From Felis catus (taxonomy: Eukaryota): 64,000 nucleotides of DNA. The notes under the pieces are model-generated. The model was given only the letters and a program-made list of their open reading frames with translations, did not search any database and had not been told where the DNA came from. Position numbers and translations under genes: made by a program. Shown here in pieces: positions 1 through 64,000 of this stretch. The number at the start of each line of letters is the position of its first letter. The first letter of the stretch is position 1. The stretch lies in NCBI RefSeq assembly GCF_018350175.1, contig NC_058368.1:83020001-83084000 (forward strand). Reading direction: 5' to 3'.

Positions 1-292
1 ACAACAGCAAGAACAAACAGTAGCTATGAATGACACGTTAAATCAAATAGGCTTTACAAATATGTATAGAACATTTCATCCAAAAACGGCAGAATACATG
101 TACTTTTCAGGTGCTCATGGTATATTCATGATAGATCACATACTGGGCCACAAAAATCTCAACAAATTTAAGAAGATTGAAATCATACCAAGCATATTTT
201 CTGAATTGAACAGTATCAACTAGAAATCAGTTACAAAAAAGGAGGAAAAAACACGAGCATTTGACGGTCAGCAATGTTACTAAGCGAACGAT

Positions 293-395
293 GGGGGTGC
301 TTGATTGGCACAGTCAATAGAATATGCAACTGTTGATCTCAGGGTTGTGAGTTTGAGCCCTATGTTGGGTGTAGAGACTAGTTTAAAATAAAATT
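293..395 (+). mobile_element. Short old Can-SINE (tRNA-derived head only)
   Basis: GGGGTGCTTGATTGGCACAGTC..GATCTCAGGGTTGTGAGTTTGAGCCC with degenerate A/B boxes, no (CT)n tract and a short A tail. Confidence 0.8.
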
Positions 396-397
396 TT

Positions 398-605
398 GGG
401 ACACCTGGGTGATTCAGTTAAGTGTCTGATTCTTGAATTCAGCTAAGGTTATGATCTCACAGTTCATGGGTTGAAGCCCTGTGTTGGGCTCTATGCTGAC
501 AGTGTTGAGCCTACTTGGGATTTTTCTCTCCCTCTTTCTCTTCCCCTCACCTGCTCACACTTGTGCTCTTTCTTGCCCTCAAAACTAAATAAGTAAACAG
601 TTAAG
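398..605 (+). mobile_element. Can-SINE inserted in the tail of the preceding SINE
   Basis: GGGACACCTGGGTG head, CT-rich tract and A tail. AAATAAAAT is repeated at 386-394 and 606-614. Confidence 0.9.
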
Positions 606-1064
606 AAATAAAATGTAAAAAAAAACTAGTGTGTCAAAAAGAATGTGAAATAGAATGTACAAAAATATGTAGAGACAAATTAAAATGAATAATTCTGTGG
701 ATACAGCAAAAGCTGTTCTATGACAGAAGTTTCTAACAAGACTAACTCAGAAAAGAGTAAATATCTCAAATAAACAATCTAACCTTACATATAAAAGAAC
801 TAGAAAAAATAAGAAGAAAGTCAAAAACTAATAGAAACAAATACTAAAGAGCATAGCAGAAATAAATTAAAGACAAAAAAATGAAAAATATAAAGGAAAA
901 TTAAAACTTTTTTGAATAATAAACTCAGACTCATCAAGAAAAAAAAAGAGACTGTAGTCAAAAAAAGCAGACATAAAGTAGAAATAACAACTGACACCAC
1001 AGAAATACAAATATTAACACTATACTATAAAATACTTATATGCCACTTATATGCCACTATTTAT

Positions 1065-1270
1065 GCCCAGGCTGTTCAGTGGGTTAAGCATCTGACTTGA
1101 TTTTGGTTCATGTCATGAACTTGCAGTTCATGATTTCGAGCACAGTATTAGGCTCTGTGCTGATAGTGCAGAGCCTGCTAGGGATTCCCTTTCTTTTCTC
1201 TCTGCCCCTCCCCTACTCTCTCTCTCTCTCTCTCTCAAAATAAATAAATAAACGTTAAAAAAATTTAAAA
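1065..1270 (+). mobile_element. Can-SINE, 5' end damaged
   Basis: GGTTAAGCATCTGACT..GGCTCTGTGCTGATAGTGCAGAGCCTG, (CT)n, AAAATAAATAAATAAACGTTAAAA. Confidence 0.9.
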
Positions 1271-1423
1271 ATATACATGCAAACAAATTGGACACAGTAG
1301 AACAAATGGATGAATTCCTAGAAATGTATGATGTTCCCAATTTGAATCAGAAATAGAAAATGTGAACTTCCAAATTCATTCTACATGTCCAGCATTGCCC
1401 ATAAAACAAAACCAAATATACCA

Positions 1424-1497
1424 GAAGAAGAAGATCATGATGAAGCAGAAGAAGCAGAAGTATTAGGATGAGGGGAGGGAGGAGGACAAGGAGGAAA
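1424..1497 (+). repeat. Degenerate (GAA/GGA)n purine triplet tract
   Basis: Directly visible in the sequence. Confidence 0.75.
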
Positions 1498-1613
1498 TTA
1501 TAAACAAGTATCTCTGATCTACATAGATGAACGTGAATATAGAATAGAAAAGAAGAAATAGCATTTCCCATTTTTAAAGATAGTGTGATATTCTTTATTA
1601 AAAAATAATTTCA

Positions 1614-1817
1614 GGGGCACCTGGGTGGCTTGGTCGGTTAAGCGTCCGACTTCGGCTCAGGTCATGATCTCACGGTCTGTGGGTTCGAGCCCCGCGTCGG
1701 GCTCTGTGCTGACAGCTCAGAGCCTGGAGCCTGTTTTGGATTCTTTGTCTCCTTCTCTCTGTGACCCTCCTCCGTTCATGCTCTGTCTCTCTGTTGCAAA
1801 AATAAGTAAACGTTAAA
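1614..1817 (+). mobile_element. Young felid Can-SINE with TSD
   Basis: Near-consensus and CpG-rich. 14-bp TSD AAAAAATAATTTCA at 1600-1613 and 1818-1831. Confidence 0.97.
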
Positions 1818-1884
1818 AAAAAATAATTTCAAGGATCTGCAAAACACATCCAGCAAAATTAAAGAATTCAGCAAAGTGAGCTAG

Positions 1885-2620
1885 TTCTAATCTAAAGACA
1901 TAGGGTGTCAGAATGGATAAAAATAACAAGGCCCACATATATATATGCTGCATACAAGAGGTTCTTTTCAGAGTAAAAGACACCTGTAGATTGAATAAAG
2001 AGAGGAGAAACATTTATCAGACAAATTAGTATCAAAGGAAAGCTGGAGTGGAAATGTTTATATCAGAAAATAACTAGATTTTTAAACCAAAGATTATAAA
2101 AGTGTTGAATAAAGGACCTATCTTCTCGTAAAAGGGACAATCCACAAAGATCTGACAATTGTAAACATTTATGTCTCTAGCATGATTTGGGAGTACCCAA
2201 GTATATAAAACAATTTGTAACAAACATACAGGAACATATTGATAACAATACAATAATAGGGCACTAGAACACACCACTTACAGCAATGGACAGATAATCC
2301 AAGCAGAAAATCAAAAAGGAAACAATGGCTTTAAATGACACACTGGACCAGAGAGAATTAAGATACATTGAGATTATTCCATCCTAAACGAGCAGTATAT
2401 ACATTGTTTCAAGTTCTCAAGGGACATTTTTCAGGTTAGATCACATTGGGCACAAATTAAGCTTCAACAAATACATCCTTTCTGAATACAACACTATTAA
2501 ACTTAATGTCAACCACAACAGCAATGTGGGAAGACCATAAACACGTGAAGGATAAACAGCATGCTATTGAACAAAAACAATGGGTCAACAAGAAATCGAA
2601 GAAGAAATAAAAAATTATTT
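1885..2620 (+). mobile_element. Old LINE-1 ORF2 endonuclease fragment
   Basis: Degenerate match to the ORF2 5' end, homologous to 49315-50070. Confidence 0.9.
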
Positions 2621-2715
2621 GGATCAATTGTAAATGGGTTCTATTGTTTGATTTCCCTTTGGTTGCTTCATTGTTGGTGTATAGAAATGCAACCGATTTC
2701 TGTGCATTGATTTTA
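2621..2715 (-). mobile_element. Short antisense LINE-1 ORF2 fragment (target of the next insertion)
   Basis: Homologous to 4490-4585 (GTTGCTTCATTGTTGGTGTATAGAAATGCAACCGATTTCTGTGCATTGATTTT). Confidence 0.85.
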
Positions 2716-4587
2716 TTTTACCTTATTTTTTCAATATATGAAATTTATTGTCAAATTGGTTTCCATACAACACCCAGTGCTCATCCCAAAAGGTGCCCCC
2801 CTGATACCCATCATCCACCCTCCCCTCCCTCCCACCCCCAATAAACCCTCAGTTTGTTCTCAGTTTTTAAGAGTCTCTTATGCTTTGGCTCTGTCCCTCT
2901 CTAACCTCTTTTTTTTCCTTCCCTCCCCCATGGGTTTCTGTTAGCTTTCTCAGGATACACATAAGAGTGAAAACATATGGTATCTGTCTTTCTCTGTATG
3001 GCTTATTTCACTTAGCATCACACTCTCCAGTTCCATCCACGTGGCTACAAAGGGCCATATTTCATTCTTTCTCATTGCCACGTAGTACTCCATTGTGTAT
3101 ATAAACCACAATTTCTTTATCCATTCATCAGTTGATGGACATTTAGGCTCTTTCCATAATTTGGCTATTGTTGAGAGTGCTGCTATAAACACTGGGGTAC
3201 AAGTGCCCCTATGCATCAGTACTCCTGTATCCCTTGGGTAAATTCCTAGCAGTGTAATTGCTGGGTCATAGGGTAGGTCTATTTTTAATTTTTGGAGGAA
3301 CCTCCACACTGTTTTCCAGAGTGGCTGCACCAATTTGCATTCCCACCAACAGTGCAAGAGGGTTCCCATTTCTCCACATCCTCGCCAGCATCTATAGTCT
3401 CCTGATTTGTTCATTTTGGCCACTCTGACTGGCGTGAGGTGGTATATGAGTGTGGTTTTGATTTGTATTTCCCTGATGAGGAGTGACGTTGAGCATAGTT
3501 TCATGTGCCTGTTGGCCATCCGGATGTCTTCTTTAGAGAATGTTTAGAAAATATTCATGTTTTCGCCCCATTTCTTCACTGGATTATTTGTTTTTTGGGT
3601 GTGCAGTTTAGTGAGCTCTTTATAGAGTTTGGATACTAGCCCTTTGTCCAATATGTCATTTGCAAATATCTTTTCCCAATCCGTTGGTTGCCTTTTAGTT
3701 TTGCTGGTTGTTTCCTTTGCTGTGCAGAAGCTTTTTATCTTCATAAGGTCCCAGTAGTTCATTTTTGCTTTTAATTCCCTTGCCTCTGGGGATGTGTCAA
3801 GTAAGAAATTGCTACGAGGTCAGAGAGGTTTTTTCCTGCTTTCTCCTCTAGGGTTTTGATGGTTTCCTGTCTCACATTTAGGTCCTTTATCCATTTTGAG
3901 TTTATTTTTGTGAATGGTGTGAGAAAGTGGTCTAGTTTCAACCTTCTGCAAGTTGCTGTCCAGTTCTCCCAGCACCATTTGTTAAAAGGACCTTTTTCCT
4001 TTGGATATTCTTTCCTGCTTTGTCAAAGATGAGTTGGCCATACGTTTGTGGGTCTAGTTCTGGGGTTTCTATTCTATTCCCTTGGTCTATGTGTCTGTTT
4101 TTGTGCCAATACCATGCTCTCTTGATGATTACAGCTTTGTAGTAGAGGCTGAAGTCTGGGATTGTGATGCCTCGTGCTTTGGTCTTCTTCTTCAAAATTC
4201 CTTTGGCTATTCGGGGCCTTTTGTGGTTCCATATGAATTTTAGGATTGCTTGTTCTAGTTTCGAGAAGAATGCTGGTGCAATTTTGATTGGGATTGCATT
4301 GAATGTGTCGATAGCTTTGGGTAGTATTGACATTTTGACAATATTTATTCTTCCAATCCATGAGCATGGAATGTTTTTCCATTTCTTTATATCTTCTTCA
4401 ATTTCCTTCATACACTTTCTATAGTTTTCAGCATATATATATTTTACATCTTTTGTTAATTTTATTCCTAGGTATTTTATACTTTTTGGTGCAATTGTGA
4501 ATGGGATCAGTTCCTTTATTTGTCTTTCTGTTGCTTCATTATTAGTGTATAAGAATGCAACTGATTTCTGTACATTGATTTTGTATG
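2716..4587 (-). mobile_element. Young felid LINE-1, 5'-truncated (about 1.9 kb: ORF2 C-terminus, 3'UTR, A tail)
   Basis: ORFs 3938..4636, 3544..3762 and 2950..3519 encode ORF2p C-terminal segments, including the cysteine-rich CWRGCGE..HCWWEC motif. TTTATT poly(A) signal and T-rich tail at the left end. Confidence 0.97.
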
Positions 4588-4842
4588 TATGATCATTGTA
4601 ATGGATGCAGAAAAGACAATTGACAAAGTACAACATCCATTTATGATAAAGATCCTCAACAAAGAAGATTTAGAGAAAACATATCTCAATATAATAAAGT
4701 CCATATATGAAAAACTCACAGCTAATATTATCCTCAATGAGGGAAAAATGAAAGTTTTTTCTTTAAATTTAAGAATGATACAGGGATGTCCACTCTCACC
4801 ACTGTTATTTCACATCATACTGTGAGTCCTAGCCTCAGCTAT
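4588..4842 (+). mobile_element. Older LINE-1 reverse transcriptase fragment
   Basis: ORF 4589..4825 MIIVMDAEK...QGCPLSPLLF, more diverged than neighbouring young copies. Confidence 0.92.
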
Positions 4843-4865
4843 ACACACATATATACACACATATA

Positions 4866-5000
4866 TTAGCCACATGACAGGTGACAGGTAGTTTCTTATT
4901 GTAGTTTTATTTTGTATTTCCCTGATGATGAGTGATGTTGAGCATCTTTGCATTTGTCTGTTATCTATCAGCATGTCTTTTGAAACATTTCTATTCATGT
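4866..5000 (-). mobile_element. Older LINE-1 ORF2 C-terminal fragment
   Basis: ORF 4810..4998 contains MQRCSTSLIIREIQNKTT. Confidence 0.88.
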
Positions 5001-8000
5001 CTATTCATGTGTCAAGTAAGAAATTGCTGCCTCTGAGGTCAGAGAATTTTTTTTTCCTGCTTTCTCCACTAGGGTTTTGATGGTTTCCTGTCTCACGTTC
5101 ATGTCCTTCATCCGTTTTGAGTTTATTTTTGTAAACGATGTAAGAAAGTGGTCCAGTTTCATTCTTCTGCATGTTGCTGTCCAGTTCTTCCAGCACCATT
5201 TGTTAAAGAGACTGTCTTTTTTCCATTGGATATTCTTTCCTGCTTTTTCAAAGATTAGTTGAACATACTTTTGTGCATCTAATTCTGGGGTTTCTATCCT
5301 ATTCCATTGGTCTATGTGTCTGTTTTTTGTGCCAATACCATGCTGTCTTGATTATTACAGCTTTGAAGTAGAGGCTAAAGTTTGGGATTGTGCTGCCTCA
5401 CACTTTGGTCTTCTTACTCAATATTACTTTGGCTCTTTGGGGGTCTTTTGTGGTTCCACACAAATTTTAGGATGATTTGTTCTAGCTTCGAGAAGAGTGC
5501 TGGTGCAATTTTGATTGGGATTGCATTGAATGTTTAGATAGCTTTGGACAGTATTGACATTTTCACAATATTTATTCTTCCAACCCATGAACACAGAATG
5601 TTTTTCCATTTCTTTGTATCTTCTTCAGTTTCCTTCATACACTTTCTATGGTTTTCAGCATACAGATCTTTCACATCTTTGGTTAGGTTTATTCCTAGGT
5701 ATTTTATGATTGTTGCTGCAACTGTAAATGGGATTAGTTTATTTGTCTTTCTGTTGTTTCATCATTGGTGTATAAAAAGGCAAGTTATTTCTGTACATTA
5801 ACTTTTTATCCTGCGATTTTGCTGAATTCATGTAATCAGTTCTAGTAGACTTTTGGAGGAGTCTATTGGATTTTCCATGTATAAATATCATTGGCAAAAA
5901 GTGAAAGCTTAACTTCATCTTTGCCAGTTTGGATGCCTTTGATTTCCTTTTGTTGTCTGATTGATGATGCTAAAACTTCCAACACTATGTTAAACAACAG
6001 CGGTGGGAGTGGACATCCCTGTCGTGTTCTTGATCTCAGGGGGAAAGCTCTCAGTTTTTCCACCTTGAGGATGATATTAGCTGCGGGATTTTCATAAATG
6101 GCTTTTATGATGTTTAAGTATGTTCCTTGTATCCCGACTTTCTCGAGGGTTTTTATTAAGAAACTATGCTGAATTTTGTCAAATGATTTTTCTGCATTGA
6201 TTGATAGGATCATATGGTTCTTATCTTTTATTTTATTAATGTGATGTATCACATTGATTAATTTGTGAATGTTGAACCAGCCCATCATCCCTGGAATAAA
6301 TCCCACTTGATCATGGTGAATAATTTGTATCATATTCTGTTGAATTCGAATTGCTAGTATCTTGTTGAGAATTTTTGCATCCATATTCATCTCTCTTTTA
6401 TTGCTGGGTCTCTGGTTTGGGAATCAAAGTCATGCTGGCTTCATAGAATGAGTCTGGAAGTTTTCCTTCCTTTTCTATTTTTTTGGAACAGCTTGAGAAG
6501 GATAAGTATTATCTATGCTTTAAGTGTCTGGTAGAATTCCCCTAGGAAGTCATCTGGTCCAGGACTCTTATTTGTTGGAGATTTTTGATAACTGCTTCAA
6601 TTTCTTTGCTGGTTATAGGTCTGTTTAAGCTTTCTATTTCTTCCTATTTCAATTTTGGAAGTGTTTGGTTGCTTATGAATTTGTCCATTTCTTCCAGGTT
6701 GCCCAGTTTGTTGGTATATAATTTTCCATAGTATTCCCTGATAATTGCTTGTATTTCTGAGGGATTGGTTGTAATAATGCCATTTTCATTCATGATTTTA
6801 TCTATTTGGGTTCTGTCCCTTTTCCTTTTGAGGAGACTGTCTAGACGTTTATCAATTTTGTTTATTTTTTTAAAAAAACCAACTCTTGGTTTCATTGATC
6901 TGGTCTACATGTTTTTTTCGTTTCTGTATTGTTTATTTATGCTCTGATCATTCTTATCTTTCTTCTTCTGTTGGGTTTGGGGTGTCTTTGCTGTTGTGCT
7001 CTATTTCCTTTAGGTGTGCTATTAGATTTTGTATTTGGGATTTTTCTTGTTTCTTGAGATAAGCCTGTACTGCAATGTATTTTCCTCTCAGGACTGCCTC
7101 CGCTGCATCCCGAAGCACTTGGATTCTTATATTTTCATTTTCATTTGTTTCCATATTTTTTTTTCATTTCTTCTCTAATTGCCTGGTTGACCCATTCATT
7201 CTTTAGTAGAGTGTTCTTTAGCCTTCACGCTTGGGAGATTTTCCAGACTTTTTCCTGTGGTTGATTTCAAGCTTCAAAGCATTGTGGTCTGAAAGTGTGC
7301 ATTGTATGGTCTCAATTCTTTTACACTTATTAAGGGCTGTTTTGTGACCCAGTATGTGATCTATCTTGGAGAATGTTCCATGTGCACTTGAGAAGAAAGT
7401 ATATTCTGTTGCTTTAGGATGCTGAGTTCTAAATATATCTGTCAAGTCCATCTGACCCAATGTATCATTCAGAGCTCTTGTTTTTGTTTTTATTATTGAT
7501 CCTGTGTCTAGATGATCTATCCATTGTTGTAAGAGGTGTATTAATGTCCCCTGCAATTATCACATTCTTGTCAATAAGGTTGCTTATGTTTGTGATTGTT
7601 TTATATATTTGGGGGCTTCCATATTCAGCACATAGACATTTATAATTGTTAGCTCTTCCTGGTGGATAGAGCCTGTAATTATTCTATAATGCCCTTCTTC
7701 ATCTCTTGTTACAACCTTTAATTTAAAGTCTAGTTTGTCTGATATAAGTATGGCTACTCGAGCTCTCTTTTGACTTCCAGTAGCATTATAGATAGTTCTC
7801 CACACCCTCACTTTTAATCTCAAGGTATCCTCAGGTCTAAAATGAGTCTCTTGTAGACAGCAAATAGATGGGTCTTGTTTTTTTGTCCATTCGGATACCC
7901 TATGTCTTTTGGTTGGAGCATTTAGTCCATTTACATTGTGTTATTATTGAAAGATATGGTTTTAAAATTATTGTGATGTCTGTAGGTTTCATGCTTGTAG

Positions 8001-8049
8001 TGATGTCTCTGGTACTTTGTGGTCCTTGCAACATTTCACTCACAGAGTT

Positions 8050-8928
8050 CCCCTTAGGATCCTTATAAGGCTGGTTTAGTGGTGATGAATTCCTTCAGTT
8101 TTTGTTTGGGAAACCCTTTATCACTCCTTCTATTCTGAATGACAGACTTGCTGGATAAAGGATACTTGGCTGCATATTTTTTCTGTTCATCCTATTGAAT
8201 ATTTCCTGCCATTCCTTTCTGGCCTGCCAAATTTCAGTAGAGAGGTCTGCCACTACTCTTATGGGTCTATCTTTGTAACTTGGAGCCTTTTTTTCCCAAC
8301 TGCTTTCAGAGTTTTCTCTTTATCCTTGTATTTTGCCATTTCCAGTAGGATATGTCATGCAGAAGATCCTTTGAAGTTACGTATGAAGGGAGTTATTTGT
8401 GGCTTTTGGATTTCAATGCCTCTTTCCTTCCCCAGATCCTGGAAGGTCTCAGCTGTGATTTGTTCAGGCTCACCTCCAGCCCCTTACACTCTCTCTTCTT
8501 CTTCTGGAATTCTTATGATAAGGATATTGTTCCATTTGATTGCTTCACTTAGTTCTCTAATTCTCCCCTCATACTCCTGGAATTTTTTTTTATCTCTCTT
8601 TTTCTCAGCTTCCTCTTTTTCTGTAATTTTATCTTCTAGTTTACCTATTTTCTCCTCTGCCTCTTCAATCCATGATATGGCTGCCTCAATTTTATTCTGC
8701 ACCTTATTTATCGCAATTTTTAGTTCCTCATGACTGTTTTTTAGTCCCTTGATCTCTGTAGCAATAGATTCTGTGCTGCCCTCTATGCTGTTTTGAAGCC
8801 CAACGATTAATTTTATGATTATTATTCTAAATTATTGTTCTGTTATATTGCTTAAGTCATTTTTGATCAACATGTTGGCTGTCACTACTTCTGAGAATTT
8901 CTTTTGAGAAAATTTCTTGTTTTGTCAT
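8050..8928 (-). pseudogene. Disrupted L1 ORF1 (RNA-binding coiled-coil protein)
   Basis: ATG at 8928-8926 and coiled-coil heptads (IEEAEEKIGKLEDKITEKEEAEKKRDKK). Frameshifted. Confidence 0.9.
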
Positions 8929-9852
8929 TTTAGGTAGTCCATGTGGTAGCTCCAAACTGCATTGCACTTCCCCTGTGCTATTCAGAGTAACTTGTCTTGG
9001 TGGGTCAGGCCCAGTCAGACCTGATGTCTGCCCCCAGCCCACCACTGGGGCCACAGTCAGACTGGTGTGTACCTTATATTACCTTCTCCCAGAGGCAGGA
9101 CTCACTGTGGAGTGATGTGGCCCCTGTCTGGACTGCTTGCACACTGTCAGGCTTGTGATGCTGCTTCGATGGTATCTGGCCAATGGGGTATTAGACTGGG
9201 TGGATCTGCAAGGTGCACATGGGCGGGAGGGCCAGGATTAGCTAGCTTTCCCTTGGTGGTCCCCTGTGGGAGGGGTCCTGCAGCACTGGGAGGGAGGCAG
9301 GCCCATCAGAGGGATGGATCCACAGAAGCACAGTGTTGGTCATTTGCGCAGTGCAAGCAAGTTTGGTGAGGGAAACTTGTTCCCTTTGGAATTTCGGCTG
9401 GGGGATGGGAGAGAGAAATGGCACTGGCCAGCACCTTTGTTTCCATGCCAATCTGAGCTCTGTCCTTCTGGTGCTCAACTCTCCCTTCCTGCGTCTTCTC
9501 ATCCTCCCTGCTCTCTGAGAGCAGAGCCGTTGATTTTTAACATTCCAGATGTTAAGTCTCACTGGCTGTGAGAACTCACAGAGTCTAGCCCCTCCACTAT
9601 TGCAAGCCAGACTTCAGGGAACTCTGCCTTGCCAGGCGTGCTGCCCCTCCACTGCCCTGCTCCCTCCCACCAGTCCATGTAGCACGCACTGCTTCTCCAT
9701 CCTTCCTAGCCTCTTCTGTGGACCTCTTGTCTACAGTTGGCTCTGGAGAGTCCATTCTGCTAGTCTTATGGCTGCTTTCTGGGTTATTTAGGCCGATGTG
9801 GGTGGAATCTAAGTGATCAGCAAGACGAGGTGAGCCCAGCATCCCCTACACT

Positions 9853-9860
9853 GCCATCTT
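9853..9860 (-). promoter_or_regulatory. YY1-type motif AAGATGGC at the L1 5' terminus
   Basis: Same motif and position as the YY1 site known at mammalian L1 5' ends. Also present at 44723-44730. Confidence 0.7.
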
Positions 9861-9901
9861 CCCAGAATAGTGTCTCATTCTTAAAATTTTAAATTAATAT
9901 T

Positions 9902-10105
9902 GGGGTGCCTGGCTGGTTCAGTGAAGTGTCTGTTGATATATAGGTCATGTTCTCATGGTTATGGGATCAAGATCTACAATGGGCTCCATGCTGATCATGA
10001 AGCCTTCTTAAGATTCTCTCTCCCTCTCTGCCCCTTCCTCCCACCTTCATGTGGTCTCCTCTCTCTCTTTCTCGCTCTCTCAAAATAAATAAACCTTTGA
10101 AAAAG
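9902..10105 (+). mobile_element. Can-SINE
   Basis: GGGGTGCCTGGCTGG head, CT tract and tail. Flanks AAATTT(T/A)AAATTAATA repeat on both sides. Confidence 0.93.
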
Positions 10106-10477
10106 AAATTTAAAATTAATACTATCACTATACACTAGAAATCATTCATCAATTTATGAACAGTTCACAGTTTAAACTTATAAAAGAAATATGCATTTAA
10201 AATAGTTGAATAATAACAAGAGACTTTAATAGTATTATAACATTTAGAGACTTTGAAACATGCATAAGGAAATTCACATATTCCTCTACTGCTTGTGGAA
10301 TCAACTGAAATTCATATTAACATAAGAATTGGTAAACAAGTCATGGTAGAAATTAAAAAAAAACAAAATATAATTCCACAATTTATGTGAATGGTGTGCA
10401 ACTGCATCACTGCATGTATCTACAATATTAACCATTGTTTCTCTAAGTTAGAATTTCTTAATAAGGTGCATGACATA

Positions 10478-10696
10478 GGGGCACCTGGGTGGCTCAGTTG
10501 GTTAAGTGCTGGACTTCAGCTCAGGTCATCATCTCATAGTTCATGGGTTCAAGCCCCACATCAAGCTCTGTGCTGAAAGCTCAGGCCTGGAGCTTGTTTC
10601 AAATTCTGTGTCTCCCTCTCTCTGACCCTCCCTGCCACTTTCTCTCTGCTCTCTCTCTCTCTGTCTCTCTGTCAAAAATAAATAGACATTAAAAAC
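10478..10696 (+). mobile_element. Can-SINE
   Basis: Full head, (CT)n and tail. Imperfect TSD TAAG(G/A)TGCATGA(C/T)ATA. Confidence 0.95.
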
Positions 10697-11369
10697 ATTA
10701 AGATGCATGATATATGTTTAAAGTATTGTTTCAAGTGATAGTAACCTTTTTGGATTTATTCATTTTTAGCCAAAACTAGAACCATTCATTTTTTTTCCCT
10801 TCTATAATGATTAGTGCAGGAATCTAGGCAGAATGGTTTTTAGTAAAGGAATTTGGTGCCAAACATCTAAAGATTATCTCCATCCCACAGTCTCTGCCCC
10901 AACATGATTCAGAAGTGATGAGAACACTGTTCCCACTATGGGAACATTTTTTTTACAGGAAGGAAAGGAATGGATGCTGGCAGAGTGCTGTGGAGGATAT
11001 GGCTGCTCCCATATGCAAAAAGTTGATTCACGGTGACAATGGGAAAATGGAGGCAGAAGAGATCTCTGGTCCAATTCCACATTTCAATTACTGGAGTGGA
11101 CACCAAACTGGCCAAATAGTTTACACGTGTAGAAGATCAAGGAAACAAGAAGTCTGGGAATCATCTTTGTCATATTCCAATAAGAAGAATGGTGAAATGG
11201 AGCTTGAATAAGAAAATCCATAGTACTTACCACACACAAGGATAAACTAATACTGATTTCATGCTATTGGTTACTGCAACAATAGAAAGTGGGAATAACA
11301 AGGAAGGGATTAGGAAAAGCACCACCAAACCTCATTTCTATCTGTATTTCTTTTTTTGAAAAAGATCAT

Positions 11370-11546
11370 GGGGCACCTGGGTTGTTCAGTAGGTTGGGAG
11401 TCCGACTTCAGCTCAGGTCATGATCTCACAGGTCGTGAGGTCGAGCCCCACATCAGGCTCTGTGCTGACAGCTCAGAGCCTGGAGCCTACTTTGGATTCT
11501 GTCTGTCTGTCTGTATCTGTCTTAAAAATAAACATTAAAAATTTTA
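11370..11546 (+). mobile_element. Can-SINE with shortened CT region
   Basis: Consensus head and body. Flanks AAAAAGATCAT and AAAAAGAATCAT. Confidence 0.95.
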
Positions 11547-12954
11547 AAAAGAATCATAAACAAATACCAAATTTAAGCAAGATTAACCCAGGTTATAGGT
11601 CTCTAAATGTGAATTATTTCTATTCTTATCTGTATATTTCAAATATTTCAAGCCATATTAAGCATTTTTCTTTTATTAAAGCAGTCTAAATTTGAAGTGT
11701 ATACCTTCTGTCTATTTATCAGTTTGATAAGATGCTATAAACTTGGAGATAATTATCTAGCTGGATCTTTTGAATTCTTATAGACTATCCAGAAGAAATC
11801 CCTCTTCACAGAGGGAGAATAATCCACTATCATATCATGGACATAAAACATGACATGAAATGTGTTATCTCAACATATTTTTACTTTCTTAATATTATAA
11901 AACACACTTTTATGATATTTCTGAAACATATGCCAGGTTCATTACAATGAATGCTATAGTGATCATATTCTGAAGTGAATATTTGTGCTTTTCTTTAATA
12001 CTGATAAATCAGTCTAATTTTCATTTGTGAGCTTGAATGAACCCATTGTGGCTTCATGTCTTTATATTCAGACAGAAGGAGACAGTGTCATACTGTTAAA
12101 ATCTTATATATAACTGGTAACTATTATTTATCAAGCATATGCTGGCTATAGTTAACTGGTTTGGTGTACAATTCATACAGAGGACACTTTATTGCTTATG
12201 AGACTTATTCCTCTACCAAGTATTACCGTGGAAACCACACTGCTTTGTTTGAATTGTTAATAAAGGTTTCTTACTAATCTCAGAGAATTTTCCTCAATTC
12301 CCCCAATAAATCAAGGATCTAACTAACCATAACTTCTAAGGGGAAATATAAAGTTTTAACACTTGGTAATTGGAGGCTATTTAACAAGGCTCTCTGGGCT
12401 CTTGATTTAGCCACTCATTAAAAATTTTTCACTTCGATGCCAAAAGCCTGATATAATAAGCCCCTGAACGCTGCTCTTTCAATTAAGGCCTTTCTCTTCC
12501 ATGCTTAGAGTGCATAAGTTTCTATAAATAGTGCTTTGATGTCATTGTTAGTGAATATCATCCCCACTAATGTAAGAGGGGGGAAAAAAGTGAGTTAAAG
12601 ATCATAATTTGTCTAGATTTCCAGGCAGTTGGAAGTGCCCTTAAACCTCTGTTTACCAATTTTATTGATATATTGAGTAGCAGAATACTGCACAATCTTT
12701 CTTAACACATTTTTAAACCGTGTCTAAATAAAATCACAGATATTTAACAGATTATATTATAGGCCCAACAAACCTGATATTGATTTGGAGGGCTTCTATG
12801 GCAATCTCCCAAATCTAGGAGGCCAGGGAAATTCCATTATTTCTAGTCTGTTTTTGCTTCTTAATAATTTAATACGTGAAAACTTGAAGGAATGAAACAA
12901 GAATCTCTTAGACAATCTTAGTCAATCGTTTATTTCAATTGCACCATGTTTGTA

Positions 12955-13051
12955 AAAAGAAAGGGAGAAAGAAAGGGAAGAAAGAAAGAAAGAAAGAAAA
13001 GAAAGAAAAAGAAGAGACAGAAAGAAGAGAAAGAAAGAAAAGAAAGAAAGG
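12955..13051 (+). repeat. (GAAA)n microsatellite
   Basis: Directly visible in the sequence. Confidence 0.95.
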
Positions 13052-13307
13052 CTATCAAACCAGTGTTATTCTGAGATCATTTTCAACTCTTAGGTGATTT
13101 ACTATATTACTGATATATTCAGTAACAGTGATAGGTAGGCATTGGTAGAGTGGTAAAACATTGCAGATTAATTTAAATCGTGTAATAGGAATCCAAGGAC
13201 ACAGAACCTTGACTTTACTTTCTGGTTCTCCACAGCTAATCACATAAATGACTTCTCTGATAGAAATAGACACAATACTGAATGCTAGGCAAAAAAGACC
13301 TGCTCCC

Positions 13308-13786
13308 TTATGTTTATAGCAGTATTATTTACAATGGTCAAGACATAAAAGCAGCTTAAGTCCATTGATTAATTCATAAAGAGTAAGTGATATACACAAT
13401 GGAACACAATTCTGCCATAAAAAAGGATGGAAACTTGCCATTTGCAATGACATGGATGGAATTAATTTCATGCCTATCAGTACACCAATCAGAAAAAGAA
13501 AGTTAATATATAACTTCACTTATATTTGGTATTTCAGAAACAATTCAAAGGAGCAAAGGGAATGATAGAGGCAAATAAAGAAACAGACCTTTATTTATAG
13601 ACAAAAAACTGATGGTTACTAGTGGGGAGAGGTGTGGGTGTATGGGTTAAATAAGTGTTGGGGTTTAAGGCATGCACTTGTCCTGATGTGGTGTATGGAA
13701 GTTTTGAATAACTATATTGTACACCTGAAATTAATACAACACTGTATGGTAACTAGTAGGGATTAAAATAAAAACCTCAAAAAAAA
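13308..13786 (+). mobile_element. Older carnivore LINE-1 3' end
   Basis: ATGTTTATAGCAG..ACATGGATGGAA..TGTACACCTGAAATTAATACAACACTGTATG followed by an A tail. Confidence 0.9.
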
Positions 13787-13806
13787 GGTCATGTCAAAAA
13801 ATAGTG

Positions 13807-14011
13807 TTTTTTAATGTTTATTTATCTTTGAGAGACAGAAAGAGAGACAGAGTGTGAGTGAGGGAGGGGTAGAGATAGAGGAAGATACAGAAATTGAAGC
13901 AGGCTTCAGGCTCTGAGCTTTCAACACAGAGCCCAGTGTGAGGGTTGAAGTCACAAACCGTGAGATTATGACCTGAGACAATGTTAACAGATTGAGCAAC
14001 CCAGGCGCCCC
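13807..14011 (-). mobile_element. Can-SINE
   Basis: Reverse complement of the consensus, ending CCCAGGCGCCCC. Confidence 0.95.
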
Positions 14012-14049
14012 CCTCCAAAGTAATAAAATTTAAAAATGATTATGTCACA

Positions 14050-14545
14050 TGATGTTTTTCTTGCATTGTATATTTTTTATGTATCACATTCACTTATTTG
14101 CATAAATTAAATCACTTTTGAATCCCAGGGATGGATAACACTTTATCATGGTGTAAAATCTTTTTAATGTGCTATTGAATTCCACTTTGCTAGTATTTTA
14201 TTGGGAAAAAAAAGTACATATATGTATTAGGCACTTTGCCTGTAGTTTCTTTTCCTGTACTGTCCTTATCTGTCTTTGGTATCAGGATAATGCTGTCTTG
14301 GCAAAGTGAGTTTAGAGGTGCTCCTTCCTCTTCATTTTTCTTGAAATATTTTGAGAAGGATTGACATTAATTCTTATTTAAACATTTGGTAGAATTAAGG
14401 CATGAATAAATCTTGTCCTGGGCATTTTGTTGGGAGTTTTGTGATTACTGATTCAATCACCATATGCATTATTAATCTCTTCAGATTTTCTTTTTTTCAT
14501 GACTTGGTAGTTTTTCTAGGAATTTATCCATCTTCTTCAAGGTGG
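14050..14545 (-). mobile_element. Old LINE-1 ORF2 fragment (pre-RT/RT start)
   Basis: Degenerate homology to 6240-6700. Confidence 0.85.
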
Positions 14546-15078
14546 TATCTTTCAGTGGACACATTATATTAGTTTTTATATTGTTCAAATGTGTTAATAA
14601 TATTCTTATGAATTACTCTTTATAACTTATTTGATAGATTTCTTTCAACTATGACATAAAAATAGTTGCGTATAACTTATAATAAATGTTTATTTTTTAT
14701 TTTGAATATGTCCTTTTAATCTAAGTTGATTTTATATATTGTTCACTAGGAATAAAGTTTATTTTTTCTTCTTATGGGTATTTTCTTCAACATCCAAAAA
14801 TGTTAAGTGCAGATATAATTGTATTAAAAAAGTTATATCATTTGAATTAGGTTAATTATAATAAAAATTAGACACAATAATTTATAATATCTTACAACTA
14901 AATGACATTTGTTTATTTTTCATGTAGTAGTGCTGGAAGAGTGAGTAGGTACTTCTTCTTAATGACATTTCAGGGACCTAAGAAGATAGAGCCTCTCCCC
15001 AGGTTTTCATGCATCAATCTCAAATGCAACAGTTGCAAGGAGTACTATGTGGAGAGGAACACCACACAGAACGTGTCC

Positions 15079-15205
15079 CCTTTCTCTCTCCCTTCTTCCT
15101 TCCTTCCTTCTTTCCTTCTTTCCTTCCTTCCTTTTTCCTCTATTCCTTCTTTTTTCTCTTTCTTTTCTTTGTTCTTTCTTTCTATTTATATTCTTTCTTT
15201 TTTTC
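15079..15205 (+). repeat. (TTCC/TTTC)n pyrimidine tract
   Basis: Directly visible in the sequence. Confidence 0.9.
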
Positions 15206-15659
15206 TGAAGTTTAGCTATATTTTAATTTTCAGCAGAAGTTTTCAAGTATAAGACAATTATGTATAAAAAAGGAGAAACTAGCATAACCCACAAAATCTT
15301 GTTTCATATATGTCCACCCAACATTGTACACTTAAATGATATGGGGTATTTAAAGCAAATCTTAGACATCTTATATATAAAATTTATAACTCTTCCTTTT
15401 TTTACAAAAACATGGTACTTTATTATGATAAGAAAATTAATATTTCTATAATGTCATCTAATATCACATTCTTAATCATATTTCTCAATTGTCTTAAAAA
15501 TCATGTGTTTTTCATTTTTTTTGTTTTTGTTTTTGTTTTTTTTTTGGCAGTTGGCTTATTTAGATCAGGATATAAAATTCACATGTTGCAATGGTTTGTT
15601 ATGCCATTTGATTCTTCCTTAGCTTTTTTTTTGATATAATAATTTCCAAATTATACCAT

Positions 15660-16023
15660 CAGTCTCAAATACATCCCTTTGACTTCCAGGAAAGGTCACT
15701 GCATTCATGTGTACGTAACTTTGAAAATCAAGGAATAAACATTCCTCCTGCCCCACCCCAGTAAAGAAGTTCTCAACCAACCTTTGGTGAGAGTCAGGAT
15801 GTATGTCCATTCCCACTGGCAAGGGTGATTCTAAGGAGGGTGTGCTTTATACACTTTTCCAGAAATGACTCATTGAATTAAGCTGCATTCCCACACTTTT
15901 GTACATTGCTTCATGATTAGTTAACTCTCCTTATTTGTATCCATTCCTTATGCCTCAACTCTCAGTTAAACTTATATCAGATCTTCAACTTAGATCTGCT
16001 TCTGTGGAATCCCAACTAAGACA
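15660..16023 (+). mobile_element. ERVL-type solo LTR remnant (LTR16-like)
   Basis: Ends in TCTGCTTCTGTGGAATCCCAACTAAGACA, matching the recalled LTR16-family terminus. The 5' limit is uncertain. Confidence 0.6.
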
Positions 16024-17088
16024 AAGTTGACACTCTCCAGTCTGGGATAATTTTATTTATTTCTTAGAGACATATAATCCTATAGAATGCTTCATATTTG
16101 TATTTGGCTGACTACACCATTAGTGTGTTTTTCAACTTGATTTGATCTTTATACTTTCTGAATTTTTGTTATAAATATTTTTATTTCTGTTAAATAATTG
16201 GCTTGAGTAGCTTCTGATTCAAATTTGCCATCAAATGTACTCTGAAATACATCAAATGTACTTCAGAGTCAATGCTGGGTACTTCCTATGGGATCTCATG
16301 AGGATCTGGTTTCCAATTCACTCACTCTTACTGATACCACTTTTGATCAATAGATTAATCTATTATAACTTTGGTCAATAATTAGTAAATACCCCTCTTA
16401 TAAATTCACTAATGATATGAAGAGACATAGATGGTTGTTGCCTAGATCCATGATTTAATCAACACAGCAAGATTATTTTTGCAAATTCTGTAACTTTTTC
16501 TGCATTTTATAATGAAAACTTTCTCTAACAATTATTTGGTCACACTAATAAAACACATGTGGTATAGACAAGATATGTGTCCCCCAGTAGTGAATAATAC
16601 TCCTAGTTGGGGGAGGGAGGATCATTAGGAACTGTGACATTCATTAAAATTAAACCGCTATGATTATTATATTTGCATCATCATCAAATTATCCTATACT
16701 TGGCCAGTTGAATCCCTTCAAGTTGACTCCAATTTCCTGTGACCTAACTTTGTTACTCTTTGGAATTGTTTTGCTTTCTGAAAAAGAAGGTGTTTTATGG
16801 TGTTTGTGAGAAATTTCTTAAAAAACAGTAGTTGACATTCCTAACAATTGCATCTACACATCACATTTTTGAAACTGTGCTCATTGTTACTGTTACTCAT
16901 TGCAATGGTTTCTAAACTTCTGCAACAGAGAGTTTAAAATATGTATCATCTAGAAAAAAAGATACATCACGGTTTTACATTGTATTTCTAATTGAAATTA
17001 AGATTCTATAATTTCAAATAAAGTATTTGATTCTCCATGTGTGGTATATTTTATCTTACCATGAAAAGTTTGCTTCTTAAAACTATTA

Positions 17089-17311
17089 GTGAGGCACCTG
17101 AATGCGCAGTCTTTTAAGTGTCTAACTTTGGCTCAGGTCATGATCTCGTGGTTTGTGGGTTCAAGCCCCACAATGGGCTCTGTGCTGACAGTTCAGAGCC
17201 TGGAGCTCACTTCTGATTCTGTGTCTCCCTCTCCCTCTGCCCCTCCCCCACTCATGGTCTGTCTCTCTCTCTCTCACACACACACAAATAAACATTAAAA
17301 TTAAAAAAAAA
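17089..17311 (+). mobile_element. Can-SINE
   Basis: Consensus body and (CT)n(CA)n tract. Flanks AAAA(C)TATTAG. Confidence 0.95.
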
Positions 17312-17863
17312 TATTAGCATTAATTGCTTTTCTTTACAGTATGAGTGGTACTACTAAAAATAAGACTACTTAATGTAATGTATATTTGTTATTATTTTGT
17401 CTTTAGAATATATTTCACTAGCCTGTGTTTAGGATACTGAATTTGCAATTCTTATTTGTATTGATTTTGCCATCAACTTTTCTATTTCAGGTAAAATATC
17501 AAATGTAAAGCCCAAAATTACAACACTTATATCAAGATATTTTCTCATAAATGGCTGCTCATTTTATGGTTATGCATTATTTTGTTATTATATTTTTAAC
17601 TTATCTTTTCTCTTTATTTTGATCAATCTAAATTTTCCAGCCTTTGATTTTTTGGGAACCTTCTATTGTGTGTTTTCCTTAATTGCATGTTTCTACTCTT
17701 ATGCTTGCTATTCCATTCCATCTTATTCTTTTGTAGATATTTTGCTGAATTTCCCATTATGCAGATTAATATTTATCTCAGGTTTATATTACTTTCCATT
17801 TATAATATGTGTATGTAATTCTGTATAATTTCTGTTTAAAATTCCTTATTTAAATCACACACA

Positions 17864-18205
17864 TTTTTAAAAATTATATTATTTGTTGAAGTATACCAAA
17901 TACAGGAAAAATGCACACTTTAGTGATGATTTTTCATAAAATGCACACATCTATATTAAAAAATATCTCACAATTTGTAAAAAGCAACAAGCATGTTTTC
18001 TAAAAATCAATAAACACCCATCCTCCCAAAAGAAACATTTTAATAAATTCCAAACAATGACAGACTCATATTGCTTCTATTCAAATTTGCATTAGTAGAA
18101 AGATATACCATACATCCCTTTTTTCATGGACTCCTCAGGCAAATATTTTATTTGTGACAATCATTCATGCTTTGAAATTATAAGTTTCATTATTTACATT
18201 ATTTT
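17864..18205 (-). mobile_element. Ancient L1M 3' end remnant
   Basis: T-rich start and TTGAAGTATA..AAAATGCACA motif typical of old L1 3' ends. Confidence 0.5.
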
Positions 18206-18219
18206 AGAGTAGCACCTAC

Positions 18220-18510
18220 CACTGCTGTAAATATGAGACCCACAAATGCTAGTCACAAATATAAGGTTTATTATCTGTGCAACCACTTTAAATAAGAATA
18301 AAGCAATGGTAAGCGAACGTCATTTACTCCAATATATCCCAAACATTGACATTTCAGTGCATAATTATTGCAAAGTTTTACTGAGATTTTTTTATATTAT
18401 TTTTAAATATGTAGTTTTAGCAATGTAGTGTGAATTTTACACTGGTACTATATCTCAATTATGACTGATCATATTTCAATTTCTCAATAGTTTTATAATG
18501 CTGGAGTGTG
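18220..18510 (+). mobile_element. MER33-like hAT-Charlie non-autonomous DNA transposon
   Basis: CCAATATATCCCAAACATTGACATTTCA..GTGTGAATTTTACACT..ATCTCAATT..CATATTTCAATTTTCTCAATAG follows the recalled MER33 consensus in order. Confidence 0.7.
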
Positions 18511-19319
18511 AAAACTCTACAGTGTAAAAGTTAAGGGTGCTCATTGCTCAAACTCTAACACGATTTATGTATATATTTAATTTGTTTTCATCTTTCATGA
18601 GGTATAATTAATATACACAATCCTGCTAATAATTAATGTATAAAATTTAGTGAATTTAGGCATATGCAATGGGTATGTTTATTACTTGGATTCTGGGGAT
18701 GGTAACACAAGTGTACATTTGATTATTGACATACATTTAGGCTTTTTAGAGTTTGAAACTATCATAATAAATGATCGACATTCATATCTGTGTCTTGGTA
18801 CATATCATGAACCATAAGGTTTTTATGTGTTCAAATTCAATAGATGTCAAATATATTATATTACTTTTTTATTTCTATCAGTAGATTACTAGTGTTATCT
18901 AAACTACAGTATCTATTAAAATATCTTAAAATACATACAGTATAATAATTGAAAACAATTCTCAGAATACAAAGAATTCCTAAAGAGGGAAGTTAACAAA
19001 CTCTTTACTTATCCTGAGAATAAGGTATGAGGAGAAATAATTTTTGCATATATGAATATTTATAGTCATAGATTGTATTTAGACAAAAATAACCAAGGAA
19101 TTAGGTGATTTTAAGAGAGTATAAATGAATAATTTCAAAAAAGACAATTTTAGTATTTTAGAATATAGAACCCTGAAGTAACACACCCATTAGAGGACAC
19201 TTATGGTCTTTAGTAGAATGAATATTTGCCTGTAGAAAACATTAAGCACCTCACTACACACATATAATAATGTTAGTATAAGTAAATGTGTTAATCTGAG
19301 AAATATTACATCTTTAATT

Positions 19320-19428
19320 ATACATATGTATGTCATGAAATATATGATATTTCATATATACCTATTGTGTATACATATATGTATACACATGTATATGTGT
19401 ATATACGTATATGTATATACATGTACAT
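19320..19428 (+). repeat. (TA/TG/CA)n low-complexity tract
   Basis: Directly visible in the sequence. Confidence 0.85.
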
Positions 19429-19517
19429 AGTTGGTAAGTATTTATATTTAATAAAATGTACAGTTAAAAAGTTAGATTCATATAACCAAAAAGTTCCATA
19501 CTCTAAAACATTTTCAG

Positions 19518-19577
19518 TCACTGAATCAAATAATAAAAACATTATAATCACTGAATCAAATAATAAAAACATTATAA
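19518..19577. repeat. Perfect 30-bp tandem duplication
   Basis: TCACTGAATCAAATAATAAAAACATTATAA occurs twice. Confidence 0.97.
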
Positions 19578-19752
19578 TAATAATATTTCTTTATTGTTAG
19601 AATATTTGATGTTATTTTGAAGTGAAAGCATATCCACTTAAAAACTTTCCCTGTTGAAGTTAAGTAAATTAATCAATTCAGTATCATTAACCCAAATTCA
19701 AAGTTAAAAGTAACTTTATTACTAAAGTTTTTACTTAAATAACTCTAAATTT

Positions 19753-19958
19753 GGGGTACCTGGTGGCTCAGTTGGTTAAGTGTGAAACTCTTGATTTCTG
19801 TTCAGGTCATGATTTTACATTTCATGAGTTTGAGCCCAACATTGGGCTCCACACTGAGAGTGGAGACCCTGGTTGGGATGCTTTCTCTCTCCCTCTTTCT
19901 CCTCCTCTCCCTTTGAATGCTCTCTCTCTTAAAAATAAATAAACTTCAAAAAGAAAAA
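19753..19958 (+). mobile_element. Can-SINE (older)
   Basis: GGGGTACCTGGTGGCTCAGTTGGTTAAG head, CT tract and tail. Confidence 0.93.
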
Positions 19959-20218
19959 TTTTAAGTTTATTGGTGTAAAGAGTGCTCTTCAAATTTTTTT
20001 GTAGAGTTTGCAATTTATATAACCCTGATGAAGAAAGTTAAATTATTCTACATAGAAGATGTAAAATTATAAAATTTATATGATTATATTTATAAACTTT
20101 CAGGTTTTTCTAGCCAGATCAAAAATAAATATTTCTTTTTTGGAGCTTCAAATTTAGCTGATGCATACATAGTATACTTCTGATAAAATATAAGCACTGT
20201 CATTTGTTGTCTTAATTA

Positions 20219-20428
20219 TTTATTTAAAAAATAATGTTTATTTTTGAGAGACAGAGACAGATCATGAGCAGGGGAGGGTAGAGAGAGAGGGATACACAGA
20301 ATCTGAAGCAGGATCTAGGTTCCGAGCTGTCAGCACAGAGCCCGAGTTGGGGATCGAACCCATGAACTGTGAGATCATGACCTGAGATGAAGTCAGACAC
20401 TCAACCGACTTAGCCACCCAGACACCCC
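20219..20428 (-). mobile_element. Can-SINE with TSD
   Basis: TSD TGTTGTCTTAATTA at 20205-20218 and 20429-20442. Confidence 0.96.
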
Positions 20429-20569
20429 TGTTGTCTTAATTAATTAAATGTATGCTATATATTATAATATATACTTGATTTCAAGATCTTGGATTGGAGT
20501 AAAAGTACAGTAAATCTTTGTAAAACTCTTCAATGACAGTCATCAAACACCAACTAAAGACTCAAGATT

Positions 20570-21050
20570 TAATTTTTAATTTTTTTGATCTCATGTTTTT
20601 ATTTAAATTCTAGTTAGTTAACATTTATGGTAAAACTGAGTTCAAGTGAGAAATTTAGTGATTCATCAATTGCATGTAACATCCAGTGCTCATCACAAGT
20701 GCCCTCCTTAATAACTATCACCCATGTAACCCATCCCATTCCCACCTGCCTCCCTCAACCTTCAGTTTGTTCTCTATAGTTAAGAGTCTATTATGGTTCA
20801 CTCTCTCTCTCTGTGTCTCTGTGTCTCTCTGTCTCTGTCTCTGTCTCTCTCATTTTTTCCCTTCCTCTATGTTCATTTGTTTTGTATCTTAAATACCATA
20901 TATGATTGTAATCATGGTATTTGTATTTCTCTGCCTGACTTATTTCACTTAGCATAATACACTCTATTATTTTCATGTCATTGAAAATGGCAAGTTTTCA
21001 TTATTTTTTATGGATGAGTAAGTAATATCCCATTATATATACCAAATATT
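20570..21050 (-). mobile_element. Carnivore LINE-1 3' end
   Basis: 3'UTR homologous to 25450-25850. ORF 20791..20976 includes IMLSEISQ. Confidence 0.9.
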
Positions 21051-21477
21051 CATTTCCCCAGTATTATTTAATTATCAATTCCTATTCTGATATTAAATTA
21101 ATTGAATATTAATTTTAATTCATTGGTGATGAATCATAACATTTACAAGCATAGACAATGAATTTAACACTTATATGCATAACACATAGATTATAGTTCA
21201 GAAATTTGAGCATAAATATCTTAAATATGTATCACATAGAAGAATAATGGAAATAAGGAAATATTACCATATTTTAAATTCCAACAAATCTAGAGTTTTT
21301 ACTCTGACATGGCTCAAACAACTTTTGCTATGGTAAAAGCTTGTGTTTTTGTTTTGTTTTATTTTGTTTTGTTTTGCTTTATATTTCTTTTTGGCAAAAA
21401 TTGTTTGTGAAAGAGAAAATCATCCTTGTTATAGTAATCTAAATTTGTCCACAATTTTTTAAATTAGAAAATATTTT

Positions 21478-21999
21478 CTTCTGCAGATTTCTTCACTGGC
21501 TTGTTTTTTGGGGTATTAAGTTTGATAATTTCTTTATAGATTTTGGATACTAACATTTTATCTGATATGTAATTCGCAAATACTTTTTTCCCATTTCATC
21601 AATTGCCTTCTAGTTTGACTGATTGCTTCCTTCCTTGTGCAGGAGATTTTCTCTTAATGAAGATCCACTAGTTAATTTTTGCTTTTATTTCCCTGCCTCC
21701 AGAGACATATCTAGTAAGAAGTTGCTGCAGCCGAAGTCCAAGAGGTTGCTGCCTTTGTTCTCCTCAATTTTGATGGTTTTCTGTCTCACATTTATGACTT
21801 TCATCCATTTTCTTTTAATTTATTGTATGGTGTAAGAAAGTGACCCAATTCCATTCTTCTGCATGTCAACGTCCAGTTTTACTAGCACAATTTGCTTAAG
21901 ACACTGTCTTTCCCATGATGGATCACTAACTTCTACCTCTGAAATGAGTAGTACACTGTGTTACCTAAGTTAAATATAAATAAATACTTTTTTAAAAAG
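21478..21999 (+). mobile_element. Short 5'-inverted LINE-1 (antisense ORF2 piece 21478-21915 plus sense 3' terminus 21916-21999)
   Basis: Orientation switches near 21915. Candidate TSD GAAAATATTTT at 21467-21477 and 22000-22010. Confidence 0.8.
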
Positions 22000-22020
22000 G
22001 AAAATATTTTTGGTATTTCT

Positions 22021-25000
22021 GGGAGAAGTTAAAAGGGCAGAGAAACATGGATACCCCGAGCTTGTCTCATCCCTGAAATGAAGCTAGATCAGCAACAAAC
22101 CATTTTGAATGCCTAGGAAATTTATCTGAGGGTTAGTACAACAATCTGCATAATTTGAGCCATGGAACTCTGCAAGTACATTGTGGGGAGGGATGAACTG
22201 GGGGAGAGAAAAGCCAAGGAGGGTAGGGAGCTGTTTTTGTGAAAAGAGGATAGAGAAAAAGAAAGAGGGAGAGTGTGGCACAATGGGATCCTGCAATAAA
22301 AGCACTCCCCTGAAAGAATCTATAAAGAGAGATAAAGACTGAAAACACTTGCAGGGGATTAGACAAGAAATCTGTTCCCCAAAACCATAATGAGAAAAAA
22401 GGAGAGGGTTTCTATACCACCAGAATTTTACAAACAGTGGATCCAAGAGTCTGAGGTTTCAGAGCTCAGTGCTTGGCAGTGCTCTGGTGAGGAAGTAGGG
22501 CAAATCCCCAGGAGCAGACAGTGGGGTCTGTGGGGTCCATATGCCACATGAGGAGAAGCAACCCCCCTGCATGGAGTGCATTTGGTAGAGGCTATACAAC
22601 CTCCCCACAGGAAAAGTTCCCAGCAGAACCCAGAAAACAGCTACATTTGCTGGTATTGGGACAAAAATGCCAGAGTGCGGTGAAACCTGGTGCCAGAAGT
22701 GTGTTGTGAGTTGCCATAATCTTTGAAACTCTGCCAGTGTGTGATCACCTGGTTTTCTGGGGCAAGCCAGCACCTGGCCATTGCTCAGTGAGACCTTCCC
22801 TCAAAGAATCAGTGCCGGTCCAACCCGAAGGGGCCTCTGAAATGTGGAATTTTAAAACACAACAACATCTGATATAAAACTCTGGAGGGAGGTGCCACCT
22901 GTCAGGAGAACAGCTTGCACATGGGCAGGGTAGAGGCGGGGAGTGGAGGCCTGTGACAAAAGAGGGGCACTTGATCTCAGGCCACTGAAAGATTGAAGTT
23001 TTTGTGCCAGAAACTAGGGAGATCGGTGAAGACATTTTCACCTTTCCTGTGCACCCACATGTAGGCACGTGCATCCCACTGATCCACCCCAATAAGCTAA
23101 GCAGCACCACTTAGTGGAGAATGGAGCTGTTACACCAAGGCACGCCCAACTGAGCCCTCCAAGCACGTCCCCTAGAAGACCAGCACTAGCCACTCCACTT
23201 GCATAATTTAAGGACCATCAAGAACTTCATATTTTCAGTTTTGGGGAAACTTGATGTAACTTCTTTCAGATTTCATTCTGTTGGCTGGTTTATTTATTTG
23301 TTTTCCTTGCTTCTGTTTTTGCTTAAATTGTTTTCTTCTTTTCTTTTTTTTTCTTTTCTTCCTCTTTCTGGGATACAGAAAGAAAAATTTATTTTTTTAC
23401 TTAATTTTTTATTCCATTTCATTTTATTTATTTCATTTATTCTATTTTATTATGTGTATATATGTTTAATTTGTAAATAATTTCTTACCTTTTTTTCCAT
23501 TTACTTTCCATTTACTTTTTCACTATTCTATCAAGCTTCTTTCAACAAGAAGACCAAACACACCTAGGGTCTAGCTTTCTTTAGTTGATTTTATGTTTCT
23601 TTTTAAATTTTTTTTTAACTTTTAATTTTTAATTTTTAATTTTATCTTTTCCTCCTCCAAAATGACAAAATGAAGAAATTCCCCCCTCAAAAAAAATAAA
23701 ACAGTAAGAAATGACACCAGGGACCTAGTCAACACAGATATAACCAAGATGTCTGAACCAGAAATTAGAACCGTGAAAATGAGAATACTATCTGGGGTTG
23801 AAAAAATAATAGAATCCTTTTTTGGGGGAAGATAATAGAAATAAAATCTAATCAGAAAGAAATAAAAAAATACTATTACTGAGATGCAATCTTGAATAAA
23901 TTCCATGACTGCAAGGGTAGATGAAGCAAATCAGCAATATACAACACAAACTTATGGAGAAAAATGGAGCAGAAAAAAGAGGGGAAAAAGGCAAAAGAGC
24001 ATGATATGGGACTTAGAGAACTAAGTGACTTATTGAAAAAGAATGAAAAAACATATTGAAAAGCCATAAAATACCTAGGAATAAAAGTAGCTAAAGAGAT
24101 GAAAAATCTATATACTGAGAACTATAGAAATCTTATGAAAGAAATTTAAGAAGACATAGATGGAAAAACATTCCATGCTCATGATTTGGAAGAATAAATA
24201 TTGTTAAAATGTCAATATTACACAAAGCAATCTACATATTCAATGCAATCCCTGTCAAATCAACACCAGAATTCTTCACAGAGGTAAAATAAATAATCCT
24301 AAAATTTGTATGCTAGCAGGAAAGACCTTGAATAGCCAAAACAGTCCTGAAAAAGAAAAACAAAGCTGGAGACGTCACAATTCTGGACTTCAAGCTGTAT
24401 TACAAAGCTGTAATCAATAAGACAGTATGGTACTGGCATAAAAACAGACACAAAGATCAATGGATCAGAATAGAGGACCCAGAAATGGACCCACAAATGT
24501 ATGGCCAATTAATCTTTTACAAAGTAGGAAAGCATATCCAAAGGAGAAATGGCAGTCTCTTCAGAAAATAGTGTTGCAAAAACTGGACAGCGAAACACAG
24601 AAGAATGAACCTAGACCACTTTGCTACACCATACACAAAAATAAACTCAAAATGCATGAAACACCTAAATGTAAGACAGGAAACAATCAAAATCCCAGAA
24701 TACAAAATGAACAACTTATTTGACCTTGGCTGCAGCAACTTCTTGCTTGATTTGTCTCTGGAGGCAAGAGAAGCAAAAACAAAAATGAACTATTGGGACC
24801 TCATCAAGATAAAGGGTTTCTTCACAGTGAATTAAATAATCACGAAACTTTAAAAGGCAACTGATGGAATGTGAGAAGGTATTTGAAAATGATAATCTTA
24901 TAAAGGGTTAGTATCTAAAATCTATAAAGAACTTATAGAACTCAACACCCAAAGAAACAATCAACTGAAGAAATAGGCAAAGGCATGAACAAACACTTTT

Positions 25001-25416
25001 CAAAAGAAGACATCCATAGGGCCAACAGACACATAAAAAAATTCTCAGCATCACCAATCATCAGGGAAATACATCAAAACCACAATGAGATATCACGTTT
25101 TACCTGTCAGCATGGCTAAAATTATCATGCAATAACAGATGTTGACAAGGATGGGGGGGAAAAGGAACCCTTTTGCACTATTGGTGGAAATGAAAATTGG
25201 TGCAGCCACTCTGGAAAACATGGAGGTTCATAAAAAAAGTAAAAAATAGAACTATAATACAAATCAACAATTTCACTAAGTATCCAAAGGATATAGGGAT
25301 GCTGATCCCTAGGGGCACATGCACCACAATGTTTGTAGCAGCACTGTCTACAATAGCCAAAGTATGGAAAGAGCCCAAATGTCCATTGACTAATGAATGG
25401 ATAAAGAAGATTTGAT

Positions 25417-25451
<35 letters not shown>

Positions 25452-25860
25452 GAATATTACTCAGCAATCAAAAAGAATGAAATCCTGTTATTTGCACCAA
25501 CGTGGATGGGATTAGACTTTATTATGCAAACCAAAATAAGACAGGTAGAGAAATACAAATATACGATTTCACCCATATGGGGAATTTAAAATGCAAAACA
25601 GATGAAAATAAGGGAAGAGAAAATAATATAAAAACAGAGAGGGAGACAAGCCATAAGAGACTCTCAAATACAGAGAACAAACTGAGGGTTGCTGGTGGGG
25701 TGTTTGGTAGGGGGCGGAGGGAAGGGCTAAATGTCTGATGGGCATTAAGAAGGGCACTTGGGACAACCACTGGGTGTTAAATGTAAGTGATGAATCACTA
25801 AAATTTATTCCTGAAATCAGTATTACATTTTATGTTAACTTTGATTTAATTAAAAAGTAA
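22021..25860 (+). mobile_element. Carnivore LINE-1 with 5'UTR and 3' end but an internal deletion of about 2.9 kb
   Basis: GC-rich then T-rich 5'UTR, ORF1 start near 23662, jump at about 24045-24063 to post-RT ORF2, then 3'UTR and A tail. Confidence 0.93.
25420..25449 (+). repeat. (CA)n microsatellite within L1
   Basis: Directly visible in the sequence. Confidence 0.95.
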
Positions 25861-26079
25861 AGGAAAGAAAATTTTAAGAAGGTAAAAATAATGATAAATT
25901 ATAAAATAAGTATGTGAATTTAATTACTAATTATGAATCTAAGGACCACTGTAACTCATCTTGTCTACATTACATATTCAAAGAAACACATTACATAATG
26001 TTACATTGGCAAATACAAAAACAACACATTTGAAGTGATAAACATCCATTTGTGTTGATTAGATCAAAAGTGTATTTTA

Positions 26080-26293
26080 GGGGCGCCTGGGTGGCGCAGT
26101 CGGTTAAGCGTCCGACTTCAGCCAGGTCACGATCTCGCGGTCCGGGAGTTCGAGCCCCGCGTCAGGCTCTGGGCTGATGGCTCAGAGCCTGGAGCCTGTT
26201 TCCGATTCTGTGTCTCCCTCTCTCTCTGCCCCTCCCCCGTTCATGCTCTGTCTCTCTCTGTCCCAAAAATAAACATTGAAAAAAAATTTTAAA
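26080..26293 (+). mobile_element. Very young felid Can-SINE with TSD
   Basis: CpGs retained, intact A box (TGGCGCAGTCGG) and B box (GAGTTCGAGCC). TSD AAAAGTGTATTTTAG at 26066-26080 and 26294-26308. Confidence 0.98.
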
Positions 26294-26419
26294 AAAAGTG
26301 TATTTTAGTGTAATACTAAAAATGACTCTGCTGACACGCAGACTACAGTATACTAATGCATGTGTTGATGTAATTCTTAGAGTAAAATATGTCCCTACCA
26401 AAACAAACATTAAACTATG

Positions 26420-29400
26420 TTTTTTATGTTTTTTTAATATGAAATTTATTGTCAAATTGGTTTCCATACAACACCCAATGCTCATCCCAACAGGTGCCCT
26501 CCTCAATGCGCATCACCCATCTCACTCTCCCTCCCACCAACCATCAACCCTCAGTTTATTCTCAGTTTTTAAGAGTCTATTATGGTTTGGCTCTCTCCCT
26601 CTTTAACTTTTCTTTTTTCCTTCCGCTCTCCCATGGTCTTTTGTTAAGATTTTCAGGATCTACATAAGAGTGAAAACATATGGTATCTTTCTCTGTATGA
26701 CTTATTTTACTTAGCGTAACACTCTCCAGTTCCATCCGTGTTGCCACAAAAGACCATGTTTCATTTTTTCTCATTGCCAAGTAGTATTCCATTGTATATA
26801 CAAACCACAACTTTTTATCCATTCATCAGTTGATGGACATTTAGGTTATTTCCATAATTTGGCTATTGTTAAAATCCTGCTATAAACTTTGGGGTACAAG
26901 TGCCCCTACGCATCAGCACTCCTGTATCCCTTGGGTGAATTCCCAGCAGTGCTATTGCTGGGTCATAGAGTAGATCTATTTTTAATTTTCTTGAGGAACC
27001 TCCACACTGTTTTCCAGAGTGGCTGCACCAGTTTGCATTCCCACTAACAGTGCAAAAGGTTTCCAGTTCTCCATATCATCTCCACCATCTATAGTCTCCT
27101 AATTTGTTCATTTTAGCCACTCTGACTGGCATGAGGTGATATCTCAGTGTGGTTTTGATTTGTATTTCCCTGATGAGGTGTGACATTGAGCATCTTTTCA
27201 TGTGCCTGTTGGCAATCTGGATGTCTTTTTTAGAGAAATGTCTATTCATGTCTTCTGCTCATTTCTTCACTGGATTATTAGTTTTTCAGGTGTTGAGTTT
27301 GGTGAGTTCTTTATAGATTTTGATACTAGCCCTTTGTCAGATATGTCATTTGCAAATATCGTTTCACATTCCATTGGTTGCCTTTTAGTTTTGTTGATTG
27401 TTTCCTTTGCAGTGCAGGAGCTTTTATCTTGATGAGGTCCCAATAGTTCATTTTTGCTTTTCACTCCCTTGCCTTTGGAGATGTGTCAAGTAAGAAATTG
27501 CTGCGGCTGAAGTCAGAGAGGTTTTTCCTGTTTTCTCCTCTAGGGTTTTGATGGTTTCCTGTCTCACATTCAGGTTCTTTATCCATTTTGAGTTTATTTT
27601 TGTGAATGTTATAAGAAAGTGGTGTAGTTTCATTCTTCAGCATGTTGCTGTCCAGTTTTCCCAGTACCATTTGTTAAAGAGACTGTATTTTTTTTCCATA
27701 GGATATTCTTTCCTGCTTTGTCAAAGATTAGTTGGCCATATTTTTGTGGGTCCAATTCTGGAGTCTGTATTCTATTCCAGCGGTCAATGTGTCTGTTTTT
27801 GTGCCAATACCATGCTGTCTTCATGATTACAGTTTTGTCATAGAGGCTAAAGTCTGGGATTGTGATGCCTCCCACTTTGGTCTTCTTCAATATTACTTTG
27901 GCTATTCAGGGTCTTTTGTGGTTCCACACAAATTTTAGGATGATTTGTTCTAGCTTCGAGAAGAATGCTGGTGCAATTTTGATTGGGATTGCATTGAATG
28001 TGTAGATTGCTTTGGGTGGTATTGACATTTTACAATATTTATTCTTCCAATCCATGAGCACAGAATGTTTTTCCATTTCCTTATATCTTCTTCAATTTCC
28101 TTCATACACTTTCTATAGTTTTCAGCATACATATCTTTTGCATCTTTGGTTAGGTTTATTCCTAGGCATTTAATGATTCTTGGTGTAATTGTGAATGGGA
28201 TCAGTTTCTTTCTTTGTCTTTCTATTGCTTCATTATTAGTGTATAAGAATGCAACTGATTTCTGTACAATAATTTTGTATCCTGTGACTTTTCTGGATTC
28301 ATGTATCAGTTCTAGCAGATATTGGTGGAATCTATCGGCTTTTCCATGTATAATATCATGTCATCTGCAAAAAGTGAAAGTTTGACTTCATCGTTGCCAG
28401 TTTTGATGACTTTGATTTCCTTTTGTTGTCTGATTGCTGATGCTAGACCTTCCAACACTATCTTAAACAACGGCATGAGAGTGGATACCCCTGTTGTGTT
28501 CCTGATCTCAGGGAGAAAACTCTCAGTTTTTCCCCATCGAGGATGATATTAGCTTGTGGGCTTTTCATAAATGGCTTTTATGATGTTTAAGTATGTTCCT
28601 TCTATCCCAACTTTCTTGAGGGTTTTTATTAAGAAACGATACTGAATTTTGTCAAATGATTTTTCTGCATCAATTGACAGGATCATAATATACTTTTCTT
28701 TTCTTTTATCAATGTGATGTATCACATTGATTGATTTGCAAATGTTGAATCAGCCTTGCATCCCAGGAATGAATCCCACTTGATTGTGGTGAATGTTTGT
28801 TTCCTATTCTGTTGAATTCGAATTGCTAGTATCTTTTTGAGAATTTTTGCATCCATATTAATCAAGGATATTGGCCTGTAGTTCTCTTTTTTTGCTGGGT
28901 CTCTGTCTGGTTTGGGAATCAAAGTAATGCTGGCTTCATAGAATGAGTCTGGAAGTTGCCCTTCCCTTTTTATTTTTGGAATAGCTTGAGAAGGATAGGT
29001 ATTATCTCTGCTTTAAATGTCTGGTAGAATTCCCCTGGGAAGCCATCTGGTCCTGGACTCTTATTTGCTGGGAAATTTTTGATAACTGCTTCAATTTATT
29101 CTCTGGTTATGGGTCTGTTCAAGCTTTCTATTTCCTCCTGTTTCAGTGTTGTAAGTGTGTGGGTGCTTAGGAATTTGTCCATTTCTTCCAGGTTGTCCAG
29201 TTTGTTGGCATATAATTTTCCATAGTATGCCCTGATTATTGCTTGTATTTCTGAGGGATTGGTTCTAATCATTCCATTTTCATTCATGATTTTATCTATT
29301 TGGGTTCTGTCCCTTTTCCTTTTGAGAAGCCTGTCTAGAGGTTTGTCAATTTTGTTTATTTTTTCAAAAAAATCAACTTTTGGTTTCATTGACCTCCTCT

Positions 29401-29925
29401 ACTGTTTTTTTTTTTTTTTACATTCTATATTGTTTATTTCTGTTCTGATCTTTATTATTTCTCTTCTCCTGCTGGGTTTGGGGTGTCTTTGCTATTGTGC
29501 TTCTATTTCCTTTGGGTGTGCTGTTAGATTTTGTATTTGGGACTTTTCTTGTTTCTTGAGATAGGCCTGGATTGTAATGTATTTTCCTCTCAGGACTGCC
29601 TTCAGTGCATCCCAAAGCATTTGGATTGTTGTATTTTCATTTTCATTTGTTTCCATATATTTTTTAGTTTCTTCTTTAATTGCCTGGTTGACCCATTCAT
29701 TCTTTAGTAGGGTGTTCTTTAATCTCCGTGCTTTTGGAGTTTTTCAGACTTTTTCCTGTGGTTGATTTCAAGTTTCATAGCATTGTGGTCTGAAAGTGTG
29801 CATGGTATGATCTCAATTCTTTCACATTTATGAAAGGCTGTTTTGTGGCCCAGTATGTGATGTATCTTGGAGAATGTTCCATGTGCACTTGAGAAGAAAG
29901 TATATTCTGTTGCTTTGGGATGCAG
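26420..29925 (-). mobile_element. Felid LINE-1, 5'-truncated (about 3.5 kb, disrupted ORF2)
   Basis: 3'UTR at left, then ORF2 fragments (27630..27890, 28722..28922, 29096..29389). Ends inside the endonuclease domain. Confidence 0.97.
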
Positions 29926-30538
29926 TGTTTTTGCCCTTTATCTACCTCATCCATTTCCCTACCCATCTTCTCCCTGGCACCCACCAGTTTGTTTTCTGTA
30001 CTTAAGAGTCTGGTTTTTTGTTTGTTTATTTGTTTTTGTTTGTTTTTTATTGTTTTATTTGTCTATGTGTGTGTGTGTGTGTGTGTACACACACATATAA
30101 TTTATTGTCAAATTGTCTTACATACAACACCCAGTGCTCATCCAAACAAGTGCCCTCCTCAATGCCCATTACCCATTTTCCTTCTCTCTCACCCCCCATC
30201 CACCCTCAGTTTGTTGTCTGTATTTTAGAGTCTCTTGTGGTTTGCTCCCTCCCTCTCTGTTTGTAATTATTTCCCCCCCCCTCCCTTCCCCCATGGTCAT
30301 CTGTTTGTTTCTTAAATTCCACATATGAATGAAATCATATGGTATATATCATATCTCTATATATTTCTATATATCTCTATAATGTCATGTCATATCATAT
30401 ATTATATCTATCTACCTATCTATATATCACATCATATCTTCTTTATTTATTCATCTATGGATTGATACTTGGTATGTTTCCATTTCTTGGTTATTGTAAA
30501 TAATGCTACAATAAACATACGAGTGCATATATCTTTTT
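29926..30538 (-). mobile_element. Stacked LINE-1 3'-end fragments with (GT)n(CA)n and (TA)-rich tracts
   Basis: Older 3'UTR pieces (29926-30020, 30430-30538) flank a carnivore 3' end (30098-30345). Confidence 0.8.
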
Positions 30539-30539
30539 A

Positions 30540-30720
30540 TGTCTTTAATTTTAATTTGGGAGAGTGAGAGAGAGAGGCTGTAAGAAAGATGGGCAAAAGG
30601 AGAGAGAGAGAGTGACAGAAACAGAGACATACAGAAGAGAGAAACTTAAGCAAGCTTCATGCTGAGCACAGAGCCTGACACAGGGCTCTATCCAATGACC
30701 CTGGGGTCATAACCTGAAAT
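30540..30720 (-). mobile_element. Can-SINE lacking its 5' head
   Basis: (GA)n and GAGCACAGAGCCTGACACAGGGCTC, fused directly to L1 ORF2. Confidence 0.85.
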
Positions 30721-31659
30721 GAGTCTGGAAGCTTTCCTTCTGTTTCTATTTTTTGCTACAGCTTGAGAAGAAGAGGTATTAACCCTGATTTAAATGTCTG
30801 GTAGAATTCCCCTGGGAAGCTATCTGACCCAGGACTCTAATTGTTGGGAGATTTTTGAAAATTGATTCAACTGGTCTGTTTGAATTTTCGATTTCTTCCC
30901 TTTCAAGTTTTGGTATTGTGTGGATAGTCTAGGAATTTGTCCATTTCTTCCAGATTGTCCAGTTTATTGGCATATAATTTTTCATAGTATTGTCTAATAG
31001 TTGTTTGTATTTCTAATAATTGTTTGGTGTTGATTGTGATTTCTCCTCTTTCATTCTTGTTTTTATCTATTTGGGTCCTCTCTCTTTTCTTCTTGAGAAG
31101 TTGGCTAGGGGTTTATAAATTTTGTTTATTCTTTCAAAAATCCAGATCTTATATTCAGTAACCTGTTCTAATTATTTTTGATTCTATATTGTTTATTTCT
31201 TATCTAATCTTTATTATTTCTCTTCTTCTGCTGGTGTTGGACTTTCTCTGCTGCTGTCCTTTATTCTTTTATGTGTGAGGTTAGGTTCTGTATTTAGAAC
31301 CTTTCTTGTTTCTTGAGATAGACCTGGATTACAATGTATGTTTCTCTTAGGATTGCCTTTGCTAATTCCAAAAGGGTTTGTACTGTTGTATTTTTATTTT
31401 CATTTGCATCCATATATTTTTGAAGTTCTTTAATTTCTGGTTAACCCATTCATTTTTAATAGGATATTTTTAAACCTACATATATTTGGGGAATTTAAAG
31501 TTTTTTTTTTTTCTGCTTAATTTCAAGTTTCATACTGTGACTTGAAAATATGCATGTATGATCTCAATCCTTTTATATTGGTTAAGACTATTTTGTGACC
31601 CAATATGTGATCTGTTTTGGAGATTATTCCATTTGCACTCAAGAAGAATGTGTATTTTA

Positions 31660-31886
31660 GGGGCCCCTGGATGGCTCAGTCAGTTATGCATCCGACTTTA
31701 GCTCAGGTTATGATCTCACTGTTTGCGGGTTCAACCCCAATGTCAGGCTCTGTGCTGACAGTTTAGAGCCTGAAGCTTGCTTCAGATTCTGTGTCTCCGT
31801 CTCCCTCTCTGCCTCTCCCCCACTCATGCTCTGTTTCTATTTCTCAAGAATGAATAAACATTATTTTTTTAAAAAACATTAAAAAA
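31660..31886 (+). mobile_element. Can-SINE inside L1
   Basis: TSD core AAGAATGTGT at 31644-31653 and 31887-31896. Confidence 0.96.
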
Positions 31887-32029
31887 AAGAATGTGTGTTC
31901 TGCTGCGTTTGGATGAAAAGTTCTAAATATATCCGTTAAGTCCATCTGGTCCAAAGTGTCATTAAGAGTTGTTTCCTTATTGATTTTCTGCCTTGATGAT
32001 CTGTCCTTTGTTGTAAGTGGAGTATTAAA

Positions 32030-32239
32030 ATTTTTTTTAACGTTTACTTATTTTTGAGACAGAGAGAGAGCATGAGTGGGGGAGGGTCAGAGAGAGAGAG
32101 GGAGACACAGAATCTGAAACAGGCTCCAGGCTCTGCACTGTCAGCACAGAGCCCCACGTGGGGCTTGAACTCACAGACTGTGAGATCATGACCTGAGCCA
32201 AAGTCGGATGCTTAACCGACTGAGCCACCCAGGCGCCCC
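32030..32239 (-). mobile_element. Can-SINE inside L1
   Basis: 17-bp TSD GTAAGTGGAGTATTAAA at 32013-32029 and 32241-32257. Confidence 0.97.
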
Positions 32240-34044
32240 AGTAAGTGGAGTATTAAAGTCCCCTACAATCCTGGTATTTTTATCTATATATTTATTTATG
32301 TGTGTGATTAATTGATTTATATATTTGGAAATTCCACATTGGGGGAATAAACATTTCCTGTTAGCTCTTTTTGAATGTTAGACCCCTTAATTATGATAGG
32401 ATGTCCTTCTTCATGTCTCATTACAGTCTTTGTTTTAAAATCTGGTTTCTCTGACATAAGTATGGCTACTCTGGCTTTCTTTTGGCATCCAGTAATGTGA
32501 TATTTCCATCACTTCACTTTCAAACTGCAGGTGTGCTTGGGTCTAAAATGAGTCTCTTGTATGCAGCATATAGACAGATTAAAAAAAATCCACTCTGCTA
32601 TCCTGTGTATTTTGATTGGGGCATTTAGTCCATTCACATTCATAGTGATTATTGAAAGATGTGGATTTAGTGTTATTGTGTTATCTCTAGGTTCTGTGCT
32701 TATGGTGATCTCCGGTCTTTTGTAGTCTTTGGTGCTCTCATATAGTCCCTATTAGAATCTCCTGCAGGGATAGTTTAGTGGTCATAAACCCATTTAGTTT
32801 ATGTTTGTCTAGGAAAGCCTTTATCTCTCCTTTTATTTAGAATGATAGCCTTGCTGGATAAAGGCTTCATGGTTGCTTTTTTTTTCTATTCTGCGTATTG
32901 AATATTTCCTGCCACTGCTTTGTGACCTGCAAGTTTCAGTGGATACGTCTGTTAACCTCATGTGTCCACCACCCTTTTGTTCCTAGCTGCTTTGAGAATT
33001 CTCTCTTTATCTTTGTAATTTGATACTTACACTATATGTCATGGTGTTAACCTGTTTTTGTAAATTTTGAGGGGGATTCTCTGTGCCTCTGGAACTTGGA
33101 TGTCTGTTTCCTTCCCCAGATTAGGGAAGTTCTCAGCTATAATTTGTTCAAATATATTTTCTGCCCCCTTTTCTCTCTCTTCTTCTTCTGGAACTCCTAT
33201 GATACAGATATTATTAGGTTTCATTGAGTCACTTAAGTCTCTAATTGTCCCCTTGTGATCTAGTAATTTCATTTCCCTCTTTTATTCAATTTCATTATTT
33301 TCAATAATTTTATCTTCTATTTCACCCATTCTCTCCTCTGTTTCCCCATCCTTTTCACTGTGTATAATTTACTTTGCATCTCATTTACCGCATTTCTTAA
33401 TTCATCATGACTACTACTTGGGTATCTGATATCTGCAGCAATCGATTCTCTGCTGTCATCTATGCTTTTTTCAAGCCCAGCCATTAGTCTTATAACTATT
33501 ATTCTAAATTCTTATTCAGATATATTGTTTATATCTGTCTTGAGCAATTCTCTGTCTGTCATTTCTTCCTGGAATTTCTTTTGAGGAGATTACTTCCATT
33601 TGTCATTTTGGCTAGTTTTATGTCTTTTATGAGTTTTAATAGATTGTTATATATCTTGCACCTGTGAGTACTACTATATTTAAAAGGGGTCATACACTGT
33701 CCAGGGTCTGACACTTTAGGAAGTGTTTTTGGAGTGGGTTGTGTACACTCTGTTGTTGCATCTTTGGCTGCTCTATCTCACTGCTCATAGTGGTGGATTG
33801 GACCTTCCACTAGATGTGCTTTGATACGTTTGTTGAAGTAACCCTGAAAAAGAAGAAAAAAGGGGAAGAGAAACCTTATCCCATACAAAAAACGAAATGA
33901 AAGTGGCAAGAAAAAAGACCAGGCAGGGAATCATGAAACTATAAGGCTTAATCCAGAGATAAAGAGAGGGAGGAAAATAAAGAAGAAGGAGAGGTGGAAA
34001 AGGTGTAAAAAATAGAGTAAAAATGCCTGATTAAACAAAAAACC

Positions 34045-34275
34045 AGAAGAGAGAAAGAAAGAAAGTTAAAGAAAGAAAGAAAGAAAGAAGAACGATAGAT
34101 ATAGATTAGATATAGATATAGATATAGATGATATAGATATAGATGATATAGATATACTAAAATTCCAAAGGGAAGAAAAGGAAAAAAAAAGGAGGAAAGT
34201 AAAAAGAAAAAAAAAGAAGGGAAAAGAGAAGAGAAGGAAAGAAGAGAGAAAATAATAATAGTAATAATAATAACA
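34045..34275 (+). repeat. Compound microsatellite (GAAA)n/(GATATA)n/(TAA)n in the L1 5'UTR
   Basis: Directly visible in the sequence. Confidence 0.9.
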
Positions 34276-35526
34276 AAACAGACTAACATACAAAATCACA
34301 GAACCATTGTCCATTGGTGCCTGGGACTGGTGGCTGTGTGGATCTGGAGGAGAGGCCATTTGGTTTGCTCAGCATCAGTCCCATTCTGGTAGATAGGCAG
34401 TTAGCAGGCATGGAAGAACTGGGTTTGGTGTAAGTAGGTCCCGCCTCCACTGGGGGCTGCTGTCCTGTTTTCTGAAACCCCACTGTGTTGGTGATGGGGA
34501 GAAAAATGTGACATCCCAACCTCTCTTCCCCACACCAGGTCTCTCAGACCATACTGTTCAGGCAGCAGAGTAGCGTGGACACTCAGCCTGTCTTGCTCCA
34601 CAGTCTCCCAGACCTCCTAGGTGCTTCAGCTGGGATTCAAAACCCATTGTCTTAAGGGATCCAAAACCATGTGGACCTGGTTCTGGGGTAGTGCTACTCC
34701 ATGAAGCTGACAAAGGGCCTGTGACTGGTGCTGGAAACCATTGTCCTTGGTGGAGCGAGGGCGGGGGGGGGGGGAGGTGGGCAATAAACTCTTCCCACAG
34801 TACTTGAGGGAAGGGACTGTTGTCTCCCAGTGTGCCCCTGAGATCACTACCTTGACCCAGGCCTGGCTTCCATCCCCCATGCACACGCAGGCAGGAGAAA
34901 GATGTGGTCAGGAGAAAGATGTGCATCCCTGAAAACTCCTGTTTTCAGCTGCTAAGGCTGTTTGCAAGTAGAAACTGGCTCTCTACGTATTTCTCATTCC
35001 CCAGTCCATGGTCTGGAGAGGTTTTTCTTTTGTCCAAATACAATACTACATTTCCACAGACTCTCTTTATCTTCTTGTCTCTCCACAAACAGGTACCTAC
35101 TCCTAAATATGTATTTATTAATTTTTCTTTATTCACGTTTACATAGCTTTGATAAATATACATTTTTATTTTTTTTTAGCTTTTATACCTCAAGTATTTA
35201 GATCATTTAGGTTTTAGTTTGCTAACTGACTTTTCTTTTTGATACAGTTCTATTCTTCCATAGGTGAAATTATCCCTATTGCATATTTTACCTCAGTTAC
35301 ATATTATTATAATAAAAATCAGCATGTGCTAAAATACTGTATTTATAGTTTCCCACTGGGTTTTCGCATGTGATGCTTTATAACTGAAATCAGTCATAAT
35401 TTACTGGGATCCTCATCCTTTGGAGTCATCTCCTTTCTTATTACTTAGTCATTAATTCAAATATTCATTAAATGCAAACTAAATGATAAACAATGCACTT
35501 TTTTAAAGGGGCTACAAGTGAGCACT

Positions 35527-35726
35527 GTGGATCTTCTATGTAAGTTATGAATCACTAAATTATATTTCTGAAACCATTATTACACTGTATGTTAACTAAC
35601 TTGGATTAAAACAATAAAATAAAAAGAGGATCCAGTATAGAAACTCAAAAAATAACATAACATAACATAACATAACACAACATAACATAACATAAATGTA
35701 TAATTTTGACCCTTAAATTAAAAAAA
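35527..35726 (+). mobile_element. Very short LINE-1 3' end plus extra 3' sequence including (AACAT)n
   Basis: L1 terminal motif TGAATCACTAAATT..ACACTGTATGTTAACTAACTTGGA. TSD AAGTGAGCACT at 35516-35526 and 35727-35737. Confidence 0.85.
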
Positions 35727-35841
35727 AAGTGAGCACTATATTTTTTTCTGATTTCAATAATTTTTAATTAAGCAGGAGAGAAATAAATATGGCAGAAAAA
35801 TTATAATGAATTTATTTTATAATTTTATAATAATAATTTTA

Positions 35842-36073
35842 TTATTTTTTTTTTAAATTTTTTTTTCAACGTTTTTTATTTTATTTTTGGGACAGAGCGA
35901 GACAGAGCATGAACAGGGGAGGGGCAGAGAGAGAGGGAGACACAGAATCGGAAACAGGCTCCAGGCTCTGGGCCATCAGCTCAGAGCCCGACGCGGGGCT
36001 CGAACCCACGGACCGTGAGATCGTGACCTGGTTGAAGTCAGACGCTTAACCGACTGTGCCACCCAGGCGCCCC
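35842..36073 (-). mobile_element. Very young felid Can-SINE with TSD
   Basis: CpG-rich. 16-bp TSD TATAATAATAATTTTA at 35826-35841 and 36074-36089. Confidence 0.98.
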
Positions 36074-36154
36074 TATAATAATAATTTTAGAATAACTAAA
36101 TAATTTTATAGTATGTAAATAATTTACAATTTTTCAATTTATAGCTTGAATATT

Positions 36155-36342
36155 CTTGCTTGATAAAATATAGTGTAGCCTATTAATTTTGAATATCAGA
36201 CAACTAATAATCATTATTAATGTAAAATGCATGACACAATATTTGTGGCAAAGTTACACTAAAAAGTATTTGTTGTTTATCTAGCATTTAAATTTATCAG
36301 CTGTTCTGTGTTTTGATTTGCTTAATTTGGTAATTGGCAACA
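36155..36342. mobile_element. MER53-like palindromic non-autonomous DNA element
   Basis: Imperfect inverted arms (TTTGAATATCAGACAACTAATAAT vs TATTTGTTGTTTATCTAGCATTTAAA) match the recalled MER53 layout. Confidence 0.65.
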
Positions 36343-36855
36343 TGTGCTTCTATGTAACCTACATAAGATGTAATTTGCTATGTGTTTGTTGTCTCTGCTA
36401 TACCTTACATACAGAGATACATTTAAGGGGCTTGGAACTTTATTTATACTTTAGTAAGTGATGTTTTGTGACTTTGTGGCAAAGAGTTATACTTTTGTAA
36501 CTTAATTTGGTGAAATAAATAAAACTGAATTGATTATATGGTTTATATCTAAAAACATTACCAAATTCAATTGATAAATCTATTATATACAACATTATAT
36601 TCTTTTTACATCCTACCAAAATTTTAAGTCACTTCAATAGATAATCTTAATTTCTTAATGTCTAGAAAAGAAAATTACAGACCACATAAGGCAACATAAA
36701 TTATTCTTGACTTTGCTCTGCTTCACGAGAGAACAACTAACAACTATACATAGACAAAACACCACTGAGACAATCCTAAAACACAAGAGGAAGGCCAAGG
36801 AACACCCCTGTGCCACAGAAACTAAAACAGACTGCACAAGAATAGTAACAGAGAA

Positions 36856-37058
36856 GGGTGCCTGGGTGGCTCAGTTGGTTGAGTGTCCAACTTCGGCTCA
36901 GGTCATGATCTCAAGGTTCGTGGGTTTGAGCCCCACGTTAGACTCTGTGCTGACAGCTTGTTCTGAGCCTGGAACCTGCTTCAGGTTCTCTCTCTGACCT
37001 TCCCCCATTCACACTGTCTCTGTCTCTCAAAAATAAATAAATGTAAAAAAAAGTAAAA
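36856..37058 (+). mobile_element. Can-SINE
   Basis: Consensus head. Imperfect TSD AAGAATA(G/A)TAA(C/T)AG. Confidence 0.95.
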
Positions 37059-37949
37059 AAGAATAATAATAGGGATGTCTACATCATGACCTCATTAATC
37101 CTTTCCCTGTCCAGCACACCCCCATGCAGATGAATTCTTCCTAAACCTACAGTTGTTCAGTGGGAAAAGAGAAACCAGGGATAATACCCATCCCCACCCT
37201 CACCATTGAAGATCTCTTCATGGAAGCCTCCACTTTAGTTTCGTCCCTCAGTATAATGGAAATGTGCAAGGCTCAACCACTGGGAATCTGATTGTGATGG
37301 AGAAGGAGGGAGGGGATTCCAAAAACCACCACTCAATTCTTGGCAGACTAGGTTCTTACCTGCAGGGTCTAAGCAGAAGTTCCTACCAGTGGTTTCGCTA
37401 TCTGCAGAAGTACAGAGATGCAGTATGACCAGAGAATTTAGTAGGGTGCAGGTCTGTCTGGGTCAAGTGTTGAAATGAGAAGTATGGCTCCACACACACT
37501 ATAGAGCATAGCTCTTGGCTCGTGCTGACTGAAAAGCTTATTGGGAAAGTTTGGGGATTCCCATAAGTGGGTCGTCCCAGTCCTGCCAAGGTAGGAGAGC
37601 TGACTCATAGTCCAGTGGCCAAAGAGTGTGGCCCCTGCCTTAGGTGACAGGAAGGTCCAGTGAGAACACCTGGAAAATGATTAATGCAGCAATGCTAGCA
37701 TTGAAGGCTGAACATGCAGAGCATAGGGGACAGACTACAGGACTCTAAAAGAAACAAACAATACTCACAAGAATTACAGAAGGAGAAGAGAAAACAAGGA
37801 CAGAAAATATATTTAAAGCTACAGAGAGTGAAGGAAATAGATCTCCATATCCAAAACGACCAAAGGATACCAAATAGATTGAGTCTGACTACAGCTACAT
37901 CAGTACCCATTATAATTAAAATCACAGGTCAAAGACAATTAAGAATTTT

Positions 37950-38469
37950 GTTTATATTATTATTATTATTTTGCCTTGAATGATCTGTTTTTATTCATCA
38001 CCAATTCATTTAGGTTCCTCTCCGACCATTGTATTGTCTGGTTGGATTTTATTTTATTTTATTTTATTTTATCATTCATTTATGTTATTTTTAATTTTTA
38101 ATTTTTTTTAAATTTACATCCAAATTAGTTAGCATATAGTGCAACAGTGATTTCAGGAGTAGATTCCTTAGTGCCCCTTATCCATTTAGCCCATCACCCC
38201 ACCCACAACCCCTCCAGTAACCCTCAGTTTGTTCTCCATATTTATGAGTCTCTTATGTTTTGTCCCTCTCCCTGTTTTTATATTATTTTTGTTTCCTTTC
38301 CCTTATGTTCAACTGTTTTGTCTCTTAAAGTCCTCATATGAGTGAAGTCATATGATTTTTGTCTTTCTCTGACTGACTAATTTCACTTAGCATAATACCC
38401 TCCAGTTCCATCCACTAGTTGGAAATGGCAAGATTTCATTCTTTTTGATTGCCAAGTAATACTCCATTG

Positions 38470-38517
<48 letters not shown>

Positions 38518-38717
38518 TATATATACCACATCTTCTTTATCCATTCATCGAATGATGGACATTTGGGCTCTTTCCATACTTTGACTATTGTTGATAGTGC
38601 TGTTATAAACATGGGGGTGCATGTGTCTCTTCAAAACAGCACACTTGTATCCCTTGGTTAAATTCCTAGTAGTGCAATTGCTGGGTTATAGGGTAGTCCT
38701 ATTTTTAGCTTTTTGAG
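37950..38717 (-). mobile_element. 5'-truncated LINE-1 with 3' transduction
   Basis: L1 3' end at 38105-38717, two T-rich tails, and TSD GAATTTT at 37943-37949 and 38718-38724. Confidence 0.92.
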
Positions 38718-39096
38718 GAATTTTAAAAGCAATAATAGAAAACAAACAAAAAATACATATAACAGAACCCCATAAAACGATTGATGGATTATTCAACATG
38801 CAACTTTCATGACAGAAACTACTGGTTTACAAGTTCCAAATACTGAAAGAACAACTTTCTTGTTTTTATGTTTAGGTTATACTCAGTTTTATTTATTTAT
38901 TTATTTATTTATTTTTTACTATATGAAATTTATTGTGAAATTGGTTTCCATACAACACCCAGTGCTCATCTCAAAAGGTGCTCTCTTCAATCCTCATCAC
39001 CTACCATCCCCTCCCTCCCACCCCCCCATTAACCTACAGTTTGTTTTCAGTTTTTAAGAGTCTTTTATGCTTTGGCTCTCTCCCACTCGGTTTCTG

Positions 39097-42000
39097 TTAA
39101 GTTTCACAGGATCCACATAAAAGTGAAAACATATGGTATCTGTCTTTCCCTGTATGGCTTCTTTCACTTAGCATCACACTTTCCAGTTCCATCCACGTGG
39201 CTACAAAGGGCCATATTTCATTCCTTCTCATTGCCACGTAGTACTCCATTGTGTATATACACCACAATTTCTTTATCCATTCATCAGTTGATGGACATTT
39301 AGGCTTGTTCCACAATTTGGCTATTGTTGAGAGTGCTGCTATAAACATTGGGGTACAAGTGCCCCTATGCATCAGTGATCCTGTATCCCTTGGGTAAATT
39401 CCTAGCAGTGCTAATTCTGGGTCATAGGGTAGGTCTATTTTTAATTTTTTGAGGAACCTCCACACTGTTTTCCAGACCGGCTTCACCAGTTTGCATTCCC
39501 ACCAACAGTGCAAAAGGGTTGCCGTTTTGCCACATCCTCTCCAGCATCTATAGTCTCCTGATTTGTTCATTTTGGCCATTCTGACTGGGAGGAGGTGATA
39601 TCTGAGTGTGGTTTTGATTTGCATTTCCCTGATGAGGAGCGACATTGAACATCTTTTCATGTGTCCGTTGGCCATTTGGATGTCTTCTTTAGAGAAGCGT
39701 CTATTTTTGTTTTCTGCCCATTTCTTCACTGGATTATTTGTTTTTCGGGTGTGGAGTTTGGTGAGCTCTTTATAGATTTTGGATACTAGCCCTTTGATAT
39801 GTCATTTGCAAATATCTTTTCCCATTCCGTTGGTTGCCTTTTAGTTTTGTGATTGTTTCCTTTGCTGTGCAGAAGCTTTTTATCTTCATGAGGTCCCAAT
39901 AGTTCATTTTTGTTTTTAATTCCCTTGCCTTTGGGGACGTGTCAAGTAAGAAATTGCTGCGGCTGAGGTCAGAGAGGTCTTTTCCTGCTTCATCCTCTAG
40001 GGTTTTGATGGTTTCCTGTCTCACATTCAGGTCCTTTTAAGTGGTCTAGATTAATTCTTCTGCATGTTGCTGTCCAGTTCTCCCAGCACCATTTGTTAAA
40101 GAGACCGTCTTTTTTCCATTGGATTTTCTTTCCTGCTTTGTCAAAGATGAGTTGGCCATACTTTTGTGGGTCCACTTTTGGAGGCTCTATTATATTCCAT
40201 TGTCTATGTGTCTGTTTTTTGTGCCAATACCATGCTGTCTTGATGATGACAGCTTTGTAGTAGAGGCTAAAGTCTGGGATTGTGATGCCTCCAGCTTTGG
40301 TCTTCTTCTTCAAAATTACTTTGGCTATTCGGGGCCTTTTGTGGTTCCATATTTAAGGATTGCTTGTTCTGGCTTTGATAAGAATGTTGGTGCAACTTTG
40401 ACTGGGATTGCATTGAATGTGTAGACAGCTTTGGGTAGTATTGGCATTTTGACAATATTTATTCTTCCAATCCATGAGCATGAAATGTTTTTCCATTTCT
40501 TTATATCTTATTCAATTTCCTTCATAAGCTTTCTATAGTTTTCAGCATACAGATCTTTTACATCTTTGGTTAGATTTATTCCTAGGTATTTTATGCTTCT
40601 TGGTGCAATTGTGAATGGGATCAGTTTCTTTATTTGTCTTTCTGTTGCTTCATTATTAGTGTATAAGAATGCAACTGATTTCTGTGCATTGATTTTGTAT
40701 CCTGCAAATTTGCTATATTCATATATTACTTCTAGCAGACTTTTGGTGGAGTCTATCGGATTTTCCATGTAAAATATCATGTCAGCTGCAAAAAGTGAAA
40801 GCTTGACTTCATCTTTGCCAATTTTGATTTCTTTGATTTCCTTTGTTGTCTGATTGCTGATGCTAGAACTTCCAACGCTATGCTAAACAACAATGGTGAG
40901 AGTGTACATCCCTGTTGTGTTCATGACCTCAGGGAGAAAGCTCTCAGTTTTTCCCCTTTGAGGATGATGTTAGCTGTGGGCTTTTCATAAATGGTTTTTA
41001 TGATCTTTAAGTATGTTCCTTGTATCCCGACTTTCTCGAGGGATTTTATTAATAAAGGATGCTGAATTTTGCCAAAGGCCTTTTCTGCATCGATTGACAG
41101 GATCATATTGCTCTTATCTTTTCTTTTATTAATGTGATGTATCACGTTGCTTGATTTGCGAATGTTGAACCAGCCCTGCATCCCAGGAATGAATCCCACT
41201 TGAGCATGGTTAATAATTCTTTTTATAAGCTGTTGAATTTGATTTGCTAGTATCTTATTGAGAATTTTTGCATCCATATTCATCAGGGATATTGGCCTGT
41301 ATTTCTCTTTTTTTGCTGGGTCTCTGGTTTAGGAATCAAAGTAATACTGGCTTCATAGAATGAGTCTGGAAGTTTTCCTTCCCTTTCTATTTTTGGAATA
41401 GCTTGAGAAGGACAGGTGTCATCTCTGCTTTAAATGTCTAGTAGAATTCCCCTGGGAAGCCATCTGGTCCTGGACTCTTATTTGTTGGGAGATTTTTGAT
41501 AACCAATTCAATTTCTTCGCTGGTTATGGGTCTGTTCAAGCCTTCTCTTTCCTCCTGATGGAGTTTTGGAAGTGTGTGGGTCCTTATGAATTTGTCCATT
41601 TCTTCCAGGTTGTCCAGTTTCTTGGCATATAATTTTTCATAGTATTCCCTGATAATTGCTTGTATTTCTGAGGGATTGGTTGTAATAATTCCATTTTCAT
41701 TCATGATTTTATCTATTTGGGTCATCTCCCTTTTCTTTTTGAGAAGCCTGGCTAGAGGTTTGTCAATTTTGTTTTTTTTTTTTTTCAAAAAACCAACTCT
41801 TGGTTTCCTTGATCTGCTCTGCAGTTTTTTTAGATTCTATATTGTTTATTTCTGCTCTGATCTTTATTATTTCTCTTCTTCTGCTGGGTTTGAGGTGTCT
41901 TTGCTGTTCTGCTTCTATTCCCTTTAGGTCTGCTGTTAGATTTTGTATTTGGGATTTTTCTTGTTTCTTGAGACAGGCCTGGATTGCAATGTATTTTCCT

Positions 42001-42889
42001 CTCAGGACTGCCTTTGCTGCATCCCAAAGCATTTGGATTGTTGTATTTTCATTTTCATTTGTTTCCATATATATATATTTAATTTCTTGTCTGATTGCCT
42101 GGTTGACCCATTCATTCTTTAGTAGGGTTGTCTTTAACCTCCAAGCTTTTGGAGTTTTTCCAAACTTCATCCTGTGGTTGATTTCAAGCTTCATAGCATT
42201 GTGGTCTGAAAGTATATATGGTATGATCTCAATTCTTGTATCCTTATGAAGGGCTGTTTTGTGACCCAGTATGTGATCTATCTTGCAGAAGGTTCCATGT
42301 GAACTCGATAAGAAAGTATATTCTGTTGCTTTGGGATGCAGAGTTCTAAATATATCTGTCAAGTCCATCTGAACCAGTGTGTCATTCAGGGCCCTTGTTC
42401 CTTTATTGACCATGTGTCCAGGTGATCTATCCATTGTTGTAAGTGGGGTATTAAAGTCCCCTGCAGTTACCACATTCTTGTCAATAAGGTTGCCTATGTT
42501 TGTAATTGTTTTATATATTTGGGGGCTCCTGTGTTCGGCACATAGACATTTATAACTGTTAGCTCTTCTTGATGGATAGACACTGTAATTATTATATAAT
42601 GCCCCTCTTCATCCCATGTTACAGCCTTTAATTTAAAGTCTAGTTTGTCTGATATAAGTATGGCTACTCCAGCTTTCTTTTGACTTCCAGTAGCATGATA
42701 AATAGTTCTCCATCCCCTCAATTTCAATCTGAAATTGTCCTCAAGTCTAAAATGAGTCTCTTGTAGACAATAAATAGATAGATCTTGTTTTTTTATCCAT
42801 TCTGATACCGTATGTCTTTTGGTTGGCGCATTTAGTCCATTTACATTCAGTGTTATTATAGAAAGATATGGGTTTAGAGTCATTGTGAT
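39097..42889 (-). pseudogene. Disrupted L1 ORF2 (endonuclease, reverse transcriptase, Cys-rich domain)
   Basis: Consecutive ORFs: SIITLNVNGLN/LQETH/GDFNTPL/SDHNA (EN), [16 protein letters not shown] (RT), CWRGCG..HCWWEC. Multiple frameshifts. Confidence 0.96.
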
Positions 42890-42933
42890 GTCCGTAGGTT
42901 TCATGCTTGTAGCGATGTCTCTGGTACTTTGGC

Positions 42934-43819
42934 TCACAAGATCCCCCTTAGGATCTCTTGCAAGGCTGGTTTAGTGGTGAAAAATTCCTTCAGTTTTTGT
43001 TTGTTTGGGAAGATCTTTATCTCTCCTTCTATTCTAAATGACAGAGTTGCTGGATAGAGGATTCTTGGCTGCATATTTTTTCTGTTCATCACATTGAAGA
43101 TCTGCCATTCCTTTCTGGTCTGCCAAGTTTCAGTAGAGAGATCAGTCACGAGTCTAATAGGTCTCCCTTTTATGTTAGGGCACGTTTATCCCTTTCTGCT
43201 TTCAGAATTTTCTCTTTATCCTTGTATTTGCCAGTTTCACTATGATATGTCGTGCAGATCGATTCAAGTTATGTCTGAAGGGAGTTCTTTGTGCCTCTTG
43301 GATTTCAATGCATTTTTCCTTCCCCAGATCTGGGAAGTTATCAGCTATGATTTCTTCAAGTTCACCTTCAGCACCTTTCCCTCTCTCTTCCTCCTCTGGA
43401 ATACGAATTATGCGTAGATTATTTCTCTTTAGTGCATCACTTAGTTCTCTAATTTTCCCCTCATACTCCTGGATTTTTTTATCTCTCTTTTTCTCAGCTT
43501 CTTCTTTTTCCATAAATTTATCTTCTAGTTCACCTATTCTCTCCTCTGCCTCTTCAATATGAGCCGTGGTCATCTCCATTTTAGTTTGCAGCTCATTAAT
43601 AGCATTTTTTAGCTCCTCCTGGCTGTTCCTTAGTCCCTTGATCTCTGTAGCAAGAGATTCTCTGCTGTCCTTTATACTGTTTTCAAGCCCAGTGATTAAT
43701 TTTATGACTACCATTCTAAATTCACTTTCTGTTATATTGTTTAAATCGTTTTTGATCAGTTCATTAGCTGTCGTTATTTCCTGGACTTTTTTTTTAGGGG
43801 AATTCTTCCATTTTGTCCT
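42934..43819 (-). pseudogene. Disrupted L1 ORF1
   Basis: ORFs 43202..43858 and 42934..43149. The start codon reads AGG (43819-43817) where paralogues have ATG. Frameshifted. Confidence 0.95.
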
Positions 43820-44722
43820 TTTGGATAGTCCCTGGAATGGTGTGGAACTGCAGGGCACTTCCCCTGTGCTGTCTTGAATAATGCGTTGGTGGGCAGGGCT
43901 GCAGTCAAACCTGATGTCTGCCCCATCCCACCGCTGGGGCCACAGTCAGACTGGTGTGTACCTTCTCTTCCCCTTTCTTAGGGCGGGATCCACTGTGGGG
44001 TGGCGTGGCCTGTCTGGGCTACTTGCACATTGCCAGGCTTGTGGTTCTGGGGATCTGGCGTATTAGCTGGGGTGGATTGGAAAGCTGCACAGGGGCAGGC
44101 GGGGCAGGCTCAGCTCACTTTTCTTTAGGAGATCTGATTCAGGATAGGCCTTGTGGCCCCCAGAGGGAGTGAGACCTGCCACCGGAGGGATGGATCCACA
44201 GAAGCACAGCCTTGGGTGTTTGTGAGGTGCAAGCAAGTTCACTGGCAGGAACTGGTTCCCGTTTGAGATTTCGGCTGGGTGATGGGCGAGGGAGATGGTG
44301 CTGGCGAGTGCTTTTGTTCCCCACCAAACTGTGCTCTGTCATCTGGGGCTCATCAACTCTCCCTCCCCTTGTCCTCCAGCCCTCCTGCTCTCCTAGCAGA
44401 GCTGATAACTTATAACCTTCCAGATGTTAAGTCCCACTTGCTGTCAGAACAAACTTTGCCCGGCCTCTCAGCTTTGCAAGCCAGAGTCAGGGGCTCTGCT
44501 TTGCTAGCGAGCTGCCCCTCTGCCCTTGCTCCCACCCGCCAGTCCATGTAGTGCGCAGCACCTCTCCATCCTTCCTACCCTCTTCCGTGGGCCTCTCGTG
44601 TATGCTTGGTTCCGGAGAATCTTTTCTGCTAGTCTTCTGGTGGCTTTCTGGGTTATTTAGGCAGATGTGGGTGGAGTCTAAGTGATCAGCAGGACACGGT
44701 GAGTCCAGTGTCCTCCTACACT

Positions 44723-44730
44723 GCCATCTT
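44723..44730 (-). promoter_or_regulatory. YY1-type motif AAGATGGC at the L1 5' terminus
   Basis: Located about 10 nt inside the TSD-defined 5' end. Confidence 0.7.
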
Positions 44731-45746
44731 CCCGCCTTCTGAAAGAACAACTTCAACAAAGAATGCTATACCAAAGTTTCCCTTAAGAAATGAAAAAAGA
44801 TAGACAAACGCTGAGTGAAATCTTCACCACCAGACCACCAATACTTCATTTAATACTCATGGTAAGCTCAAAGGAAAAAATCTGTGGTAGTAGTATAAAA
44901 GAGCATGATGAAGTCAAAGCATACTGCCCCACATGACACCCAAATACAGAAATAGAAGGATAAATTACAAGAAAAAAAAGGAATACAAAAGAAGAATACA
45001 ATTAACAAAATGCCAACAATAATTGCTCATTTAACAATATTTTCATTTGTAAATGAATTCAATCATCTAATCAAAAATACAACATGGTTTAAAGATTTGA
45101 AAAAAAGCAAGGGCTAATAATATGCTGCTTACAAGAGACTGACTATATTCTTACAGATACACATAGACCAAGAGAGGAGGGAGATATTTAAAGCATGTGG
45201 GAAGAAAAATGAAGGATGGCTATACTTTTATCAGAAATAATAAACTTAAAACTAAAAATATTGGAGACAAATAAATTCTTTAAATAAATATAAATGGGAC
45301 AATTAATCAAGAAAATAATTGTAATAGTTATACATGCAAGAATGCAACAATAGAGCACTTAAATAAACAAAGCTAAAAAAGTAACACAGGTAAAAGGAGA
45401 AATAAAACCCAACAAAATGATAGGAAGTTTAATACCACGTCCCCAACACTCAAAAGATCATCCAGACAAAAAAGAGATAAAAATAAGAATACCATGGATT
45501 TAAAAAACAGTGTACACAAAAGAACCTAAAATATATATACAAAATACTGAAAATAAGTGGATAAACATCTTTCTCAAGTACACATGATGTATTTTCTAGG
45601 ATATACATATGTTGGATCATAAAAGAAATCTCAGCAAAGTCAAGAAGACTGACATACCAGGTGTCTTCTGTGAATTCAGTGTTATGAAACTAGAATTGAA
45701 TAACAAGAAGAAAACTGAAAAATTCACACTGATTATTTTTTAAAAG

Positions 45747-45886
45747 GAGGGGAGGGTGGGTGATGGGTAATGAGGAGGGCACCTTTTGGGATGAGCACTG
45801 GGTGTTGTATGGAAACCAATTTGACAATAAATTTCATATATTGAAAAAAATGAATAAATATTAACAAAAAATTTAAAAAAAATAAA
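45747..45886 (+). mobile_element. Tiny young LINE-1 3' end
   Basis: GGGAGGGTGGGTGATGGG..CCAATTTGACAATAAATTTCATATATTG followed by an A tail. Confidence 0.93.
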
Positions 45887-46577
45887 TAAAAGTCTTCTAA
45901 ACAAATGATGATGTAATGAAATAAGACAAATTTTGAGAAAAGTATTTTGAAATAAATTAAATGGAAGCACAAAATACCAACCTTATGGGATGAAGAAAAA
46001 TCATTTTTAAGTGTAAGTTTGGAGCAATACATGCCTACATTAAAATACAAGAAAGATTTCAAATAAACACACTAACACTATGCCTTAAGGAACTAGAAAG
46101 GAAGAACATAATGAAAATAAAGTTAGCAGAAAAAAGGTAAATAAGATTAGAACAAAAACAAATAAAACAGAAAATGGAAAAACAGGGTTCACTTGACTAG
46201 CAATTATTTCTTTGAAAACATAAACAAAATTGACATTAACCTCAACTAATCAAGGAAAAAAGTGGATCCAAATCAATAGCATTATAAATAAAAAAGGAGA
46301 TATTACAAATGATACCTTTTCAATATACAAAGGATTATAAGATGAAAAGGTCAGAAGAGATACTATGAACAATGAAATGCCAACAAACTAGACAACCAAC
46401 AAATGGACAAATGCTAAGAAACATACAAACTAACATGACTACATAGTAATGTAATAAAATGTCTACATAGATATGTTATAAGGAGTTTCAGTTAGTATTC
46501 CAACATCTCTAAAGCTGAGTGAAGACCAGATAGTTTCACTGTTGAATTTTACCCAACATTTTAAGAAAAAATAAATC

Positions 46578-46735
46578 TGAAATTTGTTCACAAATCCAGA
46601 AGCTCTCGAAGCCCTATATGATTGGCAATTTTATGGAGGCTACATCACACAGGCGTGATTGATTATTAACTTCATTTCCAGTTCCTTTATCCTTCCTATA
46701 GAATGCAGGGCAGAAATTTCTAATCGTCTAACTGA
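46578..46735 (-). mobile_element. Internal fragment of a MER21-like LTR abutting the L1 5' end
   Basis: CCAGAAGCTCTC..TTTTATGGAGGCTACATCACACAGGCGTGATTGATTATTAACT matches the recalled MER21 sequence in antisense. No LTR termini are present. Confidence 0.65.
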
Positions 46736-48304
46736 GGGGCCAACATGGCAGAGAAGTAAGGGGTTCCATATTCCTGCGTCTCTCAAACAAAAAAGCATTG
46801 AAGCCAAGAGACTTTCAACCCCAAGAGACTGGGAGGAAAAGAGACTGAGTCTACCAGGGAGACACTGGGAAAACCTGACAGGCCGTAGCTGGGTGATTTC
46901 AAACTGGGGGAGATAAAACAGGTCATTTATCATGGAGGGGAGGGATCCCCTTCTGCAGAGAGACAAAGGGAAGAGAGAAGGTGGCTGGGAAAGTGTAGGA
47001 CTGTGTCTGGACAAAAGCAAAACCTCGGACTGGGATGGAGAAGGAGCCCATCTCTTACTGCCAGGCTTTTTTGGACTAGGGCCCTGTTTGCGCATCTGGG
47101 GAAGAAGGGCACCACACCGAGGTTTGGTGGTAGGTAGGGGTGCAGTCTGCAGTAGGAGAAAGCTATCCCCTCCCTAGACTACTGTGGGGAAAAGCCTGCC
47201 ACATATCTGGTGGTGCCTAGTGGCCCTTCCCCAGTACCTGGCTACACAGAGTGGGAGTTTGAATCCCAGCCAAGCACCTGGGCATGGGAGTTGGTGGAGC
47301 AAGACAGCCTCATCTACACCCCCCACACAGTGAGGACAGCTCAAACTGAGCGATTTGGGACACAGGTCCCTGGGGAAGAGACTAAGGGTTCGCCATTTTT
47401 TTTTGCCACCACCACCAAGGCGGGGCCTCAGGGATTGGTCCTCAGGGCCCACAGTGGAGGCAGGACCTGCATATACCAACCATGCCCCTCTGCACCTGGT
47501 GACTGTAAATCTACTGGAGTGGGATAGATACTGAGGAACCAGACTGCCCCATCTTCCAGACCAGCTTTGCTGCATTGTCTGGATGAATTCTAGGGCAATT
47601 CTTGTTACTTAGGTATTTCTTCCTTCCTTTTCTCCTTATCCTTCCCTCCTGTAGCCTGGTTACTCTAGTTGTTGGTTTTTTTAAGCAGACACGTTTAATC
47701 CATTCTCTTGATACATGTTCTATACTCCTTTCCTTTTCTTTCTCTCTCTCTGGAATAATCAAGTTATATAGTTTCTCTGTCTGGGTAACTAACTTCTTTT
47801 CTTTTTCCCCACCTCCTTTATTATTTTCCTTTTTCTACTTCCAGATTAAGCTCTTTAGTCTCTCAGCATGGTCATTGTTTATTTTTTCTTTTTCCCTGCC
47901 CCTGTAATTTCTCTCTTTATATGTGCTAGTCCATCAGCACTATCTCCACCATGTTCTTGTAACTGGTGTTTCTGGTTTTATGCTTTTGGACTTGTTTGTT
48001 TGTTTGTTTGCTTGATTCATTTGTTTGAGTGTGTGTTTTTGTTTCCTATTTGCCTGGTTTTTTTTCCTTTCCAGGGCTACTTCAAGGAACAAATCAAAGC
48101 CCACCCGGTGGAGGGTCCAAAACATCACTACAAGTAAAGAAATAGAATAACCAAAATCACAACAACAGAAATGAAGTAACACTCTCCAAAAAACACTTCG
48201 TGAAGGGCCTGGCCATGGACAGTGTACAGTAATATAGCAGTGCTTGCAGGTGCAGAGTACATAACAAACTTTTAAAACTCACTAGGGACAGAAAACTAGC
48301 CAAA

Positions 48305-49190
48305 ATGAAGACATGGAAGAATTCTCATGAAAAGAAATTCCAGGAAGAAGTGACAGATAAAGAATTGATCAAAAACATATTTAAGCAACATAACTGAACA
48401 AGAATTTAGAATAGCAGTCATAAGATTAATTTCTGTCTTGAAAAAAGCATAGAAGACAGTAGAGAATCTATTGCTGCAGAGATCAAGGAACTAAAAAAAT
48501 AGTCATGATGAATTAAAAACTGTTGTAAATGAAGTGCAACATAAAATGGAGGTGGCCACCGCATGGATTGAAGAGGAAGAGGGGAGAATAGATGAATTAG
48601 AAGATAAAATTATTGAAAAAGAGGAAGCTGAGAAAAAGAGAGTTAGAAAAATTCAGGATCACGAGGAGAGAAGTAGAGAACTAAGTGATTCAATCAAACA
48701 GAACAATATCTGTATCATCGGTTTTCCAGAGGAAGAATAAGAGAGAGAAAGGGTCTGAAGGTGTTCTTGAACAAATCATTGCTGAGAACTTCCCTGATCT
48801 GGGAAAGGAAAAAAGCATTTAAATCCAAGAGGCACAGAGAACTCTCTTCAGATGTAACTTCAATCAATGACATATCATACTGAAACTGGCAAAATACAAG
48901 GAAAAAGAGAAAACTTGAAAGCAGCTAGGGATAAACAGGCTATAACTTACAAAGGTAGACCCATAAGAGTAGTGGCAGACCTGTCTACTGAAATTCAGCA
49001 GGCCGGAAAGGAATGGCAGGAAATCTTCAGTGTGATGAAAAGGAAAAATATGCAGCCCAGAATCCTTTATCCAGCAAGACTGTCATTCAGAATATAAAAA
49101 GAGATAAAGGTCTTCCCAAAGGAACAAAAACTGAAGGAATTCATGACCACTAAACCAGTCCTACAAGAGATCCTAAGAGGGACTCTGTGA
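48305..49190 (+). pseudogene. Disrupted L1 ORF1
   Basis: ORFs 48534..48740 and 48867..49097 (ADLSTE..KEWQEIF..QPRILYPARLSFRI). Confidence 0.93.
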
Positions 49191-50571
49191 GTGAAATATT
49201 GTAAGGACCACAAAGGACCAGAGACATCACTACAAGCAAGAAACCTACAGATGACACAATGACTCTAAACCTATATCTTTCAACAATAACACTGAATGTA
49301 AATGAACCAATACTCCAATCAAAAGACATAGGATATGAGAATGGATTAAACAAAAAAGCAAGATACATACATTTATTGTCTACAACAGACCCATTTTAGA
49401 TCTCAGGACATCTTCAGATTGAAAGTGAGGGAAAGGAGAAATATTTATCATGTTACTGGAAGTCAAAGGAGAGCTGTAGTAGCCATACTCATATCAGACA
49501 AATTAGGCTTTAAATTAGATTGTACAAGAGATGAAGAAGGGCATTATATAATAATCACTTGGTCTATCTTTCAGGAAGAACTAACAATTATAAATGTCTG
49601 TGCACTGAATTCCAGAGCACACAAATATAAAAAAAATAATCACAAACATACCAACCTTATTAGTAAGAATGTGGTAATTGCAGGGACTTTAATACTCCAC
49701 TTACAACAATGGACATATCTAGACAGAGAATCAGTGAAGAAACAATGGGCATGAATGATACATTGGATCAGATGGACTTTACTGATATATTTAGAACTCT
49801 ACATCCTAAAACAGCAGAATATATTTTCTTCTCAAGTGCACAAGGAACATTCTCCAAGATAGATCACATACTGGGTCACAAAAAAGCCCTCGATAAATGT
49901 AAAAGAATTGAGATGATACCATGCACACTCTGAGATCACAATACTGTGAAACTTGAAATCAACAACAGGAAAAAATCTGGAAAACCTCCAAAAGCATGGA
50001 GGTTAAAGAACATCCTAATAAAGAATGAATGGGTCAACCAGGCAATTAGAGAATAAATTTAAAAATATATATTTGGAAACAAAAGAAAATGAAAACACAA
50101 CAATGCAACCCCTTGAGATGTAGCAAAAGAGGAAAATACATTGCAATCCAGGCTATCTCAAGAAACAAGAAAAATCCCCAATATGAATATAACAGCACAT
50201 CTAAAGGAACTAGAAGCAGAAAAGCAAATATACACCAAACCCAGCAGAAGAGAAATAAAGATTAGAGCAAAAATCAACAATATAGAATCCAAAAAAAAAT
50301 CCACAGACACAACAACAACAAAACCCCCACAAAAAAACCAGTAAAACAGATCAATGAAACTAAGAGATTGTTTTTAAAATAAACATAATTGATAAACCTC
50401 TATCTAGGCTTCTCAACAAGAAAAGAGAGATGACCCAAATAGATAAAATCATGAAAGAAAGTGAAATTATTAGAAACAATCCCTCAGAAATACAAGCTAT
50501 TATCAAAGAAAACTATGGATAATTACATGCCAACAAACTGGACTACCTGGCAGAAGTGGACAAACTCTAAA

Positions 50572-50584
50572 TACGCACATATGT

Positions 50585-50615
<31 letters not shown>

Positions 50616-50621
50616 CACACA
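50572..50621 (+). repeat. (CA)n expansion within L1 ORF2
   Basis: Paralogous copies carry only a short CACACAC at this position. Confidence 0.92.
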
Positions 50622-52273
50622 CTACCAAAACTAAAAGAGGAAGAAATAGAGAATTTGAACAGACCCATAACTAGTGAAATATTGAATCAGTTTTCAAAAA
50701 TCTCCCAACAAATAAGAGTCCAGGACCAGATAGCTTCCCTGGGGAATTCGACTGGATATTTCAAGCAGAGATAATACCTATCCTTCTCATGTGGTTCCAA
50801 AAAAATAGAAATGGAAGGAAAACTTTTGGATTCATTCTATGAAGCCAGCATTACTTTGATTCCCAAACCAGATAGAGACCCATCAAAAAATTGAATTATA
50901 GGCCAATATCCATAATGAATATGGATGCAAAAATTCTCAACAAGATATTAGCAAATCTAATTCAACAGCATATAAAAAGAATTATTCACCATGATCAAGT
51001 GGGATTCATTCCTGATCTTCAGGACTGGTTCGATATTAGCAAATCAATCAATATGATACATCACATTAATAAAAGAAAGGATAAGAACCATATGATCCTG
51101 TCAGAGATGCATAAAAAGCATTTGACAAAATACAACATCTTTCCTTAATAAAAAACCCTGAGAAAGTCGGGATAGAAGGATCATACCTAAACATCATAAA
51201 ATCCATTCATGAAAAGCCTACAGCTAATATAATCCTCAATGGGGAAAAACTGAGAGCTTTCCCCCTGATATCAGGGACACTACAGGAATGTCCATTCTCA
51301 CCGCTGTTGTTTAACATAGTGTTGGAAGTTCTAGCATCAGCAATAATACAACAAAAGGAAATCAAAGGCATCAAAATTGGCAAAGATGAAGTCAACCTCT
51401 AGCTTTTTGCAGATGACAGCATACCATACATGGAAAACCCAACAGACTCCACCAAAAGTCTACTAGAACTGATACATGAATTCAGCATAGTCTCAAGGTA
51501 CAAAACTAATGTACATAAATCAGTTGCATATTTGTACACAATGAAGCAACTGAAAGAGAAATAAAAAAACTTATCCCACTTACAATTGCACCAAGAACCA
51601 TAAAACACCTAGGAATAAACCTAACCAAAGATGTAAAAGATCTGTATGCTGAAAACTATAGAAAGTTTATGAGGGAAATTGAAGTAGACATAAAGAAAGG
51701 GGAAAACATTCCATGCTCATGGTTTGAAAGAGTAAATATTGTTAAAATGTCAATACATCCAAAGCAATGTATGCATTCAATGCAATTCCAATCAAAATTG
51801 CACCACCATTCTTCTCAAAGCTAGAACAAACAATCCTATAATTTGTATGAAATCACAAAAGACCCAGAATAGCCAAAATAATATTGAGGATGAAAACAAA
51901 GTGGCAGACATCACCATCCCAGACATTAGCCTCTACTACAAAGCTGTACTAATGAAGACAGTATGGTACTGGCACAAAAACAGACACATAGAACAATGGA
52001 ATTGAATAGACAGCCCAGAATTGGACCCACAAATGTATGGCCCACTAATCTTTGACAAAGCAGGAAAGAGTATCAAATGGAAATAAGACAATCTCTTTAA
52101 TAAATGGTGATTGGAGAACTGGACAGCAACATGAAGAATGAAACTAGACCACTTTCTTACACCATTCACAAAAAGAAACTCAAAGTGGATGAGAGACCTG
52201 AATGTGAGACAGGAAACCATCAAAACCCTAGAGGAGAAAGCAGGAAACACCCTCTTTGATCTCAGCTGCAGCA

Positions 52274-52669
52274 TTTATTTTAATATGAAATTTATTGTCA
52301 AATTGTTTTCCATACAACACCCAGTGCTCTTCCCTACAGGTGCCCTCCTCAATTCCCATCACCCACTTTCCCCTCCCTCCCATTACCCATCAACCCTCAG
52401 TTTATTCTCAGTTTTAAGGGCCTCTTATGGTTTGCCTCCCTCCCTCTTTAACTTTTTTTCCCCTCCCCTCCCCCATGGTCTTCTGTTAAGTTTCTCAGGA
52501 TCCACATAAGAGTGAAAACATATGGTATGTTTCTCTCTATGATTTATTTCACTTAGCATATCACTCTCCAGTTCCATCCACTTTGCTAAATAAAGCCATA
52601 TTTCATTCTTTCTCATTGCCAAGTAGTATTCCTTTGTATATATAAACCACAATTTTTTTTCCATTCATC
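52274..52669 (-). mobile_element. Young LINE-1 3' end (about 400 bp) inserted antisense into the full-length L1
   Basis: Homologous to 26435-26827. Host ORF2 resumes at 52670. Confidence 0.95.
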
Positions 52670-55600
52670 TTACATGACACATATCCAAAGGCAAGGGAAT
52701 TGAAAGTAAAAATGAACTATTGGGACCTAATAAAGATAAAAAGCTTCTGAACTGCAAAAGAAACAATCAACAACACTAAAAGTCAACCAATGGAATGGGA
52801 TTACATATTTGAAAATGATATATCGCATAAAGGGCTAATATTCAAAATCTATAAAGAACTCACCAAACTCCACACTGAAAAACAAATAATCCAGTGAAGA
52901 AATGGGCATAAGACATGAATAGACACTTTTCCAAAGAAGACATCCATATGGTCAACAGACACATGAAATGATGCTCAGTGTCACTCATCATTAGAGAAAT
53001 ACCAATCAAAGCCACACTGTGATACCACCTCATGCCTGTCAGAGTGGCTACAATGAACAAATCAGGAGACTATAGATGGTGGTGAGAATGTGGAGAAACA
53101 CTGCACTGTTGCACTGTTGGTGGAATGCAAACTAGTGCAGCCACTCTGGAAAACAGTGTGGAGGTTTCTCTAAAAAAAATAAAAATAAAAATAGAACTAC
53201 CCTATGACCCAGCAGTAGCATTGCTAGGAATTTACCCAAGGGATACAGGAGTGCTGATGCATAGGGCTGCATGAACTCCAATGTTTATAGCAGCACTTTC
53301 AACAATAGCTAAATCATGGAAAGAGCCTAATGTTCATCAACTGACGAATGGATAATGAAGATATTGTTTATATATAGAATGGAATACTAATTGGCAATGA
53401 GGAAGAATGAAATCTGTCCATTTGAAGCAATATGGATGGAACTGGAGGGTATTATGCTAAGTGAAATAAGTCATTGAGAGAAAGAGATACCATATGTTTT
53501 CACTCATATATGGATCTTGAGAAACTTAACAGAAGAATATGGGGAGGGGAAGGGGGGAAAGTTACATACAGATAAGGAGGGAGGCAAACCACAAGAGACT
53601 CTTAAATACAGAAAACAAACTTAGGGTTGTTAGGGGGTAAGGGAGAGGGGAAAATGGGCAATGGGCATTGAGGAGGGCACCTGTTGGGATGAGCCCTGGG
53701 TGTTGTATGGAAGCCAATTTGACATTATATTTTTAAAAAAGAGAATAAATCCTAATATTTCTCCATCTCTTCAAGAAAATAAAAAAGGAGATAAGACTCC
53801 TAAAATCATTTTATGAGACCCACCTAACTTTGAAACTAAAGACAGAAAAGGACATTACCGGGAAAGAAAACTACAGACAATATCCTTAATGAATGTCAGT
53901 GCAAAAATTCTACAACAGCAACAATAACAACAACAAAATTTGCTTTTTAATTCACAGCACATTAAAATAATTATTCACTATGATCAAGTGCCATTCATAT
54001 GGGATATCAATATTATTGCAAATGGCAAGATTTAATTTTTTTTTTTTTTTATGGCTGAGCAAAATTCCATCAGAAATACAAACTTCTCGTTTATTCAGTC
54101 ATCAGTCAATGGACGTTTTTGGTATTTCCACAATTTGGCCATTTTAGATAATGCTGCTGTATAAAGATAAGGGTGCATTTTCCCTTAGAATTACCGTTTT
54201 TATATTCCTTTGGTAATTAATTAGTAGTGTAATTGCTTAATCAAATGGTAGATCTATTTTTAACTTTTTTGAAACCTTCATACTGTTTTGCAGTTTACAT
54301 TTCTAACAATAGTGCAGGGATTTTCCTCTTTCTACACCTCCTCACCAACACCTGTTATTTCTTGTGTTGTTGGTTTTAGCCCTTCTGACTAGTGAGAAAT
54401 GATATCTCATTGTATTTTTTATTTGAATTTACTACATGATCATCATATTGAGTATCTTTCCATGGGTCTTCTGGCCATCTGTATGTCTTCTTTGTAAAAA
54501 TATTTATTTATCTATGCTGCCCATTTTTAATTGGATTATTTGAGTTTGGGGTGCTGAGTTTAATAGTTCTTTATACATTTTAGATAATAACCATTTACCA
54601 GATTTGTAATTTGAAAATATCTTCTCCCAGTGCATAGGTTGCTTTCAGTTTTGTTGTTTCCTTCACTGTGCACAAGTTTTTAAATTTGATGTAGTCCCAA
54701 TAGTTAATTTTTTATTTTGTTTTATTGCCTCAGCAGATGCATCTAGAAATAATTTGCTACTGCCAAAAGGGACAAATTTATTGCCTATGTTCTCCTCCAG
54801 AATTTTTACCATTTCAAATCTCACATTTAGATTTTTAATCTATTTGGGCTTCACTTTTTTGTATGGTGTAAGTTTTCCAGTTTCATTCTTTTGAATGTTT
54901 CTGTCCAATTTTTCCAAACCATTGGGTGAAGAGATGGTCTTTTTCCATTGAATATTATTTCCTGTTTTGTCAAAGTTTAATTGATTATATTGGTGGGGAT
55001 TCATTTCTGGATTTTCTTTTCTGTTCCATTGATCTATGTGTCTGTTTTGTGCCACTTCCATACTGTCTTGATCCCTATAGCTTTATAGTATAGCTTGAAG
55101 TCTGCAGTTGTGATGTCCCCAACTTTGCTTTTCTTTTTCAAGTTTCCTTTGACTATCTCCATCTTTTGTGATTCTGTACAAATTTTAGGATTTTTTTTGT
55201 TCTAGCTCTGTGAACAGTGCTGTTGGAATTTTGATAAGGAATGCATTGAATGTGCAGGTTGCTTTGGAAAGTGTAGACGTTTTTACAATATCTGTTTTGA
55301 TCCATGAGTATTGAATGTCTTTCCATTTCTTAGAGTTATCTGCAATTTTTTCATCAATGTTGCATAGTTTTCAGGGCACAGTTATTTTATCTCTTTGGTT
55401 AGGATTATTCCTAGATTTCTTATGTTTTTTTTTTGGTGCAATGTGGTGCAACATGGGATTTATTCCTTAATTTCTCTTCTGCTGATTCATTATTGGTCTA
55501 TAGAAATGAAACACATTTATGTACATTGATTTTTTTTATCCTGTGACTTTACTGAGTTTGTTTATCAGATACAGGAGTTTTTTGGGGGAGCCTTTCAGGT

Positions 55601-56382
55601 TTTCTATACAGAGTATCATGTCATCTGCAAGCAGTGAAAGGTTGGCTTCTATCTTCCCAATCTGGATGTTATGTATGTATGTATGTATGTAGGTATGTAT
55701 GTATTTATTATCTGGTTGCTGCATTTAGGACTTACAGTACTATATTAAATAACAGCGGTGATACTGCATCTCTCTCTCTTGGTTCCTGACTTCAGAGAAA
55801 AAGCTCTCACATTATCTCCTTTGAGGAGGATATTAGTTGTGGGTTTTTCATATATGGACTTTATTATGTAATGGTATGTTCCCTCTAAAAGTACATTCTT
55901 GAGGGTTTTTACCATGAATGAATGTTGGGTTTTGCCAAATTCTTTTTCTGCATCTATTGAAATTATCATATGGTTCTTATCTTTTTTAAAAAAAATGTGT
56001 TGTATCATGTTGATTGTTTTTTAAATACTGATCCACACTTGCAACCCAGAAATATACGCCACTTGATTGTAGTGAAGGATTTTTTAAATGCATTTTTGGA
56101 TACAGTTTACTAGTACTTTATTGATTATTTTTAAAATCTAAGTTTATCAAGGATATTAGCCTTTGTTGTTGTTGCCGTTGTTGTTTTAGTAGTATAATTA
56201 TCGTCATTTTCTGATATTGGTATCAGGTTAATCCTGGCCTCATAAAATGAATTTTGTGGATTTTCTTTGCATTTCTTTTCTTTTTCTTTTTCTTTTTCTT
56301 TCTTCTTTTTTATTTTTTAAACAGTTTGGCAATGGGTATCAACTCTTCTTTATATCTTTGGTAATATTTCCACTAGAAGCTG

Positions 56383-56635
56383 TTTTTTTAATGTTTTTAA
56401 TGTTTATTTGTATTTTTAATTTTTAATGTTTATTAATTTTTGAGAGAGAGAGAGAGAGACAGAAAGATTGTGAGCAAGGCAGGGTCAGAGAGAGAGGGAG
56501 ACATACAATCTGAAGCAGGCTCCAGGCTCTGAGCTGTCAGCACAGAGCATGACATGGAGCTCAAACTCAAGAATTGTGAAATCACACCTGAGCTGAAGTC
56601 AGAGGCTTAACTGACTGAGCCACCCAGGCACCCCC
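56383..56635 (-). mobile_element. Can-SINE inside L1
   Basis: T tail, (GA)n, ends CACCCAGGCACCCC. Confidence 0.95.
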
Positions 56636-57195
56636 TTGGAGACATTTTTCATGAAATTTGTTCACTGGGAGTTTTTGATCACTTAATGTCTTTGTTGGTT
56701 ATCATTCTTTGTTGTTCAAGTTTTCTACTTCTTGTTTTCATTTTGGTAGTATATATATTTCTAGAAATTTATCCATTTTTTCCAGGTTGTGTAATTTACA
56801 GGAATACAGTTTTTCATAAAACTCTCTTATAATTGGTTGTAGTACTTTTTGTATGTTCTTAATTGCTCTTCTTTCACTTGTTATTCTATTGAGTTCTTTT
56901 GCTTTTGTTTTTGATAAGTACAGGTATAGCTTTTGCAATTTTATTGATTTTTTTAAGAACAAGTTTCTTATTTCATTCATCTGTTCTTTATTTTTCTTGT
57001 TTTCATTTTTATATCATTTAATTCTACTCTAATACTTATTATTTTATTTCTTCTGCTGGCCTTAGGCTTTGTTTATTGTTCTTTGCCTAACTCCTTTATT
57101 TGTAAGGTTAGGTCATTTATTTGAGATTTTTCTTATGTCTTGGAGTAAGCCTGTGTTGCTTTATGCTTCCCTTTCAAGATGGCTTTGGCTGCATA

Positions 57196-57291
57196 TGACA
57201 CAGAGCCCAATGTGGGGATCAAACTCATGAACTGTGAGATCATGACATGAGATGAAATTGGGCACTTAACCGACTGGGCCACCCAGGTGGC
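57196..57291 (-). mobile_element. Can-SINE 5' half
   Basis: CACAGAGCCCAATGTGGGGATCAAACTCATGAACTGTGAGATCATGAC..CACCCAGGTG, with no tail. Confidence 0.88.
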
Positions 57292-58458
57292 TCTTTCTTA
57301 TTTGATGCCTCCAACATAAAATTTATTACATTTGATAAACTCACTGAATTCCTTAATTCAATTCTCATGTTCCATATTTCATTGCTTTCCAGGCTTCTGT
57401 GTCATTAATTTGTTCCTTTGTTTCTTGTAGCTTGCTGCTCATTGCATCAAGCCCGTTTTTCATCTCTACTTTTGCATTCTTCCACTTTGATTGATTCTTT
57501 TTAATGTCTTTTATCTCTCTCTGGGAAATTTGCACTGATGTCTTTTATGATGTTTTCAAACACAACTAGTGTCCTTTGAACATTGTTTTAAATTATCCAT
57601 CAGACATATTACTTACATCTGATTTATTTAGTTCTGTTCATGTTGCCTTATACTGTTCTTTCATTTGTGATAAATCACTCCATAATTACATTTTGTCTAA
57701 TTCTCTGTCTTTTCCCCTGTTTTAGAAAGGGAGTTATGTTTCCTGCTCATGAAAGTAATGGCAATATGAAAAAGAGGTCATGTACTGTCCCAGATCTAGT
57801 GGTTAAGTAGTGCCTCTGGTGTGAGTTATATTCACTCTACTATTGTGTTTTGGCTACACTATCCTTCAAGCCAGTCATCTGCAAAAGCTCTCCTGGGATG
57901 ATTTGTGGAGTTTTTGATCTCTGGCTTAAAAGTGGTTTTAACTAGGTGTTCTCTGTTATGCTTGTGAAATGAGACTTGACACCACCTGCACTGGGACTCA
58001 GGCTCTGCAGAACTCTCTGGTCAGGAGACCTGGTGTGGGGAGACGTTTTTGCTGGTCTTCTGAATGAGGGGCTCACCATGTTGGGATTAGCCAAGCTTGA
58101 CTGAGAAGGGTAATTCTATCAGATATCTTGAGGGCAGGGCTTGATGTAAAAAGTTAGACAACCCTGTTTGGTCCTGATTCTTCCTGCAGGTGGCACTGTG
58201 TTAACACTAGTGGCAGGGAAGAGAAAATTGCCAACCAACTCTTTTGTTCCCAGAGAGTCATCTCAATGAAAGCTGCCACTCAGGGAAACACCTTGCAAAG
58301 AGCAAATAATCTTTACCCTGTGTTCCCCAGATATTCTTCAGATTGCTATTTTCATGCAATTTGCCCCCAGGTTGTTTGTCTGAGTCTCTCCAGGGGCAGG
58401 GCAGTGAGTGCACTCTGGGCTCTATCTGGTCATCACTTGCTGACCTCTATAACTGTAT

Positions 58459-58616
58459 GCTTAGAAACTGAGAACAATCTGAGGGTTGATGGAGGGTTGG
58501 AAGGAGGGGAGGGTGGGTGATGGGTATTGTGGAGGGTACCTGTTGGGATGAGCACTGGGTGATGTATGGAAACCAATTTGACAAAAAAATCATATTAAGA
58601 AAAATTAAAAAGAAAA
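58459..58616 (+). mobile_element. Tiny young LINE-1 3' end inserted in an L1 5'UTR
   Basis: AAACTGAGAACAATCTGAGGGTTGATGG..CCAATTTGACA followed by an A tail. Confidence 0.93.
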
Positions 58617-61010
58617 CACATATGTTGCAAAAACTCATGAAATTCACCTCCTCTAGTTTCCCAAGATAATGGCTTCGGAAAAAAATGATCTCCTTGTGCA
58701 CGTCTCTGTGTACTGCTCTCTTTCTCTCACCCACCTCTGTGGCCATGACTCCCTGTCCTCCCTAGTTCCTGTGATCTGTTTCTCCCCTAAACTTGGTCTC
58801 CACACTTCCTACCCTCTTTGGTGTGATCTCTTCTCTCCCTGTAGTTGTGAAGTTTGTTTTTTCAGTCTTCAGGGCTACTTTTGATATATGTGGGATGATT
58901 TAATAGGTACCTACTTGTGTTTATGGTATGACACCAGCTATGTGTCCTCCTAGTCCATCACCATCTTCTGTATCCCTTATGATCATTTTAATAGATGGAG
59001 ACAAATAGTTTGAAAAAACAACTTAACATTTGTTTGTGATTAAAAACTCTTAATAATTAAGTATAGAAATAATTAATATCTCAAAATAATGAAGACCATA
59101 TATGACAAGCCCAAAACTAACATCATACTCAATGATCAACAACTGGAAACTTTTCTTTATGATCAAGGGTAAGACAAGAGTGCATACTCTCATTGATCCT
59201 ATTCAGTATTTTTACTGAAGTCCTTGTCTGAGTAATCAGACAAGAGACATAAATAAATGCATCCTAATTTGAAAAGGAGTAAAATTGTCTCTATATGAAA
59301 ATGACATGTTTTTATTTACATAGAAAATCCTTAATACTCCACGAAAAAAAAACCTCTTAAGTGTAATCAATGATTTCGGTAATGGTGCTGCATACAAATC
59401 AATATACAACATTTAGTAGTACATCTCCACACTTATAACAAATTATCTGAAAAAAAGCAATAAATAAAAGCATACAATTTACAAAAAAATAAAAATAAAA
59501 TACTTAAAAGTAAACTTAACCAAAGGAGCAAAAGATCTTTACCTTGAAAACTACATTATACAAGTTGCAAAATTTAAGATAGATAAGTGGATATATAACT
59601 CATTTTCAAGAATTGGAAAAATTAATATTGTTAAAATGTCAATACTATCAAAAGCCATCTATAGATTCAATGAAATCCCTGTCAAGATTTTAATGGCACA
59701 CTTTGCAGAATAGAAAAAATAATCTAAAAATTTATGTAGAGCACAAAATACCTGAAGTAGCCAAAGCTATCCTGAGAACAAAGATGAGGCACCATACTTC
59801 CTCATTTCAAGATATATTATAAATCATGCTAAAGAGTATTGTCTTATTGTAAAAACAGACAAATAGATCAATGCAATAGAATTAAGAGCTCAGAAATAAA
59901 CCCAAGTATATACCTTCACCTAATGATTGACAAAAAAGTCAAGAATACTCAATGGAAAAAGACAATACCTTCAACAAATGTTGGTGGGAATATTGGATAT
60001 TCACATATATAAGAATAAAATTAAACTATCTTATACCACTTACCAAAATTAACATGTAAAGAATTAAAAATTAAATCTAAAACCTCATATCATGAAGCCC
60101 CTGAAGGAAAATACAGAAAAATAAACCTCTTTAACTTGACTTTTAGATATGATATTTTTGGATGTAACACGTAAAGCTTAATGACCAAAAATTTTAAATA
60201 TGAGATCATATCAAAGTAAAAGGCTTCCACAAAACAACATGAGTAAACACAAAGTTAAAAGCCAACCTACACAATATGAAATCTATTTTTTTCATGCCGT
60301 ATTTCTGATAAGGGTTGAGTATCCACCATATATGCAAAAAAATAACTTCATACAACTTAATCACTAAATATATTTCAATAAAAAATAAGCAAATTACCTG
60401 ATTATAAATTTTTCCAAAGAATATATATTAATTACCAATGGATATATGAAAAGATAGCATCAGCAGTATTTAAGAATAGGGAAATTATAACCACCATGAC
60501 ATTTCACCTCAAACCTATTAGGTCATCATCAAAAGACAAGAAATGATAAAAAGTGGCATGAGTGTGAAAAGAGGGGAATTTTGGTGGGGTTGTAAGCTGG
60601 TAAAGACACTGTGTAAAATAATGTAGAGGAACTTCAACAAATTAAAAAATAATAGAAGTACCATGTGTTACAGTATTTCTGCTTCTGAGAATATACCCAG
60701 AGAAAATGAAAATGGTAATTTAAAAATGTATCTGCAACCCTATAATTATAGCAGCATTATGCACAATATATAAGACATGGAAACAATGTAAATGTCCACG
60801 GATAGATGAATTGATAAAACTGTTGTGTTGTGTATATATCTATTGAAATATTTTTCACCCATAATATGATGATGAAATTCTTTCATTTGTTACAGCACAA
60901 ATGGAATTTGAGGACATCATTTATGTAAAACAATTAAGAAAAACAAAGTAATATTGTATGACTTCCCTTGTATGTGAACCAATACACACACTCTTAGAAA
61001 AGAGATCAGA

Positions 61011-61254
61011 CTCATATGAGGACTTTAAGAGACAAAACAGATGAACATAAGAGAAGGGAAACAAAAAAATATAAAAACAGGGAGGGAGACAAAACATAAG
61101 AGGCTCACAAATATGGGAACAAACAGAAGGTTACTGGAGAGGGTGTGAGAGGGGCGATGGGCTAAATGGGTAAGGGGCATTAAGGAATCTACTCCTGAAA
61201 TCATTGTTGCACTATATGCTAATTTGGGTATAAATTAAAAAAATAAAATAAAAT
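61011..61254 (+). mobile_element. Short LINE-1 3' end with TSD
   Basis: TSD AAAGAGAT(C/T)AGA at 60999-61010 and 61255-61266. Same 3'UTR type as 38105-38345. Confidence 0.93.
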
Positions 61255-63509
61255 AAAGAGATTAGATATTTTTTTTCCAAATAAATATTAGGAATGCAAT
61301 GTAATACATAATGACTGTAGTAAAAACTGTTGTACTGCTATGGCTATATATGAAAGTTAAGATGATAAAAAAGACAAAGAAAATTAAATGGGTGGATCCT
61401 AAGAATTCTCATCACAAGAAAAAAATAAGTCTTTTCTTTTGGTTTTTCTTTATTTCAATTTATACAAAAAGATAAATGTTAACTCAAATTTGTGGTAATT
61501 ATTACACAATATGTATGACTGAAATAACTATGCTGTACTTTTTAAACTTGTACAGTGCTGAGTTTGAATTGCGTCTCAGTAAACCTGAGGGGGGAAAAAT
61601 GATGATGAATGAAATAAAAATAAAATGTTCTCAACATGGAAAAAAAGAAAGAAAAAGACTTGCTAGTTCTTGCTAAATAGGTTCAATGGGCATAATGTCA
61701 TCAATAAGTGGAGCATTGTGAGGATTTGTGCAGTATCAAAACAACAAAGATTTCAATGGGCAATGTTCTGGCAAAGAACTGATGCAGCCCTGAAGCAAAA
61801 CTGTAAAGGTACATTGTTGACCAAAACAGGCAAAAACAAACTGTTTCAGGCGGTATTTACAAAGTAGTATAGGAAGAAAAAAAGCATGCTAATAGATGTA
61901 TACTAAATACCAGGAGTTGTGCTAATTGTCTCCAGCAGAGATGATATATCAGGACAGAAGCTATAATTAGATTTATCCTTTGATTAATTTTCTGATAATA
62001 CATAGTTATACTCTGAGATTCATCTGAGTCTGTACAGGCCAAACTAATGAATTACATGGGAATCTAGTAGTTATCACTAATTTGCATTTTTCATGTTTTG
62101 ATGATGGTATTAATTTCTGCACTTCCCTCGGGGATGTAGTATTGTTTCTGTTTTACCATATGGGCTAAATTGGATAAAATGAAGCCTTTCACATTGCTCT
62201 TTTAACCATAATATCCTCATCCTATAGATTAAATATTGATCTAGTGATTCTCCTGGTTGTCAAGTATATTTATTCCAATTATACATTCAGTACTGAAGGA
62301 ACAACAGGAAGTATAGGTCATGGCCCCAAGAACACCATAAGCCTTACTTTGACTTGCCAACCATATTGGTATTTGAGGTCGTTAGAAATCAGAATTATTT
62401 GGAACCAATGTTTAGTAATCTTGAAAGGGTTGAGACTTCATTTTTTTATGTATAGTCACTTCAGACCAAACGGGGAATGGTTGAATTAAGATAGCATTGA
62501 GCCCATATAAATTAATTTAGTTATATCTAGTGTCATATTTTCCCCTCTTTTGTGTAGTATCTAGAGAATATAGGGCAAGCATGTCCTCCTGGAGTCTATC
62601 AATATATAATAGCTAGATCTTGCAATTTTTTTTGTTATATAAATGTTTTTTTTCTTGGATCAGAATGTGAACCCAACTTCTTAGAATGTGATTGGTCTGA
62701 CCCTCTGGTCCATAGGCAACTCCTTCCACCCTATATCAGGGCTTACAGAGAAAATATGGATAGGCACCAGCATCCAGGATACACAGGGATCTGCTTTCCA
62801 TTGTAAGAGGGTAGGGAATATTAGTGCCAAGCCAAAGTTCTAAGATAATCAATGAACAAGATTGGAGACTTTTAAGATATAAGAAAACATAGAAGGAAGA
62901 AGGAAGAAAACAGGAAGAATTGTCAGTTTCCACATATAGTACAGTGCATTTGTTTGTTTTGGTTGTTTGAAAAAAAGGGACAAGAAAAAAATGAAAAAAA
63001 TCTATACACAATGTTAAGTATTCCTTGGCAATCATAGCATAGGTTGAACGTGATTAAAGGATGTTAACCCACAAAAGACATAAAAAATTGGGAATGCTTA
63101 TATATATAAGGTCCATTGTAGACTTTTCTATAAATATACTGCAGACTCACCAAAGACAATTTGGTTAAGCAGACAGAATAAACAGATAATTCAGGATCTC
63201 TTCTTCCATGACAAAACATTAGAAACAAGAGCAAAGATATGTGAAAAGTCCTCAATTTTGTTCAAAATCTATGTGGTTACCATAATTGACTAGGAGTTAT
63301 GAAGATTCACTGAAAGGAAGAAGCTGACATGAAATATATGAGAAAATATGTCCATCTATGATGATCCAGAATAAAAAAAAATACACATTAGTATATGAGT
63401 GTAATTGGATTTCTCATGGAAACAGAATCCCTCAAAATCCTGAAAATAATCCAACTAGGCATTACAGAAGCCCAATTAACTCTTAACATTATTTTAAAAA
63501 GACAGTGTA

Positions 63510-63673
63510 GGGGTGCCTGGGTGGCTCAGTTGGTTGAGTGTCCAGCTTTGGATCAGGTCATGGTTTCACGGTTCATGAGTTTGAGTCCCACAAATGGGCT
63601 CTGTGTTGACACCTCAGAGCCTGGATTTGCATTCTGTGTCTCTCTCTCCTGCCTTTCCCCTGCTTGCACTCTA
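63510..63673 (+). mobile_element. Can-SINE lacking its tail
   Basis: Consensus head and body. Breaks off after TGCTTGCACTCT. Confidence 0.92.
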
Positions 63674-64000
63674 TATTGAACATTGTATAAATTTAAAAAT
63701 CCCAGTGTATGAAATCTTCACCTAAAATGACTCTAAAGTGACTGCATTAAGTTTTGGGTTTACCACATGGTGAAAGAAGCTTTGTTTGTTACCCAGATAT
63801 AAGTCACAACATTCCTGATAATTTTAAATCAACCTATAGTGTCCTTATTCAAGAAAAGGTCATAACTGTAAGGTCATAAACTGTATTTAATCATAATGTA
63901 ATTAAATATAGAATAATAACAACAATTTGAAACAGTTTTATTTAAAATCAAGGATTTGTGTGTTGCCCATGAATGTGTTATTCCAAAAATGTGCTGCACA

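Follow-up and report, generated by a model that had tools for sequence, protein, structure and literature searches.

An ancient 5' chimeric L1 insertion in the cat genome, with 156 bp of non-L1 sequence ahead of a full-length element

The 64-kb stretch of cat DNA analyzed here (the window) is very dense in L1, with several nested generations on both strands. Near 46 to 54 kb, the ORF2 relic of an ancient L1 is interrupted by an insert in which a 156-bp non-L1 segment (the tag) precedes a full-length, decayed L1 spanning 46734 to about 53738. The features of this region, in window coordinates, are as follows.

45900..46577, plus strand: left part of the ancient host L1, an ORF2 relic whose start is approximate; pieces 63-82% identical to L1 ORF2s of the window.
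46559..46566, plus strand: L1 endonuclease-type site TTTT/AAGA, with the nick before 46563, identified from the sequence and the TT/AAAA motif as in PMC13174262.
46563..46577, plus strand: 5' copy of the target-site duplication (TSD), 13-15 bp, decayed, 12 of 15 positions equal to 53737-53751; the host is continuous across it.
46577..46580, plus strand: first copy of CTGA, straddling the left junction of the tag.
46578..46733, no strand assigned: the non-L1 tag, a probable dispersed-repeat fragment of 156 bp; no L1 match in the window, partial matches elsewhere over 46610-46702.
46732..46735, plus strand: second copy of CTGA, straddling the junction of tag and L1.
46734..48304, plus strand: 5' UTR of the focal L1, from the common start of its subfamily, marked by a depth step and heterogeneous loose ends at 46734; related pieces at 34343-35083.
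48305..49190, plus strand: ORF1 relic with stops and frameshifts, ends placed by eye; PF17490 (E 1.2e-10) and PF02994 (E 3.7e-4).
49259..53520, plus strand: ORF2 relic with stops, frameshifts and an interruption, ends placed by eye; PF00078 RVT_1 (E 4.8e-10 and 4.1e-6).
52273..52669 (approximate), minus strand: a later 5'-truncated L1 3' end of about 400 bp inside the focal ORF2, seen as a gap in the BLAST alignment and as an inverted match to the 3' ends of L1s, with no clear TSD.
53521..53738, plus strand: L1 3' UTR and short decayed A tail, matching five other L1 3' ends of the window.
53737..53751, plus strand: 3' copy of the TSD, matching the 5' copy; the host resumes directly after it.
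53752..54010, plus strand: ancient host L1, resumed part; end approximate.

The endonuclease-type site reads TTTTAAGA (46559-46566), and the 5' copy of the TSD, AAGAAAAAATAAATC (46563-46577), begins at the nick site. It includes the 8-mer AATAAATC (46570-46577), which is found again at 53744-53751; in an alternative alignment, 46563-46577 and 53739-53751 share 12 matches with a 2-base gap. By itself, the 8-mer is common in the window (five copies per strand), and we took the repeat as a TSD rather than a chance match because the host ORF2 is continuous and the repeat reaches the nick site. When 46578-53751 was removed by script, the host ORF2 aligned across the junction with six other ORF2 copies of the window at 63-65% identity, reading on unbroken and without deletion. 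Host continuity and the TSD together imply that a single insert, lodged in an older L1, fills the whole interval between the two copies. A preceding interpretation made from the letters alone (the sequence-only reading) had proposed just this single insertion between the two 8-mers, as well as the endonuclease site, and both proposals were borne out.

The insert thus shows the marks of L1 target-primed reverse transcription, namely a TSD, an endonuclease-type nick site, and a 3' UTR with an A tail. It also shows that of a 5' chimera, i.e., non-L1 sequence, absent from the normal 5' end of the subfamily, that separates the 5' TSD from the start of the L1. Most likely, a single event brought in both tag and L1. 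That the tag was a pre-existing flank behind which the L1 inserted was ruled out, as the TSD matches the host side. In addition, the last 25 bases of the tag are not repeated at the 3' end (local score of 7, versus 13 for the last 25 bases of the host), hence no tag was already in place when the L1 landed. An assembly artifact was discarded too, since 97-98% of 68 sampled words of 46300-47000 were present in 20 public runs from 10 studies (14 of the 20 flagged as possible sources), and the stretch is therefore real. Just left of the host L1 lies another L1 3' end of roughly 107 bp with an A tail (45746-45852, plus strand).

The focal L1 is full length, with a 5' UTR from the subfamily start, ORF1, and ORF2. 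Its ORF2 is about 80% identical to the long L1s at 5022-8938 and 39952-43829, and three of its seven peptide pieces match L1 ORF1 or reverse transcriptase families, the other four matching nothing. Over about 790 bases of ORF2 it differs by 13.8-14.6% from three other long copies, and 49 of the 573 sites in the ORF2 comparison with three long copies are private to it. Among the raw reads placed on the focal region, 488 of 669 were under 90% alike. This copy is old and long dead. An (AC)n microsatellite (50585-50622) has grown within its ORF2.

To locate the L1 start, reads of four runs (24 public runs were matched, all of a single organism) were aligned at 80% likeness, with a raw coverage of about 0.78x for an assumed genome size of 2.5 Gb. 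Copy-equivalents were calculated from raw-read depth, and contig depths were not taken as copy numbers. The depth was 0.13 over 46703-46733 versus 88 over 46734-46764, so that about 113 copy-equivalents begin at 46734. The loose read ends before this position agreed with one another at only 0.45-0.47 and were A-rich, ending in a G-rich run; many siblings have a few extra G-rich bases there, which the focal copy does not. The depth step and the heterogeneous sibling flanks indicate that the tag does not belong to the normal 5' UTR of the subfamily, so that one of the two outcomes that would have refuted the sequence-only reading did not occur. That reading was right in placing a non-L1 segment before the L1, but its boundaries (non-L1 sequence at 46578-46735, L1 from 46736) have to be moved, the start being 46734 and the tag 46578-46733. 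Within the window, an older L1 at about 32240-35100 (minus strand) has a related 5' UTR, pieces of which are 70-79% like that of the focal element, but without the first 200 or so bases, and two other long L1s, at about 38900-44740 and 2740-9865 (both minus strand), have a GC-rich type of 5' UTR unlike that of the focal element. No sibling in the window is therefore informative on the focal 5' end. At least two 5' UTR lineages are thus present in the window.

Compared with the whole window, the tag had no L1 similarity, in agreement with its description as non-L1, and no second copy (best non-self match of 29 bp, E 0.065-0.093). Planted copies of the tag at 15, 22, and 30% divergence were recovered in 40, 40, and 39 of 40 trials, respectively. 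With this power (119/120), a nearby template within the 64 kb is ruled out, and the template within about 5 kb that characterizes proximal repair-mediated duplications was not found in the window. Beyond it, the tag core (46610-46702) had short partial matches in all four runs, not resolved individually, and its raw-read depth peaked at 5, versus about 0.78 per single copy, while 46579-46609 had a depth of 0. These values suggest that the core belongs to a dispersed repeat.

The tag may be a fragment of a MER21-type LTR in antisense, with a putative resemblance in sequence to the MER21C/MER21B LTRs. A likeness to the CCAAT/TATA region of such an LTR had also been suggested. The minus strand has a single exact CCAAT (46621-46625), located downstream of the TATA-like CATAAAA (inside 46629-46636); the textbook order of CCAAT followed by TATA is therefore absent, and a promoter is not visible from the letters alone. 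An Rfam search of the tag gave no matches up to E 1. Scans with a tag pattern found 38 loci in viral contigs, all motif-only chance matches, none in prokaryote genomes, and zero and one loci in two metagenome scans, the one being a bacterial operon (L039). Against plasmids and phages there were three matches and one match, respectively, at chance level (E 0.4-0.5), and the L1-start pattern was found in neither genomes nor viral contigs. No MER21 sequence was retrieved when papers and the PMC12129452 supplements were searched for motifs. In the available text of PMC12129452 and PMC1781489, MER21C is Boreoeutherian-wide and MER21B Euarchontoglires-specific, and a carnivore copy would consequently be of the MER21C type. 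MER21C can serve as a promoter (GPR1-AS), and antisense promoter activity of MER21 is not described in those portions of the two papers.

At the same four runs, coverage (about 0.78x), and likeness (80%), neither a donor nor a tagged sibling was detected, although over most of 46300-46949 the contigs of the locus itself were absent as well. No read or contig of these runs bridged tag and L1; a single tagged copy would be missed with P 0.63. For ten or more tagged copies, the probability of escaping detection in the raw reads, if these are unfiltered, falls to 0.009, which makes a large tagged subfamily unlikely. One donor or a few tagged siblings are compatible with this search.

The insert is a real, ancient 5' chimeric L1 of an already described kind. 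The closest parallel is among the 17 human mRNA/lncRNA-L1 5' chimeras of PMC13174262 (Cell Genomics 2026), where the L1PA5/MAP3K13 chimera likewise combines, in one event, a full-length L1, 153 bp of foreign 5' sequence, a 15-bp TSD, and an endonuclease motif. However, the tags in the part of that work available to us map to spliced gene exons, whereas the cat tag, apparently a piece of a repeat, has no mapped source and lacks an evident splice junction, and MER21 is not mentioned in the available text and supplements. A second parallel is the human source L1 at 8q21.11, with 22 5' transductions, in which an upstream start produces a 5' tag that identifies the source (PMC12350158, 10.1101/2024.04.18.590093). 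There, source, promoter, and splicing are proven and siblings are many, while the cat insert is ancient and has neither source nor sibling in the four low-coverage runs. Repair-mediated duplications and templated insertions (PMC2671141, 10.1101/2024.08.27.596794, PMC11702581) resemble the cat tag in being short captured pieces of similar size with microhomology at the break, but their templates are usually close by. For dogs, the accessible part of PMC13141329 shows only 3' transductions, and a literature search blind to the prime sign and to most subscription journals returned no paper on felid L1 5' transductions or MER21-tagged L1s.

The best explanation, to which we assign a probability of about 0.5, is an unspliced read-through 5' transduction from a source L1 in a decayed LTR-type repeat. 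The source L1 would have sat inside such a repeat, and its transcription would have begun ahead of its own promoter, so that 156 or more flanking bases were copied along. One RNA would have served as template for both tag and L1, and a single target-primed reverse transcription would have inserted the tag and the full-length L1 together; the 5' end of the tag would be either the transcription start or a truncation point. We favor read-through because the L1 is complete and no template is nearby. The TSD and endonuclease site enclose both parts, and the element is complete from 46734; 5' transductions go with near full-length L1s (PMC13174262), and the upstream-promoter model is drawn in PMC6035798. 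On the other side, neither donor nor tagged sibling was seen in the four low-coverage runs, which is a weak objection. Such events are also rare: long-read data on humans gave 49 among 4,429 polymorphic L1 insertions (10.1101/2024.04.18.590093), and there were none in the available part of an earlier primate set (PMC4862182). Moreover, 15 of the 17 published human 5' chimeras lack a source L1 in the gene from which the tag came (PMC13174262). The extra G-rich bases before the start of many siblings, missing from the focal copy, also speak against read-through, as does the CTGA at both ends of the tag (p 0.01-0.05), which fits microhomology capture better.

The two CTGA copies, which straddle both tag junctions, are out of register by one base; the sequence-only reading had noted neither them nor the antisense L1 fragment at about 52273-52669. 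When random 156-mers were placed between the true flanks, a run of at least 4 was found in exact register in 264 of 19,816 cases, within 1 base in 634 of 19,818, and within 2 bases in 1,069 of 19,805, giving a chance of 1.3-5.4% depending on the registers allowed. The repeat is marginal and was noticed post hoc; it would suit microhomology-assisted capture or, with lower probability, an insertion made later.

Identical anatomy can be obtained in trans, by template switch, twin priming, trans-splicing, or repair capture, and capture in trans, all its forms together, is overall nearly as good an explanation as read-through. Its leading form, somewhat unlikely on its own, is a chimera made at the RNA level, i.e., by a reverse transcriptase jump from the 5' end of the L1 RNA to a repeat RNA, by twin priming, or by RNAs joined before insertion, with no need for a donor L1 beside the repeat. 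Template jumping by ORF2p has been shown in vitro (PMC10830420), and the published 5' chimeras are mostly without a cis source, their antisense pieces being ascribed to twin priming (PMC13174262). However, chimeras of repeat RNA and L1 mostly involve 5'-truncated L1s (PMC13174262), and the focal L1 is complete. No splice-type junction is evident by eye, the tag ending in ACT, and the CTGA at the two junctions, which would suit this mechanism, is marginal and out of register.

Capture of DNA during repair of the 5' junction, in which the broken end would have used a distant part of the genome as template for 156 bases before being joined to the L1 cDNA, is less probable again. The tag is of the typical size of repair-mediated duplications (mean of 162 bp), and 312 of 1,136 of these have distant donors, but templates lie mostly within 5 kb (PMC2671141) and the window holds none. 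Templated genomic pieces do occur at L1 integration sites (10.1101/2024.08.27.596794, PMC11702581), and the 4-bp repeat at the tag ends would fit; in tumors, the templates of such insertions are mostly within 15 bp (10.1101/2024.08.27.596794).

A later, separate insertion of the tag with a 4-bp CTGA duplication into the junction of TSD and L1 start is very improbable. Minus the tag and one CTGA, the TSD does join the L1 start with one extra base, but the tag, which has no tail or termini, would need to have hit a 7-kb element almost exactly at that junction, one or two bases off at most, and the repeat arises by chance in 1-5%. Least tenable is a minor L1 lineage that had stably adopted the tag as its 5' end and produced many tagged copies, since, even if L1s are known to gain new 5' ends through such chimeras (PMC13174262), the 113 or so copy-equivalents start at 46734 with unrelated flanks, no reads bridge the junction, and at least 10 tagged copies would hardly have been missed in unfiltered reads.

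Returning to read-through transduction, an antisense LTR promoter as the driver of the donor L1, also put forward in the sequence-only reading, has no support. It requires the first base of the tag to be the start site, and the 5' end of the tag may equally be a truncation point. The boldest version, in which a decayed MER21-type LTR acted as an antisense germ-line promoter in an ancestral carnivore and drove the L1 inside it, leaving a small tagged family that names the source locus tens of millions of years later, is a long shot. If a donor were found, the insert would become a traceable ancient 5' transduction in a carnivore and would exemplify transcription entering an L1 from an old LTR region, the presumed way in which L1s acquire new 5' ends. 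At present, it adds one case to the known 5' chimeras, in a dead element that shows no sign of function.

Two minor observations concern the other L1s. The long L1 at 2740-9865 (minus strand) appears to be without a piece near the 3806-5022 junctions. In siblings of the focal 5' UTR (46734-47200), numerous internal stretches of 66-164 bases are skipped, and many of these skips end close to 46931 or 47136; they may reflect variation of the 5' UTR within the lineage or breaks in the alignment.
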